From assembly GCA_965112735.1 (NCBI GenBank), contig OZ218954.1, positions 1,116,001-1,180,000 of the forward strand: a stretch of 64,000 nucleotides of DNA. The letters run 5' to 3'. Positions 1 to 64,000 of this stretch are shown here, in pieces (the first letter of the stretch is position 1; the number at the start of each line of letters is the position of its first letter). A program made the position numbers and the translations under genes. The notes beneath the pieces were generated by a model. That model saw nothing but the letters and a program-made list of their open reading frames with translations, was not told where the DNA came from and ran no database searches. This DNA comes from Phaeosaccion multiseriatum (taxonomy: Eukaryota; Protista; Ochrophyta, other classes).

Positions 1-133
1 GAGGAATATCGACATATGGATAGAGGCATACGGACAGACACACAGACAGACAGACAGACAGACAGGACAGGACAGGAAAAGATAGATAGACGGAGAGATA
101 GAAAAGATATAGAGACAAACAGACAGATAGGAT

Positions 134-175
<42 letters not shown>

Positions 176-198
176 AGAAACAGAGAAACAAAAAGACA

Positions 199-236
<38 letters not shown>

Positions 237-371
237 ATATGAAGCGCACACAGACATACACACACATGAGAAGGACAGGAGGTGAGCACTTTGCCAACTT
301 TGTCTCTACTTCATTCAATGTTCATACTCATACGTAAGACACAAAAATATTACGTAACACGTTTTAAGTAC

Positions 372-2272
372 CTCGCTGGCAGGTCCGCTCCGACAGATTT
401 GGTCGATGAGGCGTCCGTGCTCCGTGACCAGACGGCTGTTCCAATACACTTGCGCAAAGTCAAACTTGAACACACAACCCCCCTCCTTCACCTGCGCACA
501 CACAGAGAGACACAGACACACGCACACACACACAGAGAACACACACACACACACAGGGGGACACAGACACAGACACAGGCACACACCCACACACACCCAC
601 ACACACCACACACACAGACACCCACACACACCACACACACAGACACCCACACACACCACACACGGGACAGGCAAGTATTTGTCAGTCACGATGTCACTGA
701 TACATGTTCCATCTTTCTGTGAACTGACACTCAAACTGGACCGGTCAAACTGCAACTGGAACTGACCGACCTGCACCACCGTGTCCACGGCTCCGGCGAG
801 CACCTCCATTGGGAAGGTGCGGAACTGATTATGGATCTCGCCCGTCTGGAGTGAGTGAGTGAGTGAGGGGGTGAGTGAGTGAGTGAGTGAGTGAGGGAGT
901 GAGTGAGGGAGTGAGTGAGTGCTTAGACAGTACCAGGCATGCTTCTGCCAGGAGTATCGTCCCTTCACCGCCGAACCGTACCTTGTTGACCACGGTCCTG
1001 ACACTCTTGTTCTTGTCCAGTACGACTTGGCCGATGAGGAACCGGTAGGGCAACAAGTGCTCCCTGCGGTAGGCAGGCATATGGGCAGGCATATGGGCAG
1101 AAATAAGAAGCTGCAAACTTCAAACCTACCTCTCCCAGTCTGTCACCCACGCCCACACGCACGCACACACACACACACCTGAGGTTCATGTGTGCAAGAT
1201 GACCGACGGTTTCGAAGGAGGTGATGATGTCCTGCTCCCCTTGAATGAGGGGCGTCAGCAGCTGCTTCAGCACCTCCTCTGTGGACCGATCTTCATAGCT
1301 CCTGGTGACAGTGAAGGTCGTCACTTCAGCCACACCTCCCCCCCCGCCCCCACCCTCTAGCTGCAGCCGAGTCCGGATGATTGCCTGGGCTTCCTCTGAG
1401 AGGCCCTCAAGGGAGACAGGGTCCACTCCTTCCTTGAGCAACAGTAGACGCATGTCCTCCTCTCCTTCCACCTTCTCTACGTTGCGACGTCTCGGCAAGC
1501 TCAGGAGCTCTTTCCTGAGCACCTTCATGAGCGCACTCGTTTCTCCCTTGGGGATCTTCAGAGCCGCCACTTGAATCGTTCGCGTGAACGCGGCCTTGTC
1601 TAGCACCGTCATAGAGGGGGTAGCAGCGAGGCTCTTGTTGTTGTTGTTGTCCACCGTGTTAGGAGTACCTCCTTCGTCAGCCCTTCCTCCCCCCCCTCCT
1701 TCTCCTTCTTCTCCTTTCCCTTCCTGCATGGCTGCTTGAGCTGCGGCTCCTGCTGATGACGGTAACGAGGACGACCAACCTCGGGTAGATGATGACGATA
1801 GTATCCCTGTCCTGGCGTTCACTAGGCTATATGCACCGCCCCCACTGCGCAGAGTTCGCGGCAGAGTAGCAGTGCCAAGTTGCTCAGCCCGGACGTTGCC
1901 TCTCCAGGTGTAGCCCAAGCTGATCCCTAGCCGGCACCACTCCCTCGGCGGCTGCTCTGGTCTTGCTCGCTTCCTGGCCCTTCGTGCTTGCGTCCACCTT
2001 CTTACAACGTCACCACCGCCGCCGCCGTCGCCACTGGTGTCGCTGCTACGGATGGCACTTCCCGTCCCGGTGCTTCTGCTGCTACTGCCCCCGGAGGCAA
2101 AGCAGCTGGTGCTCCTACCGCTACTGCTGACGACAAAGGCGGCTCGACCTCGATGAGACTGAGACGCCTCCAGTCCCAAGACGAAAGGCCTCAGATTTCC
2201 TAGGAGAAGAGCCGCGAATGGAAGCGAAATTCCGGAGGGGGCGCTGCGTAAAGGAGAGGGCGCAAAAGGCAT
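372..2272 (-). CDS. TRM5: tRNA (guanine-37-N1)-methyltransferase Trm5, 5' exons; no stop codon reached in the exons found, so the gene probably continues toward or past the left edge
   Basis: GT-AG exons 2272-1179, 1063-982, 845-771 and 491-372 join to give ...SFETVGHLAHMNLREHLLPYRFLIGQVVLDKNKSVRTVVNK-TGEIHNQFRTFPMEVLAG...VKEGGCVFKFDFAQVYWNSRLVTEHGRL, the conserved Trm5/Met-10+ motifs. Confidence 0.93.
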
Positions 2273-2509
2273 CTACATAAGAGAGACAGAGCTTGAGGGG
2301 GGGGGGGGGAGAGTGAGGAGGGAAATTACCAATCATCCACTGCCATCCTGCCCAATAGTAAAACTTGTTCTAACTGCCAGCGAATCGCGAATCTCTTCCT
2401 GATGCTCTGCTTATGACCATGAAGAGAATAAAAGAGCACATCTCCTAAAGGATATTAAGGAGAAGAAGCAGCGAGATCTGCAGTATTCGTCCGGAGGGGC
2501 GTCGTGATC
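2273..2509. promoter_or_regulatory. Putative short bidirectional promoter region
   Basis: The ATG of TRM5 (2272, -) and the ATG of the next gene (2510, +) diverge with only ~240 bp between them. No specific motif was identified. Confidence 0.4.
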
Positions 2510-5500
2510 ATGGCTGGGGAGGAGCAGGATGACCAAGACGCCTTGCCTTGCCAGGGCAAACTGGGCAACTACACTTTGCCCAAGATCTATCCCGGAAACA
2601 AGATACGCTGCCCCAACTGCGGCTGCTGGCACGGGTGCGAGGCTATCATCGACCTCTACCGCGACTGTCCTCGATGCTGCACAGGTGCGTGTCTCTACTA
2701 TCAGCCCATCAGCCACGTCGCTCTTTCTCACGTCGGTAGCGTCTCTCTCATTCCTCTCTCTAAGCTCTGCTCCCTGGAACGCGACAACACCGGTAGTAAG
2801 ACGCGTAGCCCGGACACGCTTCACTCACCAATAACGCACATGAGTGCGCAACATACAAGCAAAGCCGCCTTCCCATTTCTGCCTCTCTCCTCCCCCCACC
2901 CCACCCCTCCTCTCCTCTACTCTACTGTTTTCTCCTATCCTCTCTATGTGAACAACGGCTGAACGTCCCTACGTGCTGCTTGTGCTACAGTCCTAAAGTG
3001 GCCGAGCGAGTTCAAAGCTACCGACGTGCCTGAAGGTATTGGCCCTCTTCGCATCTTGGCCGCCTCCTGGGGCCACCGGCGCAACCCAGCCAAGGCCATT
3101 GATGTCAGAGCTGTAAGTACAGAGACAGTGCCCATCACGTAGTCAAAAGGGGCTGTCCTGTGTCTTGATTCCTCCTCCTCCTTCCTCCAGCTTTACCCAA
3201 AACCCTGTCAAAAGGGTTATCCCAAGTCTTGATTCCTCCTCCTCCTTCCTCCAGCTTGTTCGCCCCGGGCTTTGCAGAGCTTTCTTCCGAGCACATCACG
3301 CCACGCTGCCCCTCGAAAGATATAAGAGTGATCATAATGCATGATGACCTGATGATAAGACCGTTGTGATGATAATGCTTCCCCCCCCTCCACAGACGTT
3401 ACACGCGATGGTGGAGCAGTACCCTCAAAAGAACCGTCTCTTCGTCAACACCACACTCAATTTCAATACCTGGATGGGTGACCCATGGTGAGGAAACAGG
3501 AGAATAACCATACAACCAACATGCATACTCCTCTCCCTCGCCCTCCCACTGTCTTCTTTCTCCATCTCTTCGTCTTTCTCTCTCTCATTCTCTGTCCCCT
3601 CTCTTCTCTGTCTTCTCTCCTCTCTGCCCCCCCCCCCTCCCTCTCTCGTCGTCGCCACTTCTCCTCCCCCTCCCCTCCACATTGACCTTGCCTCGACCCT
3701 TCCTCTTGCTGCTCCTCACAACCAACCATTCAACCCCACAATCCTCCCCTACCTCCACCACCACCACCACCACTGCCCAGTCCTGGCGAGACCAAGATGC
3801 TTCGTATCCGCTACACCTTCCTCACCCCTCTCTTCACACGCTACGGCATGCAGGGCCTCGAGCTGTGGCAGAACGAGAACCCGTGAGTTTGAGTATGAGC
3901 TTGAGTGTTTTTCGGTCCTTCAAGACGTGCGAGTTTGAGTGAGGAGTTTTTGTAGTGGTTCTCTCCTTCGCTACCCCCCTCACCCTCACCCTCACCCTCT
4001 CCCTCTCCCTCACCCTGACCCTCACCCTCATCCTCTGCCTCGCCGGCACCCTCACCCTGACCCTGACCCACACCCTCTCCCTCACCCCCACCCTCACCCT
4101 ACCAGAGACAACCCCGGTTTCCTGGAGCAGCCTGTGGATTTCTGTGTGCCCGACTATCTCCCTCTCGTCATCATCTTCAAGGCCACTTACGGCAGCCCAG
4201 GGGGGTCGTATCGAGACAGGTGCTGAGCTTTACGTTAGGGGTGTTGCGTTTTGAATGTCTCTACGTTACGTTTACGTGTATATTGATGGGGTGTTTGTTC
4301 TGTATTGTCTCTATGTTAGGGGTTTTGTGTTGAGACAGGTGTCTGCTGTTCACTATCCCAGCTATACGCCTACACCCGCTACACTATATTGACCATACCC
4401 CACTCTTCCCTACTACACTAACTTTACCCTACCCTGTACCCTATACATTGCACTAGCTCTATCTGATACCCAAGTCCATCAACTACATCAGCTATACCCT
4501 ACACCCGCTACACTATATTGACCATACCCCACCCTACCCTACCACACACTCTACATCCTATACACTAAATTTACTATACCCTACACCCATGAAATGCACC
4601 AACTTTCCCTTGCCCTATCCTATACACTGCAGAGGGGTGTTTGACGTGACGGAGATGATGCGTGGGAGGGTGCATCGCCAAGGAAACAAATTCCTTGAGG
4701 TGAGTAAGTCAGTAAGTCAGTAAGTAAGCTGTACATGTTGTGGTTGGAGAGGGACGGGGCAGGTTGGATCGCCAGGAAACAACTTCCTGGAAGTTCGTAT
4801 GGATGTCGATGCTATACTGTTCTACATCCTGCATCGATGCCTTCGATGGACCTCGACATCCTGGATCGATACCTTCGACGAACCCATCTGAGGCCATGTG
4901 CTCTACTTGCCCTTGTTTGGTCGTCCTGACACCTCTGACTTTCTCTCTCTCTCTCTGGACCAGCCCTGACTCCACTCCCTCCCTCCCTCCCTCCCTCCCT
5001 CCCTCCCTCCCTCCCTCCCTCCCTCCCTCCCTCCCTCCCTCCCTCCCTCCCTCCCTCCCTCCCTCCCTCCCTCCCTCCCTCCCTCCCTCCCTCCCTCCCT
5101 CCCTCCCTCCCTCTCCACCCCCCCCCCCCCCACCAAAGGTGTCCCACAAAGAGAATCTGACCGAGCTTCTTGGCGACCCCTGTCCAGGCAAAGTCAAGGC
5201 CCTCATTGTCAGCTACGAGGTCCTTGGGACTGAGGTGAGTGAGTGAGTGAGTGAGTGAGTGAGTGAGCAAGTTTGGGTGAGTGAGTGACTGAGTGAGTAT
5301 GTGTGAATGAGTGAGTGAGTGGGTGAGTGAGTGAGTGAGGGAGGGAGGGAGTTACTTAGCGAGGGAGGGAGCGAGGAAGTACGGGACTGACGGAGTAAGT
5401 TATTGAGTGCGTGAGCGAGAGAGTCGGAGAGTGCGTGAGTGACTACGAGAGTGAGTAAAATGCAGAGAGTGTGTCTGTTTTCCTCACCGATGGCGTGTTG

Positions 5501-8500
5501 CTGTTGGTGATACAGGGCTCAGCGATGGCAATGGAGTGTGACGATCGGCTCATGCACCCTCTGAGTGTGAGCAGCACACCCCTCTTGGCCCCTCTGCTGC
5601 TCGTCATCAAAGCTACATATGGGCAGGTACGGCGGGGAAGGCAGGGAGGGAGGGAGGCAGGGAGGGAGGAGGAAGGGAGGGACGGACGGACGGAGGGACG
5701 GAGGGACGGAGAGAGGGAGGGAGGGAGAGAGGGAGGGAGGGAGGGGAGGAAGGGCAGGGGTAGAAGGAAGGATGGAGGCAGGCACATTAGGCTCCAGCCT
5801 GCTGCGCTTTCTCTGTCATTTATTTGAGTTTTTCTCCCGCCCCATCCACTGCCATCCACTGTTATCACCTGCCATCCCCCGCCATCCCCCGCCATCCCCT
5901 CTCCATCCACTGCCATCCCCTCATCCTCCCCACTTACCATCCTTCTCTCCCCTCTCCATCCACTGCCATCCCCTCACCCTCCCCACTTACCATCCTCCTC
6001 TCCCCTCTCCATCCACTGCCATCCCCTTATCCTCCCCACTTACCATCATCCTCTCCCCTCTCCATCCACTGCCATCCCCTCATCCTCCCCACTTACCATC
6101 ATCCTCTCCCCTCTCCATCCACTGCCATCCCCTCATCCTCCCCCCACCAACTCGACCCCGCCCCCCATCACCCCCCAGACGGAGGAGGGCATTCAGCAGC
6201 GACTGGAGTACGTGCAGCAACAGCTCATGACCATCATGGCGCTGGAGGATCGAAAGAGCTCGGGACTGCCAGTCACGGCAAAGGAGAGCAGGAAGTGCAT
6301 GGACCTCGAGCCGGTGAGGGGGAGAGGGGGGTATTGTGACATACGGAAGCAGGAATGTTCCGTTGAGAATCGAGGTGTGTGTGGGGGGGGGGCAGAGGCA
6401 GGCATATGGGCAGACAGGCGTATTGGGCAGAGACAGAGACAGACAGGCAGACAGACGATGGCTCATGTTTGTCCTTGTGACCCGATGTCGTCAACCTACC
6501 TTCCTCTTCCCCCCCCCCCTCCCCCCTTTCCATCCACTGCCATCCTTCCGCCGCCATCCATCCCCTGCCATCCATGCATCCACTGCCATCCCATCCTCTC
6601 CTATCAGCTAATCGAGGAGCTGGAGCAGCTTCAGTCGCTTGAAGTGCGTTTCACAGACGTTACAGAAGCCGTGCAGAGACACGTGGAGCACATAGGAGGG
6701 GGTGCTTTGGAGTACCTCGCGGATCAGGTTAGTGAGCATTACAGCCTTCCTTACCATACCCATTACATACCAATCGGATGTACATGTGTTTGGACTTTCG
6801 ATACGTGAACAAAATTACGTTAATTGTATGTGTGTGTGCGTGCGTGCGTGCGTGCGCACACATACCACACGACGGGGCGAAAAGTTAGGGGGGAAAGAGG
6901 TAGGGTTGGAGGGAAGGGGGGAGGTAGAGGAGTGGCGGTTACCTTTCAGAGAGTGGAGGTTACCTTTCAGAGAGTGGGGGTTGCCTTTCAGAGGGTGGGG
7001 GTTGCCTTTCGGAGGTGGAAGGGGTTGCCTTTGAGGTGTTGGGGAAGGAGGGGGGGGGGTAGGAGGGTCATGTTGGTACAACCTTGTCACCCCTAATGAG
7101 GAACAACACAAGGGCAGAGTGGTGGCGGAGTGGGGCCCCAAGTGTACGCACTTGTAATCACTTGTAATCACTTTTTTAAGTAAGCTGCTGGGATCGTATC
7201 ACACCCTTACTTTGTTCGTTGGTGGCTTCCCATGCACTCCCATCTCCCTCCCTCCCTCCCTCCCTCCCTCCCTCCCTCCCTCCCTCCCTCCCTCCCTCCC
7301 TCCCTCCCTCCCTCCCTCCCTCCCTCCCTCCCTCCCTCCCTCCCCCTCCCTCCCCCTCCCTCCCCCTCCCAGGAGGATTTAAATCGGCGGTTCGGAAACC
7401 CTTATCCCGGGACGAGGAAGGAGTTTCGAATTGAGTATCTGGTGAGTGATTGAGGAAGTGGATGAGTCAGTGGGTGGGTCAGAGAGTGAGTGAGTGCGTG
7501 GGTGGATGAGTGAGTGCGTGAGTTAGTGAATGATTGAGTGAGTGAGTGAGTGAGTGAGAATGCCGCAGACGGCATTTGAAACTCAAATTCGGAAGTGGCC
7601 TTCCCATCACCTGAAACTCAAACCTCGAGCTGAATCTCCACTTGGGCTGCAGATCGTGGGCCATGACAGCGAGCGATTGACGTCATCTGACGAGACAACG
7701 CGGACAGGCTATCAGAGGAACTACATCCTGCAGAAGAAGGGAAGGAAGGAGGTGCAGGTGCGTGCGTCTGTGTGTGCGTGTGGGGTTGGGTGTTGTTGTG
7801 TGTATGTGTGTGTGCGTGTGTGTTTGTGTGTATGTGTGTGTATGTGTGCGTGTGTTTGTTTGTGTGCATGTGAGTGTGTGACAGAGAGTGCGAGTATGTG
7901 TTTGTGTGTGTGTGTGTGAGAGAGAGAGGGCGAGTTTGTGTGTGCGTGTGTGTGTGTGTGAGAGAGAGTGAGTATGTGTGTGTGTGAGAGAGTGTGAGTA
8001 TGTGTGTGTGAGAGAGAGTGTGAGTATGTGTGTGTGAGAGAGAGAGTGTGAGTATGTGTGTGTGAGAGAGAGAGTGAGAGTATGTGTGTGTGAGAGAGAG
8101 AGTGTGAGTATGTGTGTGTGTGTGTGTGTGTGGGGGGGGGGGGGGGTTGCGTGACATCCTGCAGAAGAATGGCAGGAAGGAAGGCAGTGGGGTGCGTGTG
8201 CATGCATGTGCCTCTTTTCCTCTCATCCTCCCGCCCTCCCTCCCTCCCTCCCTCCCTCCCTCCCTCCCTCCCTCCCTCCCTGGCGTCTCTGCAGGTGAGG
8301 GATGTGCACGGCAGAGGAGTCATGGAAGAAGACATCCGAGAAGCGGGACCGAAAGTGCTGCAGGTGGGTGATGTCAATGAATGGGTGGGTGGGTAGTAAG
8401 TCAATGTGTGGGTTTGTAGCAAGTCAATGGATGGGTGGGTGGGAAGTGAGTCAATGGATAGGTGGGTGTAGATGTAAAGGAGTGGGTGGGTGGGTAGGTG

Positions 8501-11500
8501 GGGGCATGAGTGGCCAGTGAGTCAGCCTCTGAGTGGGTGAGTGAAAGTGAGTGAGGGAGTGTCTGAGCGAGTGGGAGTGAGTGAGAGTGAGTGAGAGTGA
8601 GTGAGAGTGAGTGAGAGTGAGAAAGAGTGAGTAAGAGTGAGTGAGTGAGTGAGTGAGATGGAGTGTGTGAGTGAGTGAGAGAGATGGAGTGTGAGTGAGT
8701 GGGAGTGAGTGAGTGAGAGTAAGAGTGAGTGAGTGAGTGAGGGAGAGGGAGTGAGTGAGCGAGTGAGTGAGTGAGTGAGGGAGTGAGTGACTGAGTGACT
8801 GACTGACTGACTGACTGACCGACTGACTGAGTGATTTAGTGGTGAGTGACTACTACGTTCATGAGTGACTCGTACCGTCCTGCACCTCACACCCGTATCA
8901 CCAACTGCTGCACCATCCACCCATTCGTCCTCAGGTGATCGAGGTTCTCTCTGCATCCTACGGCCACCCCACCAATGCTCGCAAGACCTTCGACGTGTCT
9001 AACCAGCTGAGGCACATCATCGACGAGCAGGGAGGAGACAGCCTCACCATCACCACAGAGGACGACCTCAAACGCATATTCAAGGACCCCTGCAGGTAGG
9101 CATATGGGCATACGGAAAGGCGTAGGGGCAGGCAGATACCCCTGACCCCTCCTTCCCTTCCGTCCCCTCCCCCTCCCCTCCCCTCCCCTCCCCGCCCCCT
9201 TCCCTCCCCTCCCCTCCCCTCCCCTCCCCTCCCCTCCCCTCCCCTCCCCTCCCCTCCCCTCCCCTCCCCTCCCCTCCCCTCCCCTCCCCTCCCCTCCCCT
9301 CCCCTCCCCTCCCCTCCCCTCCCCTCCCCTCCCCTCCCCTCCCCTCCCCTCCCCTCCCCTCCCCTCCCCTCCCCTCCCCTCCCCTCCCCTCCCCTCCCCT
9401 CCCGTCCCGTCCCCTTCGCCTCTCCCCTCCCCATCCACTGCCATCCCCACTTCCACCCAGGGGGGTGCGTAAGCGCCTTCTCCTCAAATACGTGGCGCGT
9501 GGTCTCAATGGCAACCTGCGTGTGGACGAGAGGGACGGATACCTGATATCGGATGTGCTCATTGGCTACGTCGACAAGGCGAGGTTCTTGGGAGGAGCGA
9601 GAAGAGTAGGAGGTGGTGGTGGGGGGCGAAGGAAGGATGGTAGCCTAGGGAAGAAAGAGAAGGACGCCAAAGCGGAGGAGGAAGAGAAGGAGAGAAGGAG
9701 CGGAAAGGTACAGGTGAGAGTGAGTGAGTGAGTGAGTGAGTGAGGGAGTGAGTGAGGGAATCAGGGAGTGAGTGAGTGAGTGAGTGAGTGAGAGAGTGAG
9801 TAAGTGTGTGGGGGAGGGAGAGAGTGAGTGAGTGGGGGAGGGAGTGAGTAAGTGAGGGAGGGAGTGAGGGAGTGAGTGAGGGAGTGAGGGAGTGAGTGAG
9901 TGAGTGAGGGAGGGAGGGAGTGCGTGAGCAAATGAGTGAGTGAGCGAGTGAGGGAGTGAGTTGGTGAGTGAGGGAGTGAGTGGGTGAGTGAGGGAGTGAG
10001 TGGGTGAGTGAGGGAGTGAGTGGGTGAGTGAGGGAGAGTGACTGAGTGATTGAGTGAGTGCGTTAGTTTGTGAGGGAGTGGGTGAGTGAGTGAAGGAGTG
10101 TGGGTAAGGGGGTGAGTGAGTGAGTGAGTGAGTGGGTGAGTGAGGGAGTGAGTGGGTGAGTGAGGGAGAGTGAGTGAGTGATTGAGTGAGTGCGTTAGTT
10201 GTGAGGGAGTGGGTGAGTGAGTGAAGGAGTGTGGGTAAGGGGGTAAGGGAGTGAGTGAGTGAGTGAGTGAGTGAGGGAGGGAGTGAGGGAGTGAGGGAGG
10301 GAGTGAGTGAGTGAAGGAGTGTGGGTAAGGGGGTGAGTGAGTGGGTGAGTGAGTGAGTGAGTGAGTGAGTGAGTGAGTGAGTGAGTGACTGAGGGAGTGA
10401 GTGAGTGAGGGAGGGAGTGAGTGAGTAAGTGAGTGGGTGAGTGAGGGAGTGAGTGGGTGAGTGAGGGAGTGAGTGGGTGAGTGAGGGAGTGAGTGGGTGA
10501 GTGAGGGAGAGTGAGTGAGTGAGTGAGTGAGTGCGTTAGTTTTATGAGGGAGTGGGTGAGTGAGTGAAGGAGTGTGGGTAAGGGAGTGAGTGGGTGAGTG
10601 AGTGAGTGAGTGAGTGAGTGAGTGAGTGAGCGAGGGAGGGAGTGAGGGAGTGAGGGAGGGAGTGAGTGAATGAAGGAGTGTGGGTAAGGGGGTGAGTGGG
10701 CGAGTGAGTGAGTGAGTGAGTGAGTGAGCGAGTGAGCGAGGGAGGGAGGGAGGGAGTAAGTGAGTGAGTGAGTTAGTGAGTGAGTGAGTGAGTGAGTGAG
10801 TGAGTGAGCGAGCGAGGGAGCGAGGGAGCGAGGGAGGGAGTGAAAGAGGGTTTCTGAGAGGGAGTGAGCGCGGAGGGAGGGAGAGGAGAAGGAGGGGGGT
10901 GGGGGCTGGGCTTGGAGTGGTGAAGTGAAGGAAACATGCTGCGAAGATGTGTGTGCTCCCATGCCCCCTTTGGGCCTAGCAGACTGGTCACTGGGTCAGA
11001 TCGACTGGTCATCTCCTCCACTCAAGTAGTGCTGAAGTAGCGATCCAGCAGGAGGGTGCCACTAAAACACAGGAGCTTTCTGTGCTTGATGTCTTCTTTC
11101 GTAACACCCCCCCCCCCAATCGCAAACAAACGTGTTGGTCATACACCGTAGCGTCAGCAGCATGAGCCGGCGTCGCCAGCAGAGGGTCGAGGCCGGCACC
11201 GCAGCAGCAGTAGCGGGGAGGAGAAGCAGCAGCAGCAGCAACAGCAGGAGGAGGAGGCGGAGGAGGAGGAGGAGGAGGCGGAGGAGGATAAGAAGGAGGA
11301 GGAGGAGGAGGAGGAGGAGGATGATGATGGCAGCGAGGGCCAGGTTGACGCGCACGCCCTGGCCAAGGCCAGAGAGGCAATGTGAGTGCCAGTTTTCCAG
11401 AATTTTTATATTCACCCTACCCATCTACTGCCATCTAGTGCCATCTAGAGAGAAAAGTAGTAGACCGTCTAGTACCATCTAGTAAGGAGGAGGACTATCT

Positions 11501-12384
11501 ACTAATGCTGTTTGAGGAGGACTATCTACGAATACTGTTTGACCCCCCCCCCTTCTCTCTCCCATCGCTTCGCTTCGCTGCACACCTTGCCTCCTCTTAA
11601 CGTTGCATGACTTCATGTATGAATGAATATACCACGGAATATACCACGGAACAAACCACGGAATGTCTCTACACTCACAGGAGACGCAAAGAGCGTGGGG
11701 GTAAGGCGCTGTCCGCAGTGGGGCCCTCCAGGAAGAAAGAGAAGAGCAAGGTCGCCTTCACTAGCAGGAAGAAGAAGGAGAAGAAGGATGAGGAGGAGGA
11801 GGAGGAGGAGGAGGAGGAGGAGGAGGAGGAGGGGGGGGGAGGGGGGTGAGAAGCAGCAGAAGCACGGAGAGGAGCCAGGGGGCGAGGAGGGAGGAGAAGG
11901 AGGAGGAGGAGGAGGAGGAGGAGGAGGAGGAGGAGGAAGAGGAGGAGGAGGAGGAGGAGGAGGAGGAGGAGGAGAAGGAGGAGGAGGAGGAGGAGGAGGG
12001 GGAGGAGGAGGAGGAGAAGGAGGAGGAGGAGGAGGAGGAGGAGAAGGAGGAGGAGGAGGAGGAGGAGGAGGAGGAGGAGGAGGAGGAGGAGGAGGAGGAG
12101 GAGGAGGAGGAGGAGGAGGAGGAGGAGGAGGGGGGGGGGGAAGAGAAGGGGGCTTGGGCCACGACCAGGAGCGGCGGAAAGCATCCTCCTTCGGCATCTC
12201 GGCACTCTTTCTTGGAGGCGCGGCGGCTTTGGGCAAGCGGGGAACGCAGAAGACACAGATATCATCTTCCAAGTCAAAGGAGGGAGGAGATGAGAACAAG
12301 GAGACGAAGAAGGAGAAGAAGAAGCGGCAGCAGCAAGAGGAGGAGGAGGAGGAGAAGAAGAAGGGGTCTGGGGGAGGAGGCTGA
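2510..12384 (+). CDS. Multi-exon protein with an N-terminal CxxC..CxxC Zn-ribbon, four tandem DUF3395/SUEL-lectin-like beta domains and an acidic/Lys-rich tail
   Basis: Exon 1 encodes RCPNCGCWHGC..DCPRC. Later exons give four repeats of the pattern (I/L)xxAxYG...DV...(G/K)DPC.G..KxLx(I/V)xY: ILAASWG..DV..GDPCPGETKMLRIRY; IFKATYG..DVT..GDPCPGKVKALIVSY; VIKATYG..DVT..GNPYPGTRKEFRIEY; VLSASYG..DVS..KDPCRGVRKRLLLKY. Exons at ~11140-11381 and 11680-12384 encode the poly-E/K tail, with a frame slip in G runs that is probably an assembly error. Confidence 0.72.
5843..6140 (+). repeat. Intronic minisatellite (~54-bp unit containing CCATCCACTGCCATCC)
   Basis: About 5 diverged tandem copies are directly visible. 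Confidence 0.8.
9715..10830 (+). repeat. Intronic (GAGT)n/(GAGG)n compound microsatellite with higher-order repeats
   Basis: About 1.1 kb of GTGA/GGGA tetramers starting at the GTGAGA donor. Confidence 0.9.
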
Positions 12385-12572
12385 TTCATTCTTAATAGAC
12401 TTGTTTCACTGGGCTGCCGCGGTTAGTGTGGACTACCATAAACTTTAAATATATAGAATCCCCTCCATCCCCCCATTACATTATTGTTCGTACCGTGAGG
12501 AAGGAACAGAAAGCAACAAACAAACAAACCCAAAGCTTGAACCGCCCAAGCAGTGCCGAGGTGGGACGGGAG

Positions 12573-13190
12573 AGACCTCTAGATAGACCTCTTGATAGAC
12601 CTCTAGATAGACCTCTAGATAGACCTCTAGATAGACCTCTAGATAGACCGCTACATAGACCTCTAGATAGACCTCTAGATAGACCTCTAGATAGACCTCT
12701 AGATGGACCTCTAGATAGACCTCTAGATAGACCTCTCTAGATAGATCTCTAGATGGACCTCTAGATGGACCTCTAGATGGACCTCTAGATAGACCTCCTG
12801 ATAGACCTCTAGATAGACCTCTAGATGGACCTCTAGATAGACCTCTTGATAGACCTCTAGATGGACCTCTAGATGGACCTCTAGATGGACCTCTAGATAG
12901 ACCTCTAGATAGACCTCTAGATGGACCTCTAGATAGACCTCTACATAGACCTCTAGATGCACCTCTAGATAGTCCTCTAGATAGACCTCTAGATGGACCT
13001 CTAGATGGACCTCTAGATAGATCTCTAGATAGACCTCTAGATGGACCTCTAGATGGACCTCTAGATAGACCTCTTGATAGACCTCTAGATGGACCTCTAG
13101 ATGGACCTCTAGATCTCTAGATAGACCTCTAGATAGACCTCTAGATGGACCTCTAGATGGACCTCTAGATAGACCTCTAGATCTCTAGAT
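12573..13190. repeat. 12-bp tandem satellite (AGACCTCTAGAT)n, ~50 copies
   Basis: Direct reading. Variants include GGACC/AGACC, TCTTGA and TCTACA. It lies between two convergent genes. Confidence 0.95.
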
Positions 13191-13699
13191 CGAACACCCA
13201 CTTTTCTTACGCGGGGAGTATTGAGTATTGGGACAGTAACATTACGTAAGTTTACATGAGCTTAGAATACGATCCTCTGTTTATCATCGTATGCCTCGTT
13301 ATGGTATCCTCTTGTTGACCTTTCCAACAAAGAGCAGAGCAGAGCAGAGCAGAGCAGAGCAAAGAACAGGGCGCTTGCCTTGGAAGGTGTTCAGAAGGAC
13401 GTGAGCAAAACGCGGCCTGCTGCTGCCTTCCTGTTGCCTTCTTGTTGCCTTCCTGTTGCCTTCCTGTTGCCTTCCTGCTGCCTTCCTGTTGCCTTCCTGC
13501 TGCCTTCCTGCTGCCTTCCTGCTGCCCAGTGCCTGAACGCCTGCTTGCCCATATACCTTGTACGGTCTTTTGAGTGCCCCTCTCCTTCTCACCTCTCCTT
13601 CTCATCTCCTCTTCTCACGTCTCCTCCTAGACTCCCACCTCTCCTCTCTTCACCGCCCGATGCCCGCCCCATCCTCTCCTCTCCTCTCCTCTCCCCTGT

Positions 13700-15502
13700 T
13701 CACCGCCCGACGGCCCTCTCCTCTCCTCCTCGTCCTCGTCCTCCTCCCGCTGCCTGCCGCAGCTCCCATGAAGCGTGGCTGTCCGCGAGGGTGTTCACAA
13801 ATGACTTGGACACGTAGGCAAGCACCTGTGTTGGTCATACATTCCCACATTGGCCACATCCATCACACATTGGACATCCATGCACACACACACACACACG
13901 GAGGGAGTCAGTCACAGCACACGCTCGCAAGAGTTCTAACCCCATTCGCTCAAAGGGGAAACGAAACGTCCATCGAGGGACCGAAACCGTTCGTTGGCCC
14001 TCCGTTGGTCTCCATCAAGAGACCATTTGATCACTCCATCAAGAGACAAGAGACCATTCGATCACTCCATCAAGAGACCATTCCATCACTCCATCAAGAG
14101 ACCATTTGATCACTCCATCACGAGACCACTCGATTACTACAGACGCAAAATCCGTTCGTCGGCCCTCCGTTGCGCTCCGTTAAGAGATCATGGAGAGACC
14201 GTTCAAGTGAAGAGGCCGTTGAGGTTCCCATTAACGGACCATAGTTGAAGTCACGCACCTGCTCATTAATGCCCAGACACGCCCCCTTGAGGAGAGGCGT
14301 GGGGGTGAGTTGCAGCATGGAGGGAAGGTTTCCGCCGACGGTTACATCAATGTTGCCCTTGAGAAGCGTGTTCTTCAGCGTGATAGCACGAATTTTCTTC
14401 TCTCTCAAGCTCACTTGGAGCTCCCCTGGGGGATGGGGGGGGGGGGTACAGGGAGGGAGGGAGGGAGGGAGGGGAGGGAGAGGTGAGGGAGACGTGACGA
14501 AGGAGGGAGAGAGGGAGAGAGGGAGGGAGAGAGGGAGGGAGAGAGGGACGAGAGGTCGTGGTGACAGCCCTTTCAAACAACACAATGGCCCGGCGTACAC
14601 ACACATATGCTATTATACATATATACATACATATACATCACATACCGGAAATCTCAACGGAGAAGCTCTCCGCAAAATCCTCCCCCAACACTTGCTTAAG
14701 CTCCTCGCTATCCCACCCCTCTGACTCGCATCGTAGGGTGCCATCCTCCGTCACCCACAGCCGCACATCCACCGTGAGAGACAGCCGCAGGCCCAGGAAC
14801 TCTCTCGGACTGATGCTCAGGCGAAACCGTCCGTCGCCGCGGTCTTCCAGCTTAGTGGGGGGGACGGGAGGGAGGAAGGGGAGAGAGGAAGGGATGGGAC
14901 AACGGGGTGAAGCGAGGGAAGGGGGAGGGAGGGAGGGAGGGAGGGAGGACAGAGGATTGGATGAGTGTGCAGTATAGGCTTGGGTAGGTCTACTTGGGTA
15001 AGTCTACTTGGGTGGGTCTACTTGGGTAGGTCTATTTTATGCTTCCGCTCCACCCCTCTGCGTGGGTCCATCGTCTTCCCTCCTCCCCCTTCTCCCGACG
15101 GATGGATGCAAACACGACACAGATCGGCGGCTCGTCTTTCCTGCCCCTGCCTTGATCACTCACCCTGTCCCTGTCCCACACGGCATAGACGATGTTGGAG
15201 GCATCCCCAAGGAGGTACTCCCCCCATGAGGCGAAGGACGAAGGGTGCATGATGGCCTCCAGAGACTGCCATCCCCAAGCATTGCCATTGCCATTGCGGC
15301 GTCCATCATGGAGAAGAGAGCGAGGGAGGGAGGGAGGGAGGGAGAGGGAGGGAGGGCAAGGCGTGAGGTGGGTAAGGTGGTGGGTCTATGCACAGGTGCA
15401 GCAAGGGCATAGTAGCTCTCTCCCACTCTTTTTCTCTCTCCCTCTCCGCCCCTCCCACACGCGTCACACACACCCGCGCCAGCACCCCCCCTCCCCCAAC
15501 GT

Positions 15503-15572
<70 letters not shown>

Positions 15573-16301
15573 GCACCTGCACCGAGCCGAATGTCGCCCT
15601 CCTGCCGTCAAGGTCGAAAAATTCGCTCTCGAGTTTGGCACTGGTGCGGACCTGCGGGGGAGTCCGCACAGCTGCCGCCCCCCTCGACGATGGTGATGCA
15701 GCAGCCGCTGCTGACTGCTGCATCAACGCCCGGCCTCGCCGCTTGCTGCTGTGGTTACTGCTGCTGCCGCTGATGCTGTAGGTACTACTGGGGCGGATAG
15801 TGGTCGCAGCGCTTGGCTAAAGCGTTTGCGAGCCGAGCGAGAGAACATACAAGGAAGGGGCGCGGGGGGGGGGGGGGATAAGAAGGATGAGGAGGAGAGG
15901 GCCATACTTGGTGAACATTGAAGCCGGGGGTGGCCAAGCTTGTCCTTCGCGGTATACGAGGAAGGGATGTACTCACACAACACGTCAAGCCTTAACTTCC
16001 TTATCGAGCTCAAATCTCTACAATCGCCTCCTCCTCCTGCTGCTACCTCTGCCACTACTGCTTCTACTCCTTTCTTTATGCGAGACTGTTTGCGGAAATG
16101 CTCACATAAGAGCAAGACTAGACGTACCGAGTGCTGCTGTCTGTCGTGGCGCCACGACGACAGCGACGCCGATTTCGTTGGCGCCTGGACAAAGCCCGAG
16201 GTCAGAGCCATGTTCGAGCCGATGACCAGTAAGCCGACGAGAGCGCAGCTCAGCCGGCAGCTGTGCCCGCTCATTCCGCCGTCGCTTCCTTTTCCCCCCA
16301 T
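13700..16301 (-). CDS. DUF1997 (START/SRPBCC-like) family protein, probably plastid-targeted
   Basis: Exons encode WGEYLLGDASNIVYAVWDRDR / LEDRGDGRFRLSISPREFLGLRLSLTVDVRLWVTEDGTLRCES...FSVEISG / ELQVS...LLKGNIDVTVGGNLPSMLQLTPTPLLKGACLGINEQ / VLAYVSKSFVNTLADSHASW..., with the stop at 13700-13702, matching the cyanobacterial/plant DUF1997 pattern. The N-terminus has a hydrophobic signal followed by TSG-FVQAP, resembling the ochrophyte ASAFAP motif. Boundaries of the first internal exons are uncertain. Confidence 0.8.
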
Positions 16302-16613
16302 CCTTCTTTTCGCGCTACCTTTTCTAATAATGATCTCCAGGAAGTGAGACAGGCAAAGGTTGCGGCAACTGCTGCTGATTCGTGCGCGAGGAAACGAGGA
16401 TACTTATCCCAATGGCTGGCCTCTTCCTCCGTTCTCTCTGAAGCTACAGCTAGCGGCGACTTTGTTTCATGATATGACGCATGCGTTTCGTTTGGTGTGT
16501 CCACATCCGGATCACAGTTGGCGAGCGGTTTCACGGCTCTCCTTCCCCCTGCCTCTTCGACACCATAGATGGCACTTAAGGGTGTAATGAATCCTCCTCC
16601 TCCTACTACTATA

Positions 16614-16657
<44 letters not shown>

Positions 16658-16689
16658 CACTACTACTACTACATACTAGTATCCTCTTC

Positions 16690-19205
16690 CTAATGCTTCT
16701 TCTTCTTCTTGGGCTTTTTAGCGTCCTTGTTACCGCCCCCTCCCCCGTCGTCAGCTGCACCACTCCTCTTCTTGCTCCCCTTCTTGTCCTTGTCCTTGCT
16801 CTTCTTGCTCTTCTTCTTCTTGCTACTGCTACTGCTGCCCCCCTCCCCCTCCTCGCCAGTCTCGCCATCACTGGCATCTCCTTCCCCCACTCCTCCTCGT
16901 CCCCCTTGATGGCGTGCTGTGCGATCTCCAGGTCGTGCAACAGAGCACCGCCCTTGCTCTGCTCGGGTGGGTGTCAGGACACAGAGAGTGGGGGGGTGGG
17001 TGCCAGGACAGAGGGTGGGTGGGTGGGTGTCAGGACAGAGGGTGGGTGGGTGGGTGTCAGGACACATACAACCACACCAGTTGGTCATAGACACAGCCCC
17101 AATCAGACACAGCCGCAGTCACAGCAAAAGGTCAGATTCAGATACCCACTCCCCCCCCCCCCCAAGTGCACCCACGTACCTTCTTGGGCGTGGGCATGAC
17201 CTTGGTAACCTGCTGCATGGCCTCTGTGGCTCCCTCCTTGAGCTCGTCCTGCATTGTTTGGGGCAGGGCCTTCATGCCGCCATCCACTGCCATCTGGGCG
17301 GCCCTGCGTTGCTTGCCTTGCTTGGAAGCGTTGTCCTCTGCCTCCAGAGCGGTCTTCTGCTCTCCCCCACCACACAGAGAGAGAGAGAAGGAGAGAGAGA
17401 GAGAGGACACACAGAGAGGGGGGGGGGAGGGGGAGAAAGAAGGAGAGGGAGAGAGAGGGAGAGAGAGGAGAGAGAGGAGAGAGGGAGAGAGGGAGAGAGA
17501 GGAGAGAGAGAGAGGAGAGAGGAGAGAGGGAGAGAGATGCACACACAGCATGTCATGTCGGGTCCTATCATGGTCTTACATAGCATGGTACTCGACCCCT
17601 GACAAGGTTCTGAGGCGACCCAGGCCAGAACCTGGAACCTGGAACTCAGGGGGGCCTCATCATTGCCTTATTACACGGCTTTTCCGGGGAACCTGGAACC
17701 TATTACACGCTGAACCTGGAACCTGGCCGGCTAACCTGGAACCCAGAACCTTGTCAGGGGTCGAATGGTACCGCCTTACGTAGCCTTACGCAACTCTTCG
17801 TACGTACCTGTACGTTTTGAATGTACGTGCTGATCTTGCGCACGGCCTTGTTGAACAGAGCCATGACCTGTGAGGGGTGGCGGGCAGTTGGTGATACAGT
17901 TGGTGGTGCAGTTGGTGATACAGATGGTGATAAAGTTGGTGATACAGGCCACGAGGGCAGGGGCTGGAGTCACATGGGCATGGGCAGGGGGGGAGGCGGA
18001 GAGGGAGTGCGACAGAAGGAGACTCTAAACATAATAATGAATTATCTAAGTCAATGGATCGTTCTAAGTCCATCATGGGCCATGTCAGTGATGGACATTC
18101 TGTCTGTCGGCACAACACCTCTCACCTGATTGACCGGCAGCTGCAGCTCTTCCGAGAGTCTATCCACAGACCTGCCGGCAGGGGAGAGGGACAGGGGAGA
18201 GGGGGGACGGGAGAGGGAGAGGGGAGAGGGGAGAGGGCATGCGAGGACGTACCCACTCGCACTCGCATCCCGTTGAGCACGAAGGGAACAGAGCAGGCAG
18301 AGAAGGACAGAGAGGAGAGGAGAGCAGAACAGAGGGGTAACATAAGATAAGGTAAGATAAGACAAGCAGAGTGGGGGTGCGAGGCAAGAGAAGCAGACAA
18401 GGAGGGAGCGAGGAGTGGCACACAAGACCAAAAATACGGGGTGGCGTGGGGGGGTTGGTAGCTTGCTCTCCTCAAAGCACCTACCCCCCCTCCTAGCTAC
18501 TTAAGTTCCACCCGACCCATCCATTGACTGCCGTGCCCTACCTTGCCCCGCCCTGTCCATAAACCTCAACCCTGCCCATAAGCCTCTAGCTACCCTGTCC
18601 ATACATTTCTGCCAACCTCTCCCTCTCGACTCTCTCTGTAGCTCACTCACTCACTCACTCACTCAATCACTCACTCACTCATCACTCACTCACTCACTTA
18701 TTCACCCAACACTCTCTTCTTCCCTCTCCCTCTTTGTCCCTCTCTGACCTGTGCTGCAGGCCGATGCCCAACACACAATGGCCGACTGCAACAAGTAGGA
18801 CAGCGACAACTCTCCGAGCCTATTCAACAAGAACAGCTTGGCGACGACCGGCATGAGGTCGGTGACAAGGTGGTAATCCACCATGTTGCGTGAGTAGAGC
18901 TCCAGCCGCTTGATGTCGTGAGGGGAGAGGAGGAAGTGCAGCTCTTGGGCGGACACGATGGATGGGGTGGTGCGAGTGAGGCCGGAGCGAGGTCCTGACG
19001 CCCTGTCTGCCCCTGTTTGTCGTTTAGTTTAGGTGCGTACGCACACACACACACGCACACACACACACACACATACACGCGCGCGCGCGCACACACACAC
19101 ACCTTCGCTGAGCTTGTGGTAGGAGAAGAGTGCATCCCTGTCTAGGTAGAAGAGCTCACAGTCCTGCGGGGCAGGGGTGCCGCAGACCAGGCGGTGGCTG
19201 TCGAT
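16690..19205 (-). pseudogene. NAT10: Partial, internally deleted duplicate of NAT10
   Basis: Exons and introns are near-identical to 58801-61330. There is a frameshifting insertion near 18770 (LLQSAIVCWA vs LQSAIVLGIG), a deletion at ~16880 that removes KALSRG..KAKK and an intron, and loss of the acetyltransferase-domain exons. No 5' exons were found. Confidence 0.85.
17592..17764. mobile_element. MITE, 173 bp, 21-bp TIRs, 7-bp TSD
   Basis: TIRs TCGACCCCTGACAAGGTTCTG / CAGAACCTTGTCAGGGGTCGA. ATGGTAC is duplicated at 17585-17591 and 17765-17771. Internal AACCTGG repeats. Absent from the paralogous NAT10 intron at ~60015. Confidence 0.9.
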
Positions 19206-19826
19206 CTGTTGTAGTGGGGCAGTTGGTGATACAGTACGGCACAGCACTTGCTTGGTGAGACAGCAGCACAAAACACAGCACAGTAGAGACAGCAAAGCAG
19301 CTACACGCACAGCCACGCACACGCATGCACCACACTGCACCACACCACACCACACCACACCACACTAGCTACATCGTACCCTAGCCCGGCCTTAGCTACG
19401 TCACCCGACCTGCAACATCCACGGCAGCCAGCGCATGACGGGCGGCGCGAGAGAAATGCTTCACATCCTCCTGCAGCACTGAGACGAACTGCCTGGCGAG
19501 GGAACCGGTGAAGCCCGCGCAGCTCGAGCGGGCCAAGAGCAGCCATGCTATAGTGCAACATTCTCACGCAGCTGGAGAGCAGAGTGGCTGGCTGGTGCTG
19601 TTTGAGGACATTGGCCGCCAGATTCTGGCCTACAAGAAGCAAGCGAGAGCCGGTGGAGGACGTGTGTCGCAAGATTGAGGAGACCACGGCCGGCCGAGCG
19701 AGGACATCATGCAAGCGGCGGGCTGGCGGCTCATGGCGAGCCCGCCTACCGTCGCCGCAGTGACGTGGGGAGCGAGTAACTTATCGGGTGTGCGGGATGT
19801 GGCAGAGGTGCGGCCGTGGTTCCCGC

Positions 19827-19869
<43 letters not shown>

Positions 19870-20717
19870 GTAGCAGCAGCAGCAGTAGCCGCAGCAGTAG
19901 CTGTCACAGCAGTGGCATCGATTGGGTGCATGTGTGGCTTTATTGATGGATTGATACGAATACCTCCCCTTTCGACCAACACACAGATACACGCGGCCCG
20001 AGCCAACGCCAACGCCAACGCCAACGACTGAGAGTGACTGCGTCCGCCCTTTTGTTGGCTTCGGGGCTTGCTGCAAGTGCAGCGAAGAGCAACAGGACAA
20101 TTGAAGTTTGAATTGAATTGGAGCACCTTACCGTGTGCTGTGGCAGTCACAGTTTCACAGCCTTGCGGCGTCTTCTTTCTCTCCCTAGCTACGCTGCCCA
20201 CCCCTACCCCAACGGAGATGACATACCTGCCGCCCCTCCCGCCTCTCCTCTATGCTACAACCCCCCTTCGCTACCCACCCCTCTCTAAACGGACGTATCG
20301 TGCCCCGCTTGCCTCCTCTCCTCTGCGACCAGCGGTCACGCCTCTCTTCTAAGCTAAAAGACCCCCCCCCCCCCTCCCCTGCAATTAAAGTGCATCAACG
20401 TATCCTTAGAGTATGATAAGATTGCACCCCCCCCCCCAGCCAGACTTGGCGCTTTGGTCGCGTCAAATCTGTTCCACAGCTCGCCAACTCGCCAATATTC
20501 AAGCAAAAGCTCCAACCCTGCCCCCGTCCCCCCCCCCCAAAAGACTTATAAAAATGAAGATAGTTGCACCTCCCCCCCCACCCCAGCACCACACCTTCCA
20601 TGCTAGGCCTGCTCCCCCCCCCCCCTCCTCTGCGCAGCGGCTCGGCAGGGCTGGCGAGAGATGCCGCACTAGCTACGTACCCTCCTTCGCCACGTTTCCG
20701 CTCCTCGACCCACAAGC

Positions 20718-21999
20718 TCACTCCGGCTCCCAGGCGCTGTCCAAACGGGCCACAAAGTCCCTTCCCCAGGGCCCGTCCACGACGTAGTCCTCGTCCTTGG
20801 AGGAAGACAGGATGAGGTCCCTGTCCCTCAGGATGGGCTTGCCTTCGCTGTCGTGCTTCAGCCGCTGCGTCTCACCCATGACCCCGCTCCACGTCTCCAC
20901 ACCCTCGTCGGAGGGCTTGTCGATGAATCCAACGTCAATCACGTGAGCGTAGCACCGCTCGATCTCCTGGCGGTAGTCCACCTGGAAGGAGTACGTGTCG
21001 GTGAAGATGTACACACTCGCCCACGACCCCGGCTCGGTGTAGAGGTTCCTCTTGACCCGTTTGTCCGCGATCCACTCCTCGCAGAGAGCTCTGTCCTCGG
21101 CCTTGTGCAGGCGGGACTCCACGGCCAGCAGCGCCGCAAGATCGTCATCCACTGCCATCTCCGAGAGACGGCGAGAGGTCTTGAGCCTATCCGCCTCGTT
21201 GAGCTCCTCCATCATGTGGAGGTCTCGCTTCACCTGGCAGGGGCCGTACGCGTTGAAGGCCATCACGGTGCCGCCGTTGGCCATGCGGTAGAGCCCCGGC
21301 TTGACGATCCTCTTGTCCTCGATGTGGACTGCCAGGGAGCCGTAGCCCAGAATCTGCTCGGCTCGAGGGGAGAGCTCCTCCCCTTCAATGTAGGCAGGGT
21401 TGTACTTGGCCTGATCAATCACCTCCACCAGCACCCTGGACTCGGGCTTGTCGACCCCGTCGAGGGGAGGGAAGATGAAGGACGAGGCCGTGACGTACGT
21501 CTGCGGGTGCGTGCGTGTCCGTACGAGGGGCAGCCAGGTGTTGGAGTGGGTGGCGGGGAGGGGGAGTCACATCAAAGCAGTCACAAGAGGAGGTCGGCAG
21601 TCAGAACCCCACCCCGGCATTAGCTAAGGCAGCGGTAAGCCCGCCTCGAAAAAGCGCTGCACAGATGACGGAAATGGTGGAGCTCCCGGCAAGAGAGAGT
21701 GATTCCGCTCAGTAGAGCAATTCCACGCCGCCCCCAACAACTGTCCCAAGTGGAGTCAGCCTACAGCAAGCCTTTCAGCTCTTGGGCTGTGGGCAACTGG
21801 CCGCCTCGATTTGCTGCACAGACACCACTCACCGGCATGGCGCCGTTCTCGCAGGAGGGGAAGACCCCCAGGCGCCAGTTCCACTGCAAGTGCTTCTCGG
21901 TCAAGGCGGCGTACCAGGCGTCGTTAGCTCCCTTGAAGAGGAAGACTTGGTGCTGGAAGCCGAAGACCATGGGGTCCCCTTGCACCTCCACCGAAGAGT
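20718..21999 (-). CDS. C-terminal GDP-motif (VWD/root-cap-like) domain exons of the mosaic gene
   Basis: VQGDPMVFGFQHQVFLFKGANDAWYAALTEKHLQWNWRL splices in phase 0 to TYVTASSFIF...WSGVMGETQR...EDYVVDGPWGRDF. This resembles the GDPH..GF.GQ.F.F.G....WY domain of algal extracellular proteins. No transmembrane segment. Confidence 0.65.
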
Positions 22000-24900
22000 C
22001 TGAGAAGCGCCGCACGAGTGCAGCCAGACACAGGAATCGACACATGCACACAAAGGGAAAGAGAGGGAGGGACGTAGGGAGGGACAGAGCAATAAGAGAG
22101 AGAGAGAGAGATGGAGAAAGAGCGCGTTCTCATAGTACACAAAAATACACAAACAGAAGAACACAAGGCAACCCCCGTACGACGGTGAGTCAGTCCAGCA
22201 GCTCCTTCACGACGGGGCCGAGGACAAGCAAGTAGATGAGCCCCATAAACAGTGGGGGGGTGGCAGCAAGCCAGGCCAGTCCAGTGCCCTCCAATTGCCA
22301 TGGCTGGATCACTCCCTGGCCCCCCTCTCCGTCCCATCCACTGCATCCAGCTCGCTCACTCACTCACCTGTGACTGCTACATTGAGCGTGAAACCGCTTC
22401 CACTCGACTGCAATCTTCGCCATCTTCGCGTAGCACCAGTGGCGGCGGCGGGGTATACTCGAACAGCATACTCCAAGCCCCCCATGACATGCACGTTGGA
22501 CACTTTCATCCCAACACCAGAACACGGGGCTGTAGTACTAGTACCCCCACTGTTATCACTCTCGGCCGCGTCGGACACGCACGAGAGGCTGCCATTTGAG
22601 GATGACACACTGAAGACAGCGATTTGCGTGTCGACGTCGGTGTTATCATCACCACAGGTGTCCGCAGTGAGCGTGCCGCCGAGGGGGGGAGCAGTGAATC
22701 GGTATGTGACGGTAGGTTGGACGAAGCCGGCCTCAGCATCACCACACTTCACATTATCCGAGAGCGGCGCATTGTCAAGGCTTCCCCCAACTGTTGCGAC
22801 GTAGTCGCCCTCGACCAGGCTGAGCGCCATAGCATAGTCCGCTACTCAGAGACAGAGAGACAAATTGAGGGAGAGGGAACATGAAGACGTCAGCAGAGTC
22901 ATACGAGGAGGAGGAGCGAAGCGGAAGAGGAGGGGAGGGGGGTGCAGGCGGAGGAGGACAAGCGAAGGGGAAGATGAGGTGGAGGAGGGGGTGGAGGAGG
23001 AGGGGGCGGGGGAAGAGCTGGTGAGGAGTAGGGGGAGAAGGAGCAGAGGGTGGGCGGAGCCAAACTAGTTTGCCCAGGGGGGGGAGGGGGGCGAGGCGGT
23101 GAAGGCGGCGGAGACCAGGAGGAGGAAGAGGAGGAGGAGGAGCAGAAGCAGCAGGAGGAGAAGGAGGAGGAGGGGGGGCAGGAGGAGCAGAAGAAGAAGA
23201 AGGAGGAGGAGGAGGAGGAGGAGGAGCAGAAGAAGAAGAAGAAGAAGGAGGAGGAGGAGGAGGAGGAGGAGGAGGAGGAGGAGGAGGAGGAGGAGGAGGA
23301 GGAGGAGGAGGAGCAGAAGAAGAAGGAGAAGGAGGAGGAGGCGTAGGTGGAGGAGATGGAGGAGGAGGAGGAGGAGGAGGAGGAGGAGGAGGAGAGGATG
23401 ATGAGGAGAAGGAGGAGGAGGTGGTGGTGGTGGTGGTGGTGGTGGTGGAGGAGGAGGAGGAGGAGGAGGAGGAGGAGGAGGAGGGGGAGGGGGAGGAGGG
23501 GGAGGGGGAGGAGGAGGAGGAGGAGGAGGAGGAGGAGGAGGAGGAGGAGGAGGAGGAGGAGGAGGAGGAGGAGGAGGAGGAGGAGGAGGAGGAGGAGGAG
23601 CAAGAGGAGGAGGGGGAGGACTCACCACACGCGTCTCCTACTCCGTCTCCGTCGATGTCGTCTTGGTTTTCGTTGGCTGTGAACGGGCAGCTGCGAGGAG
23701 TCAGCACGAGGGGGGGAGGAAGTAATGCAGTCAGTGTGGACCCTCTTCGACACACGGGGGCGTCGCGCACGCACACACAGTTGTTACAGTCGCACTTGCA
23801 TGTCAAGTGGAGCAGAGAGGAGGGTGTTGACTAGGCCAAAACCAAAGACTAGCTAGACACAGAGAGGCGCTGGGGGGGGCACACGCACGCACGCACGCAC
23901 GGCGGACAGCCATGAAAAGCAGGGCTACTAACGCAGGCCACAGAGAAATGCGCTGCTGGGGGAGCACACCCAGGCCACGCAGCACACACCCACGCACAAG
24001 CAGCGTGATCCACTCCTGTCAAGTCGGTCCGAAACGTATAGAATGAATTTAAACCACTCACTTGTCGCGATTGTTCGGAATGCCGTCCCCGTCGGTGTCT
24101 GTAATCAGGAGGGCCGCCACCGCCACACGAGACGCACGCCATGGCAGGAGGGCGTGGGAAGCGGCCCAGCAGAGCATAAACAAGGCAAGCGCATGAGAGA
24201 AACGATCGTCAGACTGTGGAGGGCAATGGGTGGGGCAGCCAGCCACGACAAAAGAATCCGAAGTGCTCACTGGCTGTGCGGCCATGAAAAGCAAGCAGCA
24301 AGTATCGAGGAGCGACGAGATGAAGGTGCACAAGTCATCCTCAGCTCCGTCCCTTCCCTCACCATCTCACTCGTCCTTACCTTCGCACACTCTGACTCCT
24401 GATGGGCTAAAAATGTTGCAGGGATGCACAGCCACGGGCGGGGTTCAAGAAGGAACAGGAGAGTTCACCGAACAGCAACACAAGAGCACCAAAGCACAAA
24501 GACAGGAGCAAAGGGGGGGGGGGGGGGGGTGCAAGCGCGAGGGTGTGGGATTGGCGCTCCTTGACTTGCTTATTGGCCAACCCTCAGCCCCTGCAGGAGA
24601 GTAAACGCACTCCTCAAGGCACTCTGCCTGGCTGCGACTACCCACTTACCAAACTCCATCGCCCGTGGCCAGGCAGCATGAAGCACCATCCCCTCTTGTC
24701 TATTGGCCAGCCACAGCCGAGAGTGATACAAGGAAACGTGGGAGACAGGCGCGGATGGATGGTCAGTCATCGTATCACATATCACGTCATCTGGGACGTA
24801 CAAGCGTTTCTCTTGCACTTCCCCTTGCATGGACTGGCCCTTCCTTTTACACACACACCTCGAGATTACCGCAGGCCGTTTGAGCGGTGCACATGGCGGC

Positions 24901-27900
24901 CGAATTACCATGAAAGTCGGTATTCTGTGTGGGGGTTGACGACGTGAGTCAGCAAGAGACCAGGGACACAGAGGGGATGTAAGGAGAGGAGCAAGGCCTG
25001 AGGCATGGGCCGTTCAGCGGCGGTGCGACAGAAGTAAGCCACAGAATTAGCCAGGTTACGAGAGCGAACGTGGGCTGAGACGAATAAAGCACAAAACGGA
25101 GTAAGGTTCAATCCATCGAATTGCCATCAAAGCACAAAGCAAGTCCGCAGACTTGTTCGAGGGGAGCAGGGTGGGCGTTGATGAGGAAAGAGGGCGGGTG
25201 TGCGAGGTCAGCAGAGGGACACAGGGGGGAGGTCAGGAGAGGGGCACAGGGGGGAGGCCCGGAGTGTGTACCGCCAGTGGTACAACACAAGTAAGATACA
25301 CAATCGGCCAAGCAGGCAGCGAGAGCGGCCGGACTGAGAACTCACCAAACAGGAGGATTCCGCCCCTGAGCAGGTTGCGGTCGAATCGCCATAAAAGTCG
25401 GCTCCCTGTGTGGAGCAGGGTGGGCGTTGACGAGAAGAGAGGGCAGCCAGGAGGCCAGCAGAGCGAGAGGCATACGGGGGGGGGTCAGGATAGGGGGGAG
25501 GCCTGGAGTGTGTGCCGCCAGCCAGTGGCTGGTACGACACAAGTAAGCTAAGATACACAATCGGCCAAGCAGGCAGCGAGAGCGGACTGAGTCGAGAACT
25601 CACGCGACAGGATTCCTTCCCTGAGCAGGTTGCGGTCGAATCGTGGTTAAAGTCGGCTTGCTGTGTGGAGCAGGGCGTGTGTTGATGAGAAAAGAGGGCA
25701 GGAGGCCAGAAGAGCGAGGGGCACAGGGGGGAGGTCAGGAGAGGGGGAGGCCTGGAGTATGAGCCGCCAGTGGTACGACACAAGTAAGATACGCAACCGG
25801 CCAAGCAGCCGGCGAGAGCGGACTGAGAACTCACTTGACAGGAGCTCTCCCCTGAGCAGTCGGCCGTGGAATCGTCTTCGAAACGTGCAAACTGTGGGGA
25901 GCAGGCAGGGTGTGTGTTGAAGAGAAAAGAGGGCAGAAGACCAGCAGCAGAGGGGCACAGAGGGGAGGTCAGGAGAGGAGAAAGGCTCAGCGTATGGGCC
26001 CCTGCACCTGTACACCAGCCAGGAGGGTATGACACAAAATCCAATCGGACACGTCAGGCAGCGAGAGTGGAGTTCTTGGGCTGACTGATGAGTGGGCAGT
26101 AGCTGCTACTTTACTCACTCGGCAGCTGTCAGCATCCGTACAGGTCACGGCGCAATTCTTCATGACGGTTGAGCAGAGGCGAGGTGGGCCGCAGCCAGGG
26201 GCGGAAGGAACCCACCAGCCACATGTCATGACAGACATGAGCAAGCCAAAGCATGACAAAGGGCAGCAGCGGGGTGTTGGGGTGTGAGGATGAGGGTGGG
26301 TCCGTACATACATGCTTACATCAAAATGGCGCAACAACGAGGGTGAGTTGCCACAAGTAAAGCAACATGATCATGCAAGCACTCGCTCCCTCACCACAAA
26401 TTTCGTCCACTGTTGAGGCGAGGAGGAGACGCGCGGGTACGAGTGGGGAAGGACCATGTCCGACGACCCCCATACGCGATACCCAACAACATGAGGACAG
26501 GGCCGGCCGCACAGTGTAGGCAGACGCCGCAGGTGCCAAGCAAGGGCAACGCAGAGGCACCAGTCACGTCAAGAGGCAAGAAGGTGCGTGTCAGAAGGGT
26601 TCGCTTACTCACAGCCTGTTAGAAGTCGTGCTTTTGCTAGACTGGTACCTACCCTCTGAATTCAGACCGGGAGGTACCAGTCTAGCAAAAGCACGACTTC
26701 TAACAAGCCCTAATGCTAGAAGTCGAACCCCCCCCCCCCCACCGCACATAGTGGAGAGAAGTAACTCGCAGTCTGGGAATCAGACTAATGGGTGCCAGCC
26801 GGTACCAGTTTTCGCCGATATAATTCAGAGGGTAGGTACCAGTCTAGCAAAAGCACGACTTCTAACACAAGGCCATTGCGAGTTCGAACCCTGGCTGTAG
26901 CTTGTGAAAAAAGTGTGTTTTTCGGCGAAAACTGGTACCGGCTGGCACCCATTAGTCTGATTCCCAGACTGCGAGTTACTTCTCTCCACTATGTGCGGTG
27001 GGGGGGGGGGGGTTCGACTTCTAGCATTAGGGCTTGTGTTAGAAGTCGTGCTTTTGCTAGACTGGTACCTACCCTCTGAATTCAGACCGGGAGGTACCAG
27101 TCTAGCAAAAGCACGACTTCTAACACAAGGCCATTGCGAGTTCGAACCCTGGCTGTAGCTTGTGAAAAAAGTGTGTTTTTCGGCGAAAACTGGTACCGGC
27201 TGGCACCCATTAGTCTGATTCCCAGACTGCGAGTTACTTCTCTCCACTATGTGCGGTGGGGGGGGGGGTTCGACTTCTAGCATTAGGCCTTGTTAGAAGT
27301 CGTGCTTTTGCTTAGCCATACAGATGCCAAGACTCGCAGAGCACAAGCAGAGCCACGCATCAGCAGAGGATTCAAAGAGTCAGTCGGGGTCGAGGACTCA
27401 ATGAGTCAACGAGCAAGGAATAGCGCACGGGACCCATCCACGGCTGGTGAGACGATGCCCTGCCTGCCTTCGCACGCACCTGGCACAACGAGTCGGTACA
27501 GACCACTTGTGGGTCAGAAGGAGAGAGACACGTGCATATTCCGGCTTCCGAGATGACTTGAGTGGAGTAAGTCCAAGTCCATGTATAAGAAGCCGTGAAG
27601 TCGTCGTCCTCGTCGTCCGTGGTGGGGGGAATGTATGACTCCGTACATTGAACGCTCAGGTCTGGCGTACAATGTGGGCAAAAAGCAACAGGGACAGCAC
27701 AGCACAGCACAAGCAAAGAGAGGCCCCGAGCATGTAACAACACAGAGGGTGTGGAGTCCGGATGCCAGTCAGGAAGCAAGGAGAGCAAAGAGGGCACCAT
27801 CAGACCATGGAATGACATGATGTGACAGAGCCCCTCCCTCGGGGGCCTACCCTCCTTGCGTGTTCCCTCCCAGCAGCGCAGTCACAGGTCAGCCCCCCTC

Positions 27901-30900
27901 TCACCTTGACACGTGTTCTCGACTTCAGTCTGCACGGGGTTGTATACAAGAGGGCAGCTGCGCCGATAAAAGCGTGGGGAGGGAGGGAGGGAGGGAGGGG
28001 GGGGGGGGGGGGGAGGACACAAGGGTTGTGGGCGTGATAAGGGGAAAGTTTGCTGCAGTCGCACTTGCATTTCAAGTGTAGGCTAGCAAGGCCAAAACCG
28101 ATCTTAACGCTAGCTAGACCAGAGGCCGTTGGGGGATCGAGGACAGACGCTGGCGGGCGCACGCACACACGCACACACGCACACTCCTACAGCAGTCACT
28201 TACTTGTCCTCCACGTCCACAATCCCGTCTCCGTCGGTGTCTGGATGATGAGAAGGAAGCACGCAACCCAGCGGCATGACCATAAACGCCAAGTTAGGGT
28301 GTCAGAAGAGCAGCAAAGAGTATCGCCAGACCAGGGAGTGCAACACGCAACGACGTGGGGAAAGCTGGCCTGCCGACCCGCAGGGAAGCGCTCAGTTGAC
28401 TTAGCCCATCCCTGGGGGGGGGGGGCTCACCCTCCTTGCGTGTTCCCTCCCAGCAGCGCAGTCATAGGTCAGCCCCCCTCTCACCTTGACACGCGTTCTC
28501 CCCTTCCTCGACTTCAATCTGCAGGGGGTTGGCTATCTGAGGGCAGCTGCCGAGTAAAGCGTGGGGAGGGAGGGGGGCGGGGTTGCAGAAGGGTTGTTCA
28601 GCATGATAATGTTCCCTACTGTGATGACAAGCTAGCACTGGCTAAGGGTGTGCACAACATCAACAATTGGTCCTGCACTTTCATTTGAAGAGAAGCACGG
28701 GGGGGATGGACGACGCGAAGACCGAAGCGCAGACAGAGAGGGACGGGGCACACGCACACAAGTACGCATTCATTCCCCCTCGACTATCTCCTTTACTTTA
28801 AGGCACTCACTTGTCGAAATCGTCCGGAATCCCGTCTTGGTCGAAGTCTATTCGTGGCCCCATATGGTGGTACGAGGAGGACAAAGCGGTAGTAAAAGGG
28901 GGGATGGAAGCGAACCAGGTACAGTGGACAAAACTAAGAGCGCGTTGTCAGTCTGCAAGGCAATGAGCAGCGAGTGACGACCACTAAGAGGGAGGTGCTC
29001 AGTGTGGAAGGGCAGCAAAGCTCACGCCCCCCGCGTGATTCACTTCGTCCTTACCTGCACACATGGTGAGCGCGTTCCCAGTAGGAGGGCTTTTTGGTAC
29101 GATTGAAGTCAACCGGGCACAGTTCACGGGAAAGATGGAGGCGGCACGGCAACACACAAGCAAGCCGGACCGCACAAAGGAGGGGAGAGCGAGATTCAAT
29201 GGAAGTTGTGAGGGCCCCCCAAGAGGAGTGTTTAGCCAACAGCCCTCAAGGTCCTCCCGTGCCGAAAAGGACACGCACAGCAAGCGCACTCTGCTGCGAT
29301 CACTTACCATCCCTGTCCTAAGCAGCATGCTTCGCCCTGGGTCTGTTGTTCACAGCGGCGCGAGGCATGACAGAGAGCGACGGAGGAGACAGCACAGGTG
29401 CGGTTAGCTACTAGAAAAACCTCATGGGTGTCCACGGCCGGCGGCGTGCTTGGCTTTCCCCCACCCTCTCTCATTTGTGACACACACACCTCAAGGTTAC
29501 TGCAAGCATCGGCCGCTCCGTCGCAAGTTGCGTAGGAACTTCCCAACAAGACAACATTCTGTAGAGGGCGGTTGGGGCGAGGTCACAGAGAGCAATCAAG
29601 TGTTGGGAGAGCGCTTTCGAGAGGAGCGATGAGCATGAGAATGCACTCTGCCCCGTCCATTCTCGCTTCGTCAGGGCCCAGGTGCATGCAAAGACATGGG
29701 GAGAGGGCCGAGGGTAAAAGGCTTGCTCGCAAGGAGGCGAGAAAGGCACAGAAGCGAGGAGCGGAAGTGACAACCAGAAAGGAGGCGAACACACGCAGCG
29801 AGGAGACCAACCGAACATAGACAAGCAGAGCAAGCATGCGAGAAAATGGGGTGGGGAGGAGGGGGCGCGAGAAGGTGGAGAGGCACCGCAACGCCCCGTC
29901 CCCGTTAACTCGTGTGTAACGTCTACTACCCCCTCATGCCAAAGCGAACTCACCTCGCAGCTACCGCTTTCCGTGCAGTCAACAGCGCAGTTCTTCAGGA
30001 TGGGCAGCATTGTAAGGTGGGGACAAGAGAGATAGGGGCGGAGTGAGCAGAGTCGACATGATGCATCAGTATGAAAGCAGCCACAGGGGGGGGGGGGGAG
30101 GGGACCCGACCCTGGCAGACAGCGACGGCGCAGGCTTAGACTGGCACGAAGGTCAGGTAGGTGCTAAAGCTGTCGCAAAGAATGCAGCTGCCCCGCACTA
30201 ATGCAATGAAAGGGGAATCTCAAACATCAATAACAAGCGGCGGAGGCCCCACTCAGAACCACTTCTCAGCCCCTGCCTGGCGTGTGATGTGCTATTGTCC
30301 TATAAAGTGTTGGTCATACATTCAGGGGTCACAGAAATATGAGTGTAACCTTCATGGACACCCCTGACCCAGGGGGGATAGATAGAAAGCGTGTGGAGAG
30401 CACTCTTTTTCTTGCAAGCTCTAAGTGAGTAGTAAAGACTTAATACGGACACCGACGCCCCACCAGAGGCGCGGCGAATACTTGGTCCAAACCCCTTAAG
30501 CTTTTCTACGTCAGGTTAGCACAGAACTAGTTCTCGCATAAAGAGTTGCGAAAGAAGAATAACAGCAGTTGCAGGAGTTCTGAGGAGACGTCCAACGAGA
30601 CTTCAGCAGCGACAGACATCAGTGCAGTCTTCTAGGGAAACCTAGGAGGATGGCTACGCCTTCAGAGCAGGATAAGTATGACACCAGCGATTGGAGAGGA
30701 GATTGGCCGATTCTTAAAGGGCAGAAGACTCCGATCAGAGTGAACACCTTTGTGTATGGCTATGAGAGGTGCGCAGAGAGAATGAGACTCGCTAGACAGC
30801 AAGCTCGCATTCCCGACATGGCTACTTTGTTGGACCCTGTTCTGAGAACGCAAGCCAGCGTTGAGTTAAAGGTACAGGTAACAGAGCTGAACACTGAGAA

Positions 30901-33900
30901 CGTGAAGAAATGGCTCAAGGATTGGTTGAAGGAACATTCTGAGAGCGACGTGCAAGGAGAGACACTTGCATCTATTGCCGACGATATCACGATAGAATGT
31001 GCGAATCGTGAGAACGCCGGAGCGCTGAAGGAGGCTTTAATATATGCCCATACGGAGTTTTTGGGTATGATCAAGAACAGCTCCTTCAGCTCCCTCTTGC
31101 AGACGGAGGATGGCACTGCAGACAATTGGTGGCTGCCCAAAGATAAGGCGGCTACGAAGTCCATCAGGTTTGCTTTCAACAGTGTCTTGAACCGATTTGA
31201 TTCCAATATGGTGAAGCTCATTAAAGATGCCGAGAGACAGTGGCAGAGCTCGATTGATTGGGACAAGAACTACAAGCAGTGGTTTGAGCTCGTGATTGAT
31301 ATCCACATGGGGTGGGCTAATGCTCGAGCTGCTGCCGCGCGAGCGAATCTCACGGCGGAACAGGCCTTGCCCAACTTGAAGAAGACGGGAGGAGGCGGCT
31401 CTGCTAATTCTGGAAAGGGGGAGAGCCCGCCTGGAAGAAGAAGAAGCAGGAGCAGGCGGCGGCCAAGAATGGTGCAGCTGCAAGTGGTGGTTCGGTTGAA
31501 GCAAAACCCAAGGAGGATGTTAAGCCTGCCGGAGGAGGGGGGGCTAAGGAGCCACGCCCTTTCTCTGGAAAGTGTCTTTCATGTGGGTTAGCCCACACCC
31601 TCAGGAAGTGCCCAACGACCTCCCAAGATCAGAAGGATCGGCTGTGGGCGGACTATAAGAAGAAACACCCGCACATTAAGGTCCTGGCATCAGCAGAGGC
31701 AGATGCAGGAGCCGTAGCAGAGGATGTGGAAGGGGAGAGAGTCACAGTTGATCTCGTCGCCAACCCATCTGAGACGGTGTCGGAAGCCGCACGGCTGAAG
31801 ATTTCCGCAGTTTGGGACTCGGGCTGTGATGTGGGGCTGGTTATCTCCCGCCGAGATGCAGACAAGTTTGTTGCGCTCGGGCGAGGTGGCGAGCTCACAG
31901 TCATTAAACCCCGGAGCCTCAAGACTGGAAATGGCCTGGTCGAAGCCACGCAGGTTTTGACAGGAGCGCATTTGTTGTTTGACTTTCCATGGGGGCCAGT
32001 GAGTACCCTTCAGATGGAAGAGAGTCTGCGCAATGCGTACGTGTTGGAGGAGATCGACATGATGTGTCTAGGTCGTCCTCTTCAGAAGGCTTTTGGACTA
32101 TCATCCATTCGAGCCCAGTTCGAGACGATGCATAGCGAAGAAGCTTTGCGTCGCGAACGAGAGACTGCGGAGAAGGAGAAGGAGGCAGAGCCTCACAGCT
32201 CCAGCGCAGGTAGAGTGATGAGTCTCTTTTCGTCGGCTCCCTCAGAGGAGAGTGACGATTTGTTTCCTGTTGAGCAGGGGACGGGCAAGACGCCCATAGT
32301 AGGATCGGTAGGAACCTACCACCTTAACAATGAAGAGATCAAACAGTATGACGGTGTAGCTGATACCATTCAGCAACCTGAGGACGGACTGCCGCCCACA
32401 TACGAGAGCCTAGAGGCACGTTTGGGGTCAGTCGTCGACAATGCTATAGCAGAGCATGATTTTCCCGAGCGGTTGAAAGAACCGATGCTGAGGGCACTAC
32501 TGAAGTGGCCTGACGTGTGGCGGGATGAGTTACTGTGGGAGGACGGTGCTGCTAAGGTTGAGCCGATGAAGGTGCAGTTCAAGAGCTCTGAACCACATTC
32601 GCAGCTCCCTATCAAGCAACCCGGTCCGAAGGCGGCCTTTGTGCGCGAGTTCACCAATAAAATGGTAGACAAGGGCTTTGGCTACAGCAACCCGCAGAGC
32701 GTGTATTCTAACCGAGCCTTCGCAGTGGGAAAGCCGGGAAAGCCCGGTAAGTACAGACTGGTGTGTGACCTTCGGGCAGCTAACGCAAACACAGTCAAGG
32801 TTGATTTCGGTATGACTGACACGGAGACTATCTCTCTCGCACTGCGAGGGGCCAGATGGTTTATTGAGATTGATGGCAAGGATTTCTTTTGGCAATTTCC
32901 GCTCGAGGAGTGGTGCCAGGAGCATTTCACTTACATAACCTCAGACGCAAAGGTGACTCCTACGAGAGTACCACAGGGAGCTCCTCAACTCAGCGGCATA
33001 TGTGCAAGGTACCATGAGCGAGGTCTTTCGCGAGGAAGTCGGTAAGACTCACGCTGTGTACATTGACAATATCGCCTACTGGGCTATCGAGGGTGAGGAG
33101 CTGGTCGAGAGGACCGAACTCACCATGGACAAGCTTCACGAGAAGAACTTGAAGATGGGAGTCAGCTCATTCAGTTTCGGAAGTGAGTTGAAGTTCGTGG
33201 GCAGAGTGCATGACAGACATGGTACTCGTCACGATCCGGAGCGAATTCAAGGTCTGACAGACTTGGGTACGCCGGAGACAGCGGGCGATCTGATGACGTT
33301 CCTGTGTGGAATACAGTGGTTCAACCGCTGGGTGAAAGATTTCGCACAGTGGGTGGGGCCTCTGTATGACTTGTTGAATGAGTGTTTGGGGGAGGCTAAT
33401 GCCAAACCGCATCAGCACAAGCGCTCTAAGGCTGTGGCTGCAACTATTCAACTAGACAAGAGGTGGACAGCTGAGCATGACGCGGCTTTCTTGGGGATCA
33501 AGCGCGTGCTCGCAGAGAACACGGTGCGCGCTCACCCGGACCCTGAGCAGGTAGTACTAGTGTTTGCAGACGCCAGTGACCGCTACTGGGGGGGCATGAT
33601 CGCACAGTGTAGACCCGAGAACGTGGGTCTTCCTCTTGACGAGATGGACATGGAGCCGGTCGCTTTCTGTTCAGGTGGCTTTGGGAAGCATGAGCTCAAG
33701 CGAGCAACTGTGGACAAAGAGGCAGATGCCACTTACCGGACTGTGATTCAGAATGAGTACGCTTTGGTAGGGGCGAGGAAGGTATACATTTTCTGCGACC
33801 ATCGCAATTTGGCTTTTCTCTGGTCTAACGACCCACAGTACCCGGGTCTGACCAAACCCATGCGAGAGCGGCTGCAGCGACAGGCACTTCGATTGCAGGC

Positions 33901-36900
33901 ATTTGACTATACAATTATGCATTTGCCTGGCGACAAGCACTTGTGGGCTGACCCTCTGAGCCGTTGGCGCAAGAGGACGAGCCATGCAGCGCCTTGCGTG
34001 TTGGCTCTACGAGGCGGGAAATTCGGAGCCATGCAGGTCTTTGACATGATGGCGCCTGACTTTCTTTGGCCCACGGAGCAGGAGATTGTCAGCGTTCAGC
34101 AGGAGGCCTTTGCAAAGCTCCTGGACGCTGGCAAAGAGGTGGGAGAGAGTGGTCGCCAACTGCTTCTCTCACAGACTGGCGACGGCGGTCTGATTCGAGC
34201 AAAAAGTAGCACAGATGACGACGCTCAGCAGTCAAAGATTTGGATACCGCGTAAGGCAGAGGATTTGCGCCTTCGGCTCAGCGTAGTGGCCCACCAGGGG
34301 GGCATGGGCCATCGTGGGATGACCAACACGCTGGAAGCTGTAGGGAAGGACTTTGTCTGGCATGGCCAGCATGAGGATATCAAGCGCTTTGTGAACGAGT
34401 GTATTCATTGCCTTAGCAATGGCGTAGGGCTGCGCGTTCCTCGACCGCTTTTGGGTCAATGGCATGCTACCAAGCCCCAGCAGATGATATGGTTTGACTA
34501 TGTCAAGATGGGCAAGGGTATCATTTGGGTTGATGGACCTGATGGGTTCATGCAGATTCAAGTACAGTACGCGCTATGCATTTTTGATGACTTTTCGTCC
34601 TTGACAATGTACGAGCCGTGCTATGAGGCTACCGCACGAGGGTGCGCGCGGGCTTTGCTGAGATGGTTTGCTCAGCATGGCATTGTGCCTCGATGGCAGA
34701 GTGACAGAGGCAGTCATTTCCTCAATGAGGTGATGAGCGAGCTGAGAGCAATGTTGAGGTGTGATCATCATTTTGTGGTGGCACATGCGGCTTATAGCCG
34801 TGGACTTGGGGAGCGCGGAGTGCAAACGCTTCAGAAGCTTATGCAGCCGCTACTATCAGAGATGAGGGCGCTACCAGAGTCGTGGCCGCAGTTTCTGCCA
34901 GTGGTCGAGTCCATCGAGAACAGTTGCACCAAGAGCAGTCGTTCCAGCAAGTCTCCGCTTGAGCTGCATTCAGGCCATGTACCTCAGCGCCCTATCGACA
35001 CGGTTATGCTTCATGATGCTGATCGAGCGCAGAAGGTGGAGTTGAAGCAACTCACCCAAGCGCAGGTCGACACGATGGCTGAGGGGCTGCAGCAAATTCG
35101 GGAGCAGTTACGTACACGGGTCGAGGAGCACCTCTCCAAGATCAGGGAGCGCAAGCGTGATGGCATCAACGCACGTCTATTGCAGGGGCGGCGTGGCGCC
35201 GAGCACAGGAAGGATCTTGATCGCGCGCGCGAGCTCGCCAGCGAGTCAATTTTCCAGCCTGGAGTATTTGTGACGGTGGCGTCAGTGGGGCCTACGAGCA
35301 AGGTCGTTGGCCGATGGCATGGTCCTTGCCGAGTGACTGAGGCTCTCGAGCACCACGTATATCGCATTGAGGAGTTAGTGGGACAGAAGCGCACTTTGGA
35401 CGTGCACATCAACCGGCTACGCTACTACTGCGACGGTGATGTCAATCTTACTACCGACGTCCTCCACCAGATCTCACACAGCACTCAGAGTTTCGTAGTC
35501 GAGTCTTTTGAGGGGCTGGTTAGGCGTGCTGATGGCAGCTGGTTCTTAATCGTCAAGTGGAGAGGCTTCGACGCAGTCGAGAACAGCGAGGAGCCCATCG
35601 AGCAGCTTATGGCGGATACACCCCAAGCAGTGGAGCAGTATCTCGCCAAGCATCCGGACAAACAGCGAATCAGCGCAGTCCGAGCCTACTTGCGGGCCCT
35701 CTCGGAGCGGAACGCAGAGCGGGTAGTAGCGCCCAAGCGCAAGCGTACGCGCAAGAAGCGGTAAGCGTTGTGTTAGGTACTGGGATAGTTTCTTTCCTCT
35801 TTTGACGGCTCGGGCTGTCGCTTGGGGGTAGTGTGCTATTGTCCTATAAAGTGTTGGTCATACATTCAGGGGTCACAGAAATATGAGTGTAACCTTCATG
35901 GACACCCCTGACCCAGGGGGGATAGATAGAAAGCGTGTGGAGAGCACTCTTTTTCTTGCAAGCTCTAAGTGAGTAGTAAAGACTTAATACGGACACCGAC
36001 GCCCCACCAGAGGCGCGGCGAATACTTGGTCCAAACCCCTTAAGCTTTTCTACGTCAGCTTAGCACAGTGAGTCCAAACGGCGGATGGGATGAGCGATGG
36101 CAAACACTCACCACAAAAGTGGTGCCCTGTGACGTCGAAGAAGCAAAGCAGCCATCAGGAAAAAATGCAAAGGAGCGTGGCAGTGAAGCGCAGCAGTGCC
36201 AGCAGAAGGAGGGTGGCGAGGGAGCCAACCGCAGGCCGCCGTGAGGACGAGCAGTAGACAGGGGGCACAGGGGGCACGTTCGCGGTTCGGCCCAGCCAAT
36301 CGTTGCGGATGTTTTGGTGAGTCGTGACCGTGGTATGAGGGAAGGCGAGCGGTTTGTGGCAGAGCGAGAAGAAGGGAGGCAGCACAGCGCAACGGGGTCA
36401 AGTGGAGCGGCGGAACAAAAGTCAGTCATGTGCCCACTTCCTCGAAAGGGAGATTGCTATGGTGAAGGCGTTGACAATGCCTAGCCCCTCTTCCGAGGAG
36501 GGGGACAGCAACTCTACACGCAGATAGATACAGGTGGTAGAGGAAGAGTGGCAGGCAGCATGCTGTTGGTGTAGAGAGAGAGCCTGACTGTAGTGGCAAA
36601 GAGCGCGGGAAGTGCATGGGGGCGAGTCAAGTACTTGGTGAGAAGCGCTGGTGAGAAGCCGCTCACAGCACCCACCAGGCAGACCTGTCCCCCACACAAA
36701 CGTGGATTGAGGGAGTTATCGCAGGTGCATGTGTCGGAGGAGGAGGTGTATGCTCCACCGCCCAGCTCGCACATCGCCTTCTCGGTAATGCCTGTAAGTC
36801 ATGGTAGGTCCAGGGGAAGGAGGTGGGAAGGAGGTGGGCAAAAGGCGAGGAGCGGCAAAGGAGACAAGAAGCACAAACGGAAGTGAGTAGCAAGCTGCCG

Positions 36901-39900
36901 GCAAGTGGGGATTGATCGTCCAATGGGTATGACGATTACAGAGCAGGAGGGGCACAGGGCTGGTGAGTCTGAGGCACACGCAGTCCAGACGAAGGGAAGG
37001 TGGGGGGAGAGAGGCGCAGCATTGCTCCACGTCCGACAACAGGACTGGCGGCTGAATAGAGTAAAGGAGAAGAGGGAGGGTGGCAATAGCAAGCATGAAA
37101 TACCAATCTCCCTCTTCCATCCCAAACGTACCGAAAGTGTATGAGTCTTGCTCGGACGAGGGGAAAGTGCTGGCGTAGAGCTCAGTAGTGCCGTCCGCGT
37201 CGAGGATCTTGAAGCTCGCGCCGTTGATGCGGTCCTTGCAGCAATGGTCGACACGGTTGGTGACCTTGCAGTAGGTAACAACTTGGTCAGCTCCGCCAGA
37301 AAGGTAGAGAGTGAGGCGGGGAGCGGCATCCCCTGCGTCGGAGCGACAGAAGTTGTTCGTGGTGCCGTCGTCGCAGTTTTGAGCTAAAAACGACGCCAAG
37401 GTAGAGCTCAAGGTGATATCCACCAGCGGAATCTTAGCATTGCTGCCATCGTAACATTCGACTTCTGCCAGATTAAGGACACCCTCATCCCCAGTGCTAG
37501 CGTCCGCCGGAGGCACTTCAATGACGACTTGCCTGTCAGAGCCAGGGCACAGAAGCAGCGAGGGGGGGGGGGCATCGACAGGCAGGCAAAACGGGGGTTT
37601 CGCAACGTGCATTAGTGATGACGTCATCTGCGCTTCGAGTAGGCAGCAGGAGGAGTGGCTCAATGAAATGACGAGAAAGGGAAGGTCCATAGGGAGCTAA
37701 ATAGAGGGGGTACTTACTTGCCAACTACGATAGGCACAGGAGAGCAGGAGGGTACACAGGGGTCCAAAGGCCGTCAGTGCCCATCCGCCAAGCCGTGGAA
37801 GCACACATGCGGGCGAACAGGGCAGGCAGCAGTGAGCAGCCCAACGGGGGGGGGGGGGGGGCATGAGCAGCACGCCAGAGTAAGTTTGCTTGTATGGCTT
37901 CGACATTTACGGCGGGGAAATGATCCAAGAGCAGCTCAACCACCAAGAAAGGAAGGATGACTCTGTGCATAGAAAGCTCAGGTCTGGCGTACAATGTGGG
38001 CAAAACACAACAGGGAGAGCACAGCACAGCACAAGCAAAGAGAGGCCCCGAGCATGTAAACAGGGAGGGTGTGGAGTCCGGATGGCAGCCAGGAAGCAAG
38101 GAGCAGAAGGGAGGATCAGGACCGTACCACAGTCAGACCACAGTCAGACCACAGTCAGACCACAGTCAGACCACAGTCAGACCACAGGGCCTTATGTCGT
38201 CGGATGACTTGAAGAATGGAGTGCTTTTCCCCGAGCCCTGCCCTTTCTCACCACACGCGTCTCCTACTCCGTTATTATTGCTGTCTTGTTGGTTGGAGTT
38301 GGCTGTGTCCGGGCAGCTGCGAGGAGTCAGCACGAGGGGGGGAGGAAGTAGTGCAGTCAGTGTGGACCCTCTTGGAAAAAGGGGGTGTTGCGCACGCACA
38401 CACATTTGTTGCAGTCGCACTTGCATGTCAAGTGGAGCGTCAAGTGGAGCAGAGAGGAGGGTATTGACTATGCCAAAACCAAAGGTCCGAAATGCATAGA
38501 ATGAATGAAATCACTCACTTGTCCCAAGGGTCGAAAACGCCGTCCCCGTCGGTGTCTGCATCAGGAGGGCCGCCACCGCCGCACGAGACGCACGCCATGG
38601 CAGGAGGAGGTAGGGAGCGGCCCAGCAGAGAATAAGCAAGACAAGCGCATGAGAGAAACGATCGTCAGACTGTGGAGGGCAATGAGTGGGCCAGCCACGA
38701 CAAAAGAATCCGAAGTGCTCACTGGCTGTGCGGCCATGAAAAGCAAGCAGCAAGTATCGAGGAGCGACGAGATGAAGGTGCACAAGTCATCCTCAGCTCC
38801 GTTCCTTCCCTCACCATCTCACTCGTCCTTACCTTCACACATTCGAGTGAGTGTTGGGCTAAAAATGTTGCAGGGATGCACAGCCATGGGCGGGGTTCAA
38901 GAAGGAAAAGGAGAGTTCACCGAACAGCAACACGAGAGCACCAAAGCACAAAGACAGGAGCAAAGGGGGGGGGGGGGGGGTGTAAGCGCGAGGGTGTGGG
39001 ATTGGCGCTCCTTGCCTTCTTGGCTGGTCAAAACTCAGCCCCTGCAGGAGAGTAAACGCACTCCTCAAGGCACTCTGCCTGCGACTACCCACTTACCAAA
39101 CTCCATAGCCCGTGGCCAGGCAGCATGAAGCACCATTCCCATGTGTCTAGTGGCCACAGCCGAGAGTGATACAAGGAAACGTGGGAGACAGGCGCGGATG
39201 GATGGTCAGTCATCGTATCACATATCACGTCATCTGGGACGTACAAGCGTGTCTCTTGTACTTCTCCTTGCATGGACTGGCCCTTCCTTTTACACACACA
39301 CCTCGAGACTACTGCAGGCCGATGAAGCGGTGCAGTTGGCGGCCGAATTGCCATTAAAGTCGGCAGACTGTGTGGGGGTTGACGACGTGAGTCAGCAAGA
39401 GGCCAGGGGAACAGAGGGGATGTAAGGAGAGGACCAAGGCTTGAGGCATGGGCCATTCAGCGGCGGTGCGACAGAAGTAAGCCACAGAAATAGCCAGGTT
39501 ACGAGAGCGAACGTGGGTTGAGACTAATAATGCACAAAACAGGAGTAATGTTCGGCGCAGGTTGTCATCGAAGCAATTGCCTTCAAAACAAGTCCGCAGA
39601 CTTGTTCGAGGGGAGCAGGGTGGGCGTTGAAGAGAAAAGAGGGCAGGAGGCCAGCAGAGCGAGAGGCACAGGGGGGGGGGTCAGGAGAGGGGGGAGGCCT
39701 GGGGTGTGGCTGTGCCGCCAGACAGTGGCTGGTACGACACAAGTAAGCTAAGATACACAATCGGCCAGCCACGCAGGCAGCGAGAGCGGCCGGACTGAGA
39801 ACTCACCCCACAGGATAGGAACCCTGTGCAGGTTGCGGTCGAATCGTGATAAAAGTCGGCCTCCTGTGTGGAGCAGCAGGGTGTGCGTTGAAGAGAAAAG

Positions 39901-42900
39901 AGGGCAGGAGGCCAGAACAGCGAGGGGAACAGGGGGGAGGTCAGGATACGGGGGAGGCCTGGGGTGTGTGCCGCCAGTGGCTGGTACGACACAAGTAAGC
40001 TAAGATACACAATCGGCCAAGCAGGCAGCGAGAGCGGACTGAGAACTCACAGCACAGGATTCCTCCCCTGAGCAGGTTGCGGTCGAATCGTGATGAAAGT
40101 CGGCGCTCTGTGTGAAGCAGCAGGGTGTGTGTTGATGAGAAAAGAGGGCAGGAGGCCAGCAGAGCGAAGGACACAGGAGGGGGGGTCAGGATAGGGGGGA
40201 GGCCTGGGGTGTGTGCCGCCAGTGGCTGGTACGACACAAGTAAGCCAAGGTACACAATCAGCCAAGCAGGTAGCGAGAGCGGACTGAGAACTCACCGAAC
40301 AAGACCACTGCCCTGAGCAGTCGGCCGTGGAATCGCCATAAAACTTGGCTCCCTGTGTGGAGTAGGGTGTGTGTTGAAGAGAAAAGAGAGCAGAAGACCA
40401 GCAGGGGGGCACGTGGAGGAGGTCAGGAGAGGAGAAAGGCTCAGCGTATGGGCCCTGCACCTGTACACCAGGAGGGTATGACAAAAAATCCAATCGGACA
40501 GGTCAGGCAGCGAGAGTGGAGTTCTTGGGCTGACTGATGAGTGGGCAGTAGCTGCTACAAGAGACTTCCTCACTCACCCCGCATCTGGAGAAGCAATTTA
40601 CGCTAAAGGTCTGAGCACATGATTCCTCCCCTAAGCAGGTTGCGGCCGAATCGTGGTTAAAGTCGGCATTCTGGTTCGAGGGGAGCAGGGTGTGCGTTGA
40701 TGAGAAAAGAGGGCAGGAGGCCAGCAGTGGCCAGAGCAAGGGGCACAAAGGGGGGGGTCAGGATAGGGGGGAGGCCTGGAGTGTGTGCCGCCAGTGGCTG
40801 GTACGACACAAGTGAGCTAAGATACACAATCGGCCAAGCAGGCAGCGGCCGAGAGCGGACTGAGAACTCACATAACAGGAGTTCCCCCCTGAGCAGGTTG
40901 CGGTCGAATCGCCATAAAACTTGGCGTCCTGTGTGGAGCAGGGTTTGCGTTGATGAGAAAAGAGGGCAGCCAGAAGGCCAGCAGAGCGAGGGGCATAGGG
41001 GGGGGGGGTCAGGATAGGGGGGAGGCCTGGAGTGTGTGCCGCCAGTGGCTGGTACGACACAAGTAAGCTAAGATACACAATCGGCCAAGCAGGCAGCGAG
41101 AGCGCACTGAGAACTCACAGCACAGGATCCGAACCCTGTGCAGGTTGCGGTCGAATCGCCATAAAACTTGGCTTCCTGTGTCGAGCAGGGTGTGCGTTGA
41201 TGAGAAAGGCAGGAGGCTAGCAGAGCGAGAGGCACAGGGGGGGGGGGTCAGGATAGGGGGGAGGCCTGGAGTGTGTGCCGCCAGTGGCTGGCTGGTACGA
41301 CACAAGTAAGCTAAGATACACAATCGGCCAAGCAGGCAGCGAGAGCGGACTGGGCTGAGAACTCACCAAACAGGATTGGGCCCCTGAGCAGTCGGCCCTG
41401 GAATCGCCGTCGAAAATTGCAAACTGTGGGGAGCAGGGTGTGTGTTGAAGAGAAAAGAGGGCAGAAGACCAGCAGCAGAGGGGCACAGAGGGGAGGTCAG
41501 GAGAGGAGAAAGGCTCAACGTATGGGCCCTGCACCTGTGCCACAGGAGGGTATGACACAACATCTAAAACCTAGTCGGACGGGCAACGAGAGTGGAGTTC
41601 TTGGGCTGACTGATGAGGGGCCAGCAGCTGCTACAAGAGACTTGCTCACTCACTCGGCAGAAAGCATCCTTACAGGTCACGGCGCAATTCTTCATGACGG
41701 TTGAGCAGAGGCGAGGTGGGCCGCAGCCAGCCAGGGGCGGAAGGAACCCACCAGCCACATGTCATGACAGACGTGAGCAAAGCAGGACGAAGGGAAACAG
41801 CGGGGTGTTGGGGTGTTCGGATGAGTATGGGTCCGTGCATACAGGCTTACATCAAAATGGCGCAAGAACGAGGGTGCCTTGCAACAAGTAAAGCAAGATG
41901 ATCATGCGAGCACTCGCTCCCTCACCACAAAATTCGTCCTCTGTCGAGGCGAGGAGGAGACGCGCGGGTACGAGTGGGGAAGGACCATGTCCGACGAACC
42001 CCATCCGCGATCCCCAACATCACGAGGACGGGGCCGGCCGCACAGTGTAGACAGACGCCGCAGGTACCAAGCAAGGGCAAGGCAGAGGCACCAGCCAGCC
42101 ACGTCAAGAGGCAAGAAGGTGCGTGTCAGAAGGGTTCGCTTACTCACAGCCATACAGATGCCAAGACTCACAGAGCAACAGCAGTACCACGCATCTGCAG
42201 AGGGTTCAAGGAGTCTCGGTCAAGGACTCAATGAGTCAACGAGCAAGGAGCGCACGGGGCCCATCCATCGCTGGTGAGACGATGCCCTGCCTGCGCACAC
42301 ACCTGGCAAAACAAGCCCGTACACTCCGCTTGAACAGAAGGAGAGGTACACGTGCATGTTCCCCTCGAAGTGCCGTCGTCCGCGGTGAAAGGAATGTATG
42401 ACTCCGTGCACACTGGCGTACAAGAATGTGGGCAACAAGCAAGAGGGAGAGCACAGCACAGCATAAGCAAAGAGAGGCCCCGAGCATGTAACAACACCGA
42501 GGGTGTGGAGTTTACATGCCAGTCAGGAAGCAACAAGGAGCAGAGAGGAAGATCCGGACCGATTACACACACCCTTGCTACAGTCAGACCACAGTTAGAC
42601 CACAGGGCCTCATGTTGTTCGAAGGACTTGAATGTTCTACTCGAAGCGCCCCTCGACAAGGTTCACACCCGTCGTCCCCTTTCTCACCTTTACAGTTGTT
42701 CACATTCTCTTGGGTCGGGTTAGGCTCATAGGGGCAGCTACAACAAGGGACATCAACAGCGGATTCGGTCGGAGAGGAGGGGGTGCGTAAGCGGTTAACG
42801 CGTGACCACCTCGGCTCCGCAGAAGGGGGGTTCAGGCCTGAGGCAGGCCACTTGGGCTACACACAGGAGGGAACGAAGTCGCCCGCCCGCCCGCCCGTAG

Positions 42901-45900
42901 CAGCAGCAGCAGCAGCATACACACACACGCACACACCCTCCTGCAGCGTCCACTCACTTGTCCTCCGGGTCCACAATCCCGTCTCCGTCGGTGTCTGGGT
43001 GAGAAGGAAGCACACAACCAACCCAGCGTCACGACCATGCCGACAAGTCCGGGGATGAGAAGCAAGCCACGCCGCCCACCAGCGGAGCGGCAAAGAGGGT
43101 GGCACGAGGAGAGCAAAACCACCAGGACGAGAGGTGGAAGGGAAAAGGACAGAAACAGGTAGCGAGCGTTGTCAGTCGGCAACGCAATGAGCAGCGAGTG
43201 ACCACTCTGAGGTGCTCAGTGTGTAGTAACAGCATCAAAGCCCATGCCGCCCGCATGTTATCAGCTCCGTTCTTACCTACACACTCGGTGAGCGCTCCCC
43301 CAGCAGGAGGGCTTTTTAGTACGATTGAAGTCGCACGGGTAGAGGATTCAGGGGAAACACGGAGTCGGCACGGCAGAACGCAAAACAAACATGAGCGCAC
43401 AAAGGAGGAGAGAGAGCGAGATCAAATGCGAGGGCCCGACCGCGTGTGGGGGGGGGTTCGCCAACAGCTCGTACGGCCCTCCCGCGCCGCAAAAGACACG
43501 CACAGCAAGCACACTCTGTTGCGATCACTTACCACCCCTGTCCCACGCAGCATGCTTCGTCCTCGGTCTGTTGTTCACAGCGGCGCGAGGCATCATCAGA
43601 CAGAGAGCGACGGAGGAGACAGCAGAGGTGCGGTTACTACTAGAAAAACCTCATGGGTGTCCACGGCCGGCGGCGTGCTTGGGTTTCCCCCACCCCCTCT
43701 CATTTGTGACACACACACCTCAAGGTTATTGCAGGCATTGGCGTCGCAACTGGCGTAGGAACTTCCCAGCAGGACAACACTCTGTAGAGGGCGGTTGGGG
43801 CGAGGTCAGAGAGAGCAATCAAGTGTTGGGAGAGCGTTTTCGAGAGGATGAGCAGGAGAATACCATCCACTTTGTCCATTCTCGCTTCGTCAGGGCCCAG
43901 GTGCATGCAAAGACAGAGGGAGAGGGCCGAGGGTACAAACAAGGCTTGCTCGCAAGGAGGCGGGGAACGCACAGGAGCGAGAAGCGGAAAGTGACAAACA
44001 GAAAGGGGGCAAAAACACACAGCGAGGAGACCAATCGAACGTAGACAAGTAGAGCAAGCATGAGAGAAAATGGGGTGGGAAGGAGGGGTCGCGAGAAGGT
44101 GGAGAGGCACCGCAACGCCCCGTCCCCGTTAACTCGTGTGTAACGTCTACTACCCCCCCATGCCAAGACGGACTCACCTCGCAGCTGCCGGTTTCCGTGC
44201 AGTCAACAGCGCAGTTCTTCAGGATAGGCAGCATTGTGAGGTGTGGACAAGAGAGAGAGAGAGGGGCGGAGTGAGCAGAGTCGATATGATGCATCAGTAT
44301 GAAAGGAGCCAAAGGGGGGTGGGGAGAAGGGGGGACCCTGGCAGACAGCGACGGCGCAGGCTTAGACTGGCACGAAGGTCAGGTAGGTGCTAAAGCTGTC
44401 GCAAAGAATGCAGAACAGCTGCACACTAAGTCAATATAATGAAAGGCGAATCTCAAACGTCAATCAACAAGCGGTGGAGGCCACACTCAGAACCACTTCT
44501 CAGCCCCTGTCTGGCGTGGGAGTCCAAACGGCGGATGGGATGAGCGATAGCAAACACTCACCACAAAAGTGGTGCCCTGTGACGTCGAAAAAGCAATGCA
44601 GCCATCAGGAAAAAATGCGAAGGAGCGTGGCAGTGAAGAGCAGCCAGCAGCGTCAGCAGAAGGAGGGTGGCGAGGGAGCCAACCACAGGCCGCCGTGAGG
44701 ACGATCAGTAGACAGGGGGCACAGGGGGCACGTTCGCGGTTCGGCCCAGCCAAGCGTTGCGAATGTTTTGGTGAGTCGTGACCGTGGCATGAGGGAAGGC
44801 GATCGGTTTGTGGCAGGGAAGAAGAGAAACAGTACAGCGCAACGCGATCAAGTGGAGCGGCGGAACACGAGTCAGTCATGTGCCCCCTTCCTCGAAAGAG
44901 AGATTGGTATGGTGAAGGCGTTGACACCGCCCACCCCCTCTTATAAGGAGGGGGGCAGCAAGTCTATACGCAGATAGATACAGGGGGTAGAGGAAGAGTG
45001 GCAGGCAGCAGGCTGTTGGTGTAGGGAGAGAGCCTGACTGTAGTGGCAAAGAGCGCGGGAAGTGCATGGGGGTGAGTCAAGAACTTGGTGAGAAGCTCTG
45101 GTGAGAAGCCGCTCACAGCACCCACCTGGCAGACCAGTCCCCCACACAAACGTGGATTGAGGGGGGTCACAGAAGGGCAGGTGCACGTGTTGGAGATGGA
45201 GGAGGTGACGTATTCTCCACCGTCCGCCTCGCACATCGCCTCCTTGGTAATGCCTGTAAGTCATGGTAGGTCCAGGGGAAGGAGGTGGGCAAAAGGCGAG
45301 GAGCGGCAAAGGAGACAACAAGAAGCACAAACGGAAGTGAGTAGCAAGCTGCCGGTAAGTGGGGATTGATCGTCCAATGAGCATGCCGATTACAGAGCAC
45401 AGGAGGGGCACAGGGCTGAGATTGAGTCTGGGGCACACGCTGCCCAGACGAAGGGAAGGTGGGGGGGGCGAGGGGAAGCTTTGCTCCACGTCCGACAACA
45501 GGACTGGCGGCTGAATACAGTAAAGGAGAAGAGGGAGGGTGGCACTCAATAGCAAGCATAAAACACCAATCTCCCTCTCCCCTCCCCAACGTACCGAAAG
45601 TGTACTCGTCTTGTGCGGATGAGGGGAAAGTGCTGGCGTAGAGCTCAGTAGTGCCGTCCGCGTCGAGGATCTTGAAGCTCGCACCGTTGATGCGGTCCTT
45701 GCAGCAATCGAGACGGTTTGTGACCTCGCAGTACTTGACGACTTGGTCACGTCCGCCAGAAAGGTAGAGAGTGAGCCGGGGAGCGGTATCCCCTGCGGCG
45801 GAGTGACAGAAGTTGTCCTTGTCATCCTTGGTGCCGTCGTCGCAGTTTTGAGCTGAAAACGACGCCAAGGTAGAGCTCAAGGTGATACCCTCCAGCGGAA

Positions 45901-48900
45901 TCTTGTCATTGCTGCCATCGTAACATTCGACTTCTGCCAGATTAAGGACACCCTCATCCCCAGTGCTAGCGTCCGCCGGAGGCACTTCAATGACGACTTG
46001 CCTGTCAGAGCCAGGGCACAGAAGCAGCGAGGGGGGGGGGGCATCGACAGGCAAAACGGGGGTTTCGCAACGTGCATTTAGTGATGGCGTCATCTGCTTC
46101 GAGTAGGCAGCAGCAGGAGTGGTTCAATGAAATGACGAGAAAGGGAAGGTCCATAGCGAGCTCTGGCTGTTCACTCAGTTTCACAGAGGGGGTACTTACT
46201 TGCCAACCTCTACGATAGGCACAGGAGAGCAGCCAGGAGGGTGCACAGTGGTCCAAAGGGCCGTCAGTGCCCATGCGCCGAACCGTGGAAGCACACATGC
46301 GGGCGAACAGGGCAGGCAGCAGTGAGCAGCCCAAGAACGGGGGGGGGGAGGCGTGAGCAGCACGCCAGAGTAATTTTGCTTGTATGGCTTCGACATTTAC
46401 GGCGGGGAAATGATCGAAGAGCAGCTCAACCATGGCAGCTAAGTATTGATCGCCCTCTACTCGCCCCCCCCACCCCGCGGGAGCATGACGCAGCCACGTG
46501 TACTTACCGAAAGTGTATGAGTCCTCTGCGGGTGAGGGGAAAGTGCTGGCGTAGAGCTCAGTAGTGCCGTCCGCGTCGAGGATCTTGAAGCTGGCGTTGT
46601 TGATGCGCGCCTTGCACGTACTGCAATCGCGACGGTTGGTGACGTCGCAGTACGTGACGACCTGGTCAGGTCCGCCAGAAAGGCTCAGAGTGAGGCGGCC
46701 GGGATCTTGTGCGTTCCCGTCGGAGTGACAGAAGGTTGTGTCGTCGTCGTCGGTGCATCGAGTGGCAAGAAACCTGGAGGGTCTGTAGAGGGAGCTCAAG
46801 GTGATGCCGTCTAGCGGAATCTTCGTGCTGCCGCCATCATAACATGCAACTTCAGCCAGATTGAGGATACCATCAGGCCCAGGGTTAGTGTCCGCCTTGA
46901 GCACTTCAATCACGACCTGCCTGTCAGAGTTAGGGCACATGAGTAACGAGGGCAGGGCGGGGGGAGGGAGGGCACCGACACGTAAGACGGAGACCTCGCA
47001 TGCACTGGAGGTGATGGGCTGTCTGCACTTCGACATTTAGGCAGCAGGAGGGGTGGCTCAGTAAGGTGAGGAGAAAAGGAAGGGTCCAATGATTTTCTCT
47101 CTTCTCAGAGGGGCACTTACTTGCCGGGATCTTGGCACAGGCGAGCAAGCAGAAGAAGAGTGCACAATGGTCCCAAGGGCAGTCATCCACGGAGCCGTCC
47201 GAGCGAACGCACATACGTTCGAAGAGGGAAGGCAGTGTGAACAGCCCGTGGGAGGAGAGAATCAACACCATCACAGAGGTCCAGACATGAGAACAGGCAA
47301 AGAGCAGATGGGAGTGAAACAAGGAGTAGTAGGCGTCAGTGTCAGGCGGTGCCCGCGATAGATCAAAGCATACAGCCCTGTCGAAGCCGGAGGAGGAGGA
47401 TAAGGGGGGTGGTACTTTGACCCATCGCATACGAAGGGAGAGGGAAGAAAGGGGGCAAAGGAGGAGGAGGGCATGGCATAGGCTACTTGACAACCAGCAC
47501 ATACGTTCCGCGACTACGGACAGCGCGTAAGTGAGGAGGAGGAGGAGGAGGAGGAGGAGGAGGAGGAGGAGGAGGAGGAGGAGGAGGAGGAGGAGGAGGA
47601 GGAGGAGGAGGAGGAGGAGGAGGAGCGGGGATGAAGAAAGCGTCTCCCCCTCAAGCCGCACGCGGCCATTGTGTGTTACCACCACGTCCAACCAAGTCCT
47701 CTTCAGAACACTGAGATTTCATCACGCACCTTTGCTTCGCTCGCAGACGAAGCCAACCGCTTCAGGGAAGTCGCTGCAGGGAACATCGCTCCAGCCGGGC
47801 AGAAGGCCGCCTCCGAAGTAATACGAGCCGCAGAGCTGCGTGTCGCCAGAACTGTTCGGCTGGTCGGTCTTCCAGCCCCATCCATCCATGTCCGCCATAA
47901 CGTCCGCCGTCGCCGTGCCCTCTGCCCACGTGAATGCTGTTTTGCCATTGGCAGGGCCTGGTTCCCGCTCGAAGCTAACCCAGACATGGGCGTTGTTGAT
48001 ATCTGGGATGAGTCCCTTGACGTAGTCGTCTTCGGTCTGGTCGTTGACGGACACGAGGGCGGCCCCATTCAGCTCACACCGGGCAGTCGCTTGGTCGCGA
48101 GTGACGCCAGGCTGAGGGACGTAGAAGTACTCCGAGGCCGAAGAGGTGTAGGTATTGCTCTGGGTGAAGTCCACTGCTCAATGACAGCCACCCATGGTGT
48201 GTCACAACCATTCGAGGAGTAGGGGCCGCAAGTGAAGCAGGCCGCACGGCAGCAGGAGGAAGACGCTGTGCTAAGTTCAGATAACGTCTTATTATCCTGA
48301 ACCTCTAGTATTGCGTGAACCTCTAGTATTGCGCAATACTAGAGGTTCAGGATAATAAGACGTTATCTGAACTTAGCACAAAAATATTTCCGAGGTCGGG
48401 GGTACAGATCCCTTGTGTGACCAGAAAGTTAATCGTCCCGAGGGGAGGATAACTCGTTAGTCGTCCCGAGGGGAGGATAACGGATATGACCCCGCAACCC
48501 GGGGAAATATTTTTGTGTTAAGTTCAGATAACGTCTTATTATCCTGAACCTCTAGTATTGCGCAATACTAGAGGTTCAGGATAATAAGACGTTATCTGAA
48601 CTTAGCATAACGCGAGCCAAAGGAGGAAGACACGAGTAGCAGCGGAAGGGTGTGTTGGGGGGCGGGTGAAATCAAATCAGTGCCTGAGGGCCCGAAATAC
48701 GATGCAGACAAGGAGGCCCGACAAGAAAGGGTGTTGTGGAATTTGCACTTTGCGATCGTCGGGTGAGGCCTTTGCCCGACGATGAAGAGTAGAGAGAGAG
48801 AGAGAGGGCGGCGGATGTAATGGGAAAGTCGATGGTAGGGAAGGATGAGGACGACGATGGGGGGGAGACGGGGAAGAAGGGGGGAAGACTTGCTCGATGA

Positions 48901-51900
48901 GGAGACCGGGAGGGAGAGGAGGTGGCGGGGGTGAAGGGGAAATCGGTGTAGAATAAGGTGGTGGTGGTGGTGGTGGTGGAGGAGGAGGAGCAGCAGCAGG
49001 AGGAGGAGGAGGAGGAGGAGAAGGAGGAGGAGGAGGAGGAGGAGCAGGAGGAGGAGGAGCAGGAGGAGGAGGAGGAGGAGGAGGAGGAGGAGGAGGAGGA
49101 GGAGGAGGAGGAGGAGGAGGAGGAGGAGGAGGAGGAGGAGGAGGAGGAGGAGCAGGAGGAGGAGGAGCGGGGATGAAGAAAGCGTCTCCCCCTCAAGCCG
49201 CACGCGGCCATTATGTGTTACCACCACGTCCAACCAAGTCCTCTTCAGAACACTGAGATTTCCTCACGCACCTTTGCTTCGCTCGCAGACGAAGCCAACC
49301 GCTTCAGGGAAGTCGCTGCAGGGAACATCGCTCCAGCCGGGCAGAAGGCCGCCCCCGAAGTAATACGAGCCGCAGAGCTGCGTGTCGCCAGAACTGTTCG
49401 GCTGGTCGGTCTTCCAGCCCCATCCATCCATGTCCGCCATAACGTCCGCCGTTGTCGTTCCGTCTGCCCACTTGAACGCTGTTGTGCTGCGGGTGGCGCC
49501 TGCTTCCCGCTCGAAGCTAACCCAGACATGGGCGTTGTTGATATCTGGGATGAGAGCCTTGACGAGTTCGTCTTCGGTCTTGTCGTTGACGGACACGAGG
49601 GCGGCCCCACTGGCCGCACATATAGACATCGCTTGGTCGCGAGTGACGCCCGGCTGAGGGATGAAAATGTGCTCTGAAATGCCATTGCCGGATGCGAAGG
49701 AGGCTTCTCATGCAGGCAACAGGAGGGAGAGTGCGGTCAAGGAAAGATGTAGCACAACCACGGAGAAGCAGGGGCAGTGAGGAGGCCGTACAGGGAAAGG
49801 AGGGCGGTGAGCAGCAGTGCGAGGGCGCGATAGTGGGCGGGTGGATACAACTTCAATAGAGCTAGCCTGCTTGAGGGCGACAGCAGGCCAGGCCAGGCCA
49901 GGTGAGGCAAGGAAGAAGGGGTGCTGATTAGCTGGCAGTCAGGTGAGATGAGATGAGGCTCTTGCCCGAGGAGGAAAAGCACGGGATGGGGGTTGCTTAT
50001 CGAGGCAGGCAGGGCGAGAGGCAGGAAGAGTCGATGACGGAGAGAAGAATGAGGAGGACGATGGCGTGGAGGAAGTCAGGTAGAACAGGGCGATGGGAGA
50101 TGTCAGAGAAGGGGGGGGGGGGGGACTTCAGGGCTAAGGATGCACGGCTCTTGAGCAAGCTCAGGCACGTGAAGCACAACGAAAACGACGGACACATCAA
50201 CGGCCTGGGTGGGGTCTTCCCCGCATGTGGCTGGAAGAGGCAAGGTGCTAGATAATGAACACAGCTTCCAGAATTCGTGCGCCATCACTCACTCACCACA
50301 TTCACCCGTCGAAGGGATGCATACCATCCCCTGTTGACACTGGCAGTCCTCGCAGGCTGGAGCAGACGAAGCGAGTGAGAGAGAGGATGGAGAGGAAGGG
50401 GGAGGCAAGAAGGTTGGCTGTGGCAAAACAACTTGAGCGATGAAGCGCATCGATGTCCGAGAGTGAGAGTGGGCGGCGGGTAACAACACACGGCACCACC
50501 ATGCCCCACATATGTTGGCCTTACATCAACAAGACACATCAGCCAACACCATTCGGACTGACCTGATGCACCTGTTGTGATAAGTATCGCCATTTGTGAC
50601 TGAGCACTATATCGACGTACAATATCGATGTGGATATCGATATTCATGTATGGCCACGGCCATCACTTCCTTGAACGCATCTCTCAGTAGGTATTATTAA
50701 TACACGAGTTGACACTACTCTAGCTTGTCCCTGTCATCGTAGAGGAGATATCGCAACACGACAGCTGTCGCGACACTTCACAGCTAGCTGGTTCTACGTA
50801 GTCGGCGACGGCACACAGGCGAGTTTTGGTCGGATAACTCAAGTGAGAGAGAAGGAGTCCTTTCGTTAGCCATGCCAGGCGCGGAAGAAGAAGGCGTTGA
50901 AAAGGCGGACGCAGCGGCGCCCGTCAGTGCGAGTTCCGCGATAGAAGGAGACGCACAGCAGCAGATGGCTGAAATGATGGAAAAGATGATAGCGGCAGCG
51001 TTGGCCAAACACATCACACAGCAAGGAGTGCCCACGGCAGCGGCCGCAGCACCAGTCACTATCTCCTCAGTCGGAGGAACAGTGACCCCCAGCGGGGGGG
51101 GGAGTACAGCACAGCAGCTGCTAGAACTCACGTTCAAGCCGAAGAACAATGAGTTTGACAAGAAGTTGGAATCGGAGGGAGTGATGCCTCTCTTGCGATT
51201 TATGCGAGCGGTCACGGATCACATAGGGGGGATGGGGGCAAAGGCATTCTTGGTGGATAGTGATAAGATCCCCAACGCAGACGACGCCTCCCGGGACTCT
51301 AAGTATGCCCTGACGTTCAGTCTGTACCAACAGACGGGCCTCAAGATTTTGGAGGCCATTCCCTCGGACATGAGGGATGCCATAGAAGAACGCACTCGCA
51401 CAGCGCGGTTCCAAGTGGACCTGGTACTATTGATGCAGGCAATCAAGGAGGCAGTGATGGGGAGCACGCAGTCACAGCGACAAGAGTTTCTCACCTCCGA
51501 GATGCACGATCTGAGGCCAGGGGTGGGGGAGACGGGACTTGCCTACCTCAACAAGTTTCTCCAACTCAACGTGTTGATGACGGAGGAGCAGCTTCCTATG
51601 TCCTACTCCATCATCAAGGACAAGTTCCTCAGGCGTATGGGGCAGAGATGGGAGTCGTTCGGCCAAGTGCACGGTCATTCGGTAGAGACAGAGGACGAGT
51701 TTAATCGGTTCAAACAGCAAGTGCAGCGGTTTGACAGTGACCTCCAAGCGCAAGCGAGGGAGGCGGGAGAGGACCTTGAGCGGGGCCTTTTCCACATTTA
51801 CCAGCAAAGGCAGAAGACACAGCAACCAGCAGGGGGGGGTAGACAGACCACCACAGGGGCAGGAGAGAAAGATCGGTCCAACACACGCTGCTACAGGTGT

Positions 51901-54900
51901 GGGAGAAAGGGGCACATGCGGACGACGTGTCCGTCCAAGGAGGAGCTGTGTTTCAACTGCCACAAGCCGGGGCACCAGCGTGCAGACTGCCCAAACAGCA
52001 GGAAGAAGAAAGATGGCGAGCATGTGGAAGGCTCCACCAGCGCCATTTTCAGCATTCCGTGGACGCTACAGGAGAGGGGGAGCGGCCATTCTCTCTACCA
52101 TATGTCCAAGCTGAAGTCGGGGGCGGATGGCACACGGCAGGGGCTCGCAGACAGCGGATCGGCGCTCAATGTGTGGCCCAACTTGGATGGACTGTACGAT
52201 TTCTGCGCTCATCAGAGTTTAGTGCAACTCGCAGACGGCAAGTCGCACGCGCAGATAATGGGCAAAGGGAAGGTGAACATCAGCTACGTCTCCAACGACG
52301 GCAAAAGAGGACTGAAGGGGCTGGAGGTAGTGGTGTCGCCAGACGTACCTTTCTGCATTTTTGCAGAGAAGAACCTCTCAGACCTACTGGGGGGAGCGCA
52401 AGGCCAGCGGGGAAGCCAGTCTATTTCGGCCCCTCAGCAGACGCACCAGAGACGGTGCACACGACGCAGGACCCAGAGCTGGGGCTTGACATGCTACAAT
52501 TCAAGATCGAGGAGGCCACGGAGCAGTGGAGTGATTACATGACTTACCACTGCAAGAAGGGCCACCGCAACGATCAAGAACTACGGCGACAGGCCAAGCT
52601 GGAGGGCGTGACACTGTGCGGGAAGAGGGCGCCGTGCAAGACTTGCGCAGAGGTGAAGATGACGAAGGCAGCTCAGAGTAAGCAGTTCATCGACTACCCC
52701 AAGGCACCGCTGGCACAGGTAACGCTCGACACCATTCCTCTCGAAGGAGAGCACGTGTTGCAGGCGTGCTGCCCGCACACGGGTATGGGCTGGTGCAGGA
52801 AGGTGGGGGGAAAGACGGAGGCGCACTTCCAGAGCGTGTATGACGACCTCAACACCACAGTATTCATTCCAGGGGAGAGGACAGCGGGGTACAAGGTGCA
52901 GTGTCTGTCAGCAGACAACGGATCGGAGCTCATCAAGACGAAGGCAGCGAAGAAGATGCTCTACTCCCAGGGCATTGAGGTCAAGCTGACGGACCCCAAT
53001 TGTCAAGCGCAGAACGGACTGAACGAGGCTCGACACAAGGAGCTGGCGCGAATGTCTATTCTTTTCATTGAGGAGGCGAAGCTGGAGGAGCACTCGAAGC
53101 AGCTGAGGTTCGTAGCGTACAAGTTGGCGCAGCTTCTCTACAACACCAGGTGCAGGAGGGGGCAGCAGCAGTCCCCCTACGAGCTGTATTTCAAGCGCAA
53201 GCCTGACCTACAGCACCTACACATCTTCGGAGAGCAGGCGAAGGTGCGGGTGGGCAACAAGAAGCACAAGCAGTGGCACAACGACAAGACGCACTCGGCA
53301 GTGTACGTGGGACAGAGCCCCAACCACAGATCAGCCTGTCTCCTTTTCTACATCCCTTCACAGAAGCGGTTCATCTCCAGCTCGTCCTACACATTCGTGA
53401 CGAACCGCAGACACGACGGCACGGTGTTCGGGAGTCACGTGGAGAAGGGGAAGCTACCAGAGACAGCGGAGAAGGAGGATGACAGCGAGGACGAGGACCA
53501 GCCCTCGAGCAGCGGGAGCAGCAGCAGGAGCAGCAGCGGGAGCAGCAGCAGGAGCAGCAGCAGGAGCAGCAGCGGGAGCAGCAGCAGGAGCAGCAGCAGG
53601 AGCAGCAGCAGTAGCGCGAGCGGGGGAGGTGGGGGCGGGACCAAGAGTGGAACCGTCACATGGAACACGAGATTAGAGGAGGCACAGCCAGCCCCACAGC
53701 AGCAACAGACATCACGCTGGGAACAGGTTCTCACCCGAGAGTTCGTGGAGAAGTTACAACTCGAAGGAGAAGGCCTGGAGCGACGTCAGCACGCCGAGCG
53801 GCAACAGAGGGAGCAGACGGCAAAGCAGCAACAGAGAGAGCAGCAGAAACAGCAAGTAGAGCAGCAAGAGCAGCAGCAGCAGCAGGCAGAGCAGCAACAG
53901 GCAGAGCAGCAGCAGGAAGAGCCAACGCAGCAGGCTGAGCCGCCAGAGAGAGGCAAACTCTGGACATACGAGGTGGCCAAAGATGGCGACAAGGGAGCCA
54001 AGGAGCACGACTGGGGCCACGATCCCAGCCTGGGCCGCACGCGTAGCGGCAAGCACTGACATGCTGTCTCCTCCATACTAGGCCCACTCTTTCTGATGCC
54101 AGGCCTAAAGGAGAGCGAGGTACCGATACCGCGGTCTCTGGCCCAGGCTCAAGCAGGAGAGTACGCGGAGCAATGGACGGAGGCGTACTGGGCAGAGCTC
54201 AACGCGATCGAGCAACGCCAGGTATGGGAGGAGGTTGATTATCAAGAGGGGATGAATGTGCTGCATACAGTCATGCTATTCAGAGCAAAGGTGACTGGGG
54301 GACTTGTGGATAGGCTCAAGTGTCGATTTGTCGTGATGGGGAACGAGCAGATCGAGGGGGAGGATTACTTTGATACCTTTGCACCAGTGGTGGGGAGCTC
54401 GACGATGAAGATGTTCTTTGCTATCACGTGCCAGAAGAAGTGGGTATTGGAGTTTGCAGATGTGGAGACGGCTTTCCTGCATGCACCTCTGCATGAGGGG
54501 GAGTACGTGTACATTAGAGCACCAGAGGGCATGAGAAAGTTCGGGAAGGTGCTGAGGCTGTTGAAGAGTCTGTACGGTCTTCATCAGTCTCCCAAGAGGT
54601 GGAACGAGACAGTGGTGGCATTTCTACTCGCAATGGGGTGGGTACAGTGCCCAGTGGATCCGTGTCTGTTCGCCAGGTTCGAGGAGGGGGAGCTAATAGG
54701 GCTCATCATTCTATATGTAGACGACCTAGGAGGGTCAGGGGAGGGAAATCTCATTGACTGCACTTTCAAGGAGATTGACGAGCGTTTCAAGTTGAAGCGT
54801 TTGGGGTCGAATGTGGGGAAATTTCTGGGAGTTGAAGTTGACTACGCATTCGAGGCGGGACAGCTCAGGCTTTCGCTAGGAGGGTATCTTAGAGCGATGC

Positions 54901-56475
54901 TTGAGAAGTTCGACATGACGGAGGTACCTGTGTACGGCTCACCAGCAGAGCAGGGGGTACATTTGTCAGTGGGTATGGAGCCAAGCACCACAGAGGAGGA
55001 GGAATTCATGCAGGACAAACCATACTGCTCAGCGGTAGGGTCAATCCTATGGGTTGCCAACTGGGTGAGGCTTGATGTATCCTTCGCCATCATGCAGTGT
55101 GCTCGTTTTATGAAGAGGCCGGGGCCTCGACACTGGGCAGCATTGCAGCGCATTTTCGGGTACTTTAGAGGTAGTTTAGACTTGGGAATTGAGTTTGATC
55201 GAGAGGCGGGGCTTCATCTGGAGGCATACGCAGACTCGAGCTGGGCAGATGACGTCGACAGGCGCAGGAGCTCAGGGGGATACGTCGTGACATTCGGCGG
55301 GGGAGTGATTGCTCACAAGGCAACACTATTTAAGGTCATAGCACAGTGCTCTATGGAGAGTGAGTACATGGCCGCAGCGGAAGCAGTGAAGGAGTTGCTG
55401 TTTCACAGAGGGATTCTGGAGTTTCTGTTTCCAGGAGCCAACATGACGGAGTCGATTGTGCACGAGGACAATCAAGGGTGCATTCAGATGGCAAATGGCA
55501 ACGCGGGCACCAAGCGCGTACGTCACATCGACATTCGTTATCATTTCCTGCAGTACCACGTGGACAAGGGACACGTTCGGTTTCAGTACATCAGCACAAA
55601 GGACCAGCTTGGGGACATCATGACCAAGGCATTGGCACCTCAGGTACACAGCGGTCTGGCGGGGCAGATGCTCAAGAAGGGAGACAGGAAAGGGGGGGAC
55701 TAGTTTTAGTTCAGTAGTTTTAGTATGAGGTTTTCAGGACTTTGTCTCGGGGGGGTTTTAGGACAAGTCAGGTGTTTCCTCATTGTGTTTGTGGTAGAGT
55801 GTCAGCTATCAAGAGAGATAGTGATTCAGTCATAGGAGGGTGTTGTGATAAGTATCGCCATTTGTGACTGAGCACTATATCGACGTACAATATCGATGTG
55901 GATATCGATATTCATGTATGGCCACGGCCATCACTTCCTTGAACGCATCTCTCAGTAGGTATTATTAATACACGAGTTGACACTACTCTAGCTTGTCCCT
56001 GTCATCGTAGAGGAGATATCGCAACAGCACCTTCTTCGTTGTTGTATGTACCCAGTGGGCAGTCTGTGCAAGAAGCTGAAGAGCGCGTGACGAGAGGAAG
56101 AGAAAGTGGGAAGAGAGAAGATGAGGCAAAAAAGCAGGTTGCATAGACACCCTCACCCTCGCCTTCGCTCCACATGCAGCTCCAGTCGCTCATTCAGAGC
56201 TTCGCTACAACCCCCCGGCCTTGCTAAGCTACCTAGCCTCCCTCCCGGCCGGCCGTGGGCTGCAGTCGCTGCCTACTGGACGGCGCGCAGCGGATCACGG
56301 CCGCACCACGCCCCACGCAGCAGCAGCCCCTTTGGAACTTACAGGAAAGGCCTGCTGGTGCTGGTTCCTGGCCCGGTGGACATGCGAGAGCTGCGGGTGG
56401 TGTTGCTATTAGGAGGCACAGCACCAGACTGAGGGCCCACCTCCCGAAGCCGCTCTGCTTCGCGGGGGAGAGCAT
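20718..56475 (-). CDS. Giant secreted mosaic lectin/adhesin-like protein (many exons; exon 2 interrupted by Copia)
   Basis: Exon 1 (56475-56343) encodes the signal peptide MLSPAKQSGFGRWALSLVLCLLIATPPAALA-CPPGQE. It is followed by CTDCPLGTYNNEEGAS, an EGF-like CEDCQCQQGMVCIPSTGEC exon, 2 CTLD exons, 3 F-type lectin exons, TSP3 exons, Cys mini-exon arrays, a PPC-like exon, and exons 21999-21833 plus 21500-20718 ending at the stop. All exons are on the - strand, and only one signal peptide and one terminal exon were found. Treating them as a single transcript is an inference. Confidence 0.65.
22368..22842 (-). CDS. PPC-like / beta-sandwich domain exon
   Basis: VTYRFTAPPLGGTLTADTCGDDNTDVDTQIAVFS...LSCV...C...KV...GLEYAVRV matches the WY.FT..G.LT.DTC...DT.LAVY..L.C....G..Y.IRV module. 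An RRLQ dibasic motif follows. Confidence 0.6.
22900..23620. repeat. Intronic (GAG)n/(CTC)n polypurine tract
   Basis: Lies between the GTGAGT donor at ~23623 and the acceptor at ~22843. Similar tracts occur at 47533-47625 and 48975-49168. Confidence 0.85.
23624..28848 (-). CDS. Thrombospondin type-3 (Ca-binding) repeat exons, block A
   Basis: Small exons encode DFDQDGIPDDFD, CPQIANPLQ..NACQ, DTDGDGIVDVED, CPLVYNPVQ..NTCQ, DTDGDGIPNNRD and CPFTANENQDDIDGDGVGDAC, fitting the DxDxDGxxDxxDNCP..N..Q consensus. Confidence 0.85.
24858..26160 (-). repeat. Tandem intron+mini-exon array A (Cys-rich 19-20 aa repeat)
   Basis: Units of ~240 bp. Phase-0 exons: 25835-25891 FARFEDDSTADCSGESSCQ, 25604-25660 QADFNHDSTATCSGKESCR, 25346-25405 GADFYGDSTATCSGAESSCL. 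One decayed unit at ~25100-25150 and a terminal NTDFHGNSAAMCTAQTACGNLE exon. Confidence 0.85.
26617..27313. mobile_element. Non-autonomous element built from 89-bp hairpin terminal repeats and a ~165-bp internal segment in tandem and inverted arrangement
   Basis: Hairpins TGTTAGAAG...CTTCTAACA at 26617-26705 and 27037-27125, with partial copies at ~26820-26867 and 27291-27312. AGCC flanks both ends (26613-16, 27314-17). The empty site CACAGCCATACAG is present in the paralog at ~42145. Confidence 0.85.
30288..36067 (+). mobile_element. Ty3/Gypsy chromodomain LTR retrotransposon, full length, recent
   Basis: 236-bp LTRs at 30288-30523 and 35832-36067 (TGTGCTA...TAGCACA, one mismatch seen). 4-bp TSD GTGA. 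Empty site in the paralog at ~44515. Domain order gag-PR-RT-RH-IN-chromo. Confidence 0.97.
30650..35764 (+). CDS. Gypsy gag-pol polyprotein (two frame disruptions, at ~31418 and ~32983)
   Basis: Zn knuckle CLSCGLAHTLRKC; protease WDSG; RT EIDGKDFFWQ, RVPQG, YIDN; RNase H FADASD..KEA..CDHRNL..ADPLSR; integrase H..GH..CIHC, FDY, SDRGSHF, GLGER; GPY/F-like WHGPCRV; chromodomain FLIVKWRGFDAVENSEEP; terminal NLS-like PKRKRTRKKR. Confidence 0.93.
37132..37532 (-). CDS. F-type lectin (fucolectin/F5-8 type C-like) domain exon, copy 3 in gene order
   Basis: LNLAEVECY...NCDDG..FCRS...VTNRVDHCCKDRING. The conserved His is replaced by Arg. Confidence 0.78.
38250..42995 (-). CDS. Thrombospondin type-3 repeat exons, block B
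   Basis: DTDGDGIVDPED, CPYEPNPTQ, DTDGDGVFDPWD, CPDTANSNQQDSNNNGVGDAC. Confidence 0.82.
39300..41692 (-). repeat. Tandem intron+mini-exon array B (57-nt phase-0 exons)
   Basis: 41367-41423 FAIFDGDSRADCSGAQSCL; 41119-41175 EAKFYGDSTATCTGFGSCA; 40872-40928 DAKFYGDSTATCSGGNSCY; ~40577-40670 NADFNHDSAATCLGEESCAQTFSVNCFSRCG; 40296-40352 GAKFYGDSTADCSGQWSCS; 40051-40107 SADFHHDSTATCSGEESCA; 39807-39863 EADFYHDSTATCTGFLSCG; a decayed unit at ~39540-39600; terminal SADFNGNSAANCTASSACSSLE. Confidence 0.9.
45595..46001 (-). CDS. F-type lectin domain exon, copy 2
   Basis: NFCHS...VTNRLDCCKDRING contains the H..RxDx4R fucose-binding motif with vicinal Cys. Confidence 0.82.
46508..46920 (-). CDS. F-type lectin domain exon, copy 1
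   Basis: ILNLAEVACY...TFCHSDG...VTNRRDCSTCKARINNA. Confidence 0.8.
47730..48174 (-). CDS. C-type lectin domain exon, copy 2
   Basis: ATARCELNGAALVSVNDQTEDDYV...VWVS...FTWAEGT...WKTDQPN...CG...WSDVPCS...GFVCE shows the canonical CTLD Cys/Trp framework. Confidence 0.9.
48267..48609. mobile_element. 343-bp non-autonomous element with two palindromic terminal repeats (TRIM-like)
   Basis: Hairpins at 48267-48380 (with an 18-bp internal duplication) and 48514-48609 (48-bp arms, centre GCGC), separated by a 133-bp core. 4-bp TSD ACGC (48263-66, 48610-13). Confidence 0.88.
49272..49712 (-). CDS. C-type lectin domain exon, copy 1
   Basis: AMSICAASGAALVSVNDKTEDELV..VWVS..FKWADGT..DQPN..WSDVPCS..FVCE. 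Tandem duplicate of 47730-48174, including the downstream intron. Confidence 0.88.
50872..54059 (+). CDS. Copia gag-protease-integrase (frame change at ~52390-52430)
   Basis: Two CCHC knuckles, CYRCGRKGHMRTTC and CFNCHKPGHQRADC; protease ADSGS; pre-integrase HCKKGH..CKTC; DDE core TLDT / ADNGSE / NGLNE. Confidence 0.9.
54060..55703 (+). CDS. Copia reverse transcriptase-RNase H
   Basis: KCRFVVMG, DYFDTFAPV, DVETAFL, LLKSLYGLHQSP, LYVDDL; RNase H YADSSWA, ESEY, HEDNQG, HIDIRYHF, DIMTKAL. In frame with the upstream ORF across one TGA. Confidence 0.95.
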   Translation, partial: HAVSSILGPLFLMPGLKESEVPIPRSLAQAQAGEYAEQWTEAYWAELNAIEQRQVWEEVDYQEGMNVLHTVMLFRAKVTGGLVDRLKCRFVVMGNEQIEGEDYFDTFAPVVGSSTMKMFFAITCQKKWVLEFADVETAFLHAPLHEGEYVYIRAPEGMRKFGKVLRLLKSLYGLHQSPKRWNETVVAFLLAMGWVQCPVDPCLFARFEEGELIGLIILYVDDLGGSGEGNLIDCTFKEIDERFKLKRLGSNVGKFLGVEVDYAFEAGQLRLSLGGYLRAMLEKFDMTEVPVYGSPAEQGVHLSVGMEPSTTEEEEFMQDKPYCSAVGSILWVANWVRLDVSFAIMQCARFMKRPGPRHWAALQRIFGYFRGSLDLGIEFDREAGLHLEAYADSSWADDVDRRRSSGGYVVTFGGGVIAHKATLFKVIAQCSMESEYMAAAEAVKELLFHRGILEFLFPGANMTESIVHEDNQGCIQMANGNAGTKRVRHIDIRYHFLQYHVDKGHVRFQYISTKDQLGDIMTKALAPQVHSGLAGQMLKKGDRKGGD

Positions 56476-58800
56476 GGCTGTAGTCTCGCAGACTCTCCAA
56501 ATGCCCGGCCGCTGCGACGAAAGGCAGGCAAGCAAGAAACAATTAAGGCTCCGCAATCTCGACTGAATCAAGCAGAAGCCTGCAGAGCAGTGAATTCGCA
56601 CAGCAGACAGGAGGTTGCGGCGAGACGAAGCAGCCATAAAATGTGCGAGGAGGAGAGGATGCAGTCCAATCTCAATCGGAGAAGAAAACGTTCCGTCGAT
56701 TCGGATGCTCTAGTAATTGGGCAGTTCTTCTCATCCCCCTCTTCTTCCTCACCACACCGCCCGCCCGTGCCTCTCCCGGTTTGCCCGCCGCTCCTCACAC
56801 GATTTACCTGTTGCGTGGTGTTTCTACCTTCGCTCTCCTGTCGCCAATGTGGCAGGAAAGTGCCTGCATACAGGGATGGATGTTGGATGTACGCGCCCCC
56901 CTGGGCCCCCGCACATTACCCCGAAAAATTGAATTTTTTTAACACTCGATTCACTCGATTTGCGTTAATAGAATCGTCCAAATGGTGGGGCGGCAAGGGG
57001 GCAAGGGGGAGTGCTCTTGCGGAAATGCTGACAAGGGAAGGGGGAAAGCGAAGAATGCCGAAAGACTATGTGTCGGTAGGCACATATCTCAAAGAGCTGC
57101 GATAAAAGATAAAAGCCGATGGCATCTTATACACGAAAAGCTTTGTGTGTGTATCGATTTAAAAACCCTCTCGGGGGTTTCATGGTTTTGTGGCCGAGGC
57201 CCGAAAATGGCTTTAAACTTTAAAACGTCTGAAAAGAGAAAACCGTCGCTGAGGCCCTTCTCATCCCTCGCCATCTCCTCTCTTGGTAGTCTTGATACTG
57301 CAGTGTGTAATTGGGGGGTGACGCAGAGGCTAAACTAGGCTTCGCAGTGGAGCACGACGGAATTGCATGGGTCATCCAAGTACTACTTGCTTGGGTGGTA
57401 GGGACGTCTGGCCGCCGACTGAGGGTCAGGGGTGGTGGAGTCGAGTGGGATGGTGTTAGCGAGCTGTGAGTCGCGGAGGGAGGGTCTCATTCTCTCGCTG
57501 AGACGCGAGAAGCTTCTGGCTTCGTAACGGCTTCGGAAGGTGGTGGTAGCAGGCGTTGGGGCTAAGCTATTGGCCGGCTTTCGCCACTTCGGCCGATGCC
57601 GTTGGGGGGTGCTGTGGCGTCTGGGGGTGGTCCTGTGGCTGCTCGTCCCACTCGTGTACAAGCGGTCAAGCACGCTTGCTGTCAGTCGAGCAGAAGAAGC
57701 ACAAAAAAGAGTGAGGGTGGCCGTACCGCATCTCTTGCGGAAAGAATGCACTCGAGGGCGCTGCTGCCGCCGCGGTAGCCGAGCAGCGCGTAGGCGGGGA
57801 CGACGGCAGCGAGGATAGAATGTTGGGTGGTGGCTTTGGTGCGGGAAGACGATCTACTGCGGCTGAACGAAGAAGCAAGGGAGGCCAAGTCAACTGGGAG
57901 CAGTGGCTGGGACGTGCAATAGCCAGACAAGGTGGAGGTGGTGATGGAACAGGACTTCAGAGGCACGACGCTGGACGAGACCGTGCGGAGGTCCGCGGAG
58001 TACATGGCCATGGGGATGGAGAGGCTGCTTTGGTCTGAGTAACTCGATCTGACGGAGGGGAAGTGTCTGTGTGTCCTCCAGAAGGACCTGCCTGGCCCTG
58101 CAGGCTCAGAGCCTTCATGAAAAGGTTGTCAATACACAGGATACTGCAAAGGGGCGGGCGCGCAAGGTCGTATTCCATCCTCCGTCACAGCGTGACGGAG
58201 ACACAGCTAGAAGAAGGTATAAACATGAAGGAAAAGGTAGCTGTTTGTGAGCAGCTATGGAGCCTCCACTGTACTCCTCTCTCAATTCCTTCGTCTCTCC
58301 CTCTCCTATTATCTTTCTTCGATTGTGAGTCCACTTGTTGTTAGACTGAAACCCCCTGCTGGCTTGCAGCACGTCGCTCGTGCATGCATGGCCTGGCTGC
58401 CTGTGCGCTGTTGCCTAGACCTGTCTGCCTTATACTATGACCTGACCCATGCACTGCCTGCCCCTGGCTGCTGTGCCCAACACCGCCGCCACCACCGCAG
58501 GCCAAGCAACAACAAACGGAGGCCCGGCCGGTGGGACGGAGCGAGGCCCGGTGTTTGACACCCTCCTTCCTCCCTCCACTCATCACGACATCGACGGACG
58601 CTCGTATCCGCCCCCCCCCCGGCCACACACAACAGATCCATACGCACACTAAATTAAAATTCAAACTCCTCCCTCGAATCCTCTTCTCCCATCGGTATCA
58701 GTCTTACTGATATTAATGTTTCTTCGACTTCTGCATCGTTCGTCTTGGACGAGAACAAGAAAGCTTCTTGTTCTTCCTCCTCCTCCTTACTATCCTCTTC

Positions 58801-61572
58801 CTAATCCTTCTTCTTCTTCTTGGGCTTTTTAGCGTCCTTACCGCCCCCTCCCCCCTCGTCAGCTGCACTCCTCTTCTTGCTCCCCTTCTTGTCCTTGTCC
58901 TTGCTCTTCTTGCTCTTCTTCTTCTTGCTACTGCTACTGCTGCCCCCCTCCCCCTCCTCGCCATTCTCGCCATCGCTGGCATCTCCTCCCCCCCCTCCCT
59001 TCGCAGGCCACACGACCTGAAGCAGCAGCAGTTGATGATACAGCAGCCAGAAGCAGCAACAGCAGTTGGTCAAACAGCAGAAACAGCAACCGTTGCTGAT
59101 CAAGCAGTAGCAGCAGTTGGTGATGCATTAGAAGTACCTCCTCCTCCCCCTCCCCCTCCCCCTCCTCCTCCCCCCCCCCCCCCTCAAAACCCCATCCTCC
59201 ACAACCCTACCTTCTTTGCCTTGATGGACACCCCCCCTGGGGCCGTGTCAGCCCCCCTGGAGAGGGCCTTCCCCCACTCCTCCTCGTCCCCCTTGATGGC
59301 GTGCTGTGCGATCTCGAGGTCGTGCAACAGCGCACCGCCCTTGCTCTGCTCGGGTGGGTGTCAGGACACAGAGAGTGGGGGGGTGGGTGCCAGGACAGAG
59401 GGTGGGTGGGTGGGTGTCAGGACAGAGGGTGGGTGGGTGGGTGTCAGGACATATACAACCACACCAGTTGGTCATAGACACAGCCCCAATCAGACACAGC
59501 CGCAGTCACAGCAAAAGGTCAGATTCATATACCCACTCCCCCCCCCCCCCAAGTGCACCCACGTACCTTCTTGGGCGTGGGCATGACCTTGGTAACCTGC
59601 TGCATGGCCTCTGTGGCTCCCTCCTTGAGCTCGTCCTGCATTGTTTGGGGCAGGGCCTTCATGCCGCCATCCACTGCCATCTGGGCGGCTCTGCGTTGCT
59701 TGCCTTGCTTGGAAGCGTTGTCCTCTGCCTCCAGAGCGGTCTTCTGCTCTCCCCCACCAGCCACACACACAGAGAGAGAGAGGACACACAGAGAGGGGGG
59801 GGGGGGGGGAGAAAGAAGGAGAGGGAGAGAGAGGGAGAGAGAGGAGAGAGAGGAGAGAGGGAGAGAGGGAGAGAGAGGAGAGAGAGAGAGGGAGAGAGAG
59901 GAGAGAGAGGAGAGAGGGAGAGAGAGAGGAGGGAGGGAGGGAGGGAGAGAGAGAGAGGGAGAGAGATGCACACACAGCATGTCATGTCGGGTCCTATCAT
60001 GGTTTTTCATAGCACGATACTACCTTACGTAGCCTTACGCAACTCTTCGTACGTACCTGTACGTTCTGAATGTACGTGCTGATCTTGCGCACGGCCTTGT
60101 TGAACAGAGCCATGACCTGTGAGGGGTGGCGGGCAGTTGGTGATACAGTTGATGATACAGATGGTGATAAAGTTGGTGATAAATGAGTCATATGGGCATG
60201 GGCAGGGGGGGAGGCGGAGAGGGAGTGGGACAGCCAGAAGGAGACTCTAAACATACAATGAATTATCTAAGTCAATGGATCGTTCTAAGTCCATCATGGG
60301 CCATGTCAGTGATGGACATTCTGTCTGTCGGCACAACACCTCTCACCTGATTGACCGGCAGCTGCAGCTCTTCCGAGAGTCGATCCACAGACCTGACGGC
60401 AGGGCAGGGACAGGGACAGGGGAGAAGCAAGGGGGACGGGAGAGGGAGAGGGGAGAGGGCATGCGAGGACGCAAGCACGCGCATCCCGTTGAGCAGGAAG
60501 GGAACAGGGCAGGCAGAGAAGGACAGAGAGGAGAGGAGGAGAGGAGAGCAGAGCAGAGGCTTTACATAAGATAAGTAAGATAAGATAAGTAGACGCCTCA
60601 CAGAAGGAAGAGAAGCAGCCAAGGAGCGAGGAGTGGCAAACAAGAGCAAAAATACGGGGTGGCGTGGGGGGTTTGGTTGTTTGCTCTCCTCAAAGCACCT
60701 ACCCCCCCTCCTACTTGGGTTCCACCCGACCCACCCATTGACTGCCGTGCCCTACCTTGCCCCGCCCTGTCCATAAACCTCTACCCTGCCCATAAGCCTC
60801 TACCCTGCCCATGCATCTCTGCCGGTACACTGTTCCATCTCTGTCCACCTCTCCCTCTCTCTCTATAGCTCACTCACTCAATCACTCAACACTCTCGCTC
60901 TGTCCCTCTCCCTCTCTCTCTCCTTCCCTTTCCCTCTCTCTCTCTCCCTCTCTCTCTCTCTCTCCCTCCTTTTCTCTCTCTCTCTCCCTCCCTCCCTCCT
61001 CCCTCTCTCCCTCCCTCCCTCCCTCTCTGACCTGTGCTGCAGGCCGATGCCCAACACAATGGCCGACTGCAAGTAGGACAGCGACAACTCTCCGAGCCTA
61101 TTCAAGAAGAACAGCTTGGCGACGACCGGCATGAGGTCGGTGACAAGGTGGTAATCCACCATGTTGCGTGAGTAGAGCTCCAGCCGCTTGATGTCGTGAG
61201 GGGAGAGGAGGAAGTGCAGCTCTTGGGCGGACACGATGGATGGGGTGGTGCGAGTGAGGCCGGAGCGAGGTCCTGACGCCCTGTCTGCCCCTGTTTGTCG
61301 TTTAGTTTAGGTGCATACGCACACACACACACACACACAATAGAGTGGTGGGTGGGTGAGGGGGCAGAGGACAGCGTGTGGCAGTAGATGTTGCTATTGA
61401 TGGCAGATAGAGAGAGAGGAAGAGAGAGACAGAGGGAGAGACAGAGAGAGAGACAGAGACGAAGAGAGAGAGAGACGGAGACAGAGACAGACACACAGGA
61501 GAGAGAGTCATAGAGGGAGAGAGGAAGAAAGGAGAAGAGAGAGACAGAGGGACAGACAGAGAGAGAGACAGA

Positions 61573-61622
<50 letters not shown>

Positions 61623-61708
61623 CACACAGGAGAGAGAGTCACAGAAGGAGAGAGGAAGAGAGGAGAAGAGAGAGACAGAGGGACAGACAGAGAGAGAGAC
61701 AGAGACGA

Positions 61709-61763
<55 letters not shown>

Positions 61764-63925
61764 CAGACAAACAGGAGAGAGAGTCACAGAGGGAGAGAGG
61801 AAGAAAGAGAGGAGTGCTTACCGAGCAGAGCCAGTGCAGTGGAGGTGTCGAACCCCCCGTACTCGAAGCCGAGCAAGTTGCTGATGCGCTGTCTGCAGTC
61901 CATCATGAAGGCCTCCACCCACTTCGCGTCAGGAGCGTCGGACAAGTCTTATGGGGAAGGCAGTGGATGGCAGTGGAAGGCAGTGGATGGTGGGGTGTGA
62001 GAATGAGGATAAGGGTGAGGGGTGAGGGGTGAGGGGTAAGGGTGAGGATGAGGATGAGGGTGAGGGTGAAGGGTGAGGGTGAAGGGTGAGGGTGAAGGGT
62101 GAGGGTGAGGGTGAGGGTGAAGGGTGAGGGTGAAGGGTGAGGGTGAAGGGTGAGGGTGAAGGGTGAGGGTGAAGGGTGAGGGTGAAGGGTGAGGGTGAAG
62201 GGTGAGGGTGAGGGTGAGGGTGAGGGTGGGACCCCTCTTCCTCCTCCTCTTCCTCCTCAATCCCACTCACCGTCACACTTGAGGGCCTTGACCATGATGG
62301 CGCTGTGCTCTCCTGTGAGGTCGTTGGTGGTTTGCCGGAGGTAGCACATGCCCATGCCCAGCCGCTGCCAGAAGCGCAGCAGAGGGCCCGTGGTGCCTGT
62401 GTGTGGGAGGAGGCCCAAGATGGTGCACGATGCGTGAGTCAGGGGTGTGTAGGTTGGTGATACGTTGTTAGGGAAGGGGGAGGGTGGCGATGAGTGAGGA
62501 GAGTGAGGAGGGGGGGGGTGCCGACAGGTTACGGGAGGGGTAACGCCGATATGGGGTCGGGGAGGGCTACATGCGTTAGGCCGATACATTTAGGGCGGTA
62601 TGGAGGGGAGGGCTATATGCGTTAGGCCGATACATTTAGGGCGGTATGGAGGGGAGGGCTATATGCGTTAGGCGGGGGGTGGGAGGTGTGGGTGGTGCGT
62701 TGATTCGTTACCGGGGGGTGTGTACCGGTACAAGAAGGGGGGGGATTCGGTTCCAATCGATAACACGATGCATGATGGACGGTATCAAGGGGGTTCATCA
62801 GAGTAACACGTAATCCTACGTACCGAAAGACACCCCCAGCCAGTGGAGCCGCTCCGGAGGCCGCTGAGCCAGCGCCACAAGAAGAGGAGGGAGGTTCTTC
62901 CGGGGCTTCAACCGCTCCTTCCCCACCCACTTGCTCCCCCCTCCGTTCTCCGCGCCCACCCCCTCCTCCTCCTCCTCCTCGTCCTCGCTACCGTCCTCCT
63001 CTTCCTCTTCCTCCTCGCTACCCTCCTCCTCCTCGCTACCGTCCTCCTCCCCGCCCCCCTTCTTGCCACCCTTCTTGGAAGAAGAAGGTAAGGCCGAGCC
63101 CGTGAGATCAAAAATCTCCCCTTGATAGTACTTGCTGAGCAGCTGCATTGCTCGGGAGCCGTACCCCATCTGTTGCACATCCGGATGCGTCGCCAGCCTG
63201 ACCACCCGCGCCCCGCTCAGGGTGGGGAACTTGGAGTCCTGAAACTGTGTAGAGAGGGTCCATGGGATGAGGTCACCTGAGGCACGGTGGCCTCGGGACA
63301 TGGAGGCGTGGACATTGGCACGGCTAATCTTGCCTTCCAGAGACACCTTTGTTGTTGTGTGTGTTTAGGGGGGGGGTGCGGGGAGGGAGGGAGGGAGGGA
63401 GGAAGGGAGGGAGAGGGGGAGGGAGCGAGAGAGAATGAGAGAGTGGACAAATACACGCAGAGAAAGTGGGCGGTGACGAGCGCTGCCTTCTCTTATACCT
63501 CGAACCCCATACCCCGTTCCCCATATACCCATATACCCGTATGTATCCATATACCCATATACCTATCGTATGTATCCACATACCCATATACCTATCGTAT
63601 GTATCCATATACCCATATACCTATCGTTTGTATCCATATACCCATATACCTATCGTATGTATCCATATACCCATATACCTATCGTTTGTATCCATATACC
63701 CATATACCTATCGTATGTATCCATATACCCATACAGCCGTACGCCCATATACCTGTAAGACACAGAGCACGTCAGGCAGCCCCCCGTCCGCCCCTTGCTG
63801 CATGGCCTTGGGCCCGAGAAGCACAAAGAGGTGATGCGCAGGGGCGTCGCTGAGCAGCTGCAAGTCGTTGGGCTGGTTCTTGTAATGGGCGGCCGTGTAG
63901 AGGGACATGACGCGCTGGAGAAAGC
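58801..63925 (-). CDS. NAT10: RNA cytidine acetyltransferase NAT10/Kre33, 3' exons (5' part beyond the window)
   Basis: FLQRVMSLYTAAHYKNQPNDLQLLSDAPAHHLFVL; ASGDLIPW; SGARVVRLATHPDVQQMGYGSRA; LHWLGVSFG; YLRQTTNDLTGEHS; DIKRLELYSRNMVDYHLVTDL; Lys-rich tail. Confidence 0.96.
63525..63735. repeat. 30-bp intronic minisatellite (ATATACCTATCGTATGTATCCATATACCC-like)
   Basis: About 6-7 tandem copies in a NAT10 intron. Confidence 0.85.
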
Positions 63926-64000
63926 CTTTGGGGGAGGGAGGGAGGGAGGGGAGGAGGAGGGACGAGGGGAGGGAGGGGAGGGTGGGAGAGGGGGAGGGAG

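Follow-up and report, generated by a model that had tools for sequence, protein, structure and literature searches.

A row of 57-nt exons on the minus strand of the window (the whole 64,000-nt stretch of DNA that was analysed) is part of a large lectin-type surface-protein gene, here called gene A, in which each exon encodes one 19-residue Cys repeat. With a probability of about 0.75 we regard this row as a germline-evolving array of variable length and variable surface, which would form a solenoid repeat domain within an extracellular-type multi-lectin gene.

Structure of the exon array

The array of gene A (41423–39807, minus strand) consists of seven in-frame exons, six of 57 nt and one hybrid of 93 nt, all bordered by AG and GT and predicted to be spliced as listed below; downstream of them lie a decayed unit and then a C-cap exon of 66 nt. 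A motif scan of the window returned seven open 57-nt exons on the minus strand with nine of nine scaffold residues, and TRF reported tandem units of 245 and 251 bp at 39614–40404 and 40683–41493. An earlier, sequence-only reading had proposed units of ~245 bp, each with one symmetric phase-0 exon for one repeat, and both searches bear this out. The elements of the array are as follows:

41367–41423, minus strand: core unit 1, a phase-0 exon of 57 nt; exons of this type always come after the cap intron
41119–41175, minus strand: core unit 2, from the motif scan
40872–40928, minus strand: core unit 3, from the motif scan
40578–40670, minus strand: hybrid exon of 93 nt, in which core unit 4 continues in frame into a cap2-like tail
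40296–40352, minus strand: core unit 5, duplication partner of unit 1
40051–40107, minus strand: core unit 6, duplication partner of unit 2
39807–39863, minus strand: core unit 7, duplication partner of unit 3
39530–39600, minus strand: decayed unit inside the last array intron, inactivated
39302–39367, minus strand: C-cap exon, 66 nt, with a donor (CTCGAG/GTGTGT) conserved in the alignment of seven paralogs

Each of the seven core exons is directly preceded by CAG, and six of them are directly followed by GTGAGTTCTC. The exception, 40614–40670, has no donor after nucleotide 57; its frame remains open for another 36 nt up to GTGAGTGAGG, with the donor at 40577. The resulting exon of 93 nt keeps phase 0, and the following intron matches the cap2 intron. 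This hybrid exon is the junction of a 1.05-kb higher-order duplication. The decayed unit is common to seven paralogs, six of which carry an in-frame TGA; its indels are not multiples of three and the GTGAGT donor is missing. The C-cap exon was also considered as a terminal exon, which was ruled out: the paralogs have (GT)n runs that differ in length by 2 nt and the apparent stop behind the exon is not conserved, so that the C-cap exon is internal.

Flanking modules

Read from the sequence, the gene has the module order C-type lectin (two copies), discoidin-like domain (two copies), cap exons, TSP3-like linkers and array, with the following elements outside the array:

49270–49707, minus strand: C-type lectin domain exon, copy 1 (limits approximate; open segment that is a close duplicate of copy 2)
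47730–48174, minus strand: C-type lectin domain exon, copy 2 (Pfam Lectin_C, PF00059; donor GT at 47729)
46506–46925, minus strand: discoidin-like (galactose-binding-like) domain, copy 0 (tblastn, 66% identity to copy 1)
45590–46006, minus strand: discoidin-like domain, copy 1 (Pfam PF22633, E 0.005; block kept in distant paralogs)
44181–44240, minus strand: cap1 exon (...KNCAVDC...C; 95% identical copy in gene B, 30016–29957)
43713–43766, minus strand: C-cap-like exon, which resembles the C-cap exon and closes a mini-module without core units
42957–43028, minus strand: TSP3-like acidic exon (DxDxDGxxDxxD; 81–86% identical to the copies in the C9 paralogous loci)
42232–42450, minus strand: stretch alike between paralogs (Cys-rich frame of the segment 42662–42231; exon limits undefined)
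41654–41689, minus strand: cap2 exon (NCAVTCKDAFCR; donor GT at 41653, acceptor predicted)
38518–38568, minus strand: next TSP3-like exon, downstream of the array

Lectin copy 2 (48174–47722) scores above the gathering threshold of PF00059 (34.8 vs 22.6 bits, E 3e-8). The discoidin-like domains lie below the PF22633 threshold (14.6–17.9 vs 27.8 bits; the match of copy 0 is weak, E 0.053) and PF00754 appears in distant relatives only; the domain is best named discoidin-like. The database relatives P0001 and P0002 of copy 1 carry PF00754 and PF22633 (E 5e-8). Further copies of the TSP3-like exon are located at 38568–38518, 28271–28203 and 24099–24061; in Pfam this exon yields a weak EF-hand_5 match only, and it is a putative calcium-binding linker. 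By tblastn the stretch 42232–42450 is similar to distant paralogs on C9 and C2 and to gene B (27693–27402), and the cap2 exon is kept in paralogs on C9 and C2 and in gene B (26166–26122). Neither the gene start nor a signal peptide of the array gene was located. The C-type lectin, discoidin-like and TSP3-like modules agree with the extracellular-type context that had been suggested, and point to an extracellular-type multi-lectin protein.

Paralogs and copy number

A second, shorter array is found in gene or module B, a tandem paralog of gene A:

24859–25891, minus strand: array of gene B, with three core units (25835–25891 and 25604–25660, 57 nt each, and a 60-nt variant, 25346–25405), a decayed unit and a C-cap exon

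A gypsy retroelement lies inside this sister module at about 30.5–36 kb. The sequence-only reading had counted seven intact units in gene A and three in the paralogous block, both correctly. Loci in the intron subfamily of the array contain 1, 2, 3, 3, 3, 4, 5 and 7 units, and genome-wide the arrays range from one unit to more than 45, with 46 in one array on C3, in line with the gain and loss of units proposed before. The genome contains more than 100 of the 57-nt exons; the family count is at least 142 matching exon ends genome-wide, compared to one for a control pattern.

Rate contrast between variable codons and introns

Our main comparison is the divergence since the 1.05-kb internal duplication of gene A (units 1–3 vs units 5–7). 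Since this event 68 of 760 intron sites (8.9%) and 46 of 171 exon sites have come to differ (Fisher P 3e-9). Nei-Gojobori counting gives pS 0.110 and pN 0.037 for the scaffold codons and a pN of 0.679 for the variable codons 1, 3, 5, 6, 15, 16 and 19 (Fisher P 6e-22 vs introns). Variation at exactly these seven residues had been claimed and was found codon by codon; the positions are largely the same in other arrays of the genome. Within the array of gene A the mean pairwise difference amounts to 0.57 for the variable codons, 0.08 for scaffold codon positions 1–2 and 0.066 for the introns. The contrast was replicated for unit 1 of gene A vs gene B (0.106 vs 0.53, P 4e-5) and for a two-unit duplication on C7 (0.144 vs 0.313, P 0.014), while the unit 1 pair of two C7 modules is not accelerated. 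In eight arrays variable-codon pi is 0.46–0.64, compared to an intron pi of 0.045–0.38. By these counting methods, replacements at fixed codons lie far above the intron and synonymous background. The scaffold codons (A2, F4, S8, A10, C12, G14, S17, C18) are, judging from these counts, under purifying selection, and the seven variable codons would mark a binding surface selected to vary, possibly for recognition.

The strong similarity of the array introns, as described in the sequence-only reading, is borne out by the pairwise difference given above, but the introns are not specially conserved: their divergence is in the range of synonymous sites and of other noncoding DNA, which shows 82–88% identity between paralog loci over kilobases. 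This bears on an alternative in which the units have a long history, with seven unconstrained and saturated codons, and the similarity of the introns is maintained by gene conversion or by an intrinsic function, for instance in the splicing of very short exons. Across the five to seven units of gene A the diversity of four-fold sites indeed exceeds that of introns (0.40 vs 0.07, P 3e-4; 0.38–0.40 vs 0.07 when A + B are included), and when changes are placed on the intron tree, synonymous sites change about four times as often per site as introns do. Both excesses point to some intron homogenisation or exon and intron histories that are partly decoupled in gene A and in A + B, and part of the rate excess may reflect exchange of older variants instead of new substitutions. 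In the clean duplicate comparison, however, scaffold synonymous divergence (0.11) is on a par with that of the introns (0.09), the two kinds of site also have similar diversity in most other arrays, and between paralogs the array introns are no more alike than other noncoding DNA is over kilobases. Moreover, variable and scaffold codons alternate at distances of 3–20 nt, so that homogenising conversion tracts would level the variable codons too, unless selection removed the products. We consider old units with homogenised introns unlikely.

Exchange between units and evolution of the array

The loci C5:221k and C5:508k differ at 3 of ~418 noncoding sites vs 6 of ~105 exon sites, and in unit 1 of this pair four of the five differences are identical to the 3’ end of the neighboring unit. 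A codon-level PHI recombination test gave P 0.004–0.008, but was not significant with 17 units. The mosaic exons seen by the earlier reading are backed by one clear patch event and by the significant PHI results, not by the test with 17 units, and mosaic exchange between units appears moderately supported.

In a germline-evolving array, unequal crossing-over between similar introns would add or remove whole exon and intron units, and the frame would never shift because all units are in phase 0 with a length that is a multiple of three. The 1.05-kb duplication gave gene A three more units, leaving the 93-nt hybrid exon as its junction, and units would die in place through splice-site and frame mutations and turn into intron sequence. 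Codons 1, 3, 5, 6, 15, 16 and 19 would gain replacements far above the neutral rate, probably driven by diversifying selection on a ligand-contact face, with the scaffold kept by purifying selection, and short templated patches swapped between units would give rise to mosaic exons. The youngest duplicated copies are identical, so the codons are not mutated by duplication itself. The notion of a diversification system thus holds in the sense of unequal crossing-over, gene conversion and selection over evolutionary time, but does not extend to a dedicated machinery beyond those.

Combinatorial use of the exons within one individual, be it by exon skipping, mutually exclusive splicing or somatic rearrangement, would generate many surfaces per gene. 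All exons are symmetric and in phase 0, any subset would stay in frame, and such use was already brought up for the LRR exons of Ectocarpus by Zambounis et al. (PMC3341825). Yet nothing in the DNA requires use within the individual, a scan of both strands revealed no inverted or silent donor cassettes near the array, and the identity of the youngest copies speaks against a mutator coupled to rearrangement, which leaves us with a very low expectation of such use. A dead or untranslated tandem repeat, with open frames left over from recent duplication, is barely credible as an explanation despite the retroelement in the sister module and the one decayed unit, as the core exons found in gene A and across the family are all open with AG/GT borders, scaffold pN is 0.037 vs 0.09–0.11 at neutral sites, the scaffold is kept also in subfamilies whose introns have diverged, and the truly decayed unit looks unlike the other units.

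Predicted fold and an outside relative

A profile of 62 exon peptides identified a single credible outside relative among 1.84 billion representative proteins, P0004 (E 8e-9 over 7 stretches); the same set includes no predicted family protein from the source organism. The hhalign score of one repeat was weak. P0004 is a metagenomic protein and, since it carries a signal peptide and a C-terminal membrane helix, a surface protein; it matches Pfam DUF7640 (PF24646) with 33.2 bits. Single exons of the window (24 and 31 residues tried) gave no Pfam match, DUF7640 included, and a six-frame search of the genome with DUF7640 returned only a low-complexity match on C1 (17.7 bits, threshold 28.1); the model comprises 121 positions, and a 19-residue exon alone is too short to reach the threshold. 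P0004 and DUF7640 resemble our repeat in their motif (x-A-x-F-x-x-S-T-x-x-C-x-G-x-x-S-C) and in a period of 18–19 residues. P0004 differs in that the gene call on its contig gives 332 residues without interruption, its period is 18 residues, and it has N-x-S/T sequons.

The AF2 model of P0004 (single-sequence, pLDDT 69) is all-beta, with three strands per coil stacked into a right-handed beta-solenoid, and VIA-align gave Z 16.2–15.2 to TibA, Vag8, pertactin and Ag43. By analogy with this relative, the array would very probably fold as a right-handed beta-solenoid of three strands per coil, each exon supplying one coil of 19 residues. The solenoid proposed from the sequence is accordingly seen in the model of P0004, and is a prediction for the product encoded in the window. 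Right-handed beta-helix proteins, both adhesins and glycan binders (TibA, Vag8, pertactin, Ag43, phage tailspikes), and beta-helical antifreeze proteins represent the predicted fold class of P0004 (Z 13–16). In the beta-helix proteins, too, a coil is one short repeat, with an inward hydrophobic or Cys ladder and outward ligand-contact rows; in contrast, they are bacterial or phage proteins without introns, with 5–13% identity and no sequence relationship.

Comparison with known systems

Venom genes and micro-exon genes encode small secreted effectors, not solenoid repeat arrays; in micro-exon genes tiny symmetric exons permit in-frame variation. The acceleration reported here is limited to seven codons of a repeated scaffold. 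Accelerated exons that outpace introns of neutral rate, mainly by amino-acid changes, are likewise known from venom and host-interface genes, among them those of habu venom (PMC6062510) and the micro-exon genes of schistosomes (PMC4350168).

The closest design is that of the Ectocarpus genes (PMC3341825; Front Plant Sci 2024, PMC11378527), where exon shuffling is overwhelmingly restricted to LRR and TPR loci (PMC3341825). Both systems have one phase-0 exon of fixed length, divisible by three, per repeat, a repeat number that varies between recent duplicates, inactivated exons inside introns, and positive selection at a few fixed repeat positions (here by counting methods only). The Ectocarpus repeat is a 24-residue LRR (72 nt) or a TPR in a cytoplasmic ROC-COR GTPase or NB-ARC protein, whereas ours is an orphan 19-residue Cys repeat (57 nt) in an extracellular-type protein flanked by Lectin_C and discoidin-like domains. 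Ectocarpus also has repeat exons on the non-coding strand within introns; no family exon was found on the opposite strand in the window and 14 other loci, both strands of which were scanned. The analogy drawn by the sequence-only reading hence applies to the one-repeat phase-0 exons, the copy-number change and the decayed exon, but not to repeat type, signalling domain or opposite-strand exons.

Brown-algal arrays with one repeat per exon under diversifying selection have so far been described only for intracellular LRR and TPR receptor candidates, and the first study reports hardly any such design outside these repeats (PMC3341825). Here the same genomic design occurs on an unrelated, almost orphan 19-residue Cys repeat in a probably extracellular-type multi-lectin protein, in a family that has grown to some 140 exons or more in a genome of 67 Mb. 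The contrast in rates is unusually clear-cut, with about 0.1 at neutral sites and about 0.7 at variable codons, and one locus displays unit gain, unit death, hybrid formation and patch exchange. The family is a candidate for recognition at the cell surface in this lineage, be it of pathogens, symbionts, gametes or substrates, and offers a tractable case for the question of whether symmetric repeat exons are used combinatorially; if they are, a stramenopile-type alga would possess a repertoire comparable to those of Dscam or VLRs, with an orphan repeat as its basis.

Anatomy of the array and the surrounding gene

The window is microsatellite-dense eukaryotic nuclear DNA with a base composition of about 57% GC, in which TRF delimits tandem units of 245 and 251 bp (39614-40404 and 40683-41493). 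Every unit carries a predicted open exon of 57 nt on the minus strand, preceded by ...CACAG and followed by GTGAGTTCTC, and each core exon encodes exactly one copy of the repeat x-A-x-F-x-x-D-S-x-A-x-C-x-G-x-x-S-C-x. Seven core exons lie within 41423-39807 (minus strand) and three in the paralogous block, so that the sequence-only reading had described the array and counted its units (7 versus 3) correctly. Below, A denotes the module with the seven-unit array and B its paralog in the window. The module order was drawn by comparing open segments both to distant paralogs and within the window.

Features of the window around the two arrays (window coordinates, strand)
50872-55703 (+): Ty1/copia element with zinc knuckle, SH3-like domain and RVT_2
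49707-49270 (-): C-type lectin exon 1, first in the module order
48174-47730 (-): C-type lectin exon 2 (Pfam Lectin_C, 34.8 bits)
46925-46506 and 46006-45590 (-): two discoidin-like domains (weak PF22633; PF00754 on distant database relatives)
44240-44181 (-): cap exon, cap1
43766-43713 (-): C-cap-like exon, directly after cap1
43028-42957 (-): TSP3-like acidic exon, after the C-cap-like exon
42450-42232 (-): Cys-rich stretch, between the TSP3-like exon and the second cap exon
41689-41654 (-): second cap exon, cap2, followed by the array and then a C-cap exon
40670-40578 (-): fourth core exon, a hybrid
~39600-39530 (-): decayed unit within the last intron
38568-38518 (-): further TSP3-like exon, beyond the C-cap exon of the array
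about 30500-36000 (+): Ty3/gypsy element with RT, RNase H, integrase and chromodomain, its annotated span being 31.7-35.8 kb
25891-25346 (-): array of block B with three units, of which the third has 60 nt

Module B (37537 to 24061, minus strand) reads discoidin, cap1, C-cap-like, TSP3, Cys-rich, cap2, array, C-cap, TSP3 and is thus a second copy of the order in A; A and B may be separate genes or modules of a single gene. Neither a start codon nor a signal peptide was found. The C-type lectin exons form a tandemly duplicated pair with a spacing of about 1.5 kb, and a long pure triplet microsatellite, presumably intronic, follows each one (47533-47625, (GAG)31, and 48978-49167, (GGA)63, plus strand). 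The copia element lies a short way upstream of the first lectin exon, so that the gene may be disrupted or displaced at its 5' end. The gypsy element sits between the discoidin-like domain and cap1 of module B (37127 to 30016 of the minus-strand gene), presumably in an intron; the corresponding interval in module A is only 1.35 kb.

The fourth core exon lacks a donor after nt 57 and stays in frame for a further 36 nt, up to a GTGAGTGAGG donor; this tail is similar to the cap exon. The 60-nt core exon of module B (25346-25405) has one additional codon ahead of C18, and a 54-nt core exon, one codon short, is the second unit at two paralogous loci on contig C5, C5:221k and C5:508k (L031:4473-4526, L032:4517-4570); the frame is kept in all of them. 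We considered the last exon, 39367-39302, as terminal and ruled this out, as its CTCGAG/GTGTGT donor is kept in seven paralogs; the stop codon behind it is not conserved because the GT run varies by 2 nt among copies. The last intron is long in every paralog (about 390-440 nt). The decayed unit inside it has no donor, carries an in-frame TGA in 6 of 7 paralogs and, compared among paralogs, shows indel lengths that are not multiples of three.

Distribution of the exon family in the genome

Genome-wide counts refer to the 67-Mb assembly G000 (22 contigs), in which the window occupies C5:1116001-1180000. A search with a 301-bp unit gave 61 matches, spread over about a dozen loci (contigs C2, C3, C5, C7, C9, C14 and C16), and all 14 stretches examined contain 57-nt exons with the identical scaffold, in a single orientation at each locus. 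The intron subfamily of the window, defined by the GTGAGTTCTC donor, includes nine arrays with 1 to 7 units each and 29 exon ends in all; in the remaining subfamilies exon length and scaffold are unchanged and the intron ends differ. The scaffold-plus-donor pattern matched the genome 142 times, versus once with a reversed control.

Several loci are organized on a larger scale. An array on C3 (L038/L039, G000:C3:5088000-5105000) comprises 46 exons, grouped by fours or fives into a higher-order repeat of ~1.0-1.2 kb that is present in seven or eight nearly identical copies with identical peptides; unless it is an assembly artefact, it would represent a very recent amplification. On C9 (L042/L043, G000:C9:1298000-1315000), modules of ~4.75 kb with four core exons apiece run head to tail, interleaved with runs of TSP3-like exons at ~750 bp spacing, a layout that suggests very large multi-module genes in the family. 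Further exon ends with the scaffold pattern, GTAAG donors and a spacing of ~302 bp occur at G000:C2:3283000-3302000 and may constitute another subfamily.

Divergence of exons and introns

Inside the window array the mean pairwise difference is 0.066 in introns and 0.08 at positions 1-2 of the scaffold codons, versus 0.57 in the seven codons (1, 3, 5-6, 15-16 and 19) already named as variable from the sequence alone. The array contains an internal duplication, 41649-40671 versus 40577-39621, in which each block consists of the cap intron and three units. We used these blocks as the cleanest comparison and measured selection by counting (Nei-Gojobori). Between them the introns differ at 68 of 760 positions (8.9%) and the three exon pairs at 46 of 171 (26.9%; Fisher P 3e-9). 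Scaffold codons gave pS 0.110 and pN 0.037, while pN reached 0.679 in the variable codons (P 6e-22 versus introns), with 14 codons differing at two or three bases. Synonymous sites and introns are concordant, which places neutral divergence near 0.1; the scaffold codons are under purifying selection and the seven variable codons are near saturation between the blocks. The acceleration was replicated for unit 1 of A compared with B (noncoding 0.106 versus 0.53, P 4e-5) and for a two-unit duplication on C7 (0.144 versus 0.313, P 0.014). No acceleration was seen when unit 1 was compared between two C7 modules. Across eight arrays pi amounts to 0.46-0.64 at largely the same codons (1, 5/6, 15, 16, 19, often 3), versus 0.045-0.38 in introns.

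Among other explanations for the array, a combinatorial use of its exons, through RNA processing or by somatic change, is improbable; no result here points to it. A mutator tied to duplication is ruled out by the youngest higher-order copies on C3, where 0 of 285 exon positions and 7 of 932 intron positions are variable; the codons are therefore not scrambled by duplication itself. Specially conserved introns are likewise ruled out, since the introns have diverged as much as synonymous sites and as other noncoding DNA; the latter is 82-88% identical over kilobases between paralogous loci. An introner-like mobile element can be dismissed, as the unit is present only at family loci.

Evidence for exchange among units

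On the intron tree, synonymous sites have changed about four times as often, per site, as the introns have. Diversity at four-fold sites exceeds that of introns among the five to seven units of A, and of A and B combined; the histories of exons and introns are therefore partly decoupled. At A, B, C5:221k and C5:508k the exon following the cap intron is of a distinct type (…DS-R/T-A-D-C…), with a downstream intron similar to the neighbouring introns. In a 524-bp alignment, C5:221k and C5:508k differ at 3 of ~418 noncoding and 6 of ~105 exon positions, and all six exon differences are nonsynonymous (codons 1, 3, 16 and 19). At codons 16 and 19 (four bases, one triple change) the 221k copy is identical to the unit next to it at that unit's 3' end, the signature of one short templated patch. 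We also considered movement of the patch into C5:508k; a donor for the 508k ACG codon was sought and not found, and the reverse direction, copying at C5:221k from the adjacent unit, fits. Nucleotide-level PHI (P < 2e-4) was set aside because it is confounded by within-codon linkage of sites; PHI at the codon level was significant for 25 exons (P 0.004-0.008) and not significant for 17. The proposal that exon halves are mosaic thus has moderate support, from the C5:221k patch and the larger PHI set but not from the smaller one.

Identity and predicted fold of the repeat

Pfam matched no family on single window exons, and the one genome match of PF24646 (DUF7640), on C1, was a low-complexity false hit. 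A profile built from 62 natural exon peptides, searched against 1.84 billion representative proteins, matched three. P0003 (unrelated; a long repeat protein whose Pfam hits are scattered noise) and the RCC1 repeat protein P0005 are spurious. P0004 is a metagenomic protein of 332 residues. It carries eight repeats of 18 residues whose motif is nearly that of the window repeat, together with a signal peptide and a C-terminal membrane helix, and it scores above threshold on DUF7640. A word-based search with P0004 returned only P0004 itself, the ESM Atlas search gave no usable match, and no paper in the literature searched mentions DUF7640.

The single-sequence AlphaFold model of P0004 (pLDDT 69 overall, 75-90 in the repeat blocks) is all-beta with three short strands in each repeat. 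Foldseek gave weak matches, every one a solenoid, and VIA-align scored the model at Z 16.2-15.2 against the beta-helix adhesins TibA, Vag8, pertactin and Ag43; tailspikes, pectate lyases and a beta-helical antifreeze protein scored Z 13-15. By analogy with this distant relative, P0004, we propose a layout for the window repeat. Positions 1-5 would form strand one (1, 3 and 5 outward, A2 and F4 inward), 6-8 a turn, 9-13 strand two (a conserved outward T-x-T/D-x-S row, A10 and C12 inward), G14 a turn and 15-19 strand three; the disulfides are putative, by the same analogy. Variable residues 15, 16 and 19 and residues 1, 3, 5 and 6 of the next exon would therefore form one uninterrupted stretch across the exon junction.

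Probable mode of diversification of the array

The sequence-only reading had proposed a system analogous to that of Ectocarpus. The analogy holds in that the array works in like manner to the one-LRR-per-exon genes (PMC3341825); it does not extend to family membership. The array has another repeat, other attached domains and, probably, a different cellular location. In contrast to the Ectocarpus genes, the window family has no exons on the opposite strand, in the window or at the 14 other loci scanned. Unequal crossing-over in the similar introns, exon death, short patch conversion between units and strong diversifying selection on seven surface codons of every coil would together diversify the array. 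The array is best read as a germline-evolving solenoid domain, variable in length and surface, of an extracellular-type multi-lectin protein.
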